A program made the position numbers and the translations under genes. From an uncultured Gammaproteobacteria bacterium (GTDB lineage Bacteria > Patescibacteriota > Microgenomatia > 2-02-FULL-39-11), in assembly GCA_964362665.1 (NCBI GenBank), contig CAYIFB010000001.1, forward strand, positions 48,308 through 112,307: a stretch of 64,000 nucleotides of DNA. Reading direction: 5' to 3'. This document shows, in pieces, positions 1 to 64,000 of the stretch. The notes below the pieces were generated by a model. The model saw only the letters and a program-made list of their open reading frames with translations. It ran no database searches and was not told where the DNA came from. How positions within the stretch are numbered: position 1 is the first letter of the stretch; every line of letters starts with the position of its first letter.

Positions 1-2
1 CG

Positions 3-161
3 GATTCAAACGGCGTAAGGCAAAATGTTTCTGTCTGTTTCCTGCCTGAATCCAAATCTTTCTCTAATGATGCGAACTCTATTTATGGATCGAACGGAAT
101 TACAGCTGCAGGATGTCTAGGTACAGGTGGAACAACTGCATGTTATTGGTGTATTAAATAA
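3..161 (+). CDS. 3' end of an upstream ORF that runs off the window. The C-terminus is Gly/Thr/Cys-rich (…GITAAGCLGTGGTTACYWCIK*), and its stop overlaps the next ATG (TAATG).
   Basis: Manual translation of the frame ending at TAA 159-161. There is no stop between nt 3 and 159. Partial, so function unknown. Confidence 0.25.
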   Translation, partial: DSNGVRQNVSVCFLPESKSFSNDANSIYGSNGITAAGCLGTGGTTACYWCIK

Positions 162-2170
162 TGATGAGGCGGGTAATTAATTGGTGGGGATATATATTGA
201 TTTTGGTGATTATAGGAGGGGTATACCTCTATAGTCAAGTAAAGTCGATTTACGGAGGAGATGCGGGTGATCTGGTATCTGCGATAATTACACTGGGAAT
301 ACCCCACCCGCCAGGCTATCCTTTGTATACAATATTGGGAATAAATGCAGTCAAGATATTCCAATATTCTACAATGGCCTGGCGGGTGGGGTTAGTGTCT
401 TCTATTTCTTCTTTAATCTTTCTTTTAATTCTCTTTGATTCTTTATTTTATCTAACTCATAAAAAAATAATATCTTTAATTGCCGTACTAACTTTAGCCT
501 TCACATACCCCATTTGGTTATATTCGGTAACCGCAGAAGTTTTTGCCTTAAACAATTTAATAACGATTTCCCTAATCTGGACTTTTCTTCACTTATACAC
601 CGAAAAAAAGCAAAAATATTTATTATTATCTGCATTTTTATTCGGACTTGGTATATCTCATCATCATATTATTATTTTACTTATTCCTGCTCTCATATAT
701 TTATTATTTAAATCTGAGATTAGACTGACTTTCAGACTTATATTTAAGATTATAATCTTATTTCTTACAGGATTGACGCCTTATCTTTATGTATTTGTCG
801 CCAGTAAAAATACGCCTGAAGTCAATTGGATGGGGTCGCCAAATTTCTCCAATTTCCTTACATTGTTTACGCGAGCCGGATACGGGACATTCAGGATCGG
901 CAGCTTCACGGGATTTGATCCGCTTTCAAGAATATTAAACGTCTGGGCTCTCTTTGATTTTGCCTTCAAAGATTTCAGGATTGCAGGAATTGTACTAATG
1001 ATGTTCGGAATCTATCAGGCGTGGAGAAAACTCCGACGAATTTTCTGGTTTTTAACCATTTACTTATTAACTTACATATTTTTCATGTTCTACGCATCGT
1101 ATCCTTTAGTCGATAATTTTCTGGTGGCAACTTTTGAAAGGTTTGTCCAGCCTTTATATATAATTTTAAGCATTTTTATGGCCTTTGGCATGTGGTTTAT
1201 AACTGATTTCATATTAGATCATATTCCAAAAACTCTCGGAATTCATAAGTTGTCTAAGGTATTAATATATATGGAGTTAACTTTTTTTATATTACCTCTC
1301 GGTGTTTTTTTGATAAATTACCCAAAAATTTCAATTCTTAAAAATGATCTGACAGCTGAAAATTTAGCTTCAGATATCCTCGATACCCTTCCGCAAAATA
1401 GTATCTTAGTCTTATCGACTGATACCCCGCTTTTTGATACCCAGTATCTATATTACGCAAATAAAAAGAGACCTGATATAAAACTCATTCATCTTTCCAA
1501 GATGTATACACCCTTTTATCAGGATACGCTGAAAAAATATTATCCGGATATAAAATTTATTAACACTGCGGATTTAGACAGTCAAAAAATCATGACCCGT
1601 TTTATATTGGACAACTATGACCTGTTTCCGCTCTATTTTAAACAGGCATTAAAAATAGACGGCGGAAAGTTTATCCCTGAGGGGTTGTTATTCCGCGTAT
1701 ATAAAGACCAGGATATTCCCAAAGCCGAAGATACATTAAAACTTAACCAAAAGCTATGGCAGTCGTTTCACAATCCCCTTTCGGGGAGTTTAGGGAAGTA
1801 TCAGAATCTGATGCTCTCCGATGTTATAAAATATTACGCTTACGCCCATCAGGAATTCGGATTCTGGGCATCTAATCACATTTATCCGAAAGAAGCCGTT
1901 GAACATCTAGTAACTGCCGAAAAACTTTATCCTCAGGACAAGGACAGCTATACGATATTGGCTCAAGTCTACATTCTTGATAAAAAATGCGATTTGGCTG
2001 ATGATCAGTTAAATCACCTAATAGATCTTGAAAAAAATAGTTCTGAAGCGATTTATCTTAAAGCGATCAATTACTCAACTTGTTATAAAAATAAGGAGAA
2101 GGCCGAGTATTACCAGAACCTTTTTGAAAAGTCGAAACAAGATCAAGAAGTAAAATTAAAAAAATTGTAA
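161..2170 (+). CDS. Polytopic membrane protein, DUF2723/TMEM260-like GT-C glycosyltransferase N-terminal domain fused to C-terminal TPR repeats
   Basis: N-terminal motif GDAGDLVSAIITLGIPHPPGYPLY is typical of DUF2723, followed by many TM helices. The C-terminal ~200 aa is TPR-like (YAYAHQEFGFWASN…, LYPQDKDSYTILAQVY…). Confidence 0.5.
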   Translation: MMRRVINWWGYILILVIIGGVYLYSQVKSIYGGDAGDLVSAIITLGIPHPPGYPLYTILGINAVKIFQYSTMAWRVGLVSSISSLIFLLILFDSLFYLTHKKIISLIAVLTLAFTYPIWLYSVTAEVFALNNLITISLIWTFLHLYTEKKQKYLLLSAFLFGLGISHHHIIILLIPALIYLLFKSEIRLTFRLIFKIIILFLTGLTPYLYVFVASKNTPEVNWMGSPNFSNFLTLFTRAGYGTFRIGSFTGFDPLSRILNVWALFDFAFKDFRIAGIVLMMFGIYQAWRKLRRIFWFLTIYLLTYIFFMFYASYPLVDNFLVATFERFVQPLYIILSIFMAFGMWFITDFILDHIPKTLGIHKLSKVLIYMELTFFILPLGVFLINYPKISILKNDLTAENLASDILDTLPQNSILVLSTDTPLFDTQYLYYANKKRPDIKLIHLSKMYTPFYQDTLKKYYPDIKFINTADLDSQKIMTRFILDNYDLFPLYFKQALKIDGGKFIPEGLLFRVYKDQDIPKAEDTLKLNQKLWQSFHNPLSGSLGKYQNLMLSDVIKYYAYAHQEFGFWASNHIYPKEAVEHLVTAEKLYPQDKDSYTILAQVYILDKKCDLADDQLNHLIDLEKNSSEAIYLKAINYSTCYKNKEKAEYYQNLFEKSKQDQEVKLKKL

Positions 2171-4355
2171 GTCCTGAAAGTATTGTAATATTTTTTCCTA
2201 ATTCAAAAGATCGAGACCGATAAACAAAAGTTACATTATGTTGGCCTTTCTCCAAAGGAACTCCAATAAAGGTTAAATTTACATTATAAATCGGGATTTT
2301 GACATTATCGTCATAAGCAGACCACCCGGGGTAATTGTTATTATTCCACACAAGTATTGTTGGTTCAAGTGCGCTAACAACTACTTTTACACTTTGGTCA
2401 TTAACGATCAGATAATCTAATTTTGAATTAGTTTCTCTTGCGCTCAATTTATTATTAAGATTTATAATTTTGTCCTCTATAGCTATTTTATTTCGATCAT
2501 TCGACTCATATTTACTTAAATACATAAAAAAATCTTGCAGGGTAGTGACGTCTTGAGTTTCAGAGGATAGATAAAAATTATCGAGCGGATTCTCTAATTC
2601 ATAAACCAAAATTGAAGAGGTAGATATTGTTGCGGGGGCATTTATGGTGGTGATTAACCTGATATCCTGATCTTTAATTGGATATCCGGAAATCAAATAT
2701 TTTACGCCGGCTAATTTAAAGGCATTTTTTATACTATTATTTAAAGCAGCAGAATTTTTTTCACCATCGATTAATATATTTTTGGCAATATCTGTATAAA
2801 TTGTGATTCTTCTCGGAAAAAGTCCTGTAGTACTGTTGAATTGAGGAATATCAAAAATAAGATTATAGTTCGGATGTAAATAGTTAGTGAAAAAAACATA
2901 CGGTTCGATGTTTGTCCATCCTTTGTGTAAAAAAATATCATTCCATTTGAGGGAACTCCTCAGAGTGACGATTTTGTTATTATTTCCTTTTATAATATCG
3001 AGGACTTGAGGCTCTGTAATCCAAAGAGAAGCTTTACTGACTGGCGGATAGCGGTATGAAAACATGAATTCATCCGTAACGATAATCATTAAAAAAAGAA
3101 AATATAAGATATACACAAATAAAACTTTTTTTCTTGATCTGAAATAAATGAAAATATTTTCCAAAGTGATGGCGGATAGATATGTAAGAGAAATTATGGT
3201 AAGGATGAGGTAACGTGAAGGAACTCTAAAAAAATTGAAAGGCGGAAATGTAAAAATAAGATATAAAGGAGAATATTTACCGGTGATAAAAAGCAAACTT
3301 ACCAGTAAAAGTATCACAAATAATAGTACCCGTCGTTTTTTTAAGTAAAAAAGGCTGAAAAAAGCCAAAATTAAAGGAAGTAGGCCTAAATACGCCGTAT
3401 TTTCCCAAAAGATTCCCCAATCTTCAGAAAATCCGGGATATGTGCCAAGACCCGGAGAGCCGAATAAATAAGGCTTAAGGAAAGTTAGAAGATGTTTTGG
3501 CGGATAAGGGAAGGCTGTAGAATTTTCGAAGCTCAGTCCCCCGCTATGGGTTGATAGTTTTACGAGTTCCAAGGTAGGCAACAGCTGTATAGCTGATAAT
3601 AGAATGGCAAACACAAAGGATGTACTAAGGATTAAGATGCGTCTGAATAAATATTTATCTCTAAATCCCTTATATATGAGAAACTCGTATAAAATTAAAA
3701 ATAGAATGACAATAAAAAGCGATATAAAAAAGATAGTGACATAGCCGGCAAAAAATTGTTCGGCGGTAAGTAGTGACAGGAAGCACATATTTCTTAAGCT
3801 CGGCCGCCGCCAGACCCTAAAACATGAAGCCCAAAGGAGAGGCGTCAATGAAACTGTTTGGAGAAGATTCAGATGATTCAGGTGAACACTGAAAAATCCG
3901 GAGAAGGTTAGTATGGTGCTGGCAAGACTTGATGTCAGCGGGGAAAACTTAAACATTCTGAATAAATAATATGTGCCAATCGCCAGCAATATATAGGACA
4001 AAACATAACTTAAATTATAAGCATAAATAAAAGGCAGAAATTTAAAAAGAAGAAGGTTCGGTAGGTAAAAAGTCCCTATCTGGCCTTCTGCAAGAAGTGG
4101 AAATCCATTGGCTATTTTGTTTGTCCAAAGAGGCCACGTATCGTTCTTCAACGACTGACTCAGAAAATTTTTTAAGGGAAGATTATAGTTTAAGACATCG
4201 CTTTCCCCGAAATCCGGAATCATAAAAATAGAAGGTTGAGGGAAAAACAATCTGAAGAAAAATACGACAATCAGGATTAACGGGACGCTAATCGGAAGAA
4301 TTTTATGTATGAAAATGCCGATACTTGACATGAAATTAGCACTTTTATTTTTCAT
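2067..4355 (-). CDS. Large polytopic membrane protein, YfhO-like (GT-C-like membrane glycosyltransferase family)
   Basis: 762 aa with about 12 TM segments. The N-terminal region (…WPLWTNKIANGFPLLAEGQIGTFYLPN…) resembles YfhO-family motifs. It overlaps the previous ORF convergently by ~100 nt, so one C-terminus may be over-extended. Confidence 0.45.
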   Translation of the reverse strand: MKNKSANFMSSIGIFIHKILPISVPLILIVVFFFRLFFPQPSIFMIPDFGESDVLNYNLPLKNFLSQSLKNDTWPLWTNKIANGFPLLAEGQIGTFYLPNLLLFKFLPFIYAYNLSYVLSYILLAIGTYYLFRMFKFSPLTSSLASTILTFSGFFSVHLNHLNLLQTVSLTPLLWASCFRVWRRPSLRNMCFLSLLTAEQFFAGYVTIFFISLFIVILFLILYEFLIYKGFRDKYLFRRILILSTSFVFAILLSAIQLLPTLELVKLSTHSGGLSFENSTAFPYPPKHLLTFLKPYLFGSPGLGTYPGFSEDWGIFWENTAYLGLLPLILAFFSLFYLKKRRVLLFVILLLVSLLFITGKYSPLYLIFTFPPFNFFRVPSRYLILTIISLTYLSAITLENIFIYFRSRKKVLFVYILYFLFLMIIVTDEFMFSYRYPPVSKASLWITEPQVLDIIKGNNNKIVTLRSSLKWNDIFLHKGWTNIEPYVFFTNYLHPNYNLIFDIPQFNSTTGLFPRRITIYTDIAKNILIDGEKNSAALNNSIKNAFKLAGVKYLISGYPIKDQDIRLITTINAPATISTSSILVYELENPLDNFYLSSETQDVTTLQDFFMYLSKYESNDRNKIAIEDKIINLNNKLSARETNSKLDYLIVNDQSVKVVVSALEPTILVWNNNNYPGWSAYDDNVKIPIYNVNLTFIGVPLEKGQHNVTFVYRSRSFELGKNITILSGLTIFLILLLDLVSTFQKGSGNTRPSPYFYNKLSN

Positions 4356-4446
4356 GATTATTCTTTATATGAGTTAGTTTAAATAACTAAATGAATTGTA
4401 TTATATAATAATTTAAGAACGATGGTTTATTGGAAAAACTGTTAAG

Positions 4447-5676
4447 ATGACTAAACACACGGGTTTGTTCATATTTATTATTATATTGTTTGTTTACCTT
4501 TTTTTTGCCGGCAGATTTAAATTTTCCTTCCCGAAAACCAACCGCGATTATTTTACCAGACTCTCTTATTCTTTTTTACAGGGAAGGTTAGATATACCGG
4601 ATCCCGGATATACTCCCAATGATTTATCCTATTACCATGGAAAGTACTATCTTTATTGGGGCCCTGTACCAGCAATGCTTCTCATGCCGATAATTTATTT
4701 ACTAGGTACAAATGTAAGCGATATATTGTATACCGTACTGTTTGGTTCGATAAATGCCCTACTGATTTACCTTTTATTTCTGGAATTTCAGATATTTAAT
4801 AAATTAATTATATCTAAAAGCATTATTTTACTATTAACACTTTGCTTTTCACTCGGGACAATTCATTTCTATTTATCTGTTCTTGGAACTGTTTGGTTTA
4901 CATCACAAATTCTTACTTTAACCTTATATATCATTTCTTTATTTTTTTTATTTAAACACCTGAATAAAAGAAACTATTCATATGCGTTTTTAAGTATCTT
5001 TTTTCTTGGTGCGAGTACTCTAGGAAAATATACTTTCTTGTTGTCATTTCCTCTCCATTTTGGACTTTTGTATAAATACAACAGATTATCCTATTTAAAT
5101 ATTGTTAAGCTAATAATGGTATTTCTCGTATTTATCGTCATGACGCTCATCTATAACTATTTTAGGTTTGGTTCAGTATTTAGTAACGGACTTACTTACA
5201 TGCAGGTACATTCCCGTTTTTTTCAAGATTTACAAAATCTCGGTTATTTTAACATTAATTACATTTTCAGGAATATTTATTATTTATTTCTAATCCCTCT
5301 CCAGTTTAGGATTCAAAAACCTTTTATCCTTCCTGATCCGAACGGAAATAGTATTTTCTACACTACACCTATTTTTATTTTACTTCTTTACGGGGCTTTT
5401 AAAAAATATTTTTATGCGAGAAAACAGATGTTTTATTATTTAGGTATTACTGTATTATTGATGCTGCTGCCAGTGCTTCTTTATTATGGCGGTGGTTGGT
5501 ATCAATGGGGTTACCGGTATGCGCTGGATGTCTATCCCCTGCTCTTTTTACTTCTTCTACTTATAATTAATAAATATAGTAATAAAGTTATCTTTACTTT
5601 AGTAACTTTATCAATACTGATTAATTTATACGGTACTCTGTGGATGATGGAGTTTGCCAAACATGCTTATTTCTGA
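4447..5676 (+). CDS. Polytopic membrane protein, GT39/ArnT/PMT-like glycosyltransferase
   Basis: 409 aa, multi-TM, with a conserved-looking loop YYHGKYYLYWGPVPAMLLMP. Family assignment by eye only. Confidence 0.4.
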   Translation: MTKHTGLFIFIIILFVYLFFAGRFKFSFPKTNRDYFTRLSYSFLQGRLDIPDPGYTPNDLSYYHGKYYLYWGPVPAMLLMPIIYLLGTNVSDILYTVLFGSINALLIYLLFLEFQIFNKLIISKSIILLLTLCFSLGTIHFYLSVLGTVWFTSQILTLTLYIISLFFLFKHLNKRNYSYAFLSIFFLGASTLGKYTFLLSFPLHFGLLYKYNRLSYLNIVKLIMVFLVFIVMTLIYNYFRFGSVFSNGLTYMQVHSRFFQDLQNLGYFNINYIFRNIYYLFLIPLQFRIQKPFILPDPNGNSIFYTTPIFILLLYGAFKKYFYARKQMFYYLGITVLLMLLPVLLYYGGGWYQWGYRYALDVYPLLFLLLLLIINKYSNKVIFTLVTLSILINLYGTLWMMEFAKHAYF

Positions 5677-6463
5677 CATATTTAATTATATGAATTTAAT
5701 CATTATATTTTTACTCGGTTTATCCATCGGGTCATTTCTCAACGTCCTTATCGACCGGTTGCCTGCAGGCGAATCCATTTGGATAGACAGGTCGCATTGT
5801 GATAGTTGCCGTAAAACCTTAAACTGGTATGATCTTATACCTGTCATATCATTTATCATTCTCCAAAGAAAATGCAGGAATTGCCATAAAAAGATCTCCT
5901 GGCAGTATCCTCTGGTGGAGGCAGCCACAGGACTCTTTTTCCTTTTTACATATGTATCGATGATTCGAATCACTGGTACAGATTTAACTGTTCCACACTT
6001 AATTTATTATTTAATACTTGTGGCTAGTTTAATAGCAATTTTTGTAACAGATTTGAAATACAGGATTATCCCCGATCAGATTCTGATTTTTCTGACTATT
6101 TTGACCGTGGTATACCAGTTTATTTATTTTCCTCAGTTTATTAAAGATAATCTTATCTCAGGAATTATCAGCTTGTTATTTTTTTTAATGCTGGTCATTA
6201 TTACCCGGGGCAAAGGCATGGGACTCGGGGACGTCAAACTGGCATTTGTCATGGGCCTGCTTCTTGGATTTCCTAAAATAATAGTCGCGCTTTACCTGTC
6301 TTTCTTGACAGGGGCAGTTGTTTCGCTGATACTTATATTGATTCATAAAAAATCCATGAAAAGTACTATCGCTTTTGGACCTTTTCTCGTATTTTCCACC
6401 CTGACGACGATCTTTTACGGCAATTATTTCTGGCAACTTTTCCAAAAGATTTTTACTTTATGA
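5654..6463 (+). CDS. pilD: Type IV prepilin leader peptidase (peptidase A24, PilD-like)
   Basis: N-terminal TM helix followed by the tetracysteine motif CDSCRKTL…CRNCHKKISWQYPLVE. The multi-TM A24 domain carries GDVKL. It sits directly upstream of 7 pilin genes. Confidence 0.85.
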   Translation: MPNMLISDIFNYMNLIIIFLLGLSIGSFLNVLIDRLPAGESIWIDRSHCDSCRKTLNWYDLIPVISFIILQRKCRNCHKKISWQYPLVEAATGLFFLFTYVSMIRITGTDLTVPHLIYYLILVASLIAIFVTDLKYRIIPDQILIFLTILTVVYQFIYFPQFIKDNLISGIISLLFFLMLVIITRGKGMGLGDVKLAFVMGLLLGFPKIIVALYLSFLTGAVVSLILILIHKKSMKSTIAFGPFLVFSTLTTIFYGNYFWQLFQKIFTL

Positions 6464-6936
6464 GAAAACGCTTAAGCATAAAAGGCAATCAATATAAATT
6501 AAATTCAGGCTTTACACTTCTGGAGCTTATAATTGTCATGGTGATTATTGCCATTCTTGCGTCTGCTATCTGGGGAAACTTTTTTACATCTCTCACCAAA
6601 TCCAGAGACTCTAAGAGGAAACAGGATTTGGATCTAATCGCCAAATCTTTGGATATTTATTATAACGATAATAAAACATACCCCACTTCCCTACCCGATC
6701 CCGGTAATCCTTTTTTTAATCCAGTGGTGACAGGAGTATTATATATGCAGAAAATTCCGGCAGATCCTTCGTATCCTGATGCGACTTACTGCTATCCGAC
6801 AATTGCTGAAGGTTCAAATGCCTTTAAATTATATGCAAAACTGGAAAATTCACTGGATTCAAAAATCATACCTACTGTCTCCTGTAATAATGTAAACTAT
6901 AATTACGGTATTTCAAGTTCCAATACTACGCCATGA
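6460..6936 (+). CDS. Type IV pilin / pseudopilin (prepilin-type N-terminal cleavage/methylation domain)
   Basis: Leader plus G|FTLLELIIVMVIIAILA class III signal peptide. ATGA overlap with pilD stop. Confidence 0.8.
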   Translation: MRKRLSIKGNQYKLNSGFTLLELIIVMVIIAILASAIWGNFFTSLTKSRDSKRKQDLDLIAKSLDIYYNDNKTYPTSLPDPGNPFFNPVVTGVLYMQKIPADPSYPDATYCYPTIAEGSNAFKLYAKLENSLDSKIIPTVSCNNVNYNYGISSSNTTP

Positions 6937-7427
6937 GAAATAAATATCAAATAAATAAGAACGGTTTTACCCTGGTTGAGCTTCTGGTCGTTATTGGAAT
7001 TATCACCATGATTACGGCACTTCTTTTTCCCAATTTTATGGGAGCAAGGCAAAGGGCGAGGGACAGCCAGAGAAAAACTGACTTGAAGCAAATTCAGGGA
7101 GCGGTTGAGCTTTATAAATTGGACCAAAATCCTCCGGCTTATCCCAGCGGCAGTTATTTTGCCACGACCATGTGCCGAAAATGTTGGAGCTCAGCAGGAA
7201 GCTCAGACACTTGTCCTAACGGCAGTAATGTTTACATGAACAAGTTTTCCTGCGATCCCGGAACTAATGCCAATTCACCATATTTATATAATCGCGACCT
7301 AAATGATACATTAAAATATACGCTCACGGCTTGTCTGGAAAATCTGGTTGATCCCGACCGTGATCCAACTCCGGTTGCCGCTTGTGTAACCCCGGGGTAT
7401 GCGAGTTATACTGTAAATGAACCATGA
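6933..7427 (+). CDS. Type IV pilin / pseudopilin
   Basis: KNGFTLVELLVVIGIITMI prepilin motif. Cys-rich C-terminal domain. ATGA coupling. Confidence 0.8.
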   Translation: MRNKYQINKNGFTLVELLVVIGIITMITALLFPNFMGARQRARDSQRKTDLKQIQGAVELYKLDQNPPAYPSGSYFATTMCRKCWSSAGSSDTCPNGSNVYMNKFSCDPGTNANSPYLYNRDLNDTLKYTLTACLENLVDPDRDPTPVAACVTPGYASYTVNEP

Positions 7428-7831
7428 ATAATAAATTGAAACAGGGATTTACACTAATGGAACTTCTAGTGGTGATTTCGATCATTGCCATACTTGTAAC
7501 CATCGGCTTGACCAGTTTTTCTACCGCACAAAAAAAAGCCAGAGATTCCAAAAGAAAAAGCGATATCAAAGAAGTGCAAAATTCTCTGGAACAGTATTAC
7601 AGCGTCTGCGGATCTCAATACCCCGTCCCCACAGATTTTTATGCGCAAGGAATTGTTTGCAGTTTACCGAGCTTAGCGATTATGCCGACAGTACCAACCG
7701 ATCCGAGAGGAACGCCGCCTTATTATTGCCCAACACCGGCAGCTACAAATTGCACATCAACTGGGTATCAAATTTGTGCAAGTCTTGAAAGTGAAACTCC
7801 GGCAGCATTTTGTGTATCTAATCAGCAATGA
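7424..7831 (+). CDS. Type IV pilin / pseudopilin
   Basis: KQGFTLMELLVVISIIAIL prepilin motif. Cys pairs in the C-terminal domain. Confidence 0.8.
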   Translation: MNNKLKQGFTLMELLVVISIIAILVTIGLTSFSTAQKKARDSKRKSDIKEVQNSLEQYYSVCGSQYPVPTDFYAQGIVCSLPSLAIMPTVPTDPRGTPPYYCPTPAATNCTSTGYQICASLESETPAAFCVSNQQ

Positions 7832-8298
7832 TTACAATATCCAATATCCAATATCCAATTTCCAATTCAGAAAAAATTATTAAATCTGAAAAGTCCTGTG
7901 GTTTTACCATGATAGAAATTCTGGTGACTGCTACGATCATAGGACTTTTGTCTACCATCGGTATTAGTGGTTTCCAGGCTATTACCAGAAGCGGCAGGGA
8001 TGCCCTGCGAAAATCAGATCTGGAGCAAATAAGGTCAGCTTTAGAAATTTATAAGTCTGAAAACCAGAAATATCCCACTGTTTCTTCATGCAACGCAGTT
8101 TTGACGACTGATTATATCAATCCTTACCCTACAGATCCCAGTAAAACAACCTACAAATATTGTTACGTTCCAGCAGCGGAACCTGCTTTAACCTATAAAT
8201 TATGTGCTCATTTGGAGAATGGTGATTCCATTACGGATAATTGCGATAGCGGATCTAATTGTATAGGTAATTGCAATTATCAGTTGACAAACCCTTGA
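7828..8298 (+). CDS. Type IV pilin / pseudopilin with unusually long leader
   Basis: …KSCGFTMIEILVTATIIGLL prepilin motif preceded by a ~26-aa leader. The 5' end contains a 7-bp tandem repeat (CCAATAT)n. Confidence 0.7.
   Translation: MITISNIQYPISNSEKIIKSEKSCGFTMIEILVTATIIGLLSTIGISGFQAITRSGRDALRKSDLEQIRSALEIYKSENQKYPTVSSCNAVLTTDYINPYPTDPSKTTYKYCYVPAAEPALTYKLCAHLENGDSITDNCDSGSNCIGNCNYQLTNP
7833..7867 (+). repeat. Imperfect heptanucleotide tandem repeat (CCAATAT x3, then CCAATTT, CCAATTC) inside the 5' leader-coding part of a pilin gene
   Basis: Read directly: acaatat ccaatat ccaatat ccaattt ccaattc. Confidence 0.6.
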
Positions 8299-8816
8299 TG
8301 AAAATTTCAAAATTTTCCGGTTATACTCTCATCGAAGTTTTAATAAGTGTGGCGGTAATTTTTATAATTGTCAGCGTCACTTTTGCAGGTTATGCCCGCT
8401 TGAATCAAAGACAGACTTTGATTTCCGCCGGACAGACGATGAAAAATATACTGCGTGACGCACAATCCCGCGCCTATACAAGTGAGGTGGATTGCAGTGT
8501 CTGTAACTGCAGTGTTGGTTCTTCGATAAATTCGGTAGGATGGTATGCAGATTTTTCTCCCTCTGAACAAAAGATTTATGGAAATTGCGGAGATAATAAA
8601 GATTTTTCTGCTAAAAACTTTGGATTACCCGATGGAATTTCGATAAATGCTTCACCGGTGACTAAAATTTTATTCCGCAGTAGACCCTTGGGAGTTGATA
8701 ATCCAGTGACTGTCTGTCTGACATTAAATTATTTAACCAATAATTATTATAAAATTACCGTTGGACCAAGCGGGGAAATATCGGACAGCGCAGGTTTGGT
8801 GGATACATGTCCTTAA
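8271..8816 (+). CDS. Type IV pilin / pseudopilin
   Basis: FSGYTLIEVLISVAVIFIIV prepilin motif. Confidence 0.75.
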   Translation: MQLSVDKPLMKISKFSGYTLIEVLISVAVIFIIVSVTFAGYARLNQRQTLISAGQTMKNILRDAQSRAYTSEVDCSVCNCSVGSSINSVGWYADFSPSEQKIYGNCGDNKDFSAKNFGLPDGISINASPVTKILFRSRPLGVDNPVTVCLTLNYLTNNYYKITVGPSGEISDSAGLVDTCP

Positions 8817-8828
8817 AAAACTGTCAAA

Positions 8829-9311
8829 ATGAAAAAAATTTCCACTTATGCTATTTCTTTAAGTTCCGGACAGACTATTATTGAAGTTGTGATCGCTTTA
8901 TCCCTCATCATACTTTTTTTGTCAGGGGTGGTCATTGTGGAGCTCATTTCCATAAAAAATGTCCAGTATTCCCAGAATAAAAGTATTGCGACCTCACTTG
9001 CCCGACAGCAGATAGAGAGAGCCAGGGTTATCCGCGATTCTGTCGGAATCGGTGCCTTGGACACTTGTATGAATAATTGTTTCATCAATAATAATTTGAC
9101 TCCCGTACCTGTCAGTCCGACGGGCGTATATGGTCAGAACTTGAAACTGACCGCGGTTACTGAGTTTGATTGTCCGATTCCTGATGTCACAATTACCCCG
9201 ATGCCAACCTCATATAAAGCAGTTTCTACCGTGAACTGGGGGTCTGGAACAACCAACGTTACGCCTGCACCGGAACTTAGCGTCTCATCATGTATTACAG
9301 ACTGGAGATAG
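8829..9311 (+). CDS. Pilin-like protein (degenerate prepilin motif)
   Basis: SGQTIIEVVIALSLIILF hydrophobic N-terminus resembling the pilin methylation domain. Part of the pilin operon. Confidence 0.55.
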   Translation: MKKISTYAISLSSGQTIIEVVIALSLIILFLSGVVIVELISIKNVQYSQNKSIATSLARQQIERARVIRDSVGIGALDTCMNNCFINNNLTPVPVSPTGVYGQNLKLTAVTEFDCPIPDVTITPMPTSYKAVSTVNWGSGTTNVTPAPELSVSSCITDWR

Positions 9312-9312
9312 T

Positions 9313-9846
9313 ATGCGAAAATTTCACATAAAAAAATTTGGCTTTTCCATGATAGAACTTTTGGTGGTGGTGGCTCTGATTGGAATTATCGGCACGATTA
9401 CCACGCAGGTTTTTATCCTGGCACTCCAGACACAGGTGAAAAGTGAAATCATCAAGGAGGTCAAACAAAACGGCGATTACGCTTTGACGGTGATGGAATC
9501 TATGGTCAGAAATTCTACAGACATTCTTGCCGCTTCCTGTAACGAGACATCTCAACAGCTTTCCATCCAGAATGCCGACGGATATACTACAATCTTTGAT
9601 TGTACAGATGCCAATATATCATCCATCAGCGGTAGTCTGGAGCCACTTCCTACCGGGGCTCCTTTAACTAATTCCAAGGTAAAAGTTTCTGCTTGCACGT
9701 TTCGAGTCATCTGCCCTACCCCGCCGATCAACCCCAAATATGTCTATATCGAGTATACCGTCAGCCAGGCAGGGGCAGGGACAGGCCCCAAGGATACATC
9801 AAGCCTGAATTACCAGACCACGGTTTCTCTGAGGAATTATCAGTAG
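9313..9846 (+). CDS. Type IV pilin / pseudopilin (last gene of the array)
   Basis: KKFGFSMIELLVVVALIGIIGTI prepilin motif. Its last 102 nt are duplicated downstream at 10786-10887. Confidence 0.8.
   Translation: MRKFHIKKFGFSMIELLVVVALIGIIGTITTQVFILALQTQVKSEIIKEVKQNGDYALTVMESMVRNSTDILAASCNETSQQLSIQNADGYTTIFDCTDANISSISGSLEPLPTGAPLTNSKVKVSACTFRVICPTPPINPKYVYIEYTVSQAGAGTGPKDTSSLNYQTTVSLRNYQ
9744..9845 (+). repeat. Left copy of a perfect 102-bp direct repeat (3' end of the pilin gene)
   Basis: The identical 102-nt string ctatatcgagtataccgtcagccagg…gaggaattatcagta recurs at 10786-10887. The copies differ only at the next base (TAG vs TAA stop). Confidence 0.9.
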
Positions 9847-9848
9847 AA

Positions 9849-10565
9849 TTATTTCGAGACCTTTTTTTTGCCAAGTACTGCTGCATTTTTACGATAAAAT
9901 TGTTTCAAGTGATCGAGGGTGAGAGGTATAATCATTTTTGGCAGTTCCTTAAAAGTTTCGACAGTAAGATAGTCTGCAGATAGTATCCATTGGTTCGTTT
10001 CAAGCCGGAATTTAATTCTGCACCCTTCCATCAGATCCCAGACAGTAAATTTTTTCAGTAAAAAATAATAATCAACAAAATCTTTTACTGTTGCTCGTTG
10101 TTGAATAGTTGCAAATTTATTAATCGCGATATCAAGTAAACTATCAATAGCAAGTCCATTATAATCAATACCTTTCTCAACACGTTTTCCATAGTATTTA
10201 GAAAAATCGACTTTTAATTCGTATTGCGGAGAGAATCGCAGCAAACATTGATATAAAGAATCAAATGGAGATTTAACTTTAAATGTAAAATGATGCTTTT
10301 CACCTTGTTTTATTAACCACTGGAAAATAAATGGAATATCCAATGGTTCTTCTGTGAAGAAATCAAGATCTTCTGAATAGCGGTGATGAAGATAAAATGC
10401 ACTTAACGCAGTTCCTCCGGTAAAATAAAATTTTTTCCGGAAATACCCATCTCTGCTTACTTCATCCAATATGTTTTTTTGATATTTGGTGAGGATTTGT
10501 ACTTTCCCCATATTAAAAGTTCCAATAATAGTTTGCACATAGGAAATAGATGAAGTTTGCCCCAA
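9849..10565 (-). CDS. Nucleotidyltransferase, AbiEii/AbiGii-toxin-like (DUF1814-type). The real start is probably the internal ATG at 10511.
   Basis: Motif FYFTGGTALSAFYLHHRYSEDLDFF (GGTAL…DLD nucleotidyltransferase signature). Paralog of the 33343-33990 gene. Confidence 0.6.
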   Translation of the reverse strand: MGQTSSISYVQTIIGTFNMGKVQILTKYQKNILDEVSRDGYFRKKFYFTGGTALSAFYLHHRYSEDLDFFTEEPLDIPFIFQWLIKQGEKHHFTFKVKSPFDSLYQCLLRFSPQYELKVDFSKYYGKRVEKGIDYNGLAIDSLLDIAINKFATIQQRATVKDFVDYYFLLKKFTVWDLMEGCRIKFRLETNQWILSADYLTVETFKELPKMIIPLTLDHLKQFYRKNAAVLGKKKVSK

Positions 10566-10741
10566 TTTTTTTTAACCTTAGATAAGGAAATTTTCTCTCC
10601 CTTATCCGGGCCATAGTTTATCATCCTTTCCAGGATAAGCAGTCGGCCGCTGGCTGTCTTTTTCAGCTCCTTTATATCGTAATCCCAGATTAGTGCCATA
10701 TAGTGAAATTGTATCAGAGATGTGCTGTTTTGACAACTCAA
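10457..10741 (-). CDS. Small partner protein of the nucleotidyltransferase module (putative antitoxin-like). The likely start is the internal ATG at ~10699.
   Basis: Homologous to the 33149-33412 ORF (LIWDYDIKELKK / LNWNVDEKRFIK; RMINYG / QLINYG; KVKKNWGKL / EVKKAWPMI; LLELLIWGKY / LIEYILWEKLY). Overlaps the downstream nucleotidyltransferase gene in a different frame. Confidence 0.5.
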   Translation of the reverse strand: MSCQNSTSLIQFHYMALIWDYDIKELKKTASGRLLILERMINYGPDKGEKISLSKVKKNWGKLHLFPMCKLLLELLIWGKYKSSPNIKKTYWMK

Positions 10742-10785
10742 ATAATCTAACTTAATCTTCTACCTTGTAGAAGTTTAAAATGTTT

Positions 10786-10887
10786 CTATATCGAGTATAC
10801 CGTCAGCCAGGCAGGGGCAGGGACAGGCCCCAAGGATACATCAAGCCTGAATTACCAGACCACGGTTTCTCTGAGGAATTATCAGTA
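10786..10887 (+). repeat. Right copy of the 102-bp direct repeat. It encodes an orphan pilin C-terminal fragment (…YIEYTVSQAGAGTGPKDTSSLNYQTTVSLRNYQ*).
   Basis: Perfect identity to 9744-9845. Confidence 0.9.
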
Positions 10888-10935
10888 AATAGTCCGATTT
10901 GATTAAATAATCAAAGTATAATATACTATAGGCTT

Positions 10936-13900
10936 ATGCCTATAGAAACGGGTGTAAGTTTTGCGTTAAAGTCACTGGAAAGCCGTGAAGGGAGATCTAT
11001 CACAGCTGATGCCGTGTTAGCAGAGAAAAACCGCCTACTAAAGGTAGAAGGGGTAAATCCAGATTATCGAGGTGAAATACAAAGTGATAATGGTGAATAT
11101 TCATTTACAGATCCTCAGAAAATTACAGAAACTATCGAAGATTTAGTTTCTACTATTAATGCATATTCTAAGATATACCGCGATAATCATTCAAGAACAT
11201 CATTCGTCAGATTAAATGCCGCAGTAGTTGCCTTGGCTGAGATTCGGATTCTCGGACCAAAAACCCTCTACAGCTCTCAAAAACAACAGGAGGAAGGACA
11301 AGTCCGGAGCGTAGGAATCCAGAAAGAACAGGTTGAAGCCGCATTGGCAATTAAATCAATGGACTCAGCAGAAGTTCCAAGTTCTCAAGGTAAAAGCAAT
11401 ACCGATATTCCGATCGCCGCCGTCGCGCGCGCCTGCCTAACAGGAGAACGGGTCCATATTATGGTTCGTGATCCGCAGGCGAAAAGAAGAGACGCTGATA
11501 ATTTGAGGCGGCTGACGTCAGCTTTGAATTTCAATCTTGGAGTGATAGACAGGTCAGAACAAAATGCACAGCCAAAAAAAAGAATAAAAGAATTGGTATT
11601 TATGAGTGATGTGATAGATTTTGCCGCAGGTCTCAGCCAGAGTGAAAAGGAAGAATTCAAAAGACAGCGAAGGAAAGAAATAGATCAGCTGATAAAAGAA
11701 GTTAATTTTTCGCTCATGGCTGACGAGGATCAATCACCAGTTATAGTCGATGATAAAGCTCAACAAGATCCTGATATCATTATCGGCGATGACAAAGATT
11801 TTGTGTTCACCTCGATGACAGATAAACGTAAATTCGTCTGGGGTGAGAAAAAGACATGCGTGATTTGCGATGAAGGTGATCTTCCTTGGACTAAGGGAAG
11901 CAGCTATGAACAGGAGGATGAGGGTTTGTCTCCCCTTTCAGGATATCTGCCCGAATGGATTACATCCTGTGTGGTTGATGAGGTTTGTACTACCATGAGG
12001 AAGGACGGAAAAATCACTTCTGATGCCAATAATCAGCTTGATTTTGTCGATACTCTTGGCGACGAAACTTTGACAGAATATGAAAAACAGGTCAGACTCA
12101 GATTGGAGCTAGTTGCGAAAGACGGCACATTACAGAATCGCTACATGCAAATTTTAAGGAATAAAATAGCGGGTGAGTTTGAAGGGTTGATGAAAACAAT
12201 TCCTGTCCAAAAATACTCTAAAAAGCTTCGGGAAAGAAAGGCAAAATATTTTTTTACCTATGACAGCATGAGAAAACTTGTCAAAAAATACACCTATCAG
12301 GACGTATCAGCCCCAGCCGAATCTGAAAAATTGGATATTCTCCATCCTGCCGACCCCATCGCTTTTTATGATCATGCCTGGTTGACCGCTCAAGAGCTAA
12401 CTACAGGGCAGAACTATTCCCGCACTAATCAGGAAATTGTCATTATTGATCAGGAGACCGGACATCCCCTGCCCACCCATCAGTATTCCGGTTTGGTGGA
12501 TATGGCTGTCGATGTGAAGGAAGGAATCTGCAGTCTCAGATCCAGAACAGATGCTATCCGTGACAGGACAGGTTTTCAGATGTTTTTGCAGAGGAATTAC
12601 GGTAAAAGGCGTATATCTCTCGTTTCAGCTACTCTTGACCATATCCGCGATGAAGTGCAAGAATTTACGGGCGGAAAAGTGATAGATGTCGGTTATTGGA
12701 TAGGCCGTGAAATGTCGATTCCCCGGGTTGAAATATCAGAAGATTTTGGAATGGCCAGAAATAGATTACTGGAACTCATTCAGGAAGCTTCAATAGCTGG
12801 AAGACCGGTGGAAATTGTCTGTGACGATGATGAAGAGTTGGGAGTTTTAAAACAATTTTTTGAAGAATGGAATAACGAAGCAGAAAAATATCATGTAAAT
12901 GTAGTTACATCAAGAAGCGGTTTAGATCATGAAGAAATAGTGTTCGGTCTGGCTGGACAGCTAAACACCCTTACTTTAACTAATCCCCGCGGGGGCAGGA
13001 TGGTTGATATCAAGTCCTCCCCGGAAACCAATAATGCAGGCGGATTACTGTTGATTGTCTGGGGAGCTCTTAAAAATAAGGCGGTATTAAAGCAGGTATT
13101 AGCCCGTACTGCCAGAACTGGAGCTCCGGGAGAATCCCGCTGGATGGTTTATAAATATGGTGGAAAAGCGGCTCTGGAAAATAATCACACCGTGAAAAGG
13201 TACCCGAAAAACATTGAAGCATTAGCGTTACTACAAGATGGTCAAAGGTTGGATTATGACTATAGTTTGCTGGAGAGCATCCATCAGCGGAATAATCTGG
13301 AAGGCCAGACCTTGAGGCTTTTAACCTATGCTTATGATGAATTGAGATTCTCCATGTATAGTGAGGCCCGTCAGAGCCTAGAGCAAGCGATCGGAGACAT
13401 TGCTACACCGGGTTATATCAATGAATATATTAAAATAAGGTGGAACGATATGATAGATTTTATCGCCGATGATTACATTTCACGCTTATCAAGATACAGG
13501 ATGGACTCTATCGGTGATTTGTCAGTTGCCCGGGGATTGGTGATGGGTGAAACTATTCTGAGGCGGATGGCCGATAATTATTCAGGCATAGTATCGATTG
13601 ATACCAAAGATCTATATATCCGACACCCTGTAAGCGGTCGCGATCATTTAATTTCCACAAGCCACCGAAAGCGTTTATTACCGGATAGAGCCACTTTTTT
13701 AAGGTTTAAAGATGTTAGTGTTGTTGATACATCCGGACAGACACATTTCTTGGGAGAAATGCCTCAAGAAGACTCCGATACGAGTATTAGCGCTGGTATA
13801 TATTTTCCACAAAGTCCGCATAAGCTTTATATCCTGACAAGATCAGTAAAGCCTCTTTCCGGCTCGCAGGCCAAAGCAAGTTCTCGCGCTGGATACAGTC

Positions 13901-14070
13901 TAAGAGTTATGTCTTTTGACGACAAAGACCGGTTTGATGGAGACAAAGTTTTCACTGTTTCAGAGTCAGACATAGAGGAATTATTAGGGCATGCTTTCTA
14001 TCCACAAGATGCTCTCAAACAAAAAGCATTATTTAGCCAACTCAGGAAAGAGGGTTTACTTCCTGCTTGA
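10936..14070 (+). CDS. Highly divergent SecA-family paralog (SecA-like DEAD-motor fold) with apparently degenerate ATPase motifs
   Basis: By-eye alignment to SecA across several blocks: [21 protein letters not shown] aligns with [53 protein letters not shown] aligns with [40 protein letters not shown]…EF aligns with LAGMTGTA…EEF. [14 protein letters not shown]…[14 protein letters not shown] aligns with GRPVLVGT…[48 protein letters not shown] aligns with [35 protein letters not shown]. The Walker A region reads SSQGKS and the DEVD-box region reads FMSD. GC content is higher than in flanking DNA. Confidence 0.5.
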   Translation: [1044 protein letters not shown]

Positions 14071-14151
14071 CAAATTTATAGAAAAAATCTATGTTATTAA
14101 TTAATACTATAGAGACTTTACAAAAGACCTATAGCATGATATAATATATAA

Positions 14152-16449
14152 ATGGTAATACATGAAGCTGTTCAAGCAAGTATTACTCCAGTAACCAGAG
14201 ATATACTGATCGGTCCGATTAATCCGTCAGGAATTGCCTCAATTTCAGCTCCAAACTTACTTCTCAATTCACACGCACATGAGTCTCACAGACTCGATTC
14301 TCCTTTAAATCCCAATGGCATTGTTTTTGAAGGTTCTCAAACTAGATATGAAGAATTAAGAGGTGCAGTATCCGAAGTCCTTAGAGATATAGGCATCAGA
14401 GATGTGAAAGACAGGGAAGAGATGCTTCGAAGCTTTGACAGATTACACGAGGGAGAAGAAAAAGCTGTTGCAGACTTTCAGGCAGTACTTGGTGATTTTC
14501 AAGACGGGATAGTGGATCCTATTCTGGAGGGGCTAAAAGACGTTGCTGCATTTATTGACAAAGAGGCTCCCATAATACTTAGTCTTACAGGATTAAGTAT
14601 TGGAGCGTCAATGGCAGGATATTTAGCGGTCGATTATCTTAGAAGAAGGCATGATCATATCATCAAAAGATATCCTCAAGCTAGAAAAGCATTATCTCAT
14701 GTCAGAGGTAATTCTGTTTCTTTGCAACGATTAGCTGTGCTAACAGCATCATTTAGCGGACTATTAGCAGGATGCACTACTGGTATGGTTGTTGTAACAG
14801 CCAGCCAAACTGCGCCGGCGCCGGATGGTTCATCACCATCTCCCGCTCCGGTATCACCGGATAGGACTCTTACCCCGGCTTCAAACGCAACAGTAACCGC
14901 TCCGGACGCTACTCATACTCCCGAGCCTGCTCCTAATATTCCGCCACCGGAAGGGTACCAGCCTGACAGAATTTTGGGATCACAACAGATAGGTGAACCG
15001 TATACAGAAAACGGAGAATTTACCGATTCTGCAGAAAACTCTATCACCCTAGGACATAAATTTTCTGCACAGGATATAAGAGATATTATAAATAGCAAAG
15101 CTCCAAAGTATGGACTTGATGCAGTAACAGCAGAAAGCGTGTTGTCCGATATGGATTTTGCTCTAAACCACTCTTCAGCAGGCGGCCCGGACAGAGAGGT
15201 ATCTTTCGTCTTAAATACTACAAAGGACGAACAGGGTAATCCCCAATCAAAAGGATTCATTATTCTTACCTCAAATAACGGAAATAAAATGTGGATAGCA
15301 AAAGATTCAGCATTAGGAAGATTAAACCTCCAACCTAGCGTCACCTATGGATTGCAGGAATTCAGTTTTGGAAACTGGGTTGGCGGCGAGATTCCAGATA
15401 AAAAAAATACAGTTATCACAGAAATAGATTTAACTCCGTTTGGAGGAATAGGTAATGTAGATTTTGTATTCCAGAATGGAGAACTTTTTGCTTATATGGT
15501 TGTTCAAAACCAGACAAAGGGCGGATTAGTTATTTCCAATGTCTTTGATGCCCGAGAAACTGACCTAACAACACAGTGGAAATTTTTAGAATCATCCACA
15601 CCGGTTCCTGACCCAACGGTTGAACCTACTCCGACGGAAACACCCACTCCAACTCCTGAGCCAACACTACAGCATTTCTCTAACTCTCGATATATTAATG
15701 TTGCCAGTATTTCAAATCAAGTTTTTCAGCTCGATGCATATCCAAATTGGCTACAACAGGGAGATTACGTTTACTCCCATAGTATTGACGTCGGTTCTGA
15801 AACTATTGTTGAGCGTCTAAGTAGCTATCCCGGATTCGAAGGGGCTGTGGTTCATACAGTTGTAAATGGTCCTCCAAAAGGTGAAGGAAATCAACATGCA
15901 TTTATACTTGTTGAGCGTCTTAAAAATGCTCAGATAATCGGAGCTTGGGCAATCGAGAAATCATTTGAAGTCATAACAGCACCCCCAAAATTAATACATT
16001 CCGGGTTAGGTTCAAAGGATTATCCCGAAAATCCAATCGCGATGTTGTCCTCACTTGGAATGCACCTTCCAGATTATGAGTTTAGAGTGGTAGGAGGTAC
16101 TCGACTAATTTCAAATGGAGATGGAAACTACTATGTTGCGTTGTATAGAGTTAACCGCGATCAGTCAAACATAAGTGATCCTAGAAAAGTTCAAATAAAA
16201 ATTGGCGAAAAATACGGTTTACGTGAGGAGTTAATTTACGACGAACAAAACGCAAATAAACCAACAATACGATCTTTTCTCATTACATTCGATGGTAATG
16301 GTAATAAAACATATACGTTTATTGGTCAACTTCCATTAAGTGATGACATTATTGAAATTAAAGGTGACATGTCCTGGTTGGGTGCGTACACAGGTTATTA
16401 TACAAAAGGTCTTGAGGTTGTTGAAGGTGAATTAGAGATACTTAGGTAA
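14152..16449 (+). CDS. Membrane/surface protein: ~200-aa N-terminal region, one TM helix (with a lipobox-like LAGC), a Pro/Thr/Ser-rich linker and a large C-terminal beta-rich extracytoplasmic domain
   Basis: Hydrophobic segment LAVLTASFSGLLAGCTTGMVVVTA. Linker APAPDGSSPSPAPVSPDRTLTPASNATVTAPDATHTPEPAPNIPPPEGYQ. A second [23 protein letters not shown] linker. Same higher-GC composition as the SecA-like gene. Confidence 0.4.
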   Translation: MVIHEAVQASITPVTRDILIGPINPSGIASISAPNLLLNSHAHESHRLDSPLNPNGIVFEGSQTRYEELRGAVSEVLRDIGIRDVKDREEMLRSFDRLHEGEEKAVADFQAVLGDFQDGIVDPILEGLKDVAAFIDKEAPIILSLTGLSIGASMAGYLAVDYLRRRHDHIIKRYPQARKALSHVRGNSVSLQRLAVLTASFSGLLAGCTTGMVVVTASQTAPAPDGSSPSPAPVSPDRTLTPASNATVTAPDATHTPEPAPNIPPPEGYQPDRILGSQQIGEPYTENGEFTDSAENSITLGHKFSAQDIRDIINSKAPKYGLDAVTAESVLSDMDFALNHSSAGGPDREVSFVLNTTKDEQGNPQSKGFIILTSNNGNKMWIAKDSALGRLNLQPSVTYGLQEFSFGNWVGGEIPDKKNTVITEIDLTPFGGIGNVDFVFQNGELFAYMVVQNQTKGGLVISNVFDARETDLTTQWKFLESSTPVPDPTVEPTPTETPTPTPEPTLQHFSNSRYINVASISNQVFQLDAYPNWLQQGDYVYSHSIDVGSETIVERLSSYPGFEGAVVHTVVNGPPKGEGNQHAFILVERLKNAQIIGAWAIEKSFEVITAPPKLIHSGLGSKDYPENPIAMLSSLGMHLPDYEFRVVGGTRLISNGDGNYYVALYRVNRDQSNISDPRKVQIKIGEKYGLREELIYDEQNANKPTIRSFLITFDGNGNKTYTFIGQLPLSDDIIEIKGDMSWLGAYTGYYTKGLEVVEGELEILR

Positions 16450-16463
16450 TAAAGTGATTAGAT

Positions 16464-17528
16464 TTAATAACCAATAAAATGAAATAATTTTCTTGAAAAT
16501 GTATTGTAACCGAATTTCTTTGAATATCTGTACAGCGTGTTATGATCAAATGATGTTTTGAGAAGTATATTGATAGCATGTGAAAGAGCCTTAGTTGAAT
16601 ACTCATAGAAAAAAACTCCCGTTTTTGATGGAATAATGGTTTCTTTTAATCCTCCACTATAATGAGCGATCACTGGTATTCCGTGTGCCATCGCTTCAAT
16701 TGGTGCTATTCCGAAGTCTTCATTTTTTGCAGTCATTATAAATGCATAAGATGATGAATATAACTTATCAAGATCGGATTCAGGAACAAATCCTATAAAT
16801 TCTACATATTTGTTAGTATACTGATATAATTCTTTTAAATATGCTTTATCAATTCCCTTCCCGGCTATTTTTAAAAATATCTTCATTTTTGTAGCCGCAT
16901 GTATTGCTAGTTCTAGACCTTTTGTTCTGTCTAATCTTGAAACGATAAGAAAATATTTTGGTATACTTTTTATAATAATATTCTTTGGAATTCTAACTGG
17001 CGGATAAATAACAGTGGATTGGACTAAACATTTTTTAAATAGTATTTGTTGAGTATAACAAGAGTTGGCAACAATGTTTGTATTACCTTGAGTCGATGAT
17101 ATATAGAACTTTCTAAGGTAATTCGTATACGGTATATATTTTTGTAATCGTTTCTGAGGAGATAATCCAAAGATATTTTTCGGGATGCTGTGAATATACT
17201 GTATATGTTTGGGTCTTACAACTTTAATTGAATTTGAAAATAACGCGGAAGAACTTGATATGACGATATCATATTTCTCAAATGAATACTGTTTCCAAAT
17301 GAATGGAGAAATCATCTGAATTATCGACGTTTTACTCCTTGATAAAAATGGAAAAGGGAAAGTATGAATTCTATTTCGAGGAAAGTTAGAAAAAAACATA
17401 TTTAAAATAGAGTTATCTGCAAATGAGGTGTACAAATCAGCATTTGGATACATTTTAAGAAGAGATTGAAGCACTCGTTCAGCTCCACCAAATTCCAAAA
17501 GAGAATCATGAATAATAGCGCATTTCAT
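16464..17528 (-). CDS. Glycosyltransferase family 4 (GT-B, 'glycosyl transferase group 1')
   Basis: C-terminal motif EDFGIAPIEAMAHGIPVIAHYSGGLKETI. Confidence 0.75.
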   Translation of the reverse strand: MKCAIIHDSLLEFGGAERVLQSLLKMYPNADLYTSFADNSILNMFFSNFPRNRIHTFPFPFLSRSKTSIIQMISPFIWKQYSFEKYDIVISSSSALFSNSIKVVRPKHIQYIHSIPKNIFGLSPQKRLQKYIPYTNYLRKFYISSTQGNTNIVANSCYTQQILFKKCLVQSTVIYPPVRIPKNIIIKSIPKYFLIVSRLDRTKGLELAIHAATKMKIFLKIAGKGIDKAYLKELYQYTNKYVEFIGFVPESDLDKLYSSSYAFIMTAKNEDFGIAPIEAMAHGIPVIAHYSGGLKETIIPSKTGVFFYEYSTKALSHAINILLKTSFDHNTLYRYSKKFGYNTFSRKLFHFIGY

Positions 17529-17530
17529 CT

Positions 17531-18733
17531 TTAATTCAAAATCTGTTGCAATTTATTCTGTGTAGAGGATTCTAAGAAATGTTTTTCTAAGTATGCTAGT
17601 GAATTTTTTATAAGACTTTTTTGGAGATCTTTGTTTATAAGTAATTCCTGAATTTTTTCAGCAAATTCATATGCATTGTTTGCAATAAGAATTTCACGAT
17701 CATTATAAACTTTTAATCCCTCCAAGCCTTCTAAAGTTGATATGATGGGAATTTTGTGCGTCATAGCTTCGAGTATTTTCATTCGGATACCAGCTGAAAA
17801 TCTGATGGGGACAATGAATATTGAGGCCGATTTCCAGAATTTTTCTATATTATTTTTGTAGCCATGAAAAGTTACATTATGTAAATAGGTAAAATGCATG
17901 TCTTTTGATTTTTCACCTACAATTGAAATTTGAAAATTAATGTTTTTCTTAAGTAGAAGAGGATAAACGTTTTTGAGAAACCAGTATATTCCGTCTTTAT
18001 TTGGATGCCAATAAAGAGTTCCAACGAAGAGTATATTATTTGTTTTTCGTCGATCTGGTTTTCTTTGATGGGTTTTATGATAAATATAGGGTAGGTAAAC
18101 AAAAGGAGATAATTTATTATCAATTTGTTTGATTCTTTTTTTATTCTCTTCTGAAATTGCAATTATTTTATCGAATTTGGAAAATATTTTTTTTTCGTAG
18201 AATTTATATTTTATCCACTCATTAATAGCAAATAGTTTCCATATCAATGAATTATTATACAAAAACACTTTGTTGTATATCTGGCTATCAATATCTGCTA
18301 AAAAAAGAACTTTTAGTGCTTTTAAATTGGAAGGTAAATATTGTGTCATTGATAATTTGTCTATCCATATACAATCGATATTCTCTTTCTTAATGGTATC
18401 AATAATGTATTTACTCATACTTTTATTATAAAATTTACTTACTGAAAATGGTTTTTGGGAAAAGAGATTCATTAATAAATTAAATATTTTATTTATTTCC
18501 TCCAGGGTTGATTTTTTTGGGGATATAAGTGGGTTCACAATTGTTTTACCAATTCTGCACCCCATTATTTCTAAATACTTCTCAAATTTAAGTTTTTTCT
18601 CTGAATCGACAAAAGAAAATAAAATAATATTATGGTTAAGTTTTAATAATGTCGGTATAATAGCGTTATTATAAATATTACCTCCTGAATCTAATGGATA
18701 TGGAAGTGTTTGCGTAAGAAAAATAATATTCAT
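17531..18733 (-). CDS. Glycosyltransferase family 4
   Basis: GIRMKILEAMTHKIPIISTLEGLEGL motif. N-terminal GT4-type domain. Confidence 0.7.
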   Translation of the reverse strand: MNIIFLTQTLPYPLDSGGNIYNNAIIPTLLKLNHNIILFSFVDSEKKLKFEKYLEIMGCRIGKTIVNPLISPKKSTLEEINKIFNLLMNLFSQKPFSVSKFYNKSMSKYIIDTIKKENIDCIWIDKLSMTQYLPSNLKALKVLFLADIDSQIYNKVFLYNNSLIWKLFAINEWIKYKFYEKKIFSKFDKIIAISEENKKRIKQIDNKLSPFVYLPYIYHKTHQRKPDRRKTNNILFVGTLYWHPNKDGIYWFLKNVYPLLLKKNINFQISIVGEKSKDMHFTYLHNVTFHGYKNNIEKFWKSASIFIVPIRFSAGIRMKILEAMTHKIPIISTLEGLEGLKVYNDREILIANNAYEFAEKIQELLINKDLQKSLIKNSLAYLEKHFLESSTQNKLQQILN

Positions 18734-19987
18734 TTCAGATTTTTGAATTTATATATGAAAATACTTCAAATTAATAAATTCTATCATATAGTTGGTGGTG
18801 TAGATCGTTATTTTTTTGAAGTTTCAAATCTTTTGGAAAAGAAAAGTAATAAGATTGCCTATTTCTCGATGCATGACGAGATAAATAAGAATACCAAATG
18901 GTCTAAATATTTTGTTAGTTATGTATCATTTAAAAACATCAATCTTAATAATGGATTAAATGTAATTAGTAGAATGATTTATTCGCTTGAAGCAAGAAAA
19001 AAATTATCATATCTTCTTGATAATTTTACTCCTGATATTGCTCATGTTCATAATATTTACCACCAAATTTCACCCTCGATTATTTCTGAGCTTAAAAAAC
19101 GAAACATTCCAATTATCCACACAGTTGGAGATTATCATCTCATTTCGCCACATCATAATAATTTATTTCATAATGGAAATATCTGTGAAGTAACAAAAAA
19201 ACACAGGTATTATAACGCAATAATTCATAAATGTGTAAAAAATTCCTATATTGCTAGTTTCGTTGAAGTATTAGAACAATATATACATTGGGTTCTAGGA
19301 TTATATACCAAAAATGTTGATTATTATATTTCCCCTAGTACATTTCTTAAACATAAGCTTATTGAACATGGTTTTCCCGAAAGCAAATTACTGATTTTAC
19401 CCTATTTTATTGAATCAAAAAAGTACGATGTGAATTTTTCGAAAAAAAGTTATGTTTTGTACTTTGGAAGATTATCTCCTGAAAAAGGTTTACGTTTTCT
19501 TTTAACTGTTATGAAATTTCTTCCTCATATTCAGCTAAAAGTAATTGGTAAAGGGTCAGAAGGTGAAGTTTTAAAGATGATAGTGAAGAAAGAAAATATT
19601 CAAAATATTCAAATTATTGATCAGTTTATTCCAGAATATCTTTTAAGACGATTCCTTAATAAGAGTGCATTTGTTATTTTACCTTCTATATCTATGGAAA
19701 CATTTGGTATCTCTATTCTCGAGTCTTTTGCTTCTGGAAAACCTATTGTTGCGTCAAGGATAGGAGCGATACCTGAGACTATTAAGGATGGTTATAATGG
19801 TTTTCTTTTTGAATCTGGAAATGTAGATGATTGTGCTGAAAAAATAAGTAAATTATGGAATAATCCAACTTTATGTAAAAAAATGGGCAAAAATGCCCGA
19901 AAATATGTAGAAAAGAATTTCAGTTCTGAAGAGCATTATAAAAAGCTTATGAATATTTATAAGAAAGCCATTGAATTACATATATAG
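18710..19987 (+). CDS. Glycosyltransferase family 4
   Basis: ETFGISILESFASGKPIVASRIGAIPETIKDGYNGFLF motif. Confidence 0.75.
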   Translation: MRKKNNIHFRFLNLYMKILQINKFYHIVGGVDRYFFEVSNLLEKKSNKIAYFSMHDEINKNTKWSKYFVSYVSFKNINLNNGLNVISRMIYSLEARKKLSYLLDNFTPDIAHVHNIYHQISPSIISELKKRNIPIIHTVGDYHLISPHHNNLFHNGNICEVTKKHRYYNAIIHKCVKNSYIASFVEVLEQYIHWVLGLYTKNVDYYISPSTFLKHKLIEHGFPESKLLILPYFIESKKYDVNFSKKSYVLYFGRLSPEKGLRFLLTVMKFLPHIQLKVIGKGSEGEVLKMIVKKENIQNIQIIDQFIPEYLLRRFLNKSAFVILPSISMETFGISILESFASGKPIVASRIGAIPETIKDGYNGFLFESGNVDDCAEKISKLWNNPTLCKKMGKNARKYVEKNFSSEEHYKKLMNIYKKAIELHI

Positions 19988-20008
19988 ATAGTATATACAT
20001 TCATTATA

Positions 20009-21994
20009 GTGAAAAAATATATCCTTTTAATTTCAGTTTTGTTATTATTAATTCTTGCTCTAAAAATCTCCGTACCTAAGAAGTCAAACCTAAAATTATA
20101 CTGGTTTATTCCGGACGGCGTACGTGCTGAGCCTGATTTATTCAATATGTTTAAATGGGCTCAGGAAGGTAAACTTCCGAATATTAAAAAATTGATGGAC
20201 CGTGGATCATACGGTTATTCCTTCCCAAGCTTTCCCAGCCATACTCCGACCAATTTTGCTACTCTACTTACCGGATCTTATCCTGAGGTTCATGGAGTGA
20301 ATGACGGACCGATGCACATTTTGGGAAAGTCATTGGATAAAGTGGCTATAGGAGGGTTCCGGTCAGTGGCAAAAAAGGTTTCTCCCATTTGGAAGACGCT
20401 TGAAGAGGCAGGACTGAAAGTTGCCCTATTATCAATCCCTGGTTCTACCCCTCCGGAGATAAATAAAGGTGTAGTATTGCGTGGTAGATGGGGTGGTTGG
20501 GGAGCTGATTTTAATGCAATCAACTTTGAAACAAAAGGAAATCTTAGTCAAAGGATTCTTCAGGGGAGAGCTGTTCATTTATTTTATTTTGGTCCTGAAC
20601 TTACCCAATATATGGATGGAATTACTCCAAAGGATTGGGATAATCCTCCGAAAAGTTATTCGCCGGCGATGGAGGTAGTTTTGACAGGTTGGGGTAGTCC
20701 GGTATACGCATACATATACGATTCAAAGGACGATAAAATAAAAAATTATGACAAAGTGGCCTTTTCTCTTGATAAGAAGAATATAGTGGCCGATTTACTA
20801 CCCGGACAATGGAGTTCCTGGCAGCCAATTACACTGAAATGGAAAGCGGAAGATAAGGTAACGGATGTAGCTTCATTTATAAAAGTAACGGTTATTAAGC
20901 TTGATGGTGACGGATTTTTCCGGATAAGAGTAATTTACGATAATATGAATAAATTTATCACATTTCCTGAAGAGGCGTCAGATAAAATGGAGGCTTCAGT
21001 TGGTCCCATGGTTGATTTTGCTGATAACTATCCGGCACAGCTTATCTATTATCCGGAGGACAAAAAAACTTTTCAGGACGAGGCAGAAATGTCTTTTGAT
21101 TGGCACCAGAAAGCCGTTTCTGCCTTAATTAGCAATTTTTCACCGCAGGTGGTAATACACGATATCTATACTCCCAACCAGATGCTTACCAGCCGTTGGT
21201 GGATGGGTTATGTAGACCCCAAAAGTGCAAAGTATAAGAATGTATCAGATAGTGAGCGCCAGAAGCTTTGGGAAGAGGTACAGGGGATGTATAAACGTCT
21301 TGATGATATAGCAGGCGAAATCCTCAAAGTCGCGGATAAGGATACTTATGTAGTGTTCAGTTCAGATCATGGGGCGGTGCCCTTGGATCGAAGTGTGAAT
21401 TTAAATAATTTATTTGCACAAAAAGGCTGGTTGAAATTTACGATCAATCCGCAAAACGGCGAACCGATAATAGACTGGAAAAATACCAAAGTAATATATC
21501 TGAAAATGACACATGTTTATATCAACCCAGGTGGGCTTGTAGGCGATTATAAAAGGGCAAGCGGCATAGAGTATGAAAATCTGCGAAATCAGGTTGTCGA
21601 AGCATTGAAAAGCCTTCAGGATGATAATGGCGATAAACCTTTGACCCAGGTGGTGAAATGGGAGGAGGCAAAACAGTTTATGAGGCTTGATCCTGACAGG
21701 ATTGGAGATCTGGTTATAGCAAATGCTCCGGGTTACGGCTGGAATGAAGAAATGACCTCTGACCTTAAAATATTTTCTACATCACTTATATCAGGGTACA
21801 AACAGGCGATTGAATCAAAAGACGTTAAAGGTATGTGGACTCCATTTATCATATCAGGACCCGGAATAAAAGAGAATTATTATTTAGGGGATAAGCCTTT
21901 TGAGCAGATAAACCAATATCCGACCATTATGAAAGCTTTGAAGATAAAGATCCCCGATTTTGTTCAAGGAAAATCACTAAATGTCTTTCAATAA
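20009..21994 (+). CDS. Secreted alkaline-phosphatase-superfamily enzyme, nucleotide pyrophosphatase/phosphodiesterase (NPP)-like
   Basis: Signal peptide. FIPDGVRAEP…YSFPSFPSHTPTNFATLLTGSYPEVHGV resembles the NPP/AlkP metal-site region. SSDHGAVPL motif. Confidence 0.55.
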   Translation: MKKYILLISVLLLLILALKISVPKKSNLKLYWFIPDGVRAEPDLFNMFKWAQEGKLPNIKKLMDRGSYGYSFPSFPSHTPTNFATLLTGSYPEVHGVNDGPMHILGKSLDKVAIGGFRSVAKKVSPIWKTLEEAGLKVALLSIPGSTPPEINKGVVLRGRWGGWGADFNAINFETKGNLSQRILQGRAVHLFYFGPELTQYMDGITPKDWDNPPKSYSPAMEVVLTGWGSPVYAYIYDSKDDKIKNYDKVAFSLDKKNIVADLLPGQWSSWQPITLKWKAEDKVTDVASFIKVTVIKLDGDGFFRIRVIYDNMNKFITFPEEASDKMEASVGPMVDFADNYPAQLIYYPEDKKTFQDEAEMSFDWHQKAVSALISNFSPQVVIHDIYTPNQMLTSRWWMGYVDPKSAKYKNVSDSERQKLWEEVQGMYKRLDDIAGEILKVADKDTYVVFSSDHGAVPLDRSVNLNNLFAQKGWLKFTINPQNGEPIIDWKNTKVIYLKMTHVYINPGGLVGDYKRASGIEYENLRNQVVEALKSLQDDNGDKPLTQVVKWEEAKQFMRLDPDRIGDLVIANAPGYGWNEEMTSDLKIFSTSLISGYKQAIESKDVKGMWTPFIISGPGIKENYYLGDKPFEQINQYPTIMKALKIKIPDFVQGKSLNVFQ

Positions 21995-23567
21995 ATCTCT
22001 AACCAATCTACCCAAAATTACCAAGCTAGTTATTATTGGTATTGTTTTAGCAGGCTTTGGAACCTGGCAATTGTTTTTTTTAAAGACCGCATTAAATATA
22101 GATATACCAATGAAAGTTAGTAATATATTCTCAAACTCAATTCTTCCTGACGGATTCTGTAAAGACTGTAATGTAATTTTGATTTCTTTGGATACTTTGC
22201 GGGCAAAAAGTCTTCCCTGTTACGGATATGAAAAGGATACTGCTCCAAATTTATGTAATTTTGCCAAGGAATCATTTTTGTTTACGAATACTTATAGTCC
22301 GAGTCCAAAGACACTCGATAGTCATTTTTCAATTTTTACTTCTCTGTATCCCCTATCACATAAGATGACGGTTCCATTTTCCAGTAACCTGAGTACAAAG
22401 ATATTAACTATAACTCAAGTTTTAAAATCAAACGGTTATGATACTTTATATGCAGGTCCTCCTACTGACCCAAATTTGCCTTTAAAGCGCGGGTTGGGAC
22501 GAGATTTCGATACTATTATTGGAGCCGGTGATCCTGATGCCTGGATAAAAAGCATAAACAGCAGTATTGCTCAAAATAAAAAATTCTTTGCATTTTTACA
22601 TACTTATTGGGTGCATGAACCATATATACCGATAAGAGAAAACATAACAAAATATTATTCCGGTAATGTCGATAATTATATTTCGTGGGATCAATTATGT
22701 GAAAAAACATACAAAAAACTTCTCATTCTTCATCCAGAAAGATTTATATCTAGCATGGGATACAATAAGAAACAAATAAACTATTGTGAAAAAATTAAAA
22801 GTTATGGAAATGCGTATGCTTATTCTATGTCTAATGATGAACATGAACAATTTTATACTACTCAAATTGATTCTTATTGGAACGTTTTTGATTCAATCGT
22901 GTTAAACAAGAAAAAAGTGTATATGCAGGCATTGTACGAAACAAGAATCTATGAATTAGATCTGGAAATGAAAAAGTTTTTTAATTTCTTAGAAAACAAG
23001 AATTTGTTAAGTAATACTATCGTCATTATCACTTCTGATCACGGAGAAGAGTTTTATGAGCACGGAAACAGGTCACACGGATTTAATTTATATAACGAAG
23101 TGACAAAAGTACCGTTAATAATATATGTTCCCAAATCTAAAGGGCAAATGATTGATAAGTTGGCAAGCAGTATTGATATAACACCAAGTATTTTACACCT
23201 TCTCAATATCAAAGTCCCTTTACAGTTTTTAGGTATAAATCTTTTTTCAAAAAATGATAATGATTACATAATCAGTCAAAATTATAATATCCAAAAACAA
23301 TCAATTATTTCAAAAGATTGGAAATTACTTATAAATATAGATAATAAAGATAATAAAAAGACTCGGGAATTGTATAGTCAAAAATCAGATCCGGGTGAAC
23401 AAAATAATCTTGAGGAAATAAATAATACTATTGCTGATCAACTTGAACAGAGGTTAAATACGATTTTGTCAAAACAACCTGTTTATGAACCTGAAAAGAT
23501 TGACACTTTACCTACCTGGATAGACGAAAAGCAAAGGAAGAAGCTGATTGAGACCGGATATTTTTAG
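21981..23567 (+). CDS. Sulfatase-family (alkaline phosphatase superfamily) protein. It lacks a C/S-x-P-x-R formylglycine motif, so it is more likely a phosphotransferase/hydrolase than a true sulfatase.
   Basis: N-terminal TM helix. CNVILISLDTLRAKSLPCYGYEKDTAPNL and ITSDHGEEFYEHGNRSHG motifs. Confidence 0.6.
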   Translation: MSFNKSLTNLPKITKLVIIGIVLAGFGTWQLFFLKTALNIDIPMKVSNIFSNSILPDGFCKDCNVILISLDTLRAKSLPCYGYEKDTAPNLCNFAKESFLFTNTYSPSPKTLDSHFSIFTSLYPLSHKMTVPFSSNLSTKILTITQVLKSNGYDTLYAGPPTDPNLPLKRGLGRDFDTIIGAGDPDAWIKSINSSIAQNKKFFAFLHTYWVHEPYIPIRENITKYYSGNVDNYISWDQLCEKTYKKLLILHPERFISSMGYNKKQINYCEKIKSYGNAYAYSMSNDEHEQFYTTQIDSYWNVFDSIVLNKKKVYMQALYETRIYELDLEMKKFFNFLENKNLLSNTIVIITSDHGEEFYEHGNRSHGFNLYNEVTKVPLIIYVPKSKGQMIDKLASSIDITPSILHLLNIKVPLQFLGINLFSKNDNDYIISQNYNIQKQSIISKDWKLLINIDNKDNKKTRELYSQKSDPGEQNNLEEINNTIADQLEQRLNTILSKQPVYEPEKIDTLPTWIDEKQRKKLIETGYF

Positions 23568-23573
23568 TGTTAG

Positions 23574-24182
23574 CTAATTGCACCGAATTGAATTAAGAAT
23601 AGAATTATACTTTGGTTGATTTGCTTCATAAAATTTTTTCGGAGAAAATATTTCCAATTGGTATACTTTATTTTGTTTTTGGCAGTAGAAAAGAGTAAAT
23701 ATCCCTCTATATTCCGCTTGGTCATCTGTGCAGGCTCCGTAAGTCATACGGCTGTTTAAAAAATCTGAGAAATGGGTAATGTTTATTTCGTTTATCAAAT
23801 CAGATTTAATGTCGGGTTTGAATTTTTCATCACAGCTTATCGTATCGCTTATCTCCCCCGGATATGGGGAGCGGGTATTTTCAAACAGAGCTTTCATGCG
23901 CGTTATTTGTGCATTTATATATCTATCAGCCGTTTCCTGTTTTACATCTGACCTGATTTCAATTCTTAAATAATCCTGATTATGACTAAAGAGCGCTCGG
24001 TATACGCTTTTGGAGTCTTCATAAATATCTTTAAGATTAAATTTATCTATTTCTTCAAAATATAAACATTTGATTTTGGAACAGTAGGAATATTTTGTTG
24101 TTATCATAACTGATGCTACTATTATTAGTATGAATAGAAAAATGAATCTGAAATTCATAAGTATCCTGCTTTTTAGTTTCAT
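23574..24182 (-). CDS. Hypothetical membrane-anchored/secreted protein
   Basis: N-terminal hydrophobic segment, no recognisable domain. Its 5' end overlaps the divergent sulfatase ORF start, so one or both start codons are probably internal. Confidence 0.35.
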   Translation of the reverse strand: MKLKSRILMNFRFIFLFILIIVASVMITTKYSYCSKIKCLYFEEIDKFNLKDIYEDSKSVYRALFSHNQDYLRIEIRSDVKQETADRYINAQITRMKALFENTRSPYPGEISDTISCDEKFKPDIKSDLINEINITHFSDFLNSRMTYGACTDDQAEYRGIFTLFYCQKQNKVYQLEIFSPKKFYEANQPKYNSILNSIRCN

Positions 24183-25485
24183 TCTTGTTTACCTTTTATA
24201 TCTTATTATAAAGAATCCAGGCAAACAGACAATAAGCTGTCCTGACTGCAACGTTGTTTTTGTCTCATTTGATACTCTGAGAGCCGACCATCTTCATTTT
24301 ATGGGATATTCCAAAAATACCAGTCCGACTCTGGACAAACTTGCAAGTAACGGGTTTATATTTACAAATGCAGTCAGCGCTTCATCCTGGACGCTTCCGG
24401 CAACCATGAGTTGGTTTACCGGAGTGTATCCATCAGTTCACCAAATTTTAAATAAGTTTACTCTGAAAGGCCCTAACGAGCAGGAAATATCAAATCTTAA
24501 AAAATTATCTCCCGGTCTTTTGACCATGGCTGAAATATTTCAAAAAGACGGATATAAAACAGGAGGGTTTACCGGGGGTGCCGGAGTCAATCATGAGTTT
24601 GGATTTGCTGCAGGCTTTGATGAATATATAGATGATCAGGATTTTGCGGGATTTGAGTATTCTTATCCCAAAGCAGTTGAATGGATTAAGAAGAACAGGA
24701 ACGAGAAATTATTTGTTTTTTTGCACGGATATAATATTCATGGACAATATGTTCCGCCGGAAGGATATGATTTTCGTTTTCTCGACTTTACTTATAAAGG
24801 AAAACTTACAGGATCCAAAGAAGAACAGTTAAATTTGAGAGAAGAGGGTTTAGCGCAAGGTAAATTATTTTTGACTCAGGATGACGTGAGGTTTCTTACA
24901 GCACTGTATGATGAAAAGATAGCAAGGGCAGATGAAGAATTTTCCAAGTTTTATCAGGAGTTTAAAAAGTTGGGACTTCTGGAGAAAACAATCTTTGTCA
25001 TCACCTCAGATCATGGTGAAGAACTTTATGAGCACGGTCAGATAGACCATGGCCATAGTCTTTATCAGGAGGTTATCCATGTACCTCTTTTGATTATTAT
25101 TCCGGGAATTAAAGGTGCTTTAATTTCCCAACAAGTGAGGAGTATAGATCTTTTACCTACAATTTTAACCATAATTGGTGCGGGTACAGATCAAAAAATA
25201 TTTTCTCAATTTCAGGGGAAAAATCTTACTGATACGATGAAAGGAGATAATCTTAATCTTCAGGCGTTTTCCGAAACTGATTACCGGTATGCTGTTTTTA
25301 AAAGAGCGATAACATCAGCGGATAGCTGGAAGTATATAACAGACTTGGAAACATCAAATAATGAATTATATTCTCTGAAAAACGATCCCGGAGAAAAAAT
25401 AAATAGAATAGACACGAACAAAATTGAAAAAGATACATTACGCCTTACTTTGGAGGAAATAATCAATTCAAATAAACGTAAATAA
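24130..25485 (+). CDS. Sulfatase-family (alkaline phosphatase superfamily) protein, no CxPxR motif
   Basis: CNVVFVSFDTLRADHLHFMGYSKNTSPTLDKL and ITSDHGEELYEHGQIDHGHSLYQE motifs. Paralog of 21981-23567. Confidence 0.6.
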   Translation: MNRKMNLKFISILLFSFILVYLLYLIIKNPGKQTISCPDCNVVFVSFDTLRADHLHFMGYSKNTSPTLDKLASNGFIFTNAVSASSWTLPATMSWFTGVYPSVHQILNKFTLKGPNEQEISNLKKLSPGLLTMAEIFQKDGYKTGGFTGGAGVNHEFGFAAGFDEYIDDQDFAGFEYSYPKAVEWIKKNRNEKLFVFLHGYNIHGQYVPPEGYDFRFLDFTYKGKLTGSKEEQLNLREEGLAQGKLFLTQDDVRFLTALYDEKIARADEEFSKFYQEFKKLGLLEKTIFVITSDHGEELYEHGQIDHGHSLYQEVIHVPLLIIIPGIKGALISQQVRSIDLLPTILTIIGAGTDQKIFSQFQGKNLTDTMKGDNLNLQAFSETDYRYAVFKRAITSADSWKYITDLETSNNELYSLKNDPGEKINRIDTNKIEKDTLRLTLEEIINSNKRK

Positions 25486-25489
25486 CCTT

Positions 25490-27616
25490 TTACTTCAGTA
25501 GCGGACATGAGTTTCCAAACCACTTAAATTTGCATGGCCCTATATCGGTACTTAGGCCTAAAATATCAAGCTGAAACTGTAACAGAGGAATACTCAATTG
25601 CGGTTCTCCCTTACCCCGAAGTGTACTTCCGAATCCAATATTAAAATCCATTCCATTGGCATTTTTAAAAATAGACAAGTCGGTATTAATTGATTTTATA
25701 TTCCATAGTTTATTTCCGGTTGTTTTATCCATTTTTATATCCTGAATATTACTTATAAAAGCATTATAGTCCATTGCTACTTTTTCAGGGTTTGCAGGGT
25801 CTAATTGAATTCCAATACCATTATAGAGAATTACATTATTCTTAATAACCGTATTTTCATGTCTTGTTTTAAAAACCGTGGGATCATAATCGGCCACTCC
25901 TTCCGGGTTAGCTAAATTTATTCCGGTAGATGAATATCCCACTAAATTATTAAGAAATACATTATTATTTGCTTCAATTTGTCTTGGATAGACGTGTATT
26001 GCGTCTCCCGTATTATTCAAAATAATATTGTTGGTTAATTTAATACCACTGGCGTTACTGATAAATATCCCATGAGCATATCCTTTTCCATTATGTTTTT
26101 CGTCGCAATTTGAATATCCGGAATTATTTCTTATAATGTTTCCTGTAACAATAGTGTTGAGATATTTACCGCCAAAAAATTTCAGCCCGCCACAGGCAGA
26201 AATACTTTGACAAACATTTTCTATAACATTATTTTCAATATAAATATCACTTATTCTTCCGGCATCCTTTTCGTAACCAAACATGTGTATTCCGTACATC
26301 ATATCGTCGTGAATGTGATTATTCTTAATAAGTGATTTACTGATTTTGGTAAGGGATATATCCGGGGTAGTTGAAAGTAATGAATTGTTATTAAAGTCTG
26401 ATCCAATAATCTTTATATCAGTTATATTAGATGGATAGTTATTTTTACCATTTACCATTATGGAACTGTTTTCGATATTGCTAAATGTACTATTTAATAC
26501 TGTTACATTATTAATGACTGCGCTTTGTTCTACTCCATTAATATTAATTCCATTTTCTGAATATTCTATTTTTATATTCTGAATTTTGATATTAGAAATG
26601 ATATTGTTTGCTTGTGGATTTATAATTAACGCACTATATCCGCCAAAAAATCGGAACGTAAGACCGTTAATTTCAATATTAGATGCATTATTCAATTCGA
26701 TCCCATTTGATTGGTTACTTATCTCAATATTTAATTTCTGAGGTTTTTGATCTCCAAGTGGCCAAAGAAATAATCGTTTAGTATCTTGGTCATAATACCA
26801 CTCTCCAGGTGCATCGAGCAGTTTAAATCTGTTTTCTATGTAATATTTAGAATATGGGCCGATTCCCTTTTCATTTGAGCCAAAAAAGGAGAATCCGATA
26901 GGACCTTTAAAATAAAGTTTTCCGTTAATACTATCAAATGAATCTATTTCTTTGTTCCAGATAAAATTACCACATCTCGATCCTCCATCGACTATATGAA
27001 CAGTTGCTCCACTAAGGTAGGCTTCACCTTTTAAATGAATTTTATCAACGAGAACTTTATCGGATAATTCAGAATCAGATAATGACCACCAATTTTCGCT
27101 TATTCTCCCATTTACAGGTGGTATATAATTGGGAGATCTGGCCACGTTTAATTTTTTTACCGTAGCATCAGAGGCTATTTCATATAATAATTTTGGAATA
27201 AAATTTTCATTAAGCTTTGTATAAAATATTTTCGAATAATTACTACTAGGAATTTGAGAACAGGATTTATTATCGCATTCTTCCCAAAGATAATCAGATG
27301 ATGGAACTGATCCGGTGAGTATAACTGGTCCTTGAAGATTCGGATCAGCGGTTATTCGTAGTGGAGATTTATTTGTACCCTTATTATTTATAATTATGCT
27401 TTCACGGTACACTCCAGGCAACACAGAGATAGTTGTTCCGGAAGTCGCGGAGTTAATTGCTTTTTGAATTGTTTTAAATGGATTTAATTTTGAACCTTTA
27501 TTAATATCATTTCCAATTGGAGATACATATACTGTGGTATTATTTGATTGTTTTTGAGTATATATAAAAGTGACAACAAAAATAACTATTAGAAGAATAA
27601 ATAGCGTTTTCATCAT
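25490..27616 (-). CDS. Secreted right-handed parallel beta-helix repeat protein (pectate-lyase fold, carbohydrate-active or adhesin-like)
   Basis: Signal peptide. Repeated NN(I/V)xxN…G(I/V) beta-helix rungs (NNIILNNTGDAIHV, NNVFLNNLVGYSSTGINL, GNIIRNNSGYS). Confidence 0.6.
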   Translation of the reverse strand: MMKTLFILLIVIFVVTFIYTQKQSNNTTVYVSPIGNDINKGSKLNPFKTIQKAINSATSGTTISVLPGVYRESIIINNKGTNKSPLRITADPNLQGPVILTGSVPSSDYLWEECDNKSCSQIPSSNYSKIFYTKLNENFIPKLLYEIASDATVKKLNVARSPNYIPPVNGRISENWWSLSDSELSDKVLVDKIHLKGEAYLSGATVHIVDGGSRCGNFIWNKEIDSFDSINGKLYFKGPIGFSFFGSNEKGIGPYSKYYIENRFKLLDAPGEWYYDQDTKRLFLWPLGDQKPQKLNIEISNQSNGIELNNASNIEINGLTFRFFGGYSALIINPQANNIISNIKIQNIKIEYSENGININGVEQSAVINNVTVLNSTFSNIENSSIMVNGKNNYPSNITDIKIIGSDFNNNSLLSTTPDISLTKISKSLIKNNHIHDDMMYGIHMFGYEKDAGRISDIYIENNVIENVCQSISACGGLKFFGGKYLNTIVTGNIIRNNSGYSNCDEKHNGKGYAHGIFISNASGIKLTNNIILNNTGDAIHVYPRQIEANNNVFLNNLVGYSSTGINLANPEGVADYDPTVFKTRHENTVIKNNVILYNGIGIQLDPANPEKVAMDYNAFISNIQDIKMDKTTGNKLWNIKSINTDLSIFKNANGMDFNIGFGSTLRGKGEPQLSIPLLQFQLDILGLSTDIGPCKFKWFGNSCPLLK

Positions 27617-27732
27617 TTTAAATAGATTAGAATTTAAATTTATATTATGATTATATAATATTCTTAAGAAGCTGATAGTAGTATTAAATTTCTAAGTAAA
27701 TAGATTTTTATTAACATTTTATTATAATAAGA

Positions 27733-29469
27733 ATGTGCGGCATTGTAGGAAAAATATATTTTCATCCTCATACGATTCAAAAATCAAAAGAGAGTGTTCT
27801 TATTCAAAAGTCTCTTGAAAAACTGCACCATCGGGGTCCTGATGATAGGGGATATTATATAGATGAAAATGTTTGGTTGGGATCGACCCGGTTAAAAATA
27901 CTAGATCTTTCCCCTGCCGGACATCAACCTTTTCAAAACGAAGATAAAAGTTTGTCACTCGTATTTAATGGCGAGATTTATAACTGGAAAGAGATAAAAG
28001 TAAAGTTAAGAAAAAGACATAAGTTTATTTCGCACACAGATGCAGAGGTCTTACTGCATTTATATGAAGAGGAAGGAGTAAATTGCCTCAAATACCTTCG
28101 TGGTATGTTTGCCTTCGCCATTTGGGATAAAAAGAGAGGAGAGTTATTTATAGCACGAGACAGAATCGGGAAAAAACCGGTAAAATATTATTACAACGAT
28201 AAATTTTTTGTATTTGCCTCAGAACTGAAAGCATTTATTGATCATCAGGATGTTCCAAAAGAGATAGATTGGGAAGCTATTGATGAATTTCTTATCTGTC
28301 GATATGTTCTATCACCTAAAACCGGGTTTAAGAATGTCTACAAGCTTCCTCCGGGGCATTATATGAGAGTCATGTCTACTGGAGAAGTTGTGATTAAAAA
28401 ATATTGGCAATTAGATTTCAGTCAAAAATTAGCATTATCAGAGCAAGAATGGCAAAAGTTAATATATGATAAGTTATTAGAATCTGTCCGTTTACGATTG
28501 CAAAGCGATGTTCCACTGGGAGTACATTTATCAGGGGGAATTGACTCAAGTTTGATTACAGCTTTGGTAAGTTTGGAGTCAAAGAAACAAGTAACAACCT
28601 TTTCTATAGGATTCGAAGAATCAGAATACAATGAACTTCCTTATGCACAACTTGTGACAGATCGATACAATACAGATCATCATTCCATGATAGTTAGATC
28701 TGATGTAATAAATCTCCTTCCGCAATTGATTTATCAATACGAAGAACCTTTTGCCGATCCTTCGATGCTTCCCACCTGGTATTTGATGAGAGAAAGTAAG
28801 AAGTTTATGACAGTAGCGATAAACGGAGAAGGCGGTGATGAGAACTTTGCCGGGTATCCATGGTATTTGTTTACGAGCTTCAATAATATCATGAAAAGAT
28901 TACCTTTAAAAACACAAATGAGCTATATCTTTAAAAAATTATATTCAACAACAAAAAGAAAAGATTTTGATACCTTGGCAAAATATCTGCTATCAAAAAA
29001 AAATTTTTCAAATCTGGACGAACATCTTCACCATGATATAAGCCATTATTTACCGGATGATCTTCTTGTAAAAACAGATATTTCATCGATGGCACATTCT
29101 CTTGAGGTTCGCTCCCCTTTTCTTGATCAGGAATTTGTAGAGCTTTGTGCAAAAATGCCAGCAAATTTGAAGCTTCGGAAATTTCAAAATAAGTATATAC
29201 TAAGAAAAACAGCAGAAAAGCTTATTCCTAGAAAATGTTTCACGAGAAGAAAGCAAGGATTTTTACCTCCGCTTGATCGATGGTATAGAGGAGAGTTATC
29301 AGGATTTATAGCATCTCAGTTATTAGATAAAAAATTTCTTTCTTATAATATTTTTAAAAAGGAAAGTGTAATAAAACTTTTAACAGATCATCAAAATTGG
29401 TCATCTAATAACGCCTATATATTGTGGACGATATTATGTTTGAAAAATTGGTTAGATGAATGGTTTTAA
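27733..29469 (+). CDS. asnB: Asparagine synthase (glutamine-hydrolysing), AsnB family
   Basis: MCGIVG N-terminal nucleophile (Cys2). SGGIDSS PP-loop. Located in the glycan locus, as is common for AsnB-like amidotransferases. Confidence 0.8.
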   Translation: MCGIVGKIYFHPHTIQKSKESVLIQKSLEKLHHRGPDDRGYYIDENVWLGSTRLKILDLSPAGHQPFQNEDKSLSLVFNGEIYNWKEIKVKLRKRHKFISHTDAEVLLHLYEEEGVNCLKYLRGMFAFAIWDKKRGELFIARDRIGKKPVKYYYNDKFFVFASELKAFIDHQDVPKEIDWEAIDEFLICRYVLSPKTGFKNVYKLPPGHYMRVMSTGEVVIKKYWQLDFSQKLALSEQEWQKLIYDKLLESVRLRLQSDVPLGVHLSGGIDSSLITALVSLESKKQVTTFSIGFEESEYNELPYAQLVTDRYNTDHHSMIVRSDVINLLPQLIYQYEEPFADPSMLPTWYLMRESKKFMTVAINGEGGDENFAGYPWYLFTSFNNIMKRLPLKTQMSYIFKKLYSTTKRKDFDTLAKYLLSKKNFSNLDEHLHHDISHYLPDDLLVKTDISSMAHSLEVRSPFLDQEFVELCAKMPANLKLRKFQNKYILRKTAEKLIPRKCFTRRKQGFLPPLDRWYRGELSGFIASQLLDKKFLSYNIFKKESVIKLLTDHQNWSSNNAYILWTILCLKNWLDEWF

Positions 29470-30644
29470 TTAAAAATATGAACATAGCTCTTATTGTTTA
29501 CTCAAATTATTCAAGCGATGCCAGGGTGAGAAGATATGCAGAAGTTTTGGCAGAAGACGGTCATCTGGTTGATGTAATCTGTCTAAGGGAAAATTATATA
29601 CCCAAAGAGAAGAAAATAAGACTGATTCAATATCCTATCAGACGCATAAGGCGTGGAATATCTTGGTACGTTATTGATTATTTTATGTTTTTTCTATACT
29701 CGTTTTTTATTTTGTCAATAAATTATTTTTCTAAAAAATATAAAATTGTACACGTCAATAATATGCCTGATTTTCTAGTTTTTACCGCAATCGTTCCCAA
29801 AATTCTTGGAAGTAAAATAATTCTGGATATGCACGATCCCATGCCGGAATTATATATGTCTAAATTCCATGTGAATGATAATAATATTTTTGTAAGATTA
29901 TTGAAGATTGTAGAGAAAACAGCTTTTCTTTTTGCTGATAAAGTTATAACTGCAAATGATGTATTTCGACAGCTATTTTTATCAAGAAATGATATTACAG
30001 ATAACCATATAAGCGTGATCTTAAACTGCCCGGATAATAATATTTTTAATAATAATTTTAAAAGAATAATAAAGGATAAATATTTTAACGTAATCTATAT
30101 GGGAACAGTTGATGATAGATTCAGAATTGATTTGACTATTAGTACAATGCCAGTTCTTATCAAAAAAATTCCTAATATCCGATTGGTAATTATTCCAAAA
30201 ATTGAGGAAGAAGGAATATATTTTCAAAATCTGAAAAAATCGGTAACAGAGAAAAAACTTGAAAATTTTGTGATATTTAAAAAACCTTTACCTTTAGAAA
30301 AGATTGCTGAAGAATTAAAATCCGCTGATATAGGCATAGTTTTAGCGGATAATAATGTTTTTACCGATAAGATATTTCCGGTAAAATTATTGGAATTTAT
30401 TCAGATGAAAATACCTATTATTGCTACAAAAACAAAATTGCTAGGTAAATATTTTACTGATAAAGAAATATTTTTTCTCCCGGAGAATTCGGTTGATGAA
30501 TTTTCAAAAGCGGTGACTGCATTATTTAACAACCCTCGTTTGCGAGGTCAACTAACCACGAACGCCAATAAATATTTATTGGTTAATAATTGGCGAAATG
30601 AACAAGTGAAATATATTAAAATCGTACGAAATTTAATTGAATAA
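29460..30644 (+). CDS. Glycosyltransferase (GT-B, GT4-like)
   Basis: Two Rossmann-like halves. The C-terminal half contains the EX7E-like region (…LPLEKIAEELKSADIGIVL…KLLEFIQMKIPIIAT). Confidence 0.5.
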   Translation: MVLIKNMNIALIVYSNYSSDARVRRYAEVLAEDGHLVDVICLRENYIPKEKKIRLIQYPIRRIRRGISWYVIDYFMFFLYSFFILSINYFSKKYKIVHVNNMPDFLVFTAIVPKILGSKIILDMHDPMPELYMSKFHVNDNNIFVRLLKIVEKTAFLFADKVITANDVFRQLFLSRNDITDNHISVILNCPDNNIFNNNFKRIIKDKYFNVIYMGTVDDRFRIDLTISTMPVLIKKIPNIRLVIIPKIEEEGIYFQNLKKSVTEKKLENFVIFKKPLPLEKIAEELKSADIGIVLADNNVFTDKIFPVKLLEFIQMKIPIIATKTKLLGKYFTDKEIFFLPENSVDEFSKAVTALFNNPRLRGQLTTNANKYLLVNNWRNEQVKYIKIVRNLIE

Positions 30645-30660
30645 TATTATATATACTTGA

Positions 30661-32010
30661 ATGCAAAAGAAGTATTTTTATCTCGGGCTGATTTTATTTT
30701 TTTTAATTACCTACCTCTCTCCCGGCAAAGTCATCTATTTCAGTGCGTATCTCGTCAGCACTTTTTTTTTCTATTTGGCGACCAAAAAAATTACCGAGAG
30801 TTTGATTTATTCTCTGATATTATCTTTATTTTTTGATTCTAGTATTGGAGCGAGTCTGTTTGCTATGCAGCCTCCCGAATGGAATTTGGGATCGGGTTAT
30901 GCGATTACACCGACTACATTAATATTACTCTCATTAATACCTTTTTCATTTAACAAAACATTCAGTAAGTTAAAAGCGCCGGATATAATAATTGCGATAT
31001 TTTATTGTATTAGTGTTTTTAATGTTTTCCTATTCCCCTATCCCAATTCCTTTTTCGGTTTAATCGGAATTAGTGAGTTTGTACTTTTATATTATATTTT
31101 AAGGATACATGTGAAAATTGAGCAGTTTGATTTTATAAAAATTATCCTTCTTAGTCTTTTGTGTTTTCAGATAACGATTGCAACAATACAGATTGTCAGA
31201 GGTACTTCCGCCGGATTTTTAGCTGAATCATCAAATCTAGAGCGCCCATACGGATATACGGCCAGCGAAGATGTAAATATTTTCCGTGTACCGGGAACCT
31301 TCGGACATCCGAATTTTCTGGCTTCATTTCTTCTGTTGGGAGTTTCATTTGTATTATTTAGTTCCCCTAGTAGTATTTTATATCTAGGATTGGGTGCATT
31401 AGATTTGGTGGTATTAATCTTTACTTCCAGCCGTGCAGCCTGGTTTATCTTTATGCTTATTATTGCTTTTTGGATTTGGTATCAGTTAAAAATTCTAAAA
31501 AAATCGGATAAAATAAGAACCACTTTAACTATATTTATTTTAATTATTGTTTTATTAATTCCTTTTATTATTACCCGCCTCAACACATTACCGCAGGCAT
31601 TTGATCCAAATGGGTCTGTAGATGTGCGCTATCAACTTAATAATGAAGCAATTAACATCATTTCCAAAAATCCAATAACCGGTGTCGGATTAAATAGAGC
31701 GATAGAATTTTACAGTAATTTTTTTTCGCCGGATGCCCTTCTTAGTATTATTGATGGTAGTTTTTATAAAATACATAATACTATTTTGGAAATTAGCACG
31801 GAGATAGGGGTTTTTGGAGGAATTATATTTTTAGCATTTTTCTTTACCATTTTTAAAACCGGGCTGAAATATATTCATGAAAAAAATAATTTTAAAATAG
31901 CTGCAACGATGGGACTTTTTGGAGTATTTTGTATTTCACTTTTTAATCCTTTCTTTCACACCCCACAAATGCGCTATCTTTTCCTCCTCTCCGCGATGAT
32001 TCTGGCGTGA
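30661..32010 (+). CDS. O-antigen ligase/polymerase family membrane protein (Wzy_C-like)
   Basis: About 10 TM helices with a large periplasmic loop (…RVPGTFGHPNFLASFLLLG…) typical of the O-antigen ligase family. Its last ~70 nt are re-used downstream in two partial copies. Confidence 0.6.
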   Translation: MQKKYFYLGLILFFLITYLSPGKVIYFSAYLVSTFFFYLATKKITESLIYSLILSLFFDSSIGASLFAMQPPEWNLGSGYAITPTTLILLSLIPFSFNKTFSKLKAPDIIIAIFYCISVFNVFLFPYPNSFFGLIGISEFVLLYYILRIHVKIEQFDFIKIILLSLLCFQITIATIQIVRGTSAGFLAESSNLERPYGYTASEDVNIFRVPGTFGHPNFLASFLLLGVSFVLFSSPSSILYLGLGALDLVVLIFTSSRAAWFIFMLIIAFWIWYQLKILKKSDKIRTTLTIFILIIVLLIPFIITRLNTLPQAFDPNGSVDVRYQLNNEAINIISKNPITGVGLNRAIEFYSNFFSPDALLSIIDGSFYKIHNTILEISTEIGVFGGIIFLAFFFTIFKTGLKYIHEKNNFKIAATMGLFGVFCISLFNPFFHTPQMRYLFLLSAMILA

Positions 32011-32048
32011 TAGAAAAAACTAGTTATTTATGGTAAACTATTTTAAAC

Positions 32049-32318
32049 ATGAAGATAGTAAAAAAGGTATTTGAATACGAGTTACCCATAAAAGTCCAGA
32101 AAGAAAAAGACGGTTATATTGCCACTTGTCCGATCTGGAATGCTTGTTATGTTCAAGGAGATACCATTGATGAGGTAACGGCAGAAATTACCACAGTTGC
32201 CCAGGTGTTAATCGATATTTATAAAGAGGAAAATTTAGCTATTCCCCTAAAAAAGGTAAATGAACAATCCGTAAAAGAAAAATTCTCTTTCACCCTACCA
32301 GTGCTCGTATCTGCATGA
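32049..32318 (+). CDS. hicB: HicB-family antitoxin (UPF0150, RNase-H-like fold)
   Basis: EYELPIKVQKEKDGYIATCPIWNACYVQGDTIDEVTAEITTVAQVLIDIY matches HicB. Confidence 0.7.
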   Translation: MKIVKKVFEYELPIKVQKEKDGYIATCPIWNACYVQGDTIDEVTAEITTVAQVLIDIYKEENLAIPLKKVNEQSVKEKFSFTLPVLVSA

Positions 32319-32533
32319 AGATTCCACCTCTTTCCTATAGGGACGTAATACACAAAGCAAGAAAAGCAGGGTTCGTATTCAGAAGAGCAACTGGCGGGAC
32401 TCATGAAATTTGGTGGAATGAGAAGAAAAGGAAAACCGCAGTTATTCCTCACCATCATGAAATCCGTCCCGGAACCATTAGAAGTATTATCAAACAACTG
32501 GGGATAACCGATAAAGAATTCTTAAAATTATGA
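32315..32533 (+). CDS. hicA: HicA-family mRNA interferase toxin
   Basis: GFVFRRATGGTHEIWWNEKKRKTAVIPHHHEIRPGTIRSIIKQLGI matches HicA. ATGA overlap with hicB. Confidence 0.7.
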   Translation: MKIPPLSYRDVIHKARKAGFVFRRATGGTHEIWWNEKKRKTAVIPHHHEIRPGTIRSIIKQLGITDKEFLKL

Positions 32534-32574
32534 GAAATTCATATCCCTTCTTGCTGATCAACCAAATGAGGTAC

Positions 32575-32606
32575 TTTTTCCTCCTCTCCGCGATGATTCT
32601 GGCGTG
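32575..32606 (+). repeat. Second copy (3' portion, 32 nt identical) of the Wzy-like gene 3' end. A diverged upstream part begins at ~32538.
   Basis: ttttcctcctctccgcgatgattctggcgtga is identical to 31979-32010. Confidence 0.85.
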
Positions 32607-32608
32607 AA

Positions 32609-33019
32609 TTGATATGTTTTGAAGTAGTTGATTTAACTTATTTCACATGCCAGAATATACTTATGATAACAAAAAATGATCTAGGACAATTAAGGAAAGG
32701 TTTAGGGAAAGAAATTGGTGATTCGGCAAATAAACTGAAAGAAGAATTAAAAGCGGAAATCAATGCTTCAGCAAAAAGTCTCAGAAAAGAATTCAAAGAG
32801 GATATCGAAACCGCAGTAGTTCAAGTTATTAATGCAGTTATCAAACACACTGCCTCAAAAGAGGAGTTAAAGAGAGTTAAGGGAGAATTGAGTGAAAAGA
32901 TTGATACTATAAAATCAGAATTAAGTTCAGAAATAAAAGCCGATACTCCTACCCCGCAGGAATTTACAAGTCACGAAAAGAGAATAAGTAAATTGGAATC
33001 TGCTGTGTTTCCTTCTTAA
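32609..33019 (+). CDS. Hypothetical coiled-coil protein. The probable start is the internal ATG at ~32663.
   Basis: Lys/Glu-rich heptad-like sequence. No recognisable domain. Bounded by copies 2 and 3 of the Wzy 3'-end repeat. Confidence 0.35.
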   Translation: MICFEVVDLTYFTCQNILMITKNDLGQLRKGLGKEIGDSANKLKEELKAEINASAKSLRKEFKEDIETAVVQVINAVIKHTASKEELKRVKGELSEKIDTIKSELSSEIKADTPTPQEFTSHEKRISKLESAVFPS

Positions 33020-33066
33020 ATCCTTCTTTCACACCCCACAAATGCGCTATCTTTTCCTCCTCTCCA
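33019..33066 (+). repeat. Third copy (5' portion, ~47 nt with 1 indel) of the Wzy-like gene 3' end
   Basis: aatccttctttcacaccccacaaatgcgctatcttttcctcctctcc matches 31948-31995. Confidence 0.85.
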
Positions 33067-33148
33067 CTCTTATCTTAAGCCAGGAATGTACATTACCAGT
33101 ACGAACGTATAGTCATTTACCGGGAGAAAGTGATATACTTGGCTAATT

Positions 33149-33412
33149 ATGCTCAACTGGAATGTTGATGAGAAAAGGTTTATAAAAGAAGACCCGGAGG
33201 GGTATAAACGCTGGAGGATCGAACAACTGATAAATTACGGTCTGGATGGAGAAAAACTGGACAAGGATGAGGTAAAAAAAGCCTGGCCCATGATAAAAGA
33301 GAACATTGATCCGTATAAGCGCAGGCTTATAGAATATATCTTATGGGAAAAACTATACTTACTCCCACTCAACGGAAATTTCTGGAGTGCATCCAGAATT
33401 ACGAAGAGATAA
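33149..33412 (+). CDS. Small partner protein of the nucleotidyltransferase module (putative antitoxin-like). Paralog of 10457-10741.
   Basis: See the alignment under the 10457-10741 feature. It overlaps the downstream gene by 70 nt in a different frame, as in the first copy. Confidence 0.5.
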   Translation: MLNWNVDEKRFIKEDPEGYKRWRIEQLINYGLDGEKLDKDEVKKAWPMIKENIDPYKRRLIEYILWEKLYLLPLNGNFWSASRITKR

Positions 33413-33990
33413 CCCGCTGGTTTTATCTGACCGGTGGAACTGCTCTTTCGGAAGATATTGATCTGTTTTCTACAAGTGAAGTAGATGATAAGACTATTGA
33501 TAAATTTTTGGATGATATTCGTCCACAACTGCAAATTACTTCAATAAAAAAAGACCATATTTCAGGATTGTTCTTATATAAATTAACTTTTTCAAACGGA
33601 GAAACATTGAAAGTTGATTTTAATGAATATGCATTTGAACCAATTGAAAAAAGTACTAAAAATTTCGGGAAATTACAGGTAGACAGTTTCTACGATATAG
33701 CAGTAAATAAAGCCTATACCATATCGGGACGCTTTAAATCTCGTGATTTTATCGATCTCTATTTTATCCTCATTCGAGAGGAATTCTCTTTTGAACAAAT
33801 TCTTTCGCGTGTACCAGATAAATTTGGAGTGCAGATCGATTCAGTATTTTATGCAAGCCAACTTCTTCGGGCAGGTGATTTGCCAAAAGATTATCCCCCT
33901 ATGCTTGTCCCTTTTGAATTTGATGATATGGTGAAGTTTTTTGTGAAAGAAGCAAAACGATTGGGAAAAAAGGCTTTTAAGAACCCTTGA
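33343..33990 (+). CDS. Nucleotidyltransferase, AbiEii/AbiGii-toxin-like. Paralog of 9849-10565.
   Basis: WFYLTGGTALSEDIDLFS nucleotidyltransferase motif. Similar length and architecture to the first copy. Confidence 0.6.
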   Translation: MGKTILTPTQRKFLECIQNYEEITRWFYLTGGTALSEDIDLFSTSEVDDKTIDKFLDDIRPQLQITSIKKDHISGLFLYKLTFSNGETLKVDFNEYAFEPIEKSTKNFGKLQVDSFYDIAVNKAYTISGRFKSRDFIDLYFILIREEFSFEQILSRVPDKFGVQIDSVFYASQLLRAGDLPKDYPPMLVPFEFDDMVKFFVKEAKRLGKKAFKNP

Positions 33991-34014
33991 TTTCCGATCT
34001 TATTATATTTATAC
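33986..34014 (+). promoter_or_regulatory. Sigma70-like promoter candidate (TTGATT-17-TATACT) for the cassette-1 exported protein and peptide
   Basis: Read from the sequence immediately after the nucleotidyltransferase stop. The downstream ATG is at 34029. Confidence 0.3.
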
Positions 34015-34532
34015 TGAAGTTAGCGACTATGTATCGAACCCTAAAAATTCTATTTGTAATTTTGTTGGTTCTGACGATTACAGAAGCAGGATATTATATT
34101 TACGTATTAAAATATCCTATTAAACCAGCCCAAAATAACCCCTCATTAGCTCCAAGTATATCTTCCGATCAAAAAATTGACAGGAGTGCATATCTTTTTG
34201 ACCAGATTACAGCCTCTGATCCTTATCAGTTCGTAAAACACTTCGGTATGAATGATAATCAGAATTTATATTTAATTCTTGAGCAAAAAGGAATTGCACA
34301 GATAGATAAATCCGATGACGGTAAAGACATATATCTCACCATACAAAACGATCAGCATAAAAAAATCGTAAGCATTAATATAGTCAATTCCCTGAAAATT
34401 ACGAAGATAGTAAAGGGTGAAAAAACTCCGATTAGCAAGGACCAAATTAAAACCGGAGACAATATTCTTTATACCCTGAAAGGTGATTTAGTTGACCAGA
34501 AAAAAAGCAGTGGAGAAATTACAATCTTATGA
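33987..34532 (+). CDS. Cassette 1: membrane-anchored/exported protein. The probable start is the ATG at 34029 (MYRTLKILF…).
   Basis: N-terminal TM/signal anchor LKILFVILLVLTITEAGYYIYVL, then PIKPAQNNPSLAPSISSDQKI. The first ~50 aa are near-identical, at DNA level too, to the 36317 paralog. The C-terminal domains differ. Confidence 0.5.
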   Translation: MISDLIIFILKLATMYRTLKILFVILLVLTITEAGYYIYVLKYPIKPAQNNPSLAPSISSDQKIDRSAYLFDQITASDPYQFVKHFGMNDNQNLYLILEQKGIAQIDKSDDGKDIYLTIQNDQHKKIVSINIVNSLKITKIVKGEKTPISKDQIKTGDNILYTLKGDLVDQKKSSGEITIL

Positions 34533-34729
34533 GAAAAAATCCCTTTGCTCCTTATTGTAAGCCCAAAATTAATACGAAAAAGATCAACTTTCTTGTTATG
34601 TTTGGGCATTCATTTCCTGATGAGAACGGTTATCTAGCACAAGTTTGTGATTGTGGAGCGCCATGCTACGGCAATGTTATAGGGAGACCCTGTTATTGTC
34701 TGAATGGGACGGGGGGATGTTCTAGCTAG
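34529..34729 (+). CDS. Cassette 1: Cys-rich small peptide (candidate precursor or secreted disulfide-rich peptide), translationally coupled (ATGA) to the upstream gene
   Basis: 66 aa. Leader-like N-terminus KPKINTKKINFLVMF shared with the 36879 paralog. Core VCDCGAPCYGNVIGRPCYCLNGTGGCSS has 6 Cys, is Gly-rich and ends in C-terminal Ser-Ser. Confidence 0.5.
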   Translation: MRKNPFAPYCKPKINTKKINFLVMFGHSFPDENGYLAQVCDCGAPCYGNVIGRPCYCLNGTGGCSS

Positions 34730-34731
34730 GT

Positions 34732-35547
34732 CTAAGCACTGTTGTTTATCTTAAGTAATTCGCATATCTTTTCTTCATTTTTGGCAAAATAAAGAAGATA
34801 AAACCTCGGATTAGACTTGACGAAATTCATAATCGTCTTGATCTGACTTCTCATATCTTTTTCAAGACTCCATGTTTGGGCTGAAATTAGAGTGATAATT
34901 TTATTATTATTTTTCAACTGTATCAACCGGCAATCTTTTGCTTTACGCAGAAAATAAATGCTTTCAATAGGATATCGTTTAAAAGTTTTTTTGATCCATT
35001 TGTACTTTTCCACCACCGGTGATTGATAAAAATAGAAACTATTATTTTCCTTAATGATAATACCGCTTTCATCAACAAGGGGGATCGACTGTCTTCTCGT
35101 CAGATTTAAGATGGTCGATTTGCCGGCTCCGGAAGGGCCGACAAACACATGTGCTTTTCCGTCAATTTCTACAGCTGAACAGTGAAGAAAGAAACCATTA
35201 TTCTTTAAAAGAGCATTCTGAACGACGCGAAGTAAAAGCGTGATGAAGTGATTGATACTGATATGAAGATAGGTGAAAACCTTATTATTCTTCACATGAT
35301 AAAAAGCGAGAGTGAAATAAGGCAGTTTTAGCTTTTTTTGAAACACGTAAGGGGCAGAAGGTAAAAAGTTTATTTCTGTGAGGCATTTTTTGCCTCTTTG
35401 ACCTTTTACAATAAAACCCGCATAAATATTGTTAATTTTTTCCCGGATATTATTTACCGGATTTTTACCCTGCGTCGGGGCAAACTTCAGTTTGATGAGA
35501 AAACCTGCAATGTAAAAATACAAAACATTTTTTTTCATATACTTCAA
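34732..35547 (-). CDS. HPr-kinase-C-terminal-domain-like P-loop kinase (HprK-related / lasso-peptide-kinase-like)
   Basis: FFLHCSAVEIDGKAHVFVGPSGAGKSTILNL resembles the HprK active-site P-loop (G-x-SG-x-GKS). Convergent with, and 2 nt from, the peptide gene. Confidence 0.6.
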   Translation of the reverse strand: MKYMKKNVLYFYIAGFLIKLKFAPTQGKNPVNNIREKINNIYAGFIVKGQRGKKCLTEINFLPSAPYVFQKKLKLPYFTLAFYHVKNNKVFTYLHISINHFITLLLRVVQNALLKNNGFFLHCSAVEIDGKAHVFVGPSGAGKSTILNLTRRQSIPLVDESGIIIKENNSFYFYQSPVVEKYKWIKKTFKRYPIESIYFLRKAKDCRLIQLKNNNKIITLISAQTWSLEKDMRSQIKTIMNFVKSNPRFYLLYFAKNEEKICELLKINNSA

Positions 35548-35745
35548 GATTGAGAAGATATAAAAAATACAGTATTATCCTCTTGATATATGAATAAAAT
35601 CATCAGGATGATTAGATTTAAGCGTAAATTCTGTATTAAAGCAACTGGTAACAGCATGCTGCCTCTTCTTTTCTCGGGAGACGTATTATACCTAAAAAAA
35701 TTCACTTAAAGACGTCTGAAAAAACCTATATTCCCCTTTTTCTTT

Positions 35746-36228
35746 TTATATAATATTTAAGTCATCACCCAGCGGATGGTATTCGTCTTTGAGTAAATTT
35801 AAAATAGTGGTTTTTCCTGCACCTGAATTACCCAAGAAAACATAAGCTTTATGATTGATACATACTGAAGATGCATGCAGAAGAAATCCTCCTTCTTTTG
35901 CCAAAATGTCTTCGATAGCGTCGCGAAAAAGCAGGTTAAACTCCCCCAGATTCACGTGATAGTAAATTTCGCGATTATTGGAATCTATTTTTCTGCATGC
36001 CTTAAGGTAAATAAATTCATTTTCCCGGTAAAAGATACTGGGTTCACGAAAATCCACAAAGTGGATGATATGTAGAGGATTTTTTTTAGATATCGAAAAA
36101 TTCTTCAAATTAAAGATGACGTTTTCGATAAATTTCTCCCGATGCAGGATAAAAATGCTTTCATGAAACCTGAATTCCAGCACCATCCCTGCAATTTTGA
36201 AAAAATATGAAGAAGTCCCCTTGTTCAT
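35746..36228 (-). pseudogene. Truncated HprK-like kinase paralog (P-loop present, C-terminal ~110 aa missing or frameshifted)
   Basis: GFLLHASSVCINHKAYVFLGNSGAGKTTILNL, then a stop after …PLGDDLNII. A shifted frame just downstream translates …GEYRFFQTS…, which resembles the …YYGFQSP… block of the full-length paralogs. Confidence 0.5.
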
Positions 36229-36269
36229 AATTGTTAATGATACATCAAACGATAGTTTTTCATCAAAAC

Positions 36270-36298
36270 TTGACTAGAATCAATTTTGCGGATATTCT
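36270..36298 (+). promoter_or_regulatory. Sigma70-like promoter candidate (TTGACT-17-TATTCT) for cassette 2
   Basis: Read from the sequence. ATG at 36317. Confidence 0.3.
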
Positions 36299-36316
36299 TA
36301 ATAATAGATAGACATT

Positions 36317-36877
36317 ATGTATAAACTATTGAAAATATTATTCGTCTTATTATTGTTTCTGACGATTACAGAAGCAGGATATTATATTTACGTATTAAAA
36401 TATCCTATTAAACCAGCCCAAAATAACCCCTCATTAGCTCCAAGTATATCTTCCGATCAAAAAATTGAGCAGTTGAGAAGTAGCTCATCTATAGTTCCTC
36501 AAGTTACTCAAACAAACTTGCCAACCATACAGCCTCTCATTTCTTCTGATTCGATCACGTATCTTCAGAATATGAAGTTTGTGAAGAATAAAACAATTGT
36601 TGTCACCATCGAAGAGTCAGGATATGTTGATACTATTCAGCTTCAACCAAAGGGGAGTGCAACAGAATTAAAATTAGTTGATGAAAATGGAACCATAATA
36701 TCTGCAATTTCTAGGGATCTTGAATTTTGGAATAAAAATCTATTTAAAAAGATAGCAAACAGTGATGTTCCTTTCAGCATAACTGATCTTAAAAAAGGAG
36801 ACTTTATCATGCATTCATATCAAATGAACATAACAGACAATACAGATAATCATAAGTATGTAGTTATATCAAAATAA
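36317..36877 (+). CDS. Cassette 2: membrane-anchored/exported protein, paralog of 34029-34532
   Basis: MYKLLKILFVLLLFLTITEAGYYIYVLKYPIKPAQNNPSLAPSISSDQKI… The stretch 36360-36471 is ~100% identical in DNA to 34069-34180, then diverges. Confidence 0.5.
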   Translation: MYKLLKILFVLLLFLTITEAGYYIYVLKYPIKPAQNNPSLAPSISSDQKIEQLRSSSSIVPQVTQTNLPTIQPLISSDSITYLQNMKFVKNKTIVVTIEESGYVDTIQLQPKGSATELKLVDENGTIISAISRDLEFWNKNLFKKIANSDVPFSITDLKKGDFIMHSYQMNITDNTDNHKYVVISK

Positions 36878-36878
36878 T

Positions 36879-37085
36879 ATGAAGAATAAACAAATATATA
36901 AAAAGCCAGGTATCAAGGTTAAAAAAATTCATTTTAATGTTCTCTTTACCAATTTTAACGATAATTCTTTACTAGCACTAGTAGGACCGGGTCAACTATG
37001 TTGTGGAAATCCTGAACTCTATTGTCCTAGTTCCTGTAGTGGTGGTTGTAGTGTTTGTCCACAAGATGGGTACTGTGCATGCTAG
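36879..37085 (+). CDS. Cassette 2: Cys-rich small peptide, paralog of 34529-34729
   Basis: 68 aa. Leader KKPGIKVKKIHFNVLFTNF. Core GQLCCGNPELYCPSSCSGGCSVCPQDGYCAC has 8 Cys. Its start is 2 nt after the upstream stop. Confidence 0.5.
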   Translation: MKNKQIYKKPGIKVKKIHFNVLFTNFNDNSLLALVGPGQLCCGNPELYCPSSCSGGCSVCPQDGYCAC

Positions 37086-37900
37086 TTTTTAACCCTCTTT
37101 CCCATTAGAGTCACGAGCTTGTTTCCCTTATTAAATGAGAGAGAATAAAAATGATTGTGTCTTTGAATAAATGCAAATGCATTTTTTGTCGGCGGTTTCG
37201 TATGAGGGTCAAAAGTGAGAAGCTGTGCGGATAGAAGTGTTATTATTCTGGTAAGATCTTTGATCTTTGTTGTCCGGTAAAATTTTGCTTTGCGTAAAAA
37301 AAATATTCTTCCGACGAGATAATGCTGTTGAGTTTTTTTTATCCAGTCATTTTTTTCCCTGACTGGAGACTGGAATCCATAATATTTTTCTCCTATTTTT
37401 CTTACAATGAGGATGTCATCTGAAAAAGCCTGGAAACGCGGGTGTAAAAGTTTCATAGCCGTAGATTTTCCGCCCTCTGATTTAGCACAAAAGAGGAAAA
37501 GACTATTGTTTACGATTGATGCTGAAGTATGCAGAAGGAATCCGTCAGATCTTGAAGCAAGTGTTTGAAGTGCCGTAAGCAATATTAAATTAAACTGGTT
37601 TATGCTTATATGTTGGAATGAAAGAATTTTATATCTGTGTAATTTAAAAAAATGAAGCAGTCCTAAATTAGCATCTTTTGTTTTTCTCGTGAATATCGAT
37701 GGAAAATGTTGGAATAGATGAATGGTAAAATCTATTTTCGAAAGTTTCTTATTAGTTAGAAAAGCTGAATAGTGTTTTTTGATGTCATTCGATAGAGATT
37801 GATTTATCCAAGAGTCATGAATTTCTCTTTCTTGAGTAGGATTTAGAATAATCCTTATATTAAAGCCTCCGGTATAAAGGTCTATCCTCTGTGTTTTCAT
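37082..37900 (-). CDS. HPr-kinase-like P-loop kinase, paralog of 34732-35547
   Basis: GFLLHTSASIVNNSLFLFCAKSEGGKSTAMKLL. C-terminal block …YYGFQSPVREKNDWIKKT aligns with …FYFYQSPVVEKYKWIKKT. Convergent with the peptide gene, which overlaps its 3' end (ATGA-style). Confidence 0.6.
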   Translation of the reverse strand: MKTQRIDLYTGGFNIRIILNPTQEREIHDSWINQSLSNDIKKHYSAFLTNKKLSKIDFTIHLFQHFPSIFTRKTKDANLGLLHFFKLHRYKILSFQHISINQFNLILLTALQTLASRSDGFLLHTSASIVNNSLFLFCAKSEGGKSTAMKLLHPRFQAFSDDILIVRKIGEKYYGFQSPVREKNDWIKKTQQHYLVGRIFFLRKAKFYRTTKIKDLTRIITLLSAQLLTFDPHTKPPTKNAFAFIQRHNHFYSLSFNKGNKLVTLMGKRVKN

Positions 37901-39254
37901 GGATCGTATTATACCTCATACAACCCATTTTCTGATTCTGTTTCAGTGGTATACTTTCTCTGTTGTGACAGCGAACCATCTTCTTATTTTAAATAAGCTT
38001 CAGAAGAAACGGGCTTTCTGGCTTAAATGCGAGGGCATAAGCATGCTTCCGCTGCTTCGTCCCGGCGATATATTATTCTTTAAGAAAATCAAGTTTCATC
38101 AGACGAAGATAAATGAGATTATACTGGTAAAAAAGAGTAATAAAGAGATAGTCCATAGAGTTATTTATAAAAAAAACAATTATCTGGTTACTAAAGGTGA
38201 TCACAATCCTTTGTCAGACGGGAGGACAAATCCAAACGACGTTTTCGCGAAGGTAATCGCAGTAAAGAGAAGTAATAATAAATTCGATTTAGAAAGTTTA
38301 TATCTTTTCCAGTCAACTCTTTACTTTCAGGAAATAGTGAAGGTTAATAAAGCTTTCAGGAAAGAAAAAATTGCTTTTGTCTTTCTGAAAGGCCTTCCTG
38401 TACATCTATTTTATGAAAAAAAACATCCCCGTCGAATATATGCTGACAGCGATATTCTTATTGATCAGACTGATTACGAGAAAGTTGAAAAGGTTTTTAA
38501 GAGGAATGGATTTAAAAAAGTTGATGCTTCCTATTCTAACCTCCATAAACTATTAAAGGATAAACCCACGGAAGTAAGTTTTGTGAAAAAAGTAAATAAT
38601 TTTCCAGTAGTCTTTGACATCCATTTTGAGCCGGTATTTCTAATGAATCAGCTTGGGAAGCTTGATGCTTTGTATCCTGAGAAATTCATGAGGCAGTTGA
38701 CTAGTGATTTCTTACAGACGAAACTAGCAATAAAAGTACAAGGAGAACAATTCTTTATACTTGATATTTCCTACTTAATACTTTACTTAGCTTTGCATTT
38801 TTTCCATCATAACTATCGGGGAATATTCCGGTTACATTTTTTAGATCAGGTGATAAGATTTCGCGCCAGAGAATTAGATTTGGATAAATTGATATCGGAT
38901 ATTAATAAATATCAGGTGCAAAACTTTGTTTATCCGGTATTTTGGTTTTTACAGAAATACTACTCGACTCCGGGAGCCAGTCTGGTATTAAAAAGTATAA
39001 ATATCAAGTCTAAAGAGCTAAAATATATAAAAGAAAATATCTTAAATATCAATATTTTTGATGATGAGTCGAGGGTTCAGGCGGGAATTGCCAGATTTAA
39101 AAATATTTTTCAGCTCTCCCCTTCCCCGTTTTGGAAGAAACTGACACTTATCTTTAATCTGCAGATAATTTACAGCGTTTTCTGGGTTGGGTATTTGAAG
39201 ATTAAAAATTATCACAATTCCCGGAATTTTAATCCGTTTAATTCCGGACAATAA
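37899..39254 (+). CDS. Fusion protein: N-terminal SipW/Sec11-type (S26B) signal-peptidase-like domain plus C-terminal NTP_transf_5-like 'uncharacterised nucleotidyltransferase' domain
   Basis: Peptidase boxes CEGISMLPLLRPGDILFF (Ser), EIVHRVIY (His, ER-type) and TKGDHNPLSDGR. C-terminal domain IAFVFLKGLPVHLFYEKKHPRRIYADSDILIDQTDYEKVEKVFKRNGFKK resembles PF14907-type nucleotidyltransferases seen near lasso/HprK-related loci. The tail reads through a hairpin repeat. Confidence 0.5.
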   Translation: MDRIIPHTTHFLILFQWYTFSVVTANHLLILNKLQKKRAFWLKCEGISMLPLLRPGDILFFKKIKFHQTKINEIILVKKSNKEIVHRVIYKKNNYLVTKGDHNPLSDGRTNPNDVFAKVIAVKRSNNKFDLESLYLFQSTLYFQEIVKVNKAFRKEKIAFVFLKGLPVHLFYEKKHPRRIYADSDILIDQTDYEKVEKVFKRNGFKKVDASYSNLHKLLKDKPTEVSFVKKVNNFPVVFDIHFEPVFLMNQLGKLDALYPEKFMRQLTSDFLQTKLAIKVQGEQFFILDISYLILYLALHFFHHNYRGIFRLHFLDQVIRFRARELDLDKLISDINKYQVQNFVYPVFWFLQKYYSTPGASLVLKSINIKSKELKYIKENILNINIFDDESRVQAGIARFKNIFQLSPSPFWKKLTLIFNLQIIYSVFWVGYLKIKNYHNSRNFNPFNSGQ

Positions 39255-39298
39255 TATATAAAATTCCCGGAATTTAATCCGTTTAATTCCGGGAATTA
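39216..39298. terminator. Two tandem copies of a ~33-bp palindromic element (ccggaatt-N-aattccgg) between convergent genes. Candidate bidirectional terminator or regulatory hairpins.
   Basis: aattcccggaattttaatccgtttaattccgga (39216-39248) and aattcccggaatttaatccgtttaattccgggaatt (39263-39298). Both convergent ORFs end in …NSRN encoded by the palindrome. Confidence 0.4.
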
Positions 39299-39573
39299 AC
39301 TATAATTTTTTTCGCGAAAAGTTCTTTTTCCAGACCCAAGTAATCCTTTTGTGCTCGAATATTGGAGATTTTATATTTTTTTATCATCAGTTCGATTATC
39401 TCCTCCTTACTTAAACCCTTCTTGATTTTGTCAAAGATAAAAGAGGCTGTTTGGTTGAAGGTATAGAGCTGAGATTTCTCACCGTCAAAAATCGTAGTTT
39501 TATTTCCCAGTTTCTGGACGATAAAACCTTTGTTTATTTTATATTTCACCGTTGCGGATTTGGATGTTTTCAT
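39283..39573 (-). CDS. PqqD-family protein (RiPP recognition element / peptide chaperone-like)
   Basis: KGFIVQKLGNKTTIFDGEKSQLYTFNQTASFIFDKIKKGLSKEEIIELMIKKYKISNIRAQKDYLGLEKELFAKKII fits the PqqD pattern (hxxhxxgxxxhlxxxtgxhxxLNxtaxxIWxLldG…eihxxlxxxYdh…dvxxfhxxLxxxxhI). Confidence 0.6.
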   Translation of the reverse strand: MKTSKSATVKYKINKGFIVQKLGNKTTIFDGEKSQLYTFNQTASFIFDKIKKGLSKEEIIELMIKKYKISNIRAQKDYLGLEKELFAKKIIVNSRN

Positions 39574-39587
39574 CTAATATTTAAACA

Positions 39588-40415
39588 ATGAAAATAAAAA
39601 AACTTCTTTCCAGATACAAGACTTTGAATACGTTAATCGTTCTAACTCTACTCCTTCTTGGCTTTGCAATTCTTTATTTTCTCTACTACCGCCAGAGAAG
39701 TCAAGCATTTTTATATGCATCAGTCACTCTCATCAGACCGACTAATATTCCAATTAATGCGGCTTTTAATTGGGTGCCTTACTGGATTGCCAATTCCATC
39801 AATATAAATGACGTAGAAAAAAGCACTTTGGGAAGTCTTAACGCGATAGTTGTGGATAAAACAGCATATGAAGGTCAGGGGTACGGACAATATGTGTATT
39901 TACTTTTAAAAATTAACTCCGTCAAAGACAGATCGGGAGTTTATCTTTATAAAAATAAACCTTTGGTGGTCGGATCCATACTTGACTTAAAACTTAGTAA
40001 CACCCAAACACAAGCGATGGTGACTTATCTTGGTACAATGCCTCCCGTCTATAAATATAAGAAAATAATTTTGTCATTGAAAGGCAGGAGTTGGGAATCA
40101 TGGGTGGTGGACAGCATAAAAGAGGGCAGTGAAATCAAAGACTCCAAAGGGAAAACGATTGCTAAAATTATAGACTTGAAGTCAGGACCGGCGGAAGTCC
40201 GTTCTGATTCCTCTTTGGGGCAGGCAAAAGTTTCGTATGACCAGACTAGAAAAGATTTTACTATCAAGGCGGAAATGATTGTCCGTGATGATAATGGTAT
40301 ATATTACTTTGAAGAATTCCAAAAAGTTAAAGTTGCCGAAGGTCTGTATTTGACTTTTGCACAAAACAGCCTCTCACCTCAAATTTCATCGATTGAATCT
40401 GTGACAGATTTATAA
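39588..40415 (+). CDS. Hypothetical secreted/membrane-anchored protein
   Basis: N-terminal TM LIVLTLLLLGFAILYFLYY. No recognisable domain. Confidence 0.35.
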   Translation: MKIKKLLSRYKTLNTLIVLTLLLLGFAILYFLYYRQRSQAFLYASVTLIRPTNIPINAAFNWVPYWIANSININDVEKSTLGSLNAIVVDKTAYEGQGYGQYVYLLLKINSVKDRSGVYLYKNKPLVVGSILDLKLSNTQTQAMVTYLGTMPPVYKYKKIILSLKGRSWESWVVDSIKEGSEIKDSKGKTIAKIIDLKSGPAEVRSDSSLGQAKVSYDQTRKDFTIKAEMIVRDDNGIYYFEEFQKVKVAEGLYLTFAQNSLSPQISSIESVTDL

Positions 40416-40474
40416 ATTCATTTTTATCGTATTATTTTAATTCTCCACCGGTAATGCTAGTATAATTATTAACA

Positions 40475-42208
40475 ATGCTTTTTAATTTAGGTTTATTGTC
40501 CTTATTTTTTCTTCCTGTAATCGAATCATTCAGACGGGAGGCGGGATTATTTTTTCTCTGTCTGGGTGCCTTACTGCTGGCTTTAAATCCTCAACAATCC
40601 AAAAAAACTCAATTGGATTTTTCAGATCTTTTGTGGTTTATCTTATTGGTTGTTTTCAGCCTCTCATTATTTCATACCGCGTCCTACATCAGGAGTTTCA
40701 GCGAGTTTCTGCGCTATCTGTCATATTTTTTGATTCTTGTGTCAATTAAAAATCATCATGATCACACTAGTCTTTTAAAAAGTTTTTATTTACCCATGAT
40801 TGTAGTAAATTCCATAATTCTATCTCTTCTTAGCTGGTGGTATTTGATTCCGGTAGTTCACTTCTATACTCCTCCACCCTTAAATCTATATTTTGCCAAT
40901 TTCGGCCACAACAGACTTTCCGCCATACTTATTTTTGCCCTACCGATTACAGCAATATTTTCTACGCTAAGTTATAAGAAGAAATATCTTTATAAACTTT
41001 TAACAGTGTTTCTGTTTATCTCCCTGATTTTTACAGTTGCCCGCGGGGCATTTCTAGAATTGTCTTTTTCGTCACTCATCGTGCTTTTGTTATATTTTAA
41101 AAGAAATAGTGTAGATGCCCAAAATCCGGAGAAAAGACAATTGATGTCTTATGTGAGCTTTTTCAGCCTGATCACCATAATATTTCTGGTATTTAATTTC
41201 ATCTATTCAAATTTTTTCAATCCCTCAAACTTTCCTTTAAATATCCGCAATACTTATAAACCGGTTATGGGTGAATTAAGGCTTGAGTATATTCGGCAGG
41301 CGGTATCTGAATTTGCCAGACACCCGCTTCGGGGTACTGGACTTGATACTTTTGTATATGTCTCAAGAATTAATCAACTTCGTGGCAGTCAAAGTTCAGA
41401 TTATGTTCATAACCAATTTCTGGAAATTTTTACGGAAACAGGAATTTTTGGCGGTATTATATTTGCGGTATTAATGTGTTATTTATTGGTCAAATCATAT
41501 TCTCATAACAAGAAGTTACAGGGTCCAGATAAAATTTATCATTTGGCTGTAATGATTGGGCTTTTGGCGTCATACTTTTCTTCTCTCATTGATTACGATT
41601 GGCAGTACATCTCTATTTTTTTCATCTTATTCCTCGGTCTTATTCTGACATCCGATCATGAAGATCAGCCAAAATACGATATGCACCAAAATGGTTGGAG
41701 GATTTTTATATTTTTATATTTTCTGGCTTTTCTGGTCAAGTTTATTTTACTAAAAAACGTTCCTGAATATTCTAAGAAAATTGATCAGCTGATACAAAAA
41801 AACGAATTGGTTGCGGCAGAAAATTTGGCACTGCGATTTCATAAACTGGATCAAGGCGGCCAACCCGCGATTGTACGGCTTATTGAAATCTCACAAAAAT
41901 CAGGAAACGCAGAGAAGAACCATTATTGGAATGAACAGCTTATAAAAACCAGTCCTTATGATCAGGATTATACCCGCAGAGAAGATTTCCGCCTGTATCT
42001 CACAGACATGCAAAAAAAAGTTGTCCTTGGCAATGCGAATGATGCCATGAGTATTTTCAAGACATTAAAATCAAAATATCCGGATCTTTATCAGCAGATC
42101 AATAGTGACGCTTATTTAAATAAAATCATTCTGGCTCTAAATAATAATAATAATTCTGAGGCTTTGGAAATTTTCCAATCCTTAATTATTTCAGGTATGA
42201 AAATATAG
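40475..42208 (+). CDS. O-antigen-ligase-family membrane protein with C-terminal TPR-like soluble domain
   Basis: Multi-TM with a Wzy_C-like loop (…RHPLRGTGLDTFVYVS…HNQFLEIFTETGIFGGIIFAVLM). C-terminal ~170 aa helical repeats. Confidence 0.5.
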   Translation: MLFNLGLLSLFFLPVIESFRREAGLFFLCLGALLLALNPQQSKKTQLDFSDLLWFILLVVFSLSLFHTASYIRSFSEFLRYLSYFLILVSIKNHHDHTSLLKSFYLPMIVVNSIILSLLSWWYLIPVVHFYTPPPLNLYFANFGHNRLSAILIFALPITAIFSTLSYKKKYLYKLLTVFLFISLIFTVARGAFLELSFSSLIVLLLYFKRNSVDAQNPEKRQLMSYVSFFSLITIIFLVFNFIYSNFFNPSNFPLNIRNTYKPVMGELRLEYIRQAVSEFARHPLRGTGLDTFVYVSRINQLRGSQSSDYVHNQFLEIFTETGIFGGIIFAVLMCYLLVKSYSHNKKLQGPDKIYHLAVMIGLLASYFSSLIDYDWQYISIFFILFLGLILTSDHEDQPKYDMHQNGWRIFIFLYFLAFLVKFILLKNVPEYSKKIDQLIQKNELVAAENLALRFHKLDQGGQPAIVRLIEISQKSGNAEKNHYWNEQLIKTSPYDQDYTRREDFRLYLTDMQKKVVLGNANDAMSIFKTLKSKYPDLYQQINSDAYLNKIILALNNNNNSEALEIFQSLIISGMKI

Positions 42209-42251
42209 TGAAACATATTGACTTATCTCTTGTGTCTGATATTCTTAAAAT

Positions 42252-45200
42252 ATGACGCATAAAATAATTTCTGCGTTGGTTTTTGTATCGGTAATATTCC
42301 TCCTATTCTTTATCTCTATAAAAACATCGCCATTAAGCGAAGTATCTGCTGCTACCTACTGTCCAGCCTTGGTATCATATTATGTTGGTCCGACGGCAGT
42401 AGCACCGGCAGCCAGGATATCAGTCACCTGTAATTATGGAGTGCAATTGTCGTGTATTGGAGCTAAAAGCGCGCCAACTGACTATACAAATTGCAATTGG
42501 CTTGGTTTTGGGGGAAATAATAATGCGCGGTTTTCTTGTAAAGTTCCGGCTACAGGAGGATTATATACGAATAAATGCACACTATCCAGTGGTGGCGGTG
42601 ATGATTGCTGTGTCCAAAGTGATCCAGCTGGTTCTTATGAAGTTTGCTCGGAAACTGCCCCTTCAGGACTGAATGTAACTAACTTAACCAATAATTCGGC
42701 TACTCTCAACTGGACTCCGGGGACAGCTATTGCGGGATCGGTACAGAAGTTACGGGTGGGGGCAAGTGCAAATGAGGTAAATACCGGGTGTAATGGCGGA
42801 TACGATCCTCCACTTACTCCTGCGCCGACCTGTGTTATAAAATCAGATTTACCCTTGAATACTTCATCACAGAATACCGGAGCTATTTTGAATTCTAATC
42901 AACTATATTACTGGAGAGTAGTAACTTTTCAGAGCGCGGCATGTTACGTTGACAACAGACCTCCAGATCAAAGCTTTACGACGCTTTTAAATCCGACAAA
43001 TACTCCCATTCTAATACCTACGAAAACACCTACGCCGACGGTAACTCCTACTTCTACGCCTACTAATACTCCTACTTCTACTCCTACTAATACTCCTACT
43101 TCTACTCCAACCGCAACTCCTACCGTAACCCTTACCCCAACTCCTATTTTTACCTGCGGATTGACAGCCTGTCCTGACTTGACTTGTTCCAATCCAATAC
43201 CGGCAAATTGTACTATCTGTACTGATTTTCTTTGTACTCAGCCTACTATAGCGCCGACAAATACTCCTACCGTTACTCCAACAGTTACTAATACACCCAC
43301 CTACACTCCTACTCCTAGCAATACACCTACATCTACACCCACATTAACACCAACCATTACACCTACAAATACGCCGACAGTGACTCCTACGATTACCCTT
43401 ACACCGACCGTAACCCTTACCCCAACTCCTGTAGGAGGAAATTACTGTGGAGCAGGTTGTCCGGATTTGGACTGTGCCAATCCGACTCCAGCTGATGGAT
43501 GTTCCACCTGTACTGATTTTGTTTGTAGCTTGCAGCCAACTTCGACTCCTACTTTAACACCGACATTAACACCGACTTTTACCCCTTCTCCTACTCCGAC
43601 GAGTACACCTACTGATACTCCTACTCCGACTCTAACGGAGACACCTACTCCAACACCCACAGTTACCTTGACTCCGACACCCACTTTTTATAATGTTTAT
43701 GGCTGGATTTATACGGAAACAAATAATACTGTAATTAGAAATGAAGAACAAAACGAAGGATTAATTCCTAATTATACGGTGGACCTGACGGGAGATCAGA
43801 CTCTTTCCACAACTTCTCAAGGCTCTCCTATTGCCGGATTTTTAGCAAATTATATCCTAACGCCTCTTTATAATGGCATATTTCAGCTGGAAATGGTTAT
43901 CACTCCGACAGGCTATACACTTTATAAAGGACCTCCGGGAGCCACTCCTTCTCCTTATACCAACCCTAAAGTCGTTATTTTAGCCGGAGGAGACGCTATT
44001 GGTGATTTTCCGTTTATTACAATTACTCCTTACATAAGTCCAACAGCTACTCCGACTGTCACGCCGTCTTCTACCCCGCCTCCAATTTCGCCAACGCCTA
44101 CTTCGATCTGGACTCCTACACCGTCTGTCGGACCAGGAACACCAACACCTACAAACTACGTTTGTCAGACACTGCCGACACCCATTCTGAACGCGCCGGC
44201 AGAAAATCTATGCACCAATATCAAACCGACTTTCTCAGCATATGTCCTGGATCCGAACAACGATAATGTCTGGGGTCATTTCTATAGTACTGATACTATA
44301 TCGTTTGATAGGATCGGTTCAGTGGTAAATCCAAGCGGAGGTAATAGTACCTGGATACCTGACGGCTCTGTTCTTAACAGCTCGGGAGCTTATATGTGGA
44401 CGGCTTATACGGAAACATCTTCCTGTCCGCGCTCATTTGATGCTCCAGCTAATCGTTTAAACATGGATTATACGGCTCCTCCGAAACCTCAATCGCCAAG
44501 CTGTAGCCTGACTAGTCAAAATTATATTACCGGCCAATGTTCTTTTCATTGTAGTTGGAGTGCTGATCCGGAACCGACTCCGCAATCCTGCAGTGATACC
44601 AATGATTATCACCCTGTTTTCAGGACTGATCCGGGACCAGGAGCTTGGGATCCGGGTTGGATTGGTAACAGCTTATCTACTGATGTGACAACAGAGGTGG
44701 CCCAGGAATTGTATGCCAAAGTTACGGCAAGGGACGGTCTTGGTAACACTTCAGAAACTTCAGATGAGTCGGTAAGTGCGGTTTGCCCTGAAATTATTTA
44801 TTCCGTCTCTCCAACTCCCGGTGGTCCGACAGCAACTCCTACTGGAGGGGTTATTCCAACAGTCACTCTTACACCCACAGCCACTCCAACTCCAACCCCG
44901 GGTATTTGGACCCAGGTTTTCGGCGGAGATATTTATGAGCCGTCTCTTCTGCAAAGAAATGTACCTTCAGGCAAATACTATTTGAATAATATAGATGTTG
45001 TCCCAACTCCGGTGAGCGCCGGAATACTTTGGTCGACTTCAGGAGCTGGGGATTTCGGAAATGGCTTCTCATCTCCTACAAACTGGCAGGTAGGATCAAC
45101 TCTTTCCAATACTTTTAATTTTTCTTATTATTGGGAAGCACTCAAGAATAATCCCGCTGCAGTAAACGTGAATAGTACGGTGATTCTAAATCCTACCGCC

Positions 45201-45614
45201 GCAATTAATCTGTATAACGTCGGTGGTTCAGTTACCTTAGAGGCTAATAGTTTAATCTTACCGGCATCAAAAGTGGCCATCTTTTTGATTACCGGCACTT
45301 TGGAGATTAAAAATAATTTTACTATAGCCAGCGACGAATCAGTCGTTTTTGTCGTCAGCGGCAATATTGAGGTTGACCCTAGTGTGACCAGAATAGACGG
45401 GCTTTTTATGGACAGCGGATCATTTACAGTTGCAGCCGGATCCGATCAGCTTGTGGTCAACGGTATGGTTTATACTACAAATATGAGTTTAAACAGAACT
45501 CTTCGAAGTTTTACCACACCTGCCTATAAATTTATCTATCAGCCGAAATATGTGATTACATTATTGCCATACCTGGGAAGATCACAGGTTAATTGGCAGG
45601 AGGCGGCGCCATGA
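42252..45614 (+). CDS. Large secreted surface protein: FN3-like region, long Pro/Thr (TPT) linkers, a twice-repeated 4-Cys module (C-x2-CPDL-x-C-x-NP-x-PA-x1-2-C-x2-CTDF-x-C) and a C-terminal beta-rich domain. Candidate pilus-associated adhesin.
   Basis: Signal peptide. [15 protein letters not shown] repeats. Modules [32 protein letters not shown] and [32 protein letters not shown]. Immediately followed by a PilX-like gene and pilMNO. Confidence 0.5.
43006..43690 (+). repeat. Low-complexity (ACN-CCN)n tracts encoding TPT linkers, interrupted by the two Cys modules (~43147-43245 and ~43441-43535)
   Basis: Read directly (actcctacttctacgcctactaatactcct…). The antisense ORFs listed in the track for this region are artefacts of the repeat. 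Confidence 0.7.
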
Positions 45615-46423
45615 GAAAAAATTCCGGACAAATTGTTTTAATACTTGTTTTAATCACCGTGGTTGGGTTAACTATCGGATTATCCCTGATATCAAGAACC
45701 GTGACAGATGTCAGAATTTCATCGCAGATTGAGGAATCAGGTCGAGCTTTTTCTGCTGCAGAAGCCGGGGTAGAAAACGCCCTAAAAGTGGTAAATGTTT
45801 TTCCTACCGGAACAACCAAATCTGTAAATTTAAATAATGCAACGGCAGATTATTCGGTATCTGATATGGGAGGCGATAGTAGTCTCTATTCTTTTCCTCT
45901 AGTAGAAGCTAACTCTTCCCAGCTTTTATGGCTGGTGAATCATAACTCTGATGGAAGTTTAGGTACCAATTATTATGACATTACAGGTTCGATCGATATT
46001 TGTTGGGGTGCGGCTGGAAATAAATCAGCAGTAATTCTAAGTTTATATTACGAAACAGGTGGTGAATATAAAATAGCCAAAGCATCATTTGACTCCATTA
46101 CCCGCGGCAACCAATTTGCCATAGCAGATACTATAGGAGGGCCTTTTTGTGGTAGTTCTTATATTTACAAACATACGGTAAACTTCAACTCTGATTATGG
46201 GTTAAGTTCTGCCAATTTAATAGCATTAAGAATGACACCTGTTTATGAAAATACCTCAATCGGCGTAAAACCTACTGCACAATTACCAGTGCAGGGAAAC
46301 CAGGTAAATTCTGTAGGTAAATCCAGTACAGGGGTGGTTCGCAAGATTCAGGTCAATAAAAGTTATAATCTTCTTCCCAATTTGTTAGATTTCGCTCTTT
46401 ATTGTGAGACCAGTTGCCAGTAA
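45593..46423 (+). CDS. PilX-N-like minor pilin / pilus-associated protein
   Basis: N-terminus [27 protein letters not shown] resembles the PilX N-terminal domain. Overlaps the end of the 1120-aa gene. Upstream of pilMNO. Confidence 0.45.
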
Positions 46424-46458
46424 TGTAAAAAAATATAACCGTAAATAAATCTTTATTC

Positions 46459-46490
46459 TTGACAATATATTTTAAATTAGTGGATAATCA
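46459..46490 (+). promoter_or_regulatory. Sigma70-like promoter candidate (TTGACA-18-GATAAT) for the 46501 gene. It shows that the TTG start in the ORF track (46459) is not real.
   Basis: A perfect -35 hexamer, followed downstream by an ATG at 46501 (MNKKLLVL…). Confidence 0.35.
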
Positions 46491-46500
46491 TTGTAGAGAT

Positions 46501-46905
46501 ATGAATAAGAAATTATTGGTTTTAACTTTAATATTGATAATTGCAGGAATAATAATCGGTTATTTATGGCAGTCCGGTTTGTATAATAATAAAACTTACA
46601 TTCCGGAAGTACAAAATCAACTTAACCAGAATCTACTAACACCAACAACAATCTCGTCGGTAACACTAATCCCAACTCCAACTTATCCGCCTTACTCATT
46701 ACAGATATCTGACATCGATGAAACATTCATATATGTTAAGAATCAAAAAGGTAGCGTCAGGCTAAGTAAATCTAAAGTTAAAGTTTTTAAAAGGTCAGGT
46801 GACCAGCTAAATCCTGCTACATTAAATGATCTAAGGATCGGTCAAAATGTCACAGTAAATGTAATTGAGGCAGGTAAAGAGTCGCATATTATTATAGAAT
46901 CCTAA
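46501..46905 (+). CDS. Small membrane-anchored/secreted hypothetical protein
   Basis: MNKKLLVLTLILIIAGIIIGYLW signal anchor. No recognisable domain. Confidence 0.4.
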   Translation: MNKKLLVLTLILIIAGIIIGYLWQSGLYNNKTYIPEVQNQLNQNLLTPTTISSVTLIPTPTYPPYSLQISDIDETFIYVKNQKGSVRLSKSKVKVFKRSGDQLNPATLNDLRIGQNVTVNVIEAGKESHIIIES

Positions 46906-46953
46906 CCGCATAAGATTAATTGTATACTACTCATCCTTTACTTGTTTATCCCA

Positions 46954-46982
46954 TTGACTTTTTTCCCACTTCTGAAGATACT
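46954..46982 (+). promoter_or_regulatory. Weak sigma70-like promoter candidate (TTGACT-17-GATACT) upstream of pilM
   Basis: Read from the sequence. Low information content. Confidence 0.2.
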
Positions 46983-47006
46983 TAAATAGAGTGACTTATT
47001 TTTAAA

Positions 47007-48035
47007 ATGAGTAATATTTTAATTGGATTGGATATAGGGTCCAGTTCCATCAAAGCTACCCAAATTTCCAGAGATAAAAATACATCTATGCTGCTAGCGG
47101 CAGGTTATATTGCAACCCCTGTCCGTGATGTTTCAAGCATGAGTGAGCATGATGAACAGGATTTGGCCAACAGCATTAACCACCTGGTTCATGACATGAA
47201 AGTTTCAAATATAAACGTGTCAGCCTCCCTACCCTCCTCAAAAGTTATTACCCGGATCGTTGAGATGCCCGCTATGAATGATAAAGAGCTTGCATCGAGC
47301 ATTCAATGGGAGGCCGAGCAATATATTCCATTTCCATTGACTAAAGTGAAGCTTGATTATGCAGTGGTAAGTTCAAACTTAGAAACACAAAAGATGAATG
47401 TTCTTTTGGTTGCGGCTCCATTGAGTTTGATTGAATCATATATGCGTATCATTACTTTGTCCGGTTTAAATCCTGTTGCTTTAGAGACGGAAATTATGGC
47501 TATAGGAAGAAGTGTCAGTTTCAGTTTGCCGAGCGTTTCTGATGTTTTGATAGTATCAATAGGAGCAAATTCCACAGATATTGCCCTCATGCATGATCAA
47601 ATATTAGGTTATACCAAATCTTATCCGATTGGCGGAAACAATATGACTAGGGCGATTTCCGAGGAATTAGGATTTGAGATTGCCCAGGCAGAAGAATATA
47701 AAAAAACGTACGGCCTGGAGGAAGATAAACTGGAGGGAAAAATCGCAAAAATTATCTCGCCTTACATCAATAATTTGATTGAAGAAATGGAGAAAACAGT
47801 TGCCTTTGCCAAAAAAACATATGTGAAAGCAGAAATTTCCACCGTGATGATTACGGGTGCAGCTTCTAAACTGCCCGGATTGGTAATGTCGATCACTAAA
47901 AATTTAGGACTTGATTCCCAGTTAAGCAACCCGTTTATCAATCTAAATGTTGATCCGAAAATTCTTCCCAGACTGACAGAAGATGCGCCGATTTACACGA
48001 CATCAATAGGTTTGGCTTTAAAAGAAATAAGTTAA
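47007..48035 (+). CDS. pilM: Type IV pilus assembly ATPase-fold protein PilM
   Basis: ILIGLDIGSSSIKATQIS actin-like N-terminus. Size and position before pilN/pilO-like genes. Confidence 0.8.
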   Translation: MSNILIGLDIGSSSIKATQISRDKNTSMLLAAGYIATPVRDVSSMSEHDEQDLANSINHLVHDMKVSNINVSASLPSSKVITRIVEMPAMNDKELASSIQWEAEQYIPFPLTKVKLDYAVVSSNLETQKMNVLLVAAPLSLIESYMRIITLSGLNPVALETEIMAIGRSVSFSLPSVSDVLIVSIGANSTDIALMHDQILGYTKSYPIGGNNMTRAISEELGFEIAQAEEYKKTYGLEEDKLEGKIAKIISPYINNLIEEMEKTVAFAKKTYVKAEISTVMITGAASKLPGLVMSITKNLGLDSQLSNPFINLNVDPKILPRLTEDAPIYTTSIGLALKEIS

Positions 48036-48039
48036 AATT

Positions 48040-48612
48040 ATGGTCAAGAAAAATATAAATTTGCTGATTGAAAAAGAGTTGGATTCAGCTCTGGTTGCAA
48101 AATTAAAATTTTTTCTGCCGATCACTGCAGCTATTTCGTTTATTCTCTTTATCATTCTATTTGTTATTTCGATTTCTTATACTAAGTCAAATCTGGCCCA
48201 ATATAACGTACTAAATGCTGAAGTAAACCGATTGGAAAGTAAAATTGATGAAAAGAAAAATCTGGAAGGAGTATATACGCTAAGTTATATTATTTTAAAA
48301 ACGATAAGTGAAGTTCTCAATAATAAAGTTAGTTTCATGCCGATCTTTAATGAAGTAGTGAAAGTAAATTCCGATCATCTATCCGTAATGCAAGCTTCCT
48401 CTGATGAAAAAGGTAAAGTGAACATGGCTTTAACCGCATCATCATCAGCTGACCTGAACGATTTGGTCTCTTTTTTGCACGAGAAGGAAGATAAGGATAA
48501 AATTTTTTCCAATATGATAGCTAACGGCATTGTCAAGAATAAAAAGGGCGGATACGAATTATCTGTATCATTAAAAGCGGATGATTCACTTTACCATGAA
48601 AAAACCAATTAA
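48040..48612 (+). CDS. pilN: PilN-like bitopic pilus assembly protein
   Basis: Short cytoplasmic N-terminus, one TM (LPITAAISFILFIILFVISI), then a coiled-coil periplasmic region. Gene order pilM-N-O. Confidence 0.55.
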   Translation: MVKKNINLLIEKELDSALVAKLKFFLPITAAISFILFIILFVISISYTKSNLAQYNVLNAEVNRLESKIDEKKNLEGVYTLSYIILKTISEVLNNKVSFMPIFNEVVKVNSDHLSVMQASSDEKGKVNMALTASSSADLNDLVSFLHEKEDKDKIFSNMIANGIVKNKKGGYELSVSLKADDSLYHEKTN

Positions 48613-49327
48613 TTATTATTTATACAAATTAAAAAAATATGAAATAGTTGGAGCGTCGGCATTTGTTATTCTGGTGATTTTAGGCTTGTCAATTACCTTT
48701 TTATTGCCAAATTTCCGTAAAGCGCAGGAAATATATTATCAACAAAGGGAGCTACGGACACGATTGACAGTTCTTCGGAAAAAAGATGAATTATTGTCTG
48801 CGATCGATGGTAAGGTTTATCAGGACAATATAAATAAATTGACAAGCATCTTACCGGGATCTAAAGATTATGTTTCTTTGTTTAATACTTTTGATAATCT
48901 GCAGCTAAAAAGCGGGGTGACGATCTTAAAAACAGATTTGCAGTTCGGTACCATATCTACCGCATCAGGTAATCTAAAAAAAGATAAAACATCCTCAGCC
49001 TATCTCATACCTATAAAAATGGACATTATTGGAGATTTTGATCAAATAAATGCCTTCATCAATTCTCTGACAGATCTTTCAGGACGCATGATCACAATGA
49101 ATAAAATTTCATGGGGAACTAGCGTGGAAGGATTATATACCGTTTCTTTAGAAGGTAATAGTTATTTTTATCCGTTGCCTTCAAAGATAGGCGGAGTTGA
49201 TTCGCCGCTCAAAGAGACAAATGAAAAAGATCAAAAGATTCTTGATAAAGTTGCCAGCATTCCTTTCCAAATAGAGGAAGAAAACAACAGTTCTTTGCCT
49301 ATGGGTAAACAAAATTTATTCAATTAA
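48581..49327 (+). CDS. pilO: PilO-like bitopic pilus assembly protein
   Basis: One TM (VGASAFVILVILGLSITFLL) followed by coiled-coil/ferredoxin-like region. Synteny. Confidence 0.5.
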   Translation: MIHFTMKKPINYYLYKLKKYEIVGASAFVILVILGLSITFLLPNFRKAQEIYYQQRELRTRLTVLRKKDELLSAIDGKVYQDNINKLTSILPGSKDYVSLFNTFDNLQLKSGVTILKTDLQFGTISTASGNLKKDKTSSAYLIPIKMDIIGDFDQINAFINSLTDLSGRMITMNKISWGTSVEGLYTVSLEGNSYFYPLPSKIGGVDSPLKETNEKDQKILDKVASIPFQIEEENNSSLPMGKQNLFN

Positions 49328-49998
49328 GGCTTTTTTGCGTATTTTTTGGAATGACTTTTTCTCCAGCTCGTTATTTCCAGATGATTGCCTGACATTAGGA
49401 CTGACGGAACTTTATACTTATTATACACCGGTGGCCGGGTATATTGGGGTGCCTCTAATGAATTCTTATAGGAAAATGATTCGTTAAGAAGTGAGTCTTT
49501 ATTTAATACCCCGTCTACCAGACGGCACACAGCATCGCAAACGACCATAGCTGGTATTTCTCCTCCGGTTAAGATATACCTCCCTATTGAAACGGATTCA
49601 TCAATAAAATTTTTAATACGCTCATCAAATCCTTCGTAATGTCCGCAAACAAGTATAAGATGGTCAAGCAGACTGTATTTCTGGGCTAGAGGTTGTGAAA
49701 ATTGCTGACCTTTAGGATCAAGTAACACTACTTTTTCTTTGATGGATTTATTTTTATTTTTTAAGCTAACTGCAAGAATAGCTTTATGTAAAACATCTAC
49801 TTTCATGAGCATTCCCGCTCCTCCGCCGTAAGGCTTGTCATCTACTGATTTATGAGGATCAGTTGCGAAATTTCTTATATCTATAATTTGCAGATTAATT
49901 AATTTTTTTTGACGAGCGCGTCCCAATATGGATGAGTCAAATACAGGATGAAAAAAAGTGGGGAATAATGTCAATATGGTTATTTTCACGAAAATCAA
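49324..49998 (-). CDS. trmD: tRNA (guanine37-N1)-methyltransferase
   Basis: YGGGAGMLMKVDVL and ILVCGHYEGFDERI (SPOUT knot motifs). Confidence 0.85.
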   Translation of the reverse strand: MIFVKITILTLFPTFFHPVFDSSILGRARQKKLINLQIIDIRNFATDPHKSVDDKPYGGGAGMLMKVDVLHKAILAVSLKNKNKSIKEKVVLLDPKGQQFSQPLAQKYSLLDHLILVCGHYEGFDERIKNFIDESVSIGRYILTGGEIPAMVVCDAVCRLVDGVLNKDSLLNESFSYKNSLEAPQYTRPPVYNKYKVPSVLMSGNHLEITSWRKSHSKKYAKKP

Positions 49999-50225
49999 CC
50001 GACGTCTATGCGGATCTGCTTATTATTTTTTATAGCCCAGATTTTGGAGATATTTCTGATAGCTTGTATGATTTTGCCCTGTTTACCGATGATTTTGCCG
50101 ATGTCGTCCTTATCAGCCGAAATGATGTACTGAATATTTAGATCATCAATTTTTGTTTCCGTAACTTTCAAATCTTCTGGCTTCTGGACGATTAAAGAAA
50201 TTATATATTCAAGTATTTGTTTCAT
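49995..50225 (-). CDS. KH-domain RNA-binding protein (YlqC/UPF0109-like)
   Basis: IGKIIGKQGKIIQAIRNI GXXG KH motif. Conserved position between rpsP and trmD. Confidence 0.7.
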   Translation of the reverse strand: MKQILEYIISLIVQKPEDLKVTETKIDDLNIQYIISADKDDIGKIIGKQGKIIQAIRNISKIWAIKNNKQIRIDVG

Positions 50226-50452
50226 TTTATCAGCAATTTCCTGACAGACTGCGTCATTTGGGCACCATTTTTAATCCATTTTTCGAGGCCTTCCCTGTTA
50301 ACTTCAAGTGAGACAGGTTTAGACAAAGGATCATAATAACCTAAATTTTCCAAAACTTTACCGGATCTTTTGGTTTGTTGATCGGCAGCTATGATCCGAT
50401 AAAACGGTCTTGATTTTCTACCCAGCCTGGTTAATTTAATTTTTACCGACAT
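50222..50452 (-). CDS. rpsP: 30S ribosomal protein S16
   Basis: MSVKIKLTRLGRKSRPFYRIIAAD…GYYDP is nearly canonical S16. Confidence 0.9.
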   Translation of the reverse strand: MSVKIKLTRLGRKSRPFYRIIAADQQTKRSGKVLENLGYYDPLSKPVSLEVNREGLEKWIKNGAQMTQSVRKLLIK

Positions 50453-50467
50453 ATTGATTGCATTATA

Positions 50468-51172
50468 TTATTTTTTGTTCCAATTCTCAAGTGCATTGGT
50501 GGCAGCTGACTGTTCAGCCTCCTGTTTATTTCGGCCAACACCCGTGCCCCAAAGCTTCGAGTTGACATATACTCCCACCGTAAACTCTTTCGCATGGTCA
50601 GGTCCCGTTTCCTTCATTACCTGATAGAGGGGTGAATTTTTGGTGGTTTCCTGGACGATTTCCTGATAAGTACTTTTGGCATCTTTATAAGATTTATCCT
50701 TAATAATCATGGGTACCATGGGAAAAATAAGTTTTTCAATAATTACTTTAGTAGTTTTAAGACCTAAATCCAGAAAAATTGCCCCGATTAATGCTTCGAA
50801 AGTGTCAGCTAAAAGTGATGAGTTTTTTCTGCCTCCGCTTTCCTCCTCACCTTTTGACAGCTTTAGGTAAGTTCCGAGATTTAGATTTTGGGCAATTTTG
50901 GCAAGTGTCGTAGTCTTGACGAGTGATGAGCGCAGGTTGGTTAAATATCCTTCGCTGAATTTCGGATAAGTATTAAAAAGAAAATCGGAGACAATAAAAG
51001 ACAATACGGTATCTCCTAAAAATTCAAGTCGTTCGTTAGATTCTATTTTATTTTTAGTTTCATTCAAATAGGAACGGTGATTGAACGCTCGAATTAAGAG
51101 TTCTTCATGGGCAAATTTAATATTTAGCTGATTTAAAAGGTCACTGTATTTTCCCATATCAAATTTCATCAC
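50468..51172 (-). CDS. rnc: Ribonuclease III
   Basis: ERLEFLGDTVL RNase III signature. C-terminal dsRBD (…GPDHAKEFTVGVYVN…GVGRNKQEAEQSAA). Confidence 0.9.
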   Translation of the reverse strand: MMKFDMGKYSDLLNQLNIKFAHEELLIRAFNHRSYLNETKNKIESNERLEFLGDTVLSFIVSDFLFNTYPKFSEGYLTNLRSSLVKTTTLAKIAQNLNLGTYLKLSKGEEESGGRKNSSLLADTFEALIGAIFLDLGLKTTKVIIEKLIFPMVPMIIKDKSYKDAKSTYQEIVQETTKNSPLYQVMKETGPDHAKEFTVGVYVNSKLWGTGVGRNKQEAEQSAATNALENWNKK

Positions 51173-51479
51173 TGTATTGTTCGATAAATACTATTAGATC
51201 ACTGACAGTCGTAATGTGTTGTATATCGATATCATCAGGCAGTTGAAAATTATATTCTTTGGAAAGCATAGATAAAGCATCAATCACTTCGATATTGGTT
51301 AAATTAAGATCTTCAGATAAACTGGAATCCGAATTTATTATTTCAGGGTTTACCCCGAATTCATCTGACAATATTTTTTTGATTACCGCAAAATTATCAT
51401 GCATAATATTTTTTAAGAAGATCTCCCAATACTCCGTTGATGAATAACGGACTTGCATCTCCGCCAAAGGTTTTGGCAA
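51159..51479 (-). CDS. Acyl-carrier-protein-like small protein lacking the phosphopantetheinyl serine. The probable start is the internal ATG at 51404.
   Basis: Aligns by eye along its full length with ACP. …VIKKILSDEFGVNPEIINSDSSLSEDLNLTNIEVIDALSMLSKEYNFQLPDD…ITTV…I.FI aligns with ACP …[51 protein letters not shown]…ITTVQAAIDYI. The DSL Ser aligns with Asn. It sits in the ancestral acpP position upstream of rnc. Confidence 0.45.
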   Translation of the reverse strand: MPKPLAEMQVRYSSTEYWEIFLKNIMHDNFAVIKKILSDEFGVNPEIINSDSSLSEDLNLTNIEVIDALSMLSKEYNFQLPDDIDIQHITTVSDLIVFIEQYSDEI

Positions 51480-51762
51480 GTTCTACAGCTTCGTCTATGA
51501 TAACTTTAACAGGCTCACGCCTTTCAATCAAGAGTTCATATGCTGATAAACGGAGAATTGCCAGATCTATTTTAGCTATTTTATCTATGGGAAATTGTTT
51601 TGCAGACTCTCGTATATACTCGTCAATCTTCTCTAAATTTTTTTGTATTGATAATAAATCCTTATTACGTGGTATGTCAGATTTTGAAGAAAAACTTACT
51701 GCAAAAAGCGCTTTTACCAAATTGATTCGTTTTAGGTGCCTGGGATCGCTGGCGTTTTTCAT
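51397..51762 (-). CDS. nusB: Transcription antitermination factor NusB
   Basis: …RINLVKALFAVSF… and …IDLAILRLSAYELLIERREPVKVIIDEAVELAKTFGGDASPLFINGVLGDL match NusB conserved blocks. Confidence 0.8.
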   Translation of the reverse strand: MKNASDPRHLKRINLVKALFAVSFSSKSDIPRNKDLLSIQKNLEKIDEYIRESAKQFPIDKIAKIDLAILRLSAYELLIERREPVKVIIDEAVELAKTFGGDASPLFINGVLGDLLKKYYA

Positions 51763-51917
51763 TTATAAAATCCGCATTTAGGGCATATTCTGTGGGGTAG
51801 CTTGAGAGTCTTACATTTAGGACACTTATTTGGCTTGGTTAAAGTCACCTTTATATTTTCGTTCTCTCTCTTGCCTGATCTTCTTGTAGAATGCCTTCTT
51901 TTGGGTAGTGGTGCCAT
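51759..51917 (-). CDS. rpmF: 50S ribosomal protein L32 (52 aa, below the ORF-track size cutoff)
   Basis: Manual translation of the minus strand gives MAPLPKRRHSTRRSGKRENENIKVTLTKPNKCPKCKTLKLPHRICPKCGFYK*. This has the canonical L32 N-terminus (PKRR.S..R) and zinc-ribbon CPxC…CPxCG. The stop overlaps the nusB ATG (ATGA). Confidence 0.8.
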   Translation of the reverse strand: MAPLPKRRHSTRRSGKRENENIKVTLTKPNKCPKCKTLKLPHRICPKCGFYK

Positions 51918-51939
51918 AAATTATTAATAATTAATATGA

Positions 51940-53988
51940 TTAATCTGCCGGAACATATGATATTTTAGCCTGTCTCAATTTATCCTGCAAGGGGGGAAAA
52001 TTTAAAAGCGTGTTATTAGTAGCCGTCTTCTCGACTGCAGTTTTAGTCAGTTTCAACATATTCAAATCACTAAGATCGGCTATTTTAAACGGTAAAAAAC
52101 CGTGTTGTTTTGTTCCATGAATATTGCCCGGACCTCTCAAACCCAGATCATATTCAGCTAAAACAGGACCTTTATCTGATTTTTCCAAGCGTTTAAGCCG
52201 TTCCATAGATTTTGAATTAGTATTATCCGAGAATAAAAGACAATATGATTGATACTTTCCCCGTCCTACTCGTCCGCGCAGTTGATGAAGCTGGGCAAGT
52301 CCAAATCGGTCAGCAGCTTCAATTAACATCACAACTGCATCGGGAAAATCGATTCCCACCTCCACTATTGGGGTGGCCACGAGAATATGTATTTGTTTTT
52401 TTTGCATAAGAGACATCACTTTTTGACGGTCTTTACTTGAAAGTCTTGAATGTAATAATCCTAATTTCAATTCTGGAAAAATTTCATGTGTTAATCTCTC
52501 GAATTCTTTTTTGACGGCTTTAACTGTCGACAGACTTTCCGACTCTTCGATAAATGGACAGATGATAAATGCCTGCTTTGTAATTTTAAAGCTTTTTGAT
52601 TTCGAAAGAAGTTGTTGCTTCATCCAAAGGTATGCGGAATCTCTTTTAATCTCGGGAACCACCCAGGTCTTTATTTTTTTACGACCAACTGGCATTTCAT
52701 CAATAACTGACAGATCCAGATCTGCATATAATGTGAGAGCTAGTGTTCTAGGGATAGGAGTAGCCGTGAGGCTTAAAAGATGAGGTTTATTTCCTTTAAG
52801 CCGAAGTTTTGTTCTCTGGCTGACACCAAATCTTTGCTGTTCATCAATGACAGCCAATGCCAGGTTATTAATCTCGACTTTTTCTGCAATCAGAGCATGT
52901 GTGCCCACATAAATATCGGCATGATTCGTATCAGGATGATTATCTGACGTTAACAGGGCTATTTTTATGCCATAAGAGCTTAGAATTTTTTTTAAAGTCA
53001 TGAAATGCTGATTGGCCAGTAGTTCAGTAGGAGCCATCAAGGCAGATCTATAACCATTTAAATAAACTGCATACATGGCAATAGCTGCCACCACAGTTTT
53101 ACCCGATCCCACATCTCCTTCCAGAAGTCTGTTCATTGGATGAGAGTTGGATAAATCTGATAAAATTTTATCTGCCGACTTTTCCTGAGAATGAGTCAGG
53201 CTGAAAGGAAGGTTGGTGATGAAATCACTGATTTTTGGAGCAAAATCTTCTTTCTTTATCTGAAACTTTGTAGTTTCTTTAATGTTTTTTAATTTGACTA
53301 ATTTATGATGCATCTGAAATAAAAAAAGCTCATCAAAAGAAAGCCGTCTTCGGGCATCCTCAATATCAGTAGGATTACCAGGGAAATGAATTTTAAAGAG
53401 AGCTGATTTTAAAGAAAGTAATTGATAATCAGATAAAAATTGAAGCGGTAAATAATCTTTGATCTCGCTTAGAAAATTTGTAAGTATTGAATATAATCGT
53501 GACCTGATCCATTTTGAGGAAACACCTTTCGTTTCCGGATAAATTGGGGTTAACCGCCCGGTATGTATTAAAGACTTATTTGATATTACAAGCTCATATT
53601 CAGGCGATTCAAGTATTAATTTGAATCCGTAAGTTGTGGCTTCACCGGCGATGCTGACATTTAGGCCGGTTTTCAATATTTTGGTAAGATATGGCTGATT
53701 GTACCAAACGAGATCAATAGATCCGGTATCATCGCTGAGTACAGCTTTTTGAATTTTTTTACCGGATTTGGTAAAAGAGTTGGTCATTTTAGTAATTTTT
53801 CCAATAACAGTAATCCTCTCCCCGGGTTGAATCAGGTTGATTTTAGTGACGACTGAGTTATTTTCATAGCGGGCCGGAAGGTGATATAAAAGATCCTCGA
53901 TCGTATTTACCGATAATTTATTTAGCTTGAGACTATAAGCGCTGCCTACCATTCTTAAGGAGTCGACGCTTGACGTTAAATGGAGCAT
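51940..53988 (-). CDS. recG: ATP-dependent DNA helicase RecG
   Basis: N-terminal wedge/OB domain. Helicase motifs LLEGDVGSGKTVVAAIAM (Walker A) and VIDEQQRFGV (DEQQ). C-terminal helicase domain. Confidence 0.85.
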   Translation of the reverse strand: MLHLTSSVDSLRMVGSAYSLKLNKLSVNTIEDLLYHLPARYENNSVVTKINLIQPGERITVIGKITKMTNSFTKSGKKIQKAVLSDDTGSIDLVWYNQPYLTKILKTGLNVSIAGEATTYGFKLILESPEYELVISNKSLIHTGRLTPIYPETKGVSSKWIRSRLYSILTNFLSEIKDYLPLQFLSDYQLLSLKSALFKIHFPGNPTDIEDARRRLSFDELFLFQMHHKLVKLKNIKETTKFQIKKEDFAPKISDFITNLPFSLTHSQEKSADKILSDLSNSHPMNRLLEGDVGSGKTVVAAIAMYAVYLNGYRSALMAPTELLANQHFMTLKKILSSYGIKIALLTSDNHPDTNHADIYVGTHALIAEKVEINNLALAVIDEQQRFGVSQRTKLRLKGNKPHLLSLTATPIPRTLALTLYADLDLSVIDEMPVGRKKIKTWVVPEIKRDSAYLWMKQQLLSKSKSFKITKQAFIICPFIEESESLSTVKAVKKEFERLTHEIFPELKLGLLHSRLSSKDRQKVMSLMQKKQIHILVATPIVEVGIDFPDAVVMLIEAADRFGLAQLHQLRGRVGRGKYQSYCLLFSDNTNSKSMERLKRLEKSDKGPVLAEYDLGLRGPGNIHGTKQHGFLPFKIADLSDLNMLKLTKTAVEKTATNNTLLNFPPLQDKLRQAKISYVPAD

Positions 53989-54122
53989 AAATTTATCGTA
54001 AGAAAAACAAGGGAAGAAGCGATGTTGCTATCAAAGAAATGCTTGAGATGATGACGATAACCGTCCAAAGTTTTTTATGTTTTAGAAAAATATTCATATT
54101 AATAATTATTATTTATAAATAT

Positions 54123-55331
54123 TTAATTGATGATTGATAATTTAACAAACCTGTGTTTTCCATATTTCACGATCATTCCATTTTTTGGCGAAATTTTTTG
54201 TTGCGGGTTTAAATATTTTTCTTTGTCCATTTCTACCGCCCCTTCCTGAATTAATCTCTTTGCTTCACTTCTGCTGGCAGTAAATTTCAATAAGATCAAT
54301 AAATCGACGATAGTTATGTCGCTCGTGGCATTTAGGGTTACAGCAGGTATATCTCCTGTTAAGTTCTTATTCTGAAATGTGGCCTCAAAATACTCCTGGG
54401 CTTTTTTGGCATCGCGATCGCTATTTAACATCCCGGTCAGAGTGAAAGCGAGTTGTTTTTTATACTGCATAGGTTTATTTCCGGAGGCAAGATTGTTGCG
54501 GATTTCTTCTACTTCTTCCATCGGAATATCGGTGATATATTCGAAAGATTTGGCAATGACATCATCAGGTAAGCTCATAATCATACCATAAAGATCAGAA
54601 GGCTTTGCGGTTAAGGCAATTACATTGCCTTCAGTTTTTCCGATTTTTTTGCCTGAGGAATCGGTAAGCAGCGGAGTTGTTATAACAAATTTTTCTCTCT
54701 TGATCATTTCCCTTGCCAATTTTCGTCCGGCCAGCATATTAAAAGTTTGATCGGAACCGCCAAGTTCAAGATCTACTTTCATAGCGACAGAATCATACCC
54801 CTGCAGCAATGGATACAGGAATTCTCGGAAATTAATTTCATGGCCGAGTTTTTTTCTTTCCACATACATATCTCTTTCTTCGAGATATTGCAATGAAAAG
54901 TGACCTGCGATATTTAAGATGTCGATGAGATTTAATTTATTCAGCCAGTCGCTGTTGTAGAGAATTTCTGCAGCATTTTCGCCGGTAAATCTGACTATTT
55001 TACCAGCTTGCATCACATAGTCTTTAGCATTATTTTTAAGCTCCTCCACAGTGAGAAACTTTTCCCGGGTTCGCGCCTTTCCTGATGGGTCTCCTGCTTG
55101 TCCGGTACCATCCCCAATCAAAAAAATTACGTTATGGCCTAAATTTTGAAACTGGCGAAGCTTCATAAGTCCTGTCATGTGGCCGATATGAAGTTGTATA
55201 CCGCTGGGATCAAAACCCTGGTAAAGACGAAGTTTTTTCCCCGAGCGTAAAACTTTTTCCAAAGCCTCATAAGTCGGATATATTTTGTCTACGCCTCTGG
55301 TAAGGAGTTCATCAATCTTATCCATACGCAT
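54123..55331 (-). CDS. tyrS: Tyrosine--tRNA ligase
   Basis: YQGFDPSGIQLHIGHM (HIGH-type), KIGKTEGN (KMSKS-type variant), C-terminal S4-like domain. Confidence 0.85.
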   Translation of the reverse strand: MRMDKIDELLTRGVDKIYPTYEALEKVLRSGKKLRLYQGFDPSGIQLHIGHMTGLMKLRQFQNLGHNVIFLIGDGTGQAGDPSGKARTREKFLTVEELKNNAKDYVMQAGKIVRFTGENAAEILYNSDWLNKLNLIDILNIAGHFSLQYLEERDMYVERKKLGHEINFREFLYPLLQGYDSVAMKVDLELGGSDQTFNMLAGRKLAREMIKREKFVITTPLLTDSSGKKIGKTEGNVIALTAKPSDLYGMIMSLPDDVIAKSFEYITDIPMEEVEEIRNNLASGNKPMQYKKQLAFTLTGMLNSDRDAKKAQEYFEATFQNKNLTGDIPAVTLNATSDITIVDLLILLKFTASRSEAKRLIQEGAVEMDKEKYLNPQQKISPKNGMIVKYGKHRFVKLSIIN

Positions 55332-55403
55332 AATATATCATATTTACTGGGTGGACAGCCAGACTGGTTTGCTTGGAATTTTTCTTTTTGTTACACTACG
55401 ATT

Positions 55404-58058
55404 ATGGCTCATCGTTTCCACAGTAGGCGTTTAGATAGACTCAAGTATGGCAAACTATTTAAATTGAACTCTTATTCATGGAGACTTTTAAAAATTAAAC
55501 TTGTTAGTCATCTTACCTCTATAACCCTGATAACATTGGGTGTTTTAGTTTTTATCGCTGTAATATTGTTTTTTTGGTATTCCAGAGATTTACCTTCACC
55601 CGACAAAGTAAAAAGAAAAACAGGTTTTTCGACAGTGCTTTTGGACCGGACAGGCAAACCTATTTACGACATTTACTCCGATCAGAACAGAATTCCGATT
55701 TCATTCAGTGAATTCCCTGAAAGTCTGAAAAAAGCAACCATCGCCATTGAAGATAAAAATTTTTATACGCATCAGGGTTTTGACCCCAAAGGTATCCTTC
55801 GTTCTGTTTTTAATATTATTACCTTTAGGGGGTTACAAGGAGGATCGACACTGACTCAACAGCTGGTCAAAAATGTTTTATTATCCAGTGAACGGACGTT
55901 GCCCAGAAAAATAAAAGAATTTATACTCTCAATACAAATTGAAAGGAAATATTCCAAAGATGAAATTTTGCAGATGTATCTGAATGAAGCGCCTTATGGT
56001 GGAACAATGTGGGGCATAGAGTCGGCTGCCGAAGGCTATTTTGGCAAGCACGCCAAAGATTTAGACTTTCTGGAAAGCATCATTCTGGCAGGTCTTCCTC
56101 AAAGACCTTCATATTATACTCCATATGGCGCCAGTCCTAAAGCATATATGATTCGCGCGGAGGAAGTACTCAGGCGACTTCGGGAGGATAATATCATCAC
56201 ACAAAGTCAGGAGGCAGAATATAAGAGAAACCTGCCCAACGTGAAGTTCATTTCCAATAGCGAACAATCCCGTGCCTGGCATTTCGTAGAGTATGTCAAA
56301 AAGCAGTTAAATGAACAGTTTGGTGAGACCTTAATAGATAAATCCGGCTTAAGAATTACGACTACACTCGATTCAGAATTACAATCGACAACGGAAAAAA
56401 TCGTTTTTGAAGAACTGGAAAAACTGAAAGGGATGAGCGTCGGTAACGGAGCAACGATCGTGATCAATCCTAATACCGGTGAAATTTTATCCTATGTAGG
56501 GAGTAAAGAATACATTTCCAAAGACGAAACTTTCCAGGGTAAATTTGATGTGGTGAGTATGGGATACAGGCAACCGGGAAGCGCACTAAAGCCAATTACT
56601 TATGCTGCTGCCTTTAACAAAGGTTATACGCCTTCTTATCTTCTGATGGATGTAGAAACACATTTTCACGGAGGAGCCGATAACAAGGATTACATTCCAA
56701 AAAATTATGATAATAAATTCAGAGGCCCAGTGCAATTAAGATACGCCCTTGCCAATTCTGTTAATGTTCCCGCGGTCAAACTGACCGCCTTAACCGGCAT
56801 CAAAGATATCCTAAAAACAGCTTCTGATATGGGTATTACAACCCTTTCTCCGACTGATATAAACGAAAAAAGATTGGGACTTTCACTGACTCTTGGTGGA
56901 GGTGAAGTGAGGCTTCTTGATCTTGCCAGTGCATACGGAGTGTTTGCCACGGGTGGCATCAGACACGATCCGATTGTTATTTTAAAAATTACTGATTCAA
57001 ACGGAAAGACACTTTATGAATATAAACCAAGTGTTGGTAAAAGAGTGTTGAATGAAGATGTAAGTTTTTTGATATCCGATATTTTATCCGATAATGACAG
57101 TCGAAAAGAAGTTTTTGGTTTAAATAGCTATTTGTATATCCCTAGTCACGATGTGGCTGTCAAGACAGGAACGACAGATGATAAAAGAGATAACTGGACT
57201 GTAGGTTATACAACCTCAGCGGTTGTTGGAGTTTGGGTGGGTAATAATGATAATTCTCCCATGAATCCCAAATTAGCCTCCGGAGTTACGGGCGCAGCTC
57301 CGATTTGGAATCGGATTATCAGAGAAGTAATTAAGAAATATCCGGAAAAATCTTTTCATAAACCGGACAATGTCATAAATCTTGATATAGACGGATTTGG
57401 AGGCGGCCTTCCTCATGAAGGAAGACCGACCCGAAAGGAATATTTTATCAAAGGTACAGATCCCACATCGGTCGCATCTATTTATCAGAAACTAAAACTA
57501 TCGAAGGCAGATAATAAAAAATTAGCCAATTCTGTCGAAATTGCCACAGGTTCTTATGACGAAAAAGAGTTTATAGTTTTTCATGAAGACGACCCCACAT
57601 CCTTAAAAGGCAGCGAAAATATGTGGCAAAAAGGAATAGATGAATGGTTAAATACGCAAAATGATCCCACATATCACCCTCCAACTGATTCTTCAACGAA
57701 CAATGACAACCAGGTCATCGTGAGGATAAAAAATCCTCAGGATAAGGAGGAGTTAAATGATGAAAACGTAAATATTTCGGCCGATGCCAAAGCCGTCAAA
57801 GATATTACCAAAATGGAAATATATATCGATGATATCTTAAAAACCAGCGTCAATAATAACTTCTATAATGATACATTGCGTATGGACAGAGGTGTGCATA
57901 CTTTAAAAGTAAAGGCCATAGACCGCGAAAATCACAGCGGAGAATCTTCTATTATTATTGGAGTGAAGGTTCCGGCAGTTTTATCCCCTACCCTTAGTCC
58001 TACTGTGCCGCCACCCGTTCCTTCAGCAACGTCTCCGGTTGCGTCTCCTACGATTTAG
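55404..58058 (+). CDS. Class A penicillin-binding protein (bifunctional glycosyltransferase GT51 / transpeptidase, PBP1A-like) with a C-terminal Ig-like extension and Pro-rich tail
   Basis: TM anchor. GT51 motifs EDKNFYTHQGFD and GGSTLTQQLVKN. Transpeptidase motifs SALKP (SxxK), SVN and KTGTT. Confidence 0.85.
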   Translation: MAHRFHSRRLDRLKYGKLFKLNSYSWRLLKIKLVSHLTSITLITLGVLVFIAVILFFWYSRDLPSPDKVKRKTGFSTVLLDRTGKPIYDIYSDQNRIPISFSEFPESLKKATIAIEDKNFYTHQGFDPKGILRSVFNIITFRGLQGGSTLTQQLVKNVLLSSERTLPRKIKEFILSIQIERKYSKDEILQMYLNEAPYGGTMWGIESAAEGYFGKHAKDLDFLESIILAGLPQRPSYYTPYGASPKAYMIRAEEVLRRLREDNIITQSQEAEYKRNLPNVKFISNSEQSRAWHFVEYVKKQLNEQFGETLIDKSGLRITTTLDSELQSTTEKIVFEELEKLKGMSVGNGATIVINPNTGEILSYVGSKEYISKDETFQGKFDVVSMGYRQPGSALKPITYAAAFNKGYTPSYLLMDVETHFHGGADNKDYIPKNYDNKFRGPVQLRYALANSVNVPAVKLTALTGIKDILKTASDMGITTLSPTDINEKRLGLSLTLGGGEVRLLDLASAYGVFATGGIRHDPIVILKITDSNGKTLYEYKPSVGKRVLNEDVSFLISDILSDNDSRKEVFGLNSYLYIPSHDVAVKTGTTDDKRDNWTVGYTTSAVVGVWVGNNDNSPMNPKLASGVTGAAPIWNRIIREVIKKYPEKSFHKPDNVINLDIDGFGGGLPHEGRPTRKEYFIKGTDPTSVASIYQKLKLSKADNKKLANSVEIATGSYDEKEFIVFHEDDPTSLKGSENMWQKGIDEWLNTQNDPTYHPPTDSSTNNDNQVIVRIKNPQDKEELNDENVNISADAKAVKDITKMEIYIDDILKTSVNNNFYNDTLRMDRGVHTLKVKAIDRENHSGESSIIIGVKVPAVLSPTLSPTVPPPVPSATSPVASPTI

Positions 58059-60058
58059 ATCGACTTTAGTTTTATTTGGTAACGGGAAGACAGGAAACTT
58101 AGAATATCCTGTCGGATTCGTGTGGTATCATCGCTCGTGAGGTTTTGTTTGTCTCCCTGGTAATTAATTCTTAAAGTAGTAGTATTTTCAAAAATGTCTA
58201 TCAGGTTAATCTTAGTAATTTGGGGCGAAATTTGATAGATATTTTTTATGACCTCGCCCAGTTTTACATTTTCCGGGATAATTAAAGCCAAATCTTCGAT
58301 AACAGGCGGTTGTTTGGGAATTGGATGATATCTTTTAATATTACCCGCGAATTGTAAAAGCGGGTTCAGATTAATTTCGGAAATTGTCAAGGAAGTTTTA
58401 ATATTAAAATTAGATTGTATTTCCGAATTCAATATACCAACTGTTGCCAGTAAAGTGTTTTTTAAAACAAAACTTATACTTTGTTGCGGACTCGTGAATT
58501 GATGCGGTGTAATTTTTTGTTCAATATTTTCCAATCCAAAATCTTTAAATAATGCTTCAATAATGCCTTTTATTACAAATAAATTGTCACTTGCTGCCAG
58601 AACTAAAACAGGCATCTCCATAGGCAAATTATTTTTTTTGGGAAGGTAAATGTTGGCCAGCTCAAACAGGCGCAGTCGGTTCGTGAAATATTGATTGTTA
58701 CAGACAGAATTCAAAAGAGATGGAAAAAGAGATATTCTCATAAATTGAATATCACTAGTCAGAGGATTTGACACTTCCAGATGATCCTGGACTTTAAGCT
58801 TACTATCCACGATCATTTTTTCCGAGATAAAAGAATAACTATAAGTTTCGGTAAAACCCAAATACTTTAAAGAGTTCTTAATTTTATCTTCAAAGAGAAA
58901 CTGCTTTGACGGGTTTTGAACGGGAATTTTACCGCTCATAAGATTTCCCGGTAAATTAAAGTAACCGTATATTCTGGCAACTTCTTCGACCAAATCCTCC
59001 TTAATCTGAACGTCTGTTGCTCTAAAAGAGGGTGGAGTCACATATAAATTGTTATTCTTACTTTCGACCTGAAATTGAAGAGAGGTTAAAATATCGGAAA
59101 TTTCTTTATTTGAGTGATTTATTCCTGTTCTTTTGCTGATAAATTCAGTTGATATTTCAATACTTTTAATCTGAGGTTTGCGCGGATAGATATCTGTTAT
59201 CGCGCTGGCTATCTTAGCTTGAGAGGTATCCTGATAAAGTTTTATTCCCCGCAAGATAGCTGTTTCTACAAGCTGCGTATCCGGATTTTTTTCATTAATG
59301 GTAGCCGCCATAGTCCTGATACCGTACTTCATAGATGTCCTTCTGATACTGACAGGATCATTTGATTCGATAAACAAAATAATTCGTCTTGTTTCATCTA
59401 CTACAACACTATTTAAAGTGCCCATGATGCCCGGAAGATCTATAATTGTACCTGTTCCGTCGTCAATGATTACATCCTTCTCATCCAAAGTATATTTTTT
59501 TTCATCAAGTGTCGTAATGACTTCACCTTTTTTCGCCAATCTTAAAATTAAGGAATGTGTTTTTATGCGGTCGTAATCAAATGCATGCACAGGTTGACCA
59601 ATTTCGAGCATGACGTAATTGGTGATGTCTACGATATTATTTAAAGATCTGATTCCAGCCTGCTCAAGTCTTTTTCTTATAAATTCCGGAGATTTAGAGA
59701 CATTAAGATTATCTAAAACTACAGCCATAATACGGGAGCACAAATGATTTTTATCCTGGATGATGAGAGGAAGAGAAGAAATTGATGATTCGTTTTTAGA
59801 TGATAATTCAATTTTATTTAAGGAAGTTTTAAATCCCATTCGGGGTAATATGGCGTTAGCTTCACGGGCGATGCCGATGACTGAGGCCATGTCTACCCTA
59901 TTTGACGTTATCTCAATATCATAAACAAAATCCTGTCCGACTTGATTTAATTTTTCCACAGTCGGTCCGGATAAAGACAGGCTATCAGCAATCTGTCTGG
60001 GTGTAGCCTCAGTATTCAGGTATTCGCGAAGCCATGAGTCGGTAATTTTGATGTTCAT
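58055..60058 (-). CDS. pheT: Phenylalanine--tRNA ligase beta subunit
   Basis: Position immediately downstream of pheS. B3/B4 and B5-like regions. Short form (667 aa) without the N-terminal tRNA-binding domain. Confidence 0.75.
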   Translation of the reverse strand: MNIKITDSWLREYLNTEATPRQIADSLSLSGPTVEKLNQVGQDFVYDIEITSNRVDMASVIGIAREANAILPRMGFKTSLNKIELSSKNESSISSLPLIIQDKNHLCSRIMAVVLDNLNVSKSPEFIRKRLEQAGIRSLNNIVDITNYVMLEIGQPVHAFDYDRIKTHSLILRLAKKGEVITTLDEKKYTLDEKDVIIDDGTGTIIDLPGIMGTLNSVVVDETRRIILFIESNDPVSIRRTSMKYGIRTMAATINEKNPDTQLVETAILRGIKLYQDTSQAKIASAITDIYPRKPQIKSIEISTEFISKRTGINHSNKEISDILTSLQFQVESKNNNLYVTPPSFRATDVQIKEDLVEEVARIYGYFNLPGNLMSGKIPVQNPSKQFLFEDKIKNSLKYLGFTETYSYSFISEKMIVDSKLKVQDHLEVSNPLTSDIQFMRISLFPSLLNSVCNNQYFTNRLRLFELANIYLPKKNNLPMEMPVLVLAASDNLFVIKGIIEALFKDFGLENIEQKITPHQFTSPQQSISFVLKNTLLATVGILNSEIQSNFNIKTSLTISEINLNPLLQFAGNIKRYHPIPKQPPVIEDLALIIPENVKLGEVIKNIYQISPQITKINLIDIFENTTTLRINYQGDKQNLTSDDTTRIRQDILSFLSSRYQIKLKSI

Positions 60059-60062
60059 TATA

Positions 60063-61094
60063 TTAAAATTGTTCCAAAAATCTTATATCATTGCCGTACA
60101 TCAGTCTTAGATCGTCAATTTTCAGACCTTGTTTCATCATGTAGGTTCTTTCAACACCCCAGCCAAAAGCATACCCTGAATACTTCTCAGGATCGATTTT
60201 ACCGGCTCTCAGGACATTTGGATGAACCATACCCGATCCACCCAGTTCCAGCCAACCTTCCTTGCATAAGCGGCATCCTTGCCCTCGGCAGATATCGCAG
60301 GTTATATCAACCTCAAATGAAGGTTCAGTGAATTGAAAATGGAAGGGCCGCAGGCGAATTTTCCTTTCCGGACCGAAAAACATACGGGCAAAATATTCAA
60401 AGGTACCTTTCAGATGAGTTATATTAATATTTTCGTCAATCACTAGGCCTTCAAACTGATGGAACATCGGCGTGTGTGAAATATCCCAATTGGGCCGGTA
60501 ACATTTGGCTATATTTATCATTCTGATGGGAGGAGCTGCGGATTTTAGCATTTCCCTGACCTGACCGGAGGAAGTATGAGGAGACAAAAGCATTCTGCCG
60601 TATTTTGGAGAACTGGGAGCCTTGATAAAAAAAGTTTCTACATCATCGCGGGCCGGATGAAAGGCAGGAAAATTCAAACTTTCGAATGAAAACCAATCCC
60701 ATTCCACTTCACTATATCGTACCCGGGTAAAGCCAATTTTTTCAAAAATGGCAGAAATTTCCTTAATAGCCTCAGTGACCAAATGCAAATGTCCGATTTT
60801 GGGGTCTATGCCCGGAGCTGTCGCATCGATATTCGGATAATTATTACTTTGCTGTAGCAGGATTTTCTTTTTCTCGGAAAAGTTGGTCTCTAATTCTTTT
60901 TTTATATTATTTACGAATTTTCCAATTCTTGCTCTTTCCTTTATATCGATAGATTTTATGTTTATGATCAGTTGCGGAAATTCTCCATTTTTACCGAATA
61001 TCTTCAAGTAAAATTCAGTCAATTTTTCCTGAGAATTTATGACTTCTAAAGAACCAATGACAAATTGTTTGAGAGAAATTAATTTTTTTTCCAT
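60063..61094 (-). CDS. pheS: Phenylalanine--tRNA ligase alpha subunit
   Basis: Class II aaRS motifs: …FRPNWDISHTPMFHQFEGLV… (motif 2) and GWLELGGSGMVHPNVL…GYAFGWGVER (motif 3). Confidence 0.85.
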   Translation of the reverse strand: MEKKLISLKQFVIGSLEVINSQEKLTEFYLKIFGKNGEFPQLIINIKSIDIKERARIGKFVNNIKKELETNFSEKKKILLQQSNNYPNIDATAPGIDPKIGHLHLVTEAIKEISAIFEKIGFTRVRYSEVEWDWFSFESLNFPAFHPARDDVETFFIKAPSSPKYGRMLLSPHTSSGQVREMLKSAAPPIRMINIAKCYRPNWDISHTPMFHQFEGLVIDENINITHLKGTFEYFARMFFGPERKIRLRPFHFQFTEPSFEVDITCDICRGQGCRLCKEGWLELGGSGMVHPNVLRAGKIDPEKYSGYAFGWGVERTYMMKQGLKIDDLRLMYGNDIRFLEQF

Positions 61095-62344
61095 AATTTA
61101 AGATTTTTTTTATTACTTTTCCACCATGTCTCTATTTTATCAAATGACTTGCTGATTTCATCCGGAGACGATCCGAAAGAAAGTCGTAAATGGTATTCGC
61201 CATCAGGACCAAATCCGACTCCCGGTATGGTAACTACACCTGCTTCATAGAGTAACTTTTTGGCAAATTCGATGCTTTTTATGGGAAGATTAAAACGAGG
61301 AAATACGTAATAGGTCCCTCTTGGTTTAATGTAACTGAAAAGATCAGCTAAACGTTCAAGTCGTTCACAAATAAGGTCACGGTTTTGTTTTAACCATTTT
61401 TTATGATCTTTAACTACATCTTGCGGACCAGTCAAAGCTGCAATAGCCGCTTCCTGGGAAATATGAGGTGCGCAGACAATATTTGCGTCGTGAATTTTCA
61501 ATATATTCATGAGTAATTTTTTATTGGTATGAAGATAACCGATTCTCCACCCCATCATACCGTATTTTTTCGAAAGAGAACAGCACCTGATGACTCTGGG
61601 CCAAAGTTTTTTTATAGTAGCGATATTAAAATAGGAATAATCATCATAAACCAGAAAATCATATACTTCGTCAGTGATGACATATATTTTAGTAGCGGAT
61701 AAAATATCTGCCAGTTTCCTCAGGTCTTCTTCCAAAAACACCGCACCGGTTGGATTTTGAGGATTATTTAAGATTATGGCTTTAGTTTTATTACTGATAG
61801 CTTTTCGGATTTTATCAATATCCAGTCTGTATCCCATTTTTTTATCTTCTATCATCGGAACTGGTATAGGTTTCCCCCCGGCAATTGAAACTTGTTCACC
61901 GTTTGAGGAAAAGTACGGTGAGGGTAAAATAACTTCATCTGCGGGATTGACTAAAGTCAGCATGGAATAAAAAAGTCCGGCCATACTGCCCGGAGTAATT
62001 AAAATATCATCGGGAGAAGTTTCAATTCCAAGCAGATTTTGTGAAAGTGTGGCAACTATCTTACGCAGTTCAGGCAGACCGGTTAAAAGCGTATATTTAT
62101 CGATATCTTTTTTATTTTTTAAAACATTAATAGCATGCTGATGAATAAAATCAGGAGCAGGGTAAAAGGGAAGTCCTACACCAAGTGATATCACATCTTT
62201 GCCATTATTTTGTTCCAACGCCCCCAGGTACATCATTTCTTTAATGACAGACACACTGGTATTTTTAAGGCGTTCTGCTAACTCCGGCATATCTACGCTG
62301 TCGCCTGTCGTGGCCAGAACCGAATGACTGACTGTTTTATTCAT
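61079..62344 (-). CDS. PLP-dependent aminotransferase, class I/II (aspartate/aromatic aminotransferase family)
   Basis: CSLSKKYGMMGWRIGY (PLP-lysine SxSK region). NPxNPTG-like NPQNPTGAV. Confidence 0.75.
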   Translation of the reverse strand: MNKTVSHSVLATTGDSVDMPELAERLKNTSVSVIKEMMYLGALEQNNGKDVISLGVGLPFYPAPDFIHQHAINVLKNKKDIDKYTLLTGLPELRKIVATLSQNLLGIETSPDDILITPGSMAGLFYSMLTLVNPADEVILPSPYFSSNGEQVSIAGGKPIPVPMIEDKKMGYRLDIDKIRKAISNKTKAIILNNPQNPTGAVFLEEDLRKLADILSATKIYVITDEVYDFLVYDDYSYFNIATIKKLWPRVIRCCSLSKKYGMMGWRIGYLHTNKKLLMNILKIHDANIVCAPHISQEAAIAALTGPQDVVKDHKKWLKQNRDLICERLERLADLFSYIKPRGTYYVFPRFNLPIKSIEFAKKLLYEAGVVTIPGVGFGPDGEYHLRLSFGSSPDEISKSFDKIETWWKSNKKNLKLWKKN

Positions 62345-63486
62345 AAAGATAACTTGGTGTTTAAATATATTTGGTATTGATGAAAATTATCTGTTATTTC
62401 AACTAAAGTATCGCTGCCGAATTTTTCCAGAAAAGCTTTTACAATCACAAACGACAGCATTGCTTCAGAAATAACTCCTGCCCGGGGTATGACACATATG
62501 TCTGACCTTTCGACTAACGCCCTAGAAGGTTGAAGAGTTTTCAAGTCGACGGTATTTAAAGGATTTCCTAAGGTGGAAATCGGTTTATGGAAAACCCTGA
62601 CAATGATATTTTCTCCATTAGTAACTCCGCCTTCCAATCCTCCGGCCCGGTTTGTTTTCCTCTTTATATTGCCTCCTTTTAAAATTATCTCATCCTGGGC
62701 TCTTGAACCAAGTTCCGAAACATTTTCGATTCCTTCCCCTATCTCCACAGCTTTGACTGAAGGAATACTCATCAGTGACTGGGCGATCAACCCATCAAGT
62801 TTGCGATCATAGTGGACATAACTCCCAAGTCCGGGCGGAACATGAGAGGCGATAATTTCTATTACGCCTCCCAAAGTATCTTTGTTTACGGTAGCTTCAA
62901 TAATGGCTTGTTTCATCATATTTGATATTTTTTTATCAATGCATCTGACTTCAGGATTTGTCTTATCAACATTAAATACTTCAGAAAAATCCTGTATTTT
63001 GCTTTCGAGCCTAATTTTACCGATTTGTATAGTGTGGCTGGCAATAAGAATTTTAAATTCAGCCAGAAATTTTTTACATATTGCTCCAACAGCTACACGC
63101 ATGACCGTTTCCCTGGCGCTTGCCCTTTCCAGCACATTTCGTGCATCATCAAAATGATATTTGAGTGCTCCTGCCAGATCGGCATGACCGGGTCTTGGAT
63201 TAGTAACTTTTAATTCTGCCTGAGTTTTCTGCCAATTTTCATGATCAAGATTTTTAACGAGCAGGCTGATCGGACTGCCAATGGTTTTTCCGAAACGGAT
63301 TCCGGACAGAATTTGCACTTCATCTTTTTCAATTTCCCCACGACCTCCACGTCCCGCACCCAGCCGGCGACGATCGAGCTCATTTTGAATATCACATTCA
63401 GAGAGAGGTAAACCTGCCGGAATTCCTTCCAGTATTGCTACCTCTGCTTTTCCGTGCGATTCACCTGCTGTTAAAAACCTAAGCAT
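62341..63486 (-). CDS. aroC: Chorismate synthase
   Basis: MLRFLTAGESHGKA canonical N-terminus. …GRSSARETV-like RASARETVMRVAVGA. Confidence 0.9.
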   Translation of the reverse strand: MLRFLTAGESHGKAEVAILEGIPAGLPLSECDIQNELDRRRLGAGRGGRGEIEKDEVQILSGIRFGKTIGSPISLLVKNLDHENWQKTQAELKVTNPRPGHADLAGALKYHFDDARNVLERASARETVMRVAVGAICKKFLAEFKILIASHTIQIGKIRLESKIQDFSEVFNVDKTNPEVRCIDKKISNMMKQAIIEATVNKDTLGGVIEIIASHVPPGLGSYVHYDRKLDGLIAQSLMSIPSVKAVEIGEGIENVSELGSRAQDEIILKGGNIKRKTNRAGGLEGGVTNGENIIVRVFHKPISTLGNPLNTVDLKTLQPSRALVERSDICVIPRAGVISEAMLSFVIVKAFLEKFGSDTLVEITDNFHQYQIYLNTKLSL

Positions 63487-64000
63487 ATTTTTTTAGTTCT
63501 TCCTCCATTACCTCAACCGGTGCCTGAATTCCGGTAAACATTTTAAATTTTAACACAGCTTGCCAAAATAGCATTCTTTCCCCGGAGACAATTTTACAAC
63601 CGATTTTCTTTGCATTCTTTAGCAATTTTGTCTCACTGGGATTAGTAACGATGTCCATAACTACCAGTTTTTTATGTAATAATTTTATATCAACCACAGA
63701 ATCAGTATTATTTGGCTTCATACCAACTGAAGTTGCATTGATAATAATATCAGCATTCTTAATTTCTTCTGAAAGTGATTTTATGTCAGCTGATTTTCCT
63801 CCGGTTATACGTGCAAGGTTAGCCGCCTCCGCAAACGTACGATTTAATACCGTTAACTTACCCCCTGCGTCGCTGATGGCAAAAGCTAATGCTCTGGCCG
63901 CGCCTCCGGCTCCAATTAAAATGACATTTTTTTCGGATACAGAGATTGTTTCACTTAATGCCTTAACGCCTCCAAGACCGTCTGTGTTGCCACCGATTAG
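63479..64000 (-). CDS. aroE: Shikimate dehydrogenase, 5'-truncated by the window edge
   Basis: The frame is open to nt 64000. Manual translation upstream of the track ORF gives …SEKNVILIGAGGAARA…, a Rossmann NADP-binding motif. ATGA-type overlap with aroC. Confidence 0.75.
   Translation of the reverse strand, partial: LIGGNTDGLGGVKALSETISVSEKNVILIGAGGAARALAFAISDAGGKLTVLNRTFAEAANLARITGGKSADIKSLSEEIKNADIIINATSVGMKPNNTDSVVDIKLLHKKLVVMDIVTNPSETKLLKNAKKIGCKIVSGERMLFWQAVLKFKMFTGIQAPVEVMEEELKKYA

Follow-up and report, generated by a model that had tools for sequence, protein, structure and literature searches.

A serine-less protein with the acyl carrier protein fold, encoded upstream of rnc in a CPR (Microgenomates) bacterium

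A small gene of an ultra-small groundwater bacterium belonging to a CPR (Microgenomates) lineage, called here acpX, encodes a protein of 81 amino acids that has the fold of acyl carrier protein (ACP), carries asparagine in place of the phosphopantetheine serine and is kept by purifying selection in the same way as its neighbours. In our opinion, acpX is probably a cofactor-free former carrier, a descendant of acpP, which selection has retained as a putative protein-binding module. The whole stretch of DNA that was analysed, 64 kb in length, is referred to below as the window.

The operon and the acpX reading frame

Open reading frame calls and Pfam assignments in the window place acpX within a tightly overlapping operon of the minus strand, recG-rpmF-nusB-acpX-rnc-rpsP-KH-trmD, which consists of the following genes:

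51940..53988, minus strand: recG (Pfam RecG_wedge, DEAD and Helicase_C)
51759..51917, minus strand: rpmF, ribosomal protein L32 (Pfam Ribosomal_L32p); its last 4 nt are shared with the start of nusB
51397..51762, minus strand: nusB (Pfam NusB, 85.7 bits); its last 8 nt are shared with the start of acpX
51159..51404, minus strand: acpX, ACP-fold protein of 81 aa without the phosphopantetheine serine (MHDNFAVIKK...EQYSDEI; ORF and Pfam PP-binding)
50468..51169, minus strand: rnc, RNase III (Pfam Ribonucleas_3_3, Ribonuclease_3 and dsrm; gene calls in identical contigs)
50222..50452, minus strand: rpsP, ribosomal protein S16 (Pfam Ribosomal_S16)
49995..50225, minus strand: KhpA-type KH-domain protein (Pfam KH_KhpA-B)
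49324..49998, minus strand: trmD, start codon uncertain (Pfam tRNA_m1G_MT; gene calls in relatives about 8 codons shorter)

The gene order from recG to trmD given in an initial annotation of this DNA was thereby confirmed, as was its statement that plsX, fab, smc, ftsY, ffh and rimM are missing from the operon: the ORFs and Pfam assignments revealed none of them between recG and trmD. Scanning for promoters and terminators gave matches at the consensus level only, with no minus-strand terminator inside the operon.

The start of acpX is the ATG at 51404, giving 81 aa. A longer ORF of 106 aa beginning with TTG was rejected as the gene, since the homologues share the 81-aa start. The length of the protein is steady at 76–87 aa and its frame is unbroken in every relative examined; the product is very acidic (pI 4.05, net charge −14). 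The 8-nt overlap with nusB recurs in relatives, and at the other end the rnc ATG overlaps the 3′ end of acpX by 11 nt. The rnc product taken from a GTG start had no exact match in the database; the acpX product did have one.

Fold, modification site and family features

The resemblance of acpX to ACP is far beyond chance. It matches Pfam PP-binding (PF00550) with E=9e-7 and 29.5 bits (gathering score 20.8), and about 60 solved ACPs match it over its full length with E-values down to 1e-7 (HMMER), in agreement with the full-length alignment that had been claimed for the small protein. The AF2 model (pLDDT 86) contains four helices, at residues 3–16, 37–51, 61–63 and 67–77; Foldseek superimposes it on the ACP structures 3gzl, 4dxe and 6lvu with a TM of 0.83 and also finds 5wgb, 8pk8 and the AcpP-MukB complex 9gm6. 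The equivalog models of NCBIfam for ACP gave at best 39.6 bits (cut-off 71) and 39.2 bits (cut-off 70.45), and all 14 listed models (TIGR00517, PRK00982 series) remained below their thresholds, TIGR00517 itself scoring 39 against 70.

Three short segments of the protein are of importance for the further discussion:

51294..51299, minus strand: codons ACC-AAT, Thr36-Asn37 (alignments and model)
51273..51311, minus strand: residues 32–44 (DLNLTNIEVIDAL), loop and helix II, the 'recognition helix' of ACP (conservation analysis)
51162..51182, minus strand: residues 75–81 (EQYSDEI), conserved acidic tail with a hydrophobic end (tail census)

The segment 'edLNLTNIEvid' aligns without gaps to the solved ACPs and to those of E. 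coli and B. subtilis (HMMER, MAFFT), so that Asn37, encoded by AAT at 51296–51294, occupies the position of the canonical Ser36 (DSL) in every alignment. The initial annotation had read asparagine in place of the DSL serine, and the alignments with acpP homologues bear this out, with Asn37 rather than Ser or Thr at the modification position. In the model Asn37 is the first residue of helix II, and Thr36, which directly precedes it, is its probable N-cap.

Searches of a database clustered at 90% identity gave 167 family proteins at E<=1e-6, and among 1.84 billion clusters of 50% identity there were 36 representatives at E<1e-10. Its members come from Candidatus Gottesman-, Davies- and Beckwithbacteria (CPR/Microgenomates) and occupy the same slot throughout; organism names available for 2 of 20 acpX clusters were Gottesmanbacteria and Microgenomates. 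Scanning GTDB genomes with a degenerate DLNLS motif yielded 23 loci, five of them true small members of the family with confirmed synteny. Large multi-domain matches to the profile were rejected as members: the motif, where it could be recognised, was that of ordinary tandem DSL carriers, and the family motif was absent from all of them. By motif, two subfamilies can be distinguished, DLNL[ST]x[IL]E and DLGLGPVE.

Codons of orthologues at the Asn37 column are AAT, AGC, AAT and AAC. Throughout the NL[ST]x subfamily (n=79) this column contains N (22), E (15), S (11), D (10), K (6), P (6), Q (5) and other residues, ranking eighth in variability among the 81 columns despite the invariant N34 and E39 on either side. 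The GLGP subfamily has proline there in 111 of 112 members, preceded by glycine in 106. Small carriers from the same match list that do not belong to the family have serine in this column in 79 cases out of 91. Judged from these alignments, the loss of the serine is family-wide and old, and no local event.

Some members of the NL[ST]x subfamily may be modified, judging from their residues: serine stands at the canonical position in 11 of the 79, and most have Ser or Thr one position before it. Could acpX itself still be a carrier that uses a non-canonical site, either Thr36 at position −1 through a shift of register or Ser78 in the tail? We consider this very improbable. Ser or Thr at −1 in 68 of the 79 NL[ST]x members and the high conservation of the tail serine in both subfamilies speak in its favour. 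Known PPTases, however, transfer to serine, and the window protein has threonine at −1. The remaining 11 NL[ST]x members have D, G or N at −1 and the GLGP proteins mostly glycine; owing to these residues, seven members of the family lack a hydroxyl at both −1 and the site itself, including one (P0170) with confirmed nusB-acpX-rnc synteny. The residues found at −1 match S, T, D, N and G, the classic N-cap residues of helices, which agrees with the model, where residue 37 begins helix II. A shift by one residue, with Thr36 as acceptor, was rejected, as hydrophobic and acidic matches (L37/I38, D38/E39 and E41/D42) fix the register. No acpS, Sfp, fab or pls genes were detected among the approximately 58 ORFs of the 64-kb window, which thus holds no PPTase; in the CPR genomes studied by Probst et al. 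in 2020, ACP synthase and ACP-using enzymes were reported to be absent, and no PPTase was reported there either (PMC7242380).

The surroundings of the variable column are well conserved. Within residues 32–44, N34 and E39 are invariant in the family and D32, L35 and D42 nearly so; at the positions corresponding to E. coli D31, D38 and E41, 72–74 of 79 members have D, E and D. G17, N34 and E39 are invariant among family proteins that are just 30–50% identical to the window protein. A second conserved element is the C-terminal tail, which follows the pattern ExxSxE[LIF] in the NL[ST]x subfamily (SDEI, SEEL, SEDL, SQEL and similar forms) and reads EDLSLE in nearly all of the 112 GLGP members. The E. 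coli AcpP ends in ...NGHQA and is devoid of this family-specific acidic tail. The last pLDDT block of the acpX model averages 45, so the terminal residues of the tail are of low confidence.

Selection, patchy retention and origin

The dN/dS of acpX is 0.065–0.152, and that of the neighbouring genes is 0.06–0.14 (recG), 0.08–0.12 (nusB), 0.06–0.11 (rnc) and 0.055–0.175 (rpsP); acpX is therefore under purifying selection like its neighbours. Synteny of the gene is conserved even where the protein shares no more than 28% identity with that of the window (P0172). Retention is patchy, since nusB abuts rnc without acpX in about 31 of the 46 relative loci showing both genes. These relatives share the operon recG-rpmF-nusB-rnc-rpsP-KH-trmD, in which acpX is consequently dispensable, and the protein is no core requirement of NusB or RNase III. 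When nusB-rnc gaps of 100–600 nt in relatives were searched for decayed remnants of acpX, none were found; the long gaps hold a Nudix gene instead (six loci).

These data bear on the initial annotation, which had called the gene a streamlining scar and had left a choice between a decaying gene and an ACP-fold protein kept for another role. The idea of a functionless acpP remnant, perhaps kept just for translational coupling of nusB and rnc, draws on the absence of the defining serine, the clean deletion of acpX in related lineages and the overlaps of start and stop codons at both of its ends. Against it stand a dN/dS (0.07–0.15) equal to that of essential neighbours, a frame intact and a length stable in the relatives seen, a confidently predicted ACP fold, and the persistence of G17, N34, E39 and the tail at 30–50% identity. 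As to coupling, Daviesbacteria keep acpX with no gene overlaps, and in the relatives without acpX a direct coupling of nusB to rnc is seen to be feasible. Decay is thus largely refuted, and we regard it as the least credible of the explanations considered. The words 'scar' and 'decaying gene' do not suit an intact ORF in a large family with conserved features of its own, while a protein kept for another role fits the same observations.

Directly upstream of rnc, acpX takes the place that acpP has relative to this gene in loci of fatty-acid synthesis, and on this side it agrees with the acpP position that had been assigned to it; on its other side acpX has nusB, and fab genes are absent. In metagenomes the arrangements fabD-fabG-acpP(DSL)-rnc (L088), fabG-acpP-rnc (L105) and acpP-fabF-rnc (L110 and L107) were observed, fabG-acpP-fabF-rnc also being present, and B. 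subtilis has an acpA-rnc-smc-ftsY operon (PMC4838370). The occurrence of fabD-fabG-acpP(DSL)-rnc in bacteria synthesising fatty acids supports the descent of acpX from acpP in place.

It is also conceivable, although rather unlikely, that acpX is a carrier paralogue which was inserted later between adjacent nusB and rnc genes in some Microgenomates. The bare adjacency of nusB and rnc is the commonest state among the sampled relatives, and the Nudix loci show that the slot can accept other genes. On the other hand, the best matches of acpX are AcpP proteins of the fatty-acid-synthesis type, and it is acpP that sits immediately upstream of rnc in bacteria with this pathway. In a rough tree of RNase III, lineages with and without acpX are intermingled, a pattern that suits repeated loss better than repeated gain of one divergent family.

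Proposed role and comparison with known systems

According to the reading that we prefer, acpX would descend from the acpP of fatty-acid synthesis without having moved from the original site upstream of rnc, in a host of the CPR (Microgenomates) kind reported to be without this synthesis. With the serine lost, it would no longer be phosphopantetheinylated and hence would not be a carrier; as the residue needed to carry fatty acids is gone, the folded, very acidic four-helix protein has probably been retained for another, protein-binding job. Binding without a prosthetic group would be its most likely mode of action. Canonical ACPs dock onto basic patches of their partners via the acidic face of helix II, and in acpX this face (D32, E39, D42) may form an interface together with the conserved C-terminal tail (ExxSxE, then L, I or F). 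A candidate partner would be modulated or stabilised on binding.

NusB, RNase III and ribosome biogenesis are candidates on this side of the interaction, suggested only by the neighbourhood; with acpP-rnc ancestry explaining this neighbourhood, little can be concluded on function from 'guilt by association'. A stricter proposal, in which acpX specifically serves the neighbouring products (RNase III, NusB, KhpA or the ribosome) as an accessory subunit or a regulator, seems to us doubtful. In all lineages having it, acpX is embedded in rpmF-nusB-acpX-rnc-rpsP-KH-trmD with overlapping codons, and the operon has no internal minus-strand terminator. Mitochondrial ACP, a part of the mitoribosome assembly module, offers a parallel. 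The adjacency of acp and rnc is, however, inherited from fatty-acid-synthesising ancestors and need not reflect function, and many relatives manage with this operon lacking acpX, six loci having a Nudix gene in its slot.

With similar reserve, we may suggest that acpX is a hitherto unrecognised cofactor-free accessory protein of CPR bacteria, which would attach by its helix II and C-terminal peptide to RNase III, NusB, a ribosomal assembly intermediate or another factor of RNA processing or ribosome biogenesis. If true, acpX would be a bacterial counterpart of the organellar ACP modules in Fe-S and mitoribosome assembly. More generally, and on the reading that we prefer, acpX is a clear case in bacteria of a cofactor protein of central metabolism that has survived the loss of its pathway, as indicated by purifying selection, the newly conserved tail and the repeated disappearance of the whole gene from sister lineages. 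To our knowledge, very few CPR-specific functions are understood, and this protein of 81 aa is a small and easily expressed target for the study of a CPR-specific protein interaction. In CPR genomes, automatic pipelines name members of the family 'acyl carrier protein' or 'phosphopantetheine-binding protein', labels that might wrongly suggest some remaining lipid metabolism in organisms believed to take up their lipids from outside. According to the present results, these proteins would be unable to carry acyl groups. Our search of the literature, incomplete in its coverage, gave nothing relevant on a Ser-less ACP in CPR, Patescibacteria or Microgenomates.

Among known proteins, AcpP/AcpA (PF00550; TIGR00517) has the same four-helix fold, length and pI (about 4.05) as acpX and shares with it the acidic residues of the recognition helix and the hydrophobic pattern of the core; in loci of the Firmicutes type, acpP also lies immediately upstream of rnc. 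The differences concern the motif, DLGADSL in AcpP/AcpA versus DLNL[ST]x or DLGLGP in the acpX family (Gly33 being changed to Asn in the subfamily of the window gene), and the DSL serine, replaced by Asn in acpX and by variable residues or Pro in the family. Moreover, acpX has the additional acidic tail, has no fab or pls genes nearby and scores far below every NCBIfam cut-off for ACP.

The closest precedent, by analogy, appears to be the mitochondrial ACP (mACP) of Plasmodium falciparum, a functional Ser-less ACP in which the Ppant serine is changed to Phe113; it binds the LYR protein Isd11 with Nfs1, and Phe113 is a part of the interface (PMC8547962). This protein was kept after the loss of local fatty-acid synthesis and of the PPTase, and its binding is independent of the prosthetic group; another LYR protein entry, L0R8F8, is mentioned in the same paper (PMC8547962). 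In both mACP and acpX the serine is replaced and the acidic residue of helix II at +5 is kept (D42 in acpX). The Plasmodium protein is eukaryotic and organellar, and common descent with acpX is not implied. Its replacement is a conserved hydrophobic Phe, while in the acpX family the site is taken by Pro or by hypervariable residues; at +11 from the site, where the mACP comparison has the acidic Glu, the window protein has Ser48; and the conserved novelty of acpX is its C-terminal tail, unlike the situation in mACP. We know of no LYR-type partner in bacteria. Partnerships of E. coli AcpP that are independent of the prosthetic group, for example its complex with MukB (9gm6), illustrate that the ACP fold can also serve beyond lipid synthesis, in the form of a small acidic subunit for binding, but such partnerships of E. 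coli AcpP represent moonlighting of a working carrier, whereas acpX has lost its carrier serine.

Gene order around the carrier-like protein

The minus strand of the window carries the gene order tyrS-recG-rpmF-nusB-acpX-rnc-rpsP-KH-trmD, in which acpX is the name given here to an ORF resembling acyl carrier protein (ACP) and to its family.

Genes of the tyrS-trmD block (ORF and Pfam evidence for each)
55331-54123, minus, tyrS
53988-51940, minus, recG
51917-51759, minus, rpmF
51762-51397, minus, nusB
51404-51159, minus, acpX, 81 aa (MHDNFAVIKK...EQYSDEI), Pfam PP-binding
51169-50468, minus, rnc
50452-50222, minus, rpsP
50225-49995, minus, KhpA-type KH gene
49998-49324, minus, trmD

Co-transcription geometry ties acpX to nusB and rnc: the nusB stop and the acpX ATG overlap (ATGCATGA), and the last acpX codons share 11 nt with the start of rnc. 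Overlaps also occur at the rpmF/nusB, rpsP/KH and KH/trmD junctions, and a terminator scan found no minus-strand terminator-like site inside the tyrS-to-trmD block. The absence of plsX, fab, smc, ftsY, ffh and rimM, remarked in the initial annotation, was borne out, none of them being among the genes of the block. A 106-aa ORF beginning at TTG was rejected as the acpX start, the 81-aa start being common to all homologues. The start of trmD is ambiguous (49974-49998, minus): the longest ORF begins at a TTG overlapping the KH stop, and gene calls on identical contigs begin about 8 codons later. Immediately downstream of trmD, the opposite strand carries PilM/PilN/PilO-like genes, an adjacency kept in all relatives.

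Type IV pilus genes are located at 5654-9846 (+) and 47007-49327 (+) and include a gene for a prepilin peptidase (A24) followed by pilin-like ORFs, six with N-terminal methylation motifs. A PqqD-like small protein (39283-39573, minus) adjoins an ORF (37899-39254, +) with an S24 peptidase-like segment and an NTP_transf_5 nucleotidyltransferase domain, and 37899-39573 may be a RiPP-type modification cluster. Two ORFs, 9849-10565 (minus) and 33343-33990 (+), encode AbiEii-like nucleotidyltransferase toxins of the type IV toxin-antitoxin/abortive infection family. Three very large ORFs (1044, 765 and 1120 aa) without a Pfam match were found at 10936-16449 (+) and 42252-45614 (+); GC at 42-46 kb is 0.42-0.44 versus ~0.31-0.37 in most surrounding windows, with strongly negative GC skew. 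Cell-surface glycan genes (16464-25485, 29460-32010 and 40475-42208) comprise three GT4 glycosyltransferases, a phosphodiesterase and two sulfatase-family proteins, another GT4 and two Wzy_C (O-antigen ligase-like) membrane proteins, and an asparagine synthase is encoded at 27733-29469.

The ACP fold and the missing serine

Residues 7-71 of acpX match Pfam PP-binding at 29.5 bits (gathering score 20.8), and about 60 solved ACPs were matched by phmmer (best E ~1e-7). NCBIfam ACP models span the protein end to end at ~30-40 bits, far below their cut-offs of 65-106 bits. An AlphaFold2 model obtained from a 42-sequence family alignment (pLDDT 86, pTM 0.70) has predicted helices at 3-16, 37-51, 61-63 and 67-77, and Foldseek gave TM 0.8-0.85 against the ACP structures of P. 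falciparum, S. aureus, T. maritima, B. subtilis and E. coli. It was shown that acpX folds stably as an ACP-type four-helix protein.

The loop and helix II (segment E-D-L-N-L-T-N-I-E-V-I-D) are gap-free against ACPs in every alignment (HMMER to PDB ACPs; MAFFT with E. coli and B. subtilis ACP), so that Asn37, with which helix II begins in the model, stands at the position of Ser36, the phosphopantetheine site of E. coli AcpP, and Thr36 at that of Asp35 of the reference ACP. There is no Ser within six residues of the modification site in the window protein, and Thr occupies position -1. The earlier claim that the phosphopantetheine serine has been lost was thus confirmed in all these alignments.

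When 1.84 billion cluster representatives were searched in full with HMMER, 36 matched below 1e-10, the small ones (76-87 aa) forming a coherent family with the consensus DLNL[ST]x[IL]E[IV]xDL ... TVxDL...IExxSxE[LIF]-COOH. In 79 members of this NL[ST]x subfamily the canonical serine column holds N22, E15, S11, D10, K6, P6, Q5 and single L, R, Y and A, and 72-74 of the 79 have D, E and D where E. coli has D31, D38 and E41. Flanked by N34 and E39, both invariant, the serine column ranks 8th in variability among the 81 positions of the subfamily. Ser is found in the canonical column of 79 of 91 other small carriers of the same hit list. Among close orthologues the codon there (AAT, AGC, AAT, AAC) toggles by single bases. 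A second profile search revealed a larger sister subfamily with the motif DLGLGPVE[ML]ADL, its named members being Daviesbacteria and "Patescibacteria group"; 111 of its 112 sequences have Pro in the serine column, and 106 of 112 have Gly just before it.

Position -1 in the 79 NL[ST]x members is S53, T15, D5, G4 and N2. The possibility that this Ser/Thr (Thr in the window) is a shifted acceptor was rejected because in seven members neither position carries a hydroxyl residue, one of them (P0170) in a confirmed nusB-acpX-rnc slot, and because the residue set is that of N-caps. Helices are classically N-capped by S, T, D, N or G, and the conserved -1 Ser/Thr is therefore best read as the helix II cap. 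A more apt description of the finding is a Ser-less ACP family, conserved and restricted to a lineage.

Selection, distribution and origin

A word-indexed database search retrieved 15 proteins at 78-100% identity to acpX. One of these is called at 99 aa from an upstream start and the rest are 81 aa long; those with a name belong to Candidatus Gottesmanbacteria, and contigs with the identical protein come from Hainich groundwater. Contigs with ~79%-identical orthologues keep pheST, PBP1, tyrS, recG, nusB, acpX, rnc, rpsP, KH, trmD and pilONM, together with an rpmF ORF, though it was omitted from their gene calls. For the window and three of these orthologues, Nei-Gojobori dN/dS is 0.065-0.152 in acpX, and 0.06-0.14 in recG, 0.08-0.12 in nusB, 0.06-0.11 in rnc and 0.055-0.175 in rpsP, with dS near saturation in comparisons with the window and 0.4-0.7 in the others. 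The gene is under strong purifying selection; its initial description as a scar or decaying gene was therefore wrong, and the evidence supports the other alternative offered, an ACP-fold protein kept for another role.

The nusB-acpX-rnc slot, set in tyrS-recG-rpmF-...-rpsP-KH-trmD, persists in Gottesmanbacteria (L016, L022, L037), Beckwithbacteria (L017), Daviesbacteria (L014) and several metagenome contigs, the lowest identity with the window protein being 28% (P0172/L038). The contig CAYUKQ010000003.1 (L018), labelled "uncultured Gammaproteobacteria", probably wrongly, carries tyrS-recG-rpmF-nusB-acpX-rnc-rpsP with identities to the window of 47-51% for nusB, rnc, rpsP and rpmF, 34% for recG and 40% for tyrS.

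Metagenome contigs were also scanned with an RNase III alignment. Among the best 80 loci, nusB abuts or overlaps rnc with no gene between in ~31 of 46 showing both, the operon being otherwise identical, and Ser-less acpX is present in two (L045, L074). A Nudix hydrolase gene (~165-280 aa as called) fills the slot in L081, L086, L092, L099, L108 and L116, and insertion of different genes seems to be tolerated at the junction. No acpX remnants were recognisable in the short nusB-rnc gaps of relatives. In a rough neighbour-joining RNase III tree, acpX-bearing loci are concentrated in one region and interleaved with acpX-less ones, which fits repeated clean loss, a single-gene tree of this kind being weak evidence. 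In sister lineages acpX is dispensable.

Secondary insertion of acpX between nusB and rnc is a less economical explanation of its position than descent in place from acpP. RNase III relatives outside the acpX group, in organisms with fatty-acid synthesis, have fabD-fabG-acpP(DSL)-rnc (L088), and further such organisms have fabG-acpP-rnc (L105), fabG-acpP-fabF-rnc (L110) and acpP-fabF-rnc (L107). The fuller B. subtilis order is presumably recG-fapR-plsX-fabD-fabG-acpA-rnc-smc-ftsY-...-ffh-rpsP-ylqC-...-rimM-trmD. Together with these loci, the B. subtilis order, including the acpA-rnc-smc-ftsY operon (PMC4838370), makes in-place descent the more economical origin.

Proposed function and comparison with known systems

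Patescibacteria have been reported to be without fatty-acid biosynthesis in published surveys (PMC12455944), and no fab, pls, acpS or Sfp genes were found among the ~58 ORFs of the 64-kb window. Probst et al. (PMC7242380) likewise reported neither ACP synthase nor enzymes that use ACP in the CPR genomes they studied. The non-carrier conclusion is independent of fatty-acid synthesis in this genome, since the whole family has lost the acceptor serine.

Fold-determining residues and the acidic helix II face are retained in acpX (net charge -14, pI 4.05, the same as computed for E. coli ACP). The family also conserves a short acidic C-terminal tail with a hydrophobic last residue (SDEI, SEEL, SEDL or SNEF in the NL[ST]x subfamily; EDLSLE, almost invariably, in the GLGP one), which the aligned E. 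coli AcpP does not have; its last residues are of low confidence in the model. The conserved face and tail point to a selected binding surface, not a cargo site.

In our opinion, acpX is very probably a selected, non-carrier protein. It would act as a small acidic binding subunit that does not need a prosthetic group, its helix II face docking onto a basic patch of a putative partner and its tail providing a second, family-specific contact; we consider this mechanism rather likely. To our knowledge, ACPs dock with all partners by the helix II face onto a basic patch. NusB, RNase III and ribosome biogenesis are candidate partners by neighbourhood, evidence weakened by the ancestral acp-rnc adjacency and by the operon working without acpX elsewhere, and a partner encoded in the operon is improbable.

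These proteins appear in the source databases as "acyl carrier protein", "phosphopantetheine-binding protein" or "hypothetical". The protein probably descends from AcpP and has its fold, but classing it as AcpP would be wrong, since it lacks the defining serine and falls short of every curated equivalog threshold. The finding puts right an annotation that misleads in CPR genomes, and it gives a tractable starting point for studying a protein interaction specific to CPR. In the literature searched, no ACP without the serine was found described for CPR, Patescibacteria or Microgenomates.

The closest functional precedent is found in Plasmodium and other apicomplexans, whose mitochondrial ACP lost the serine (Ser to Phe113) with mitochondrial FAS-II and the PPTase and is nevertheless essential because it binds Isd11-Nfs1 (PMC8547962). 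The replacement residue of acpX, in contrast, is not conserved, or is Pro. A further difference is that we know of no LYR-type partner in bacteria. The conserved novelty of acpX, compared with the apicomplexan protein, is its C-terminal tail.
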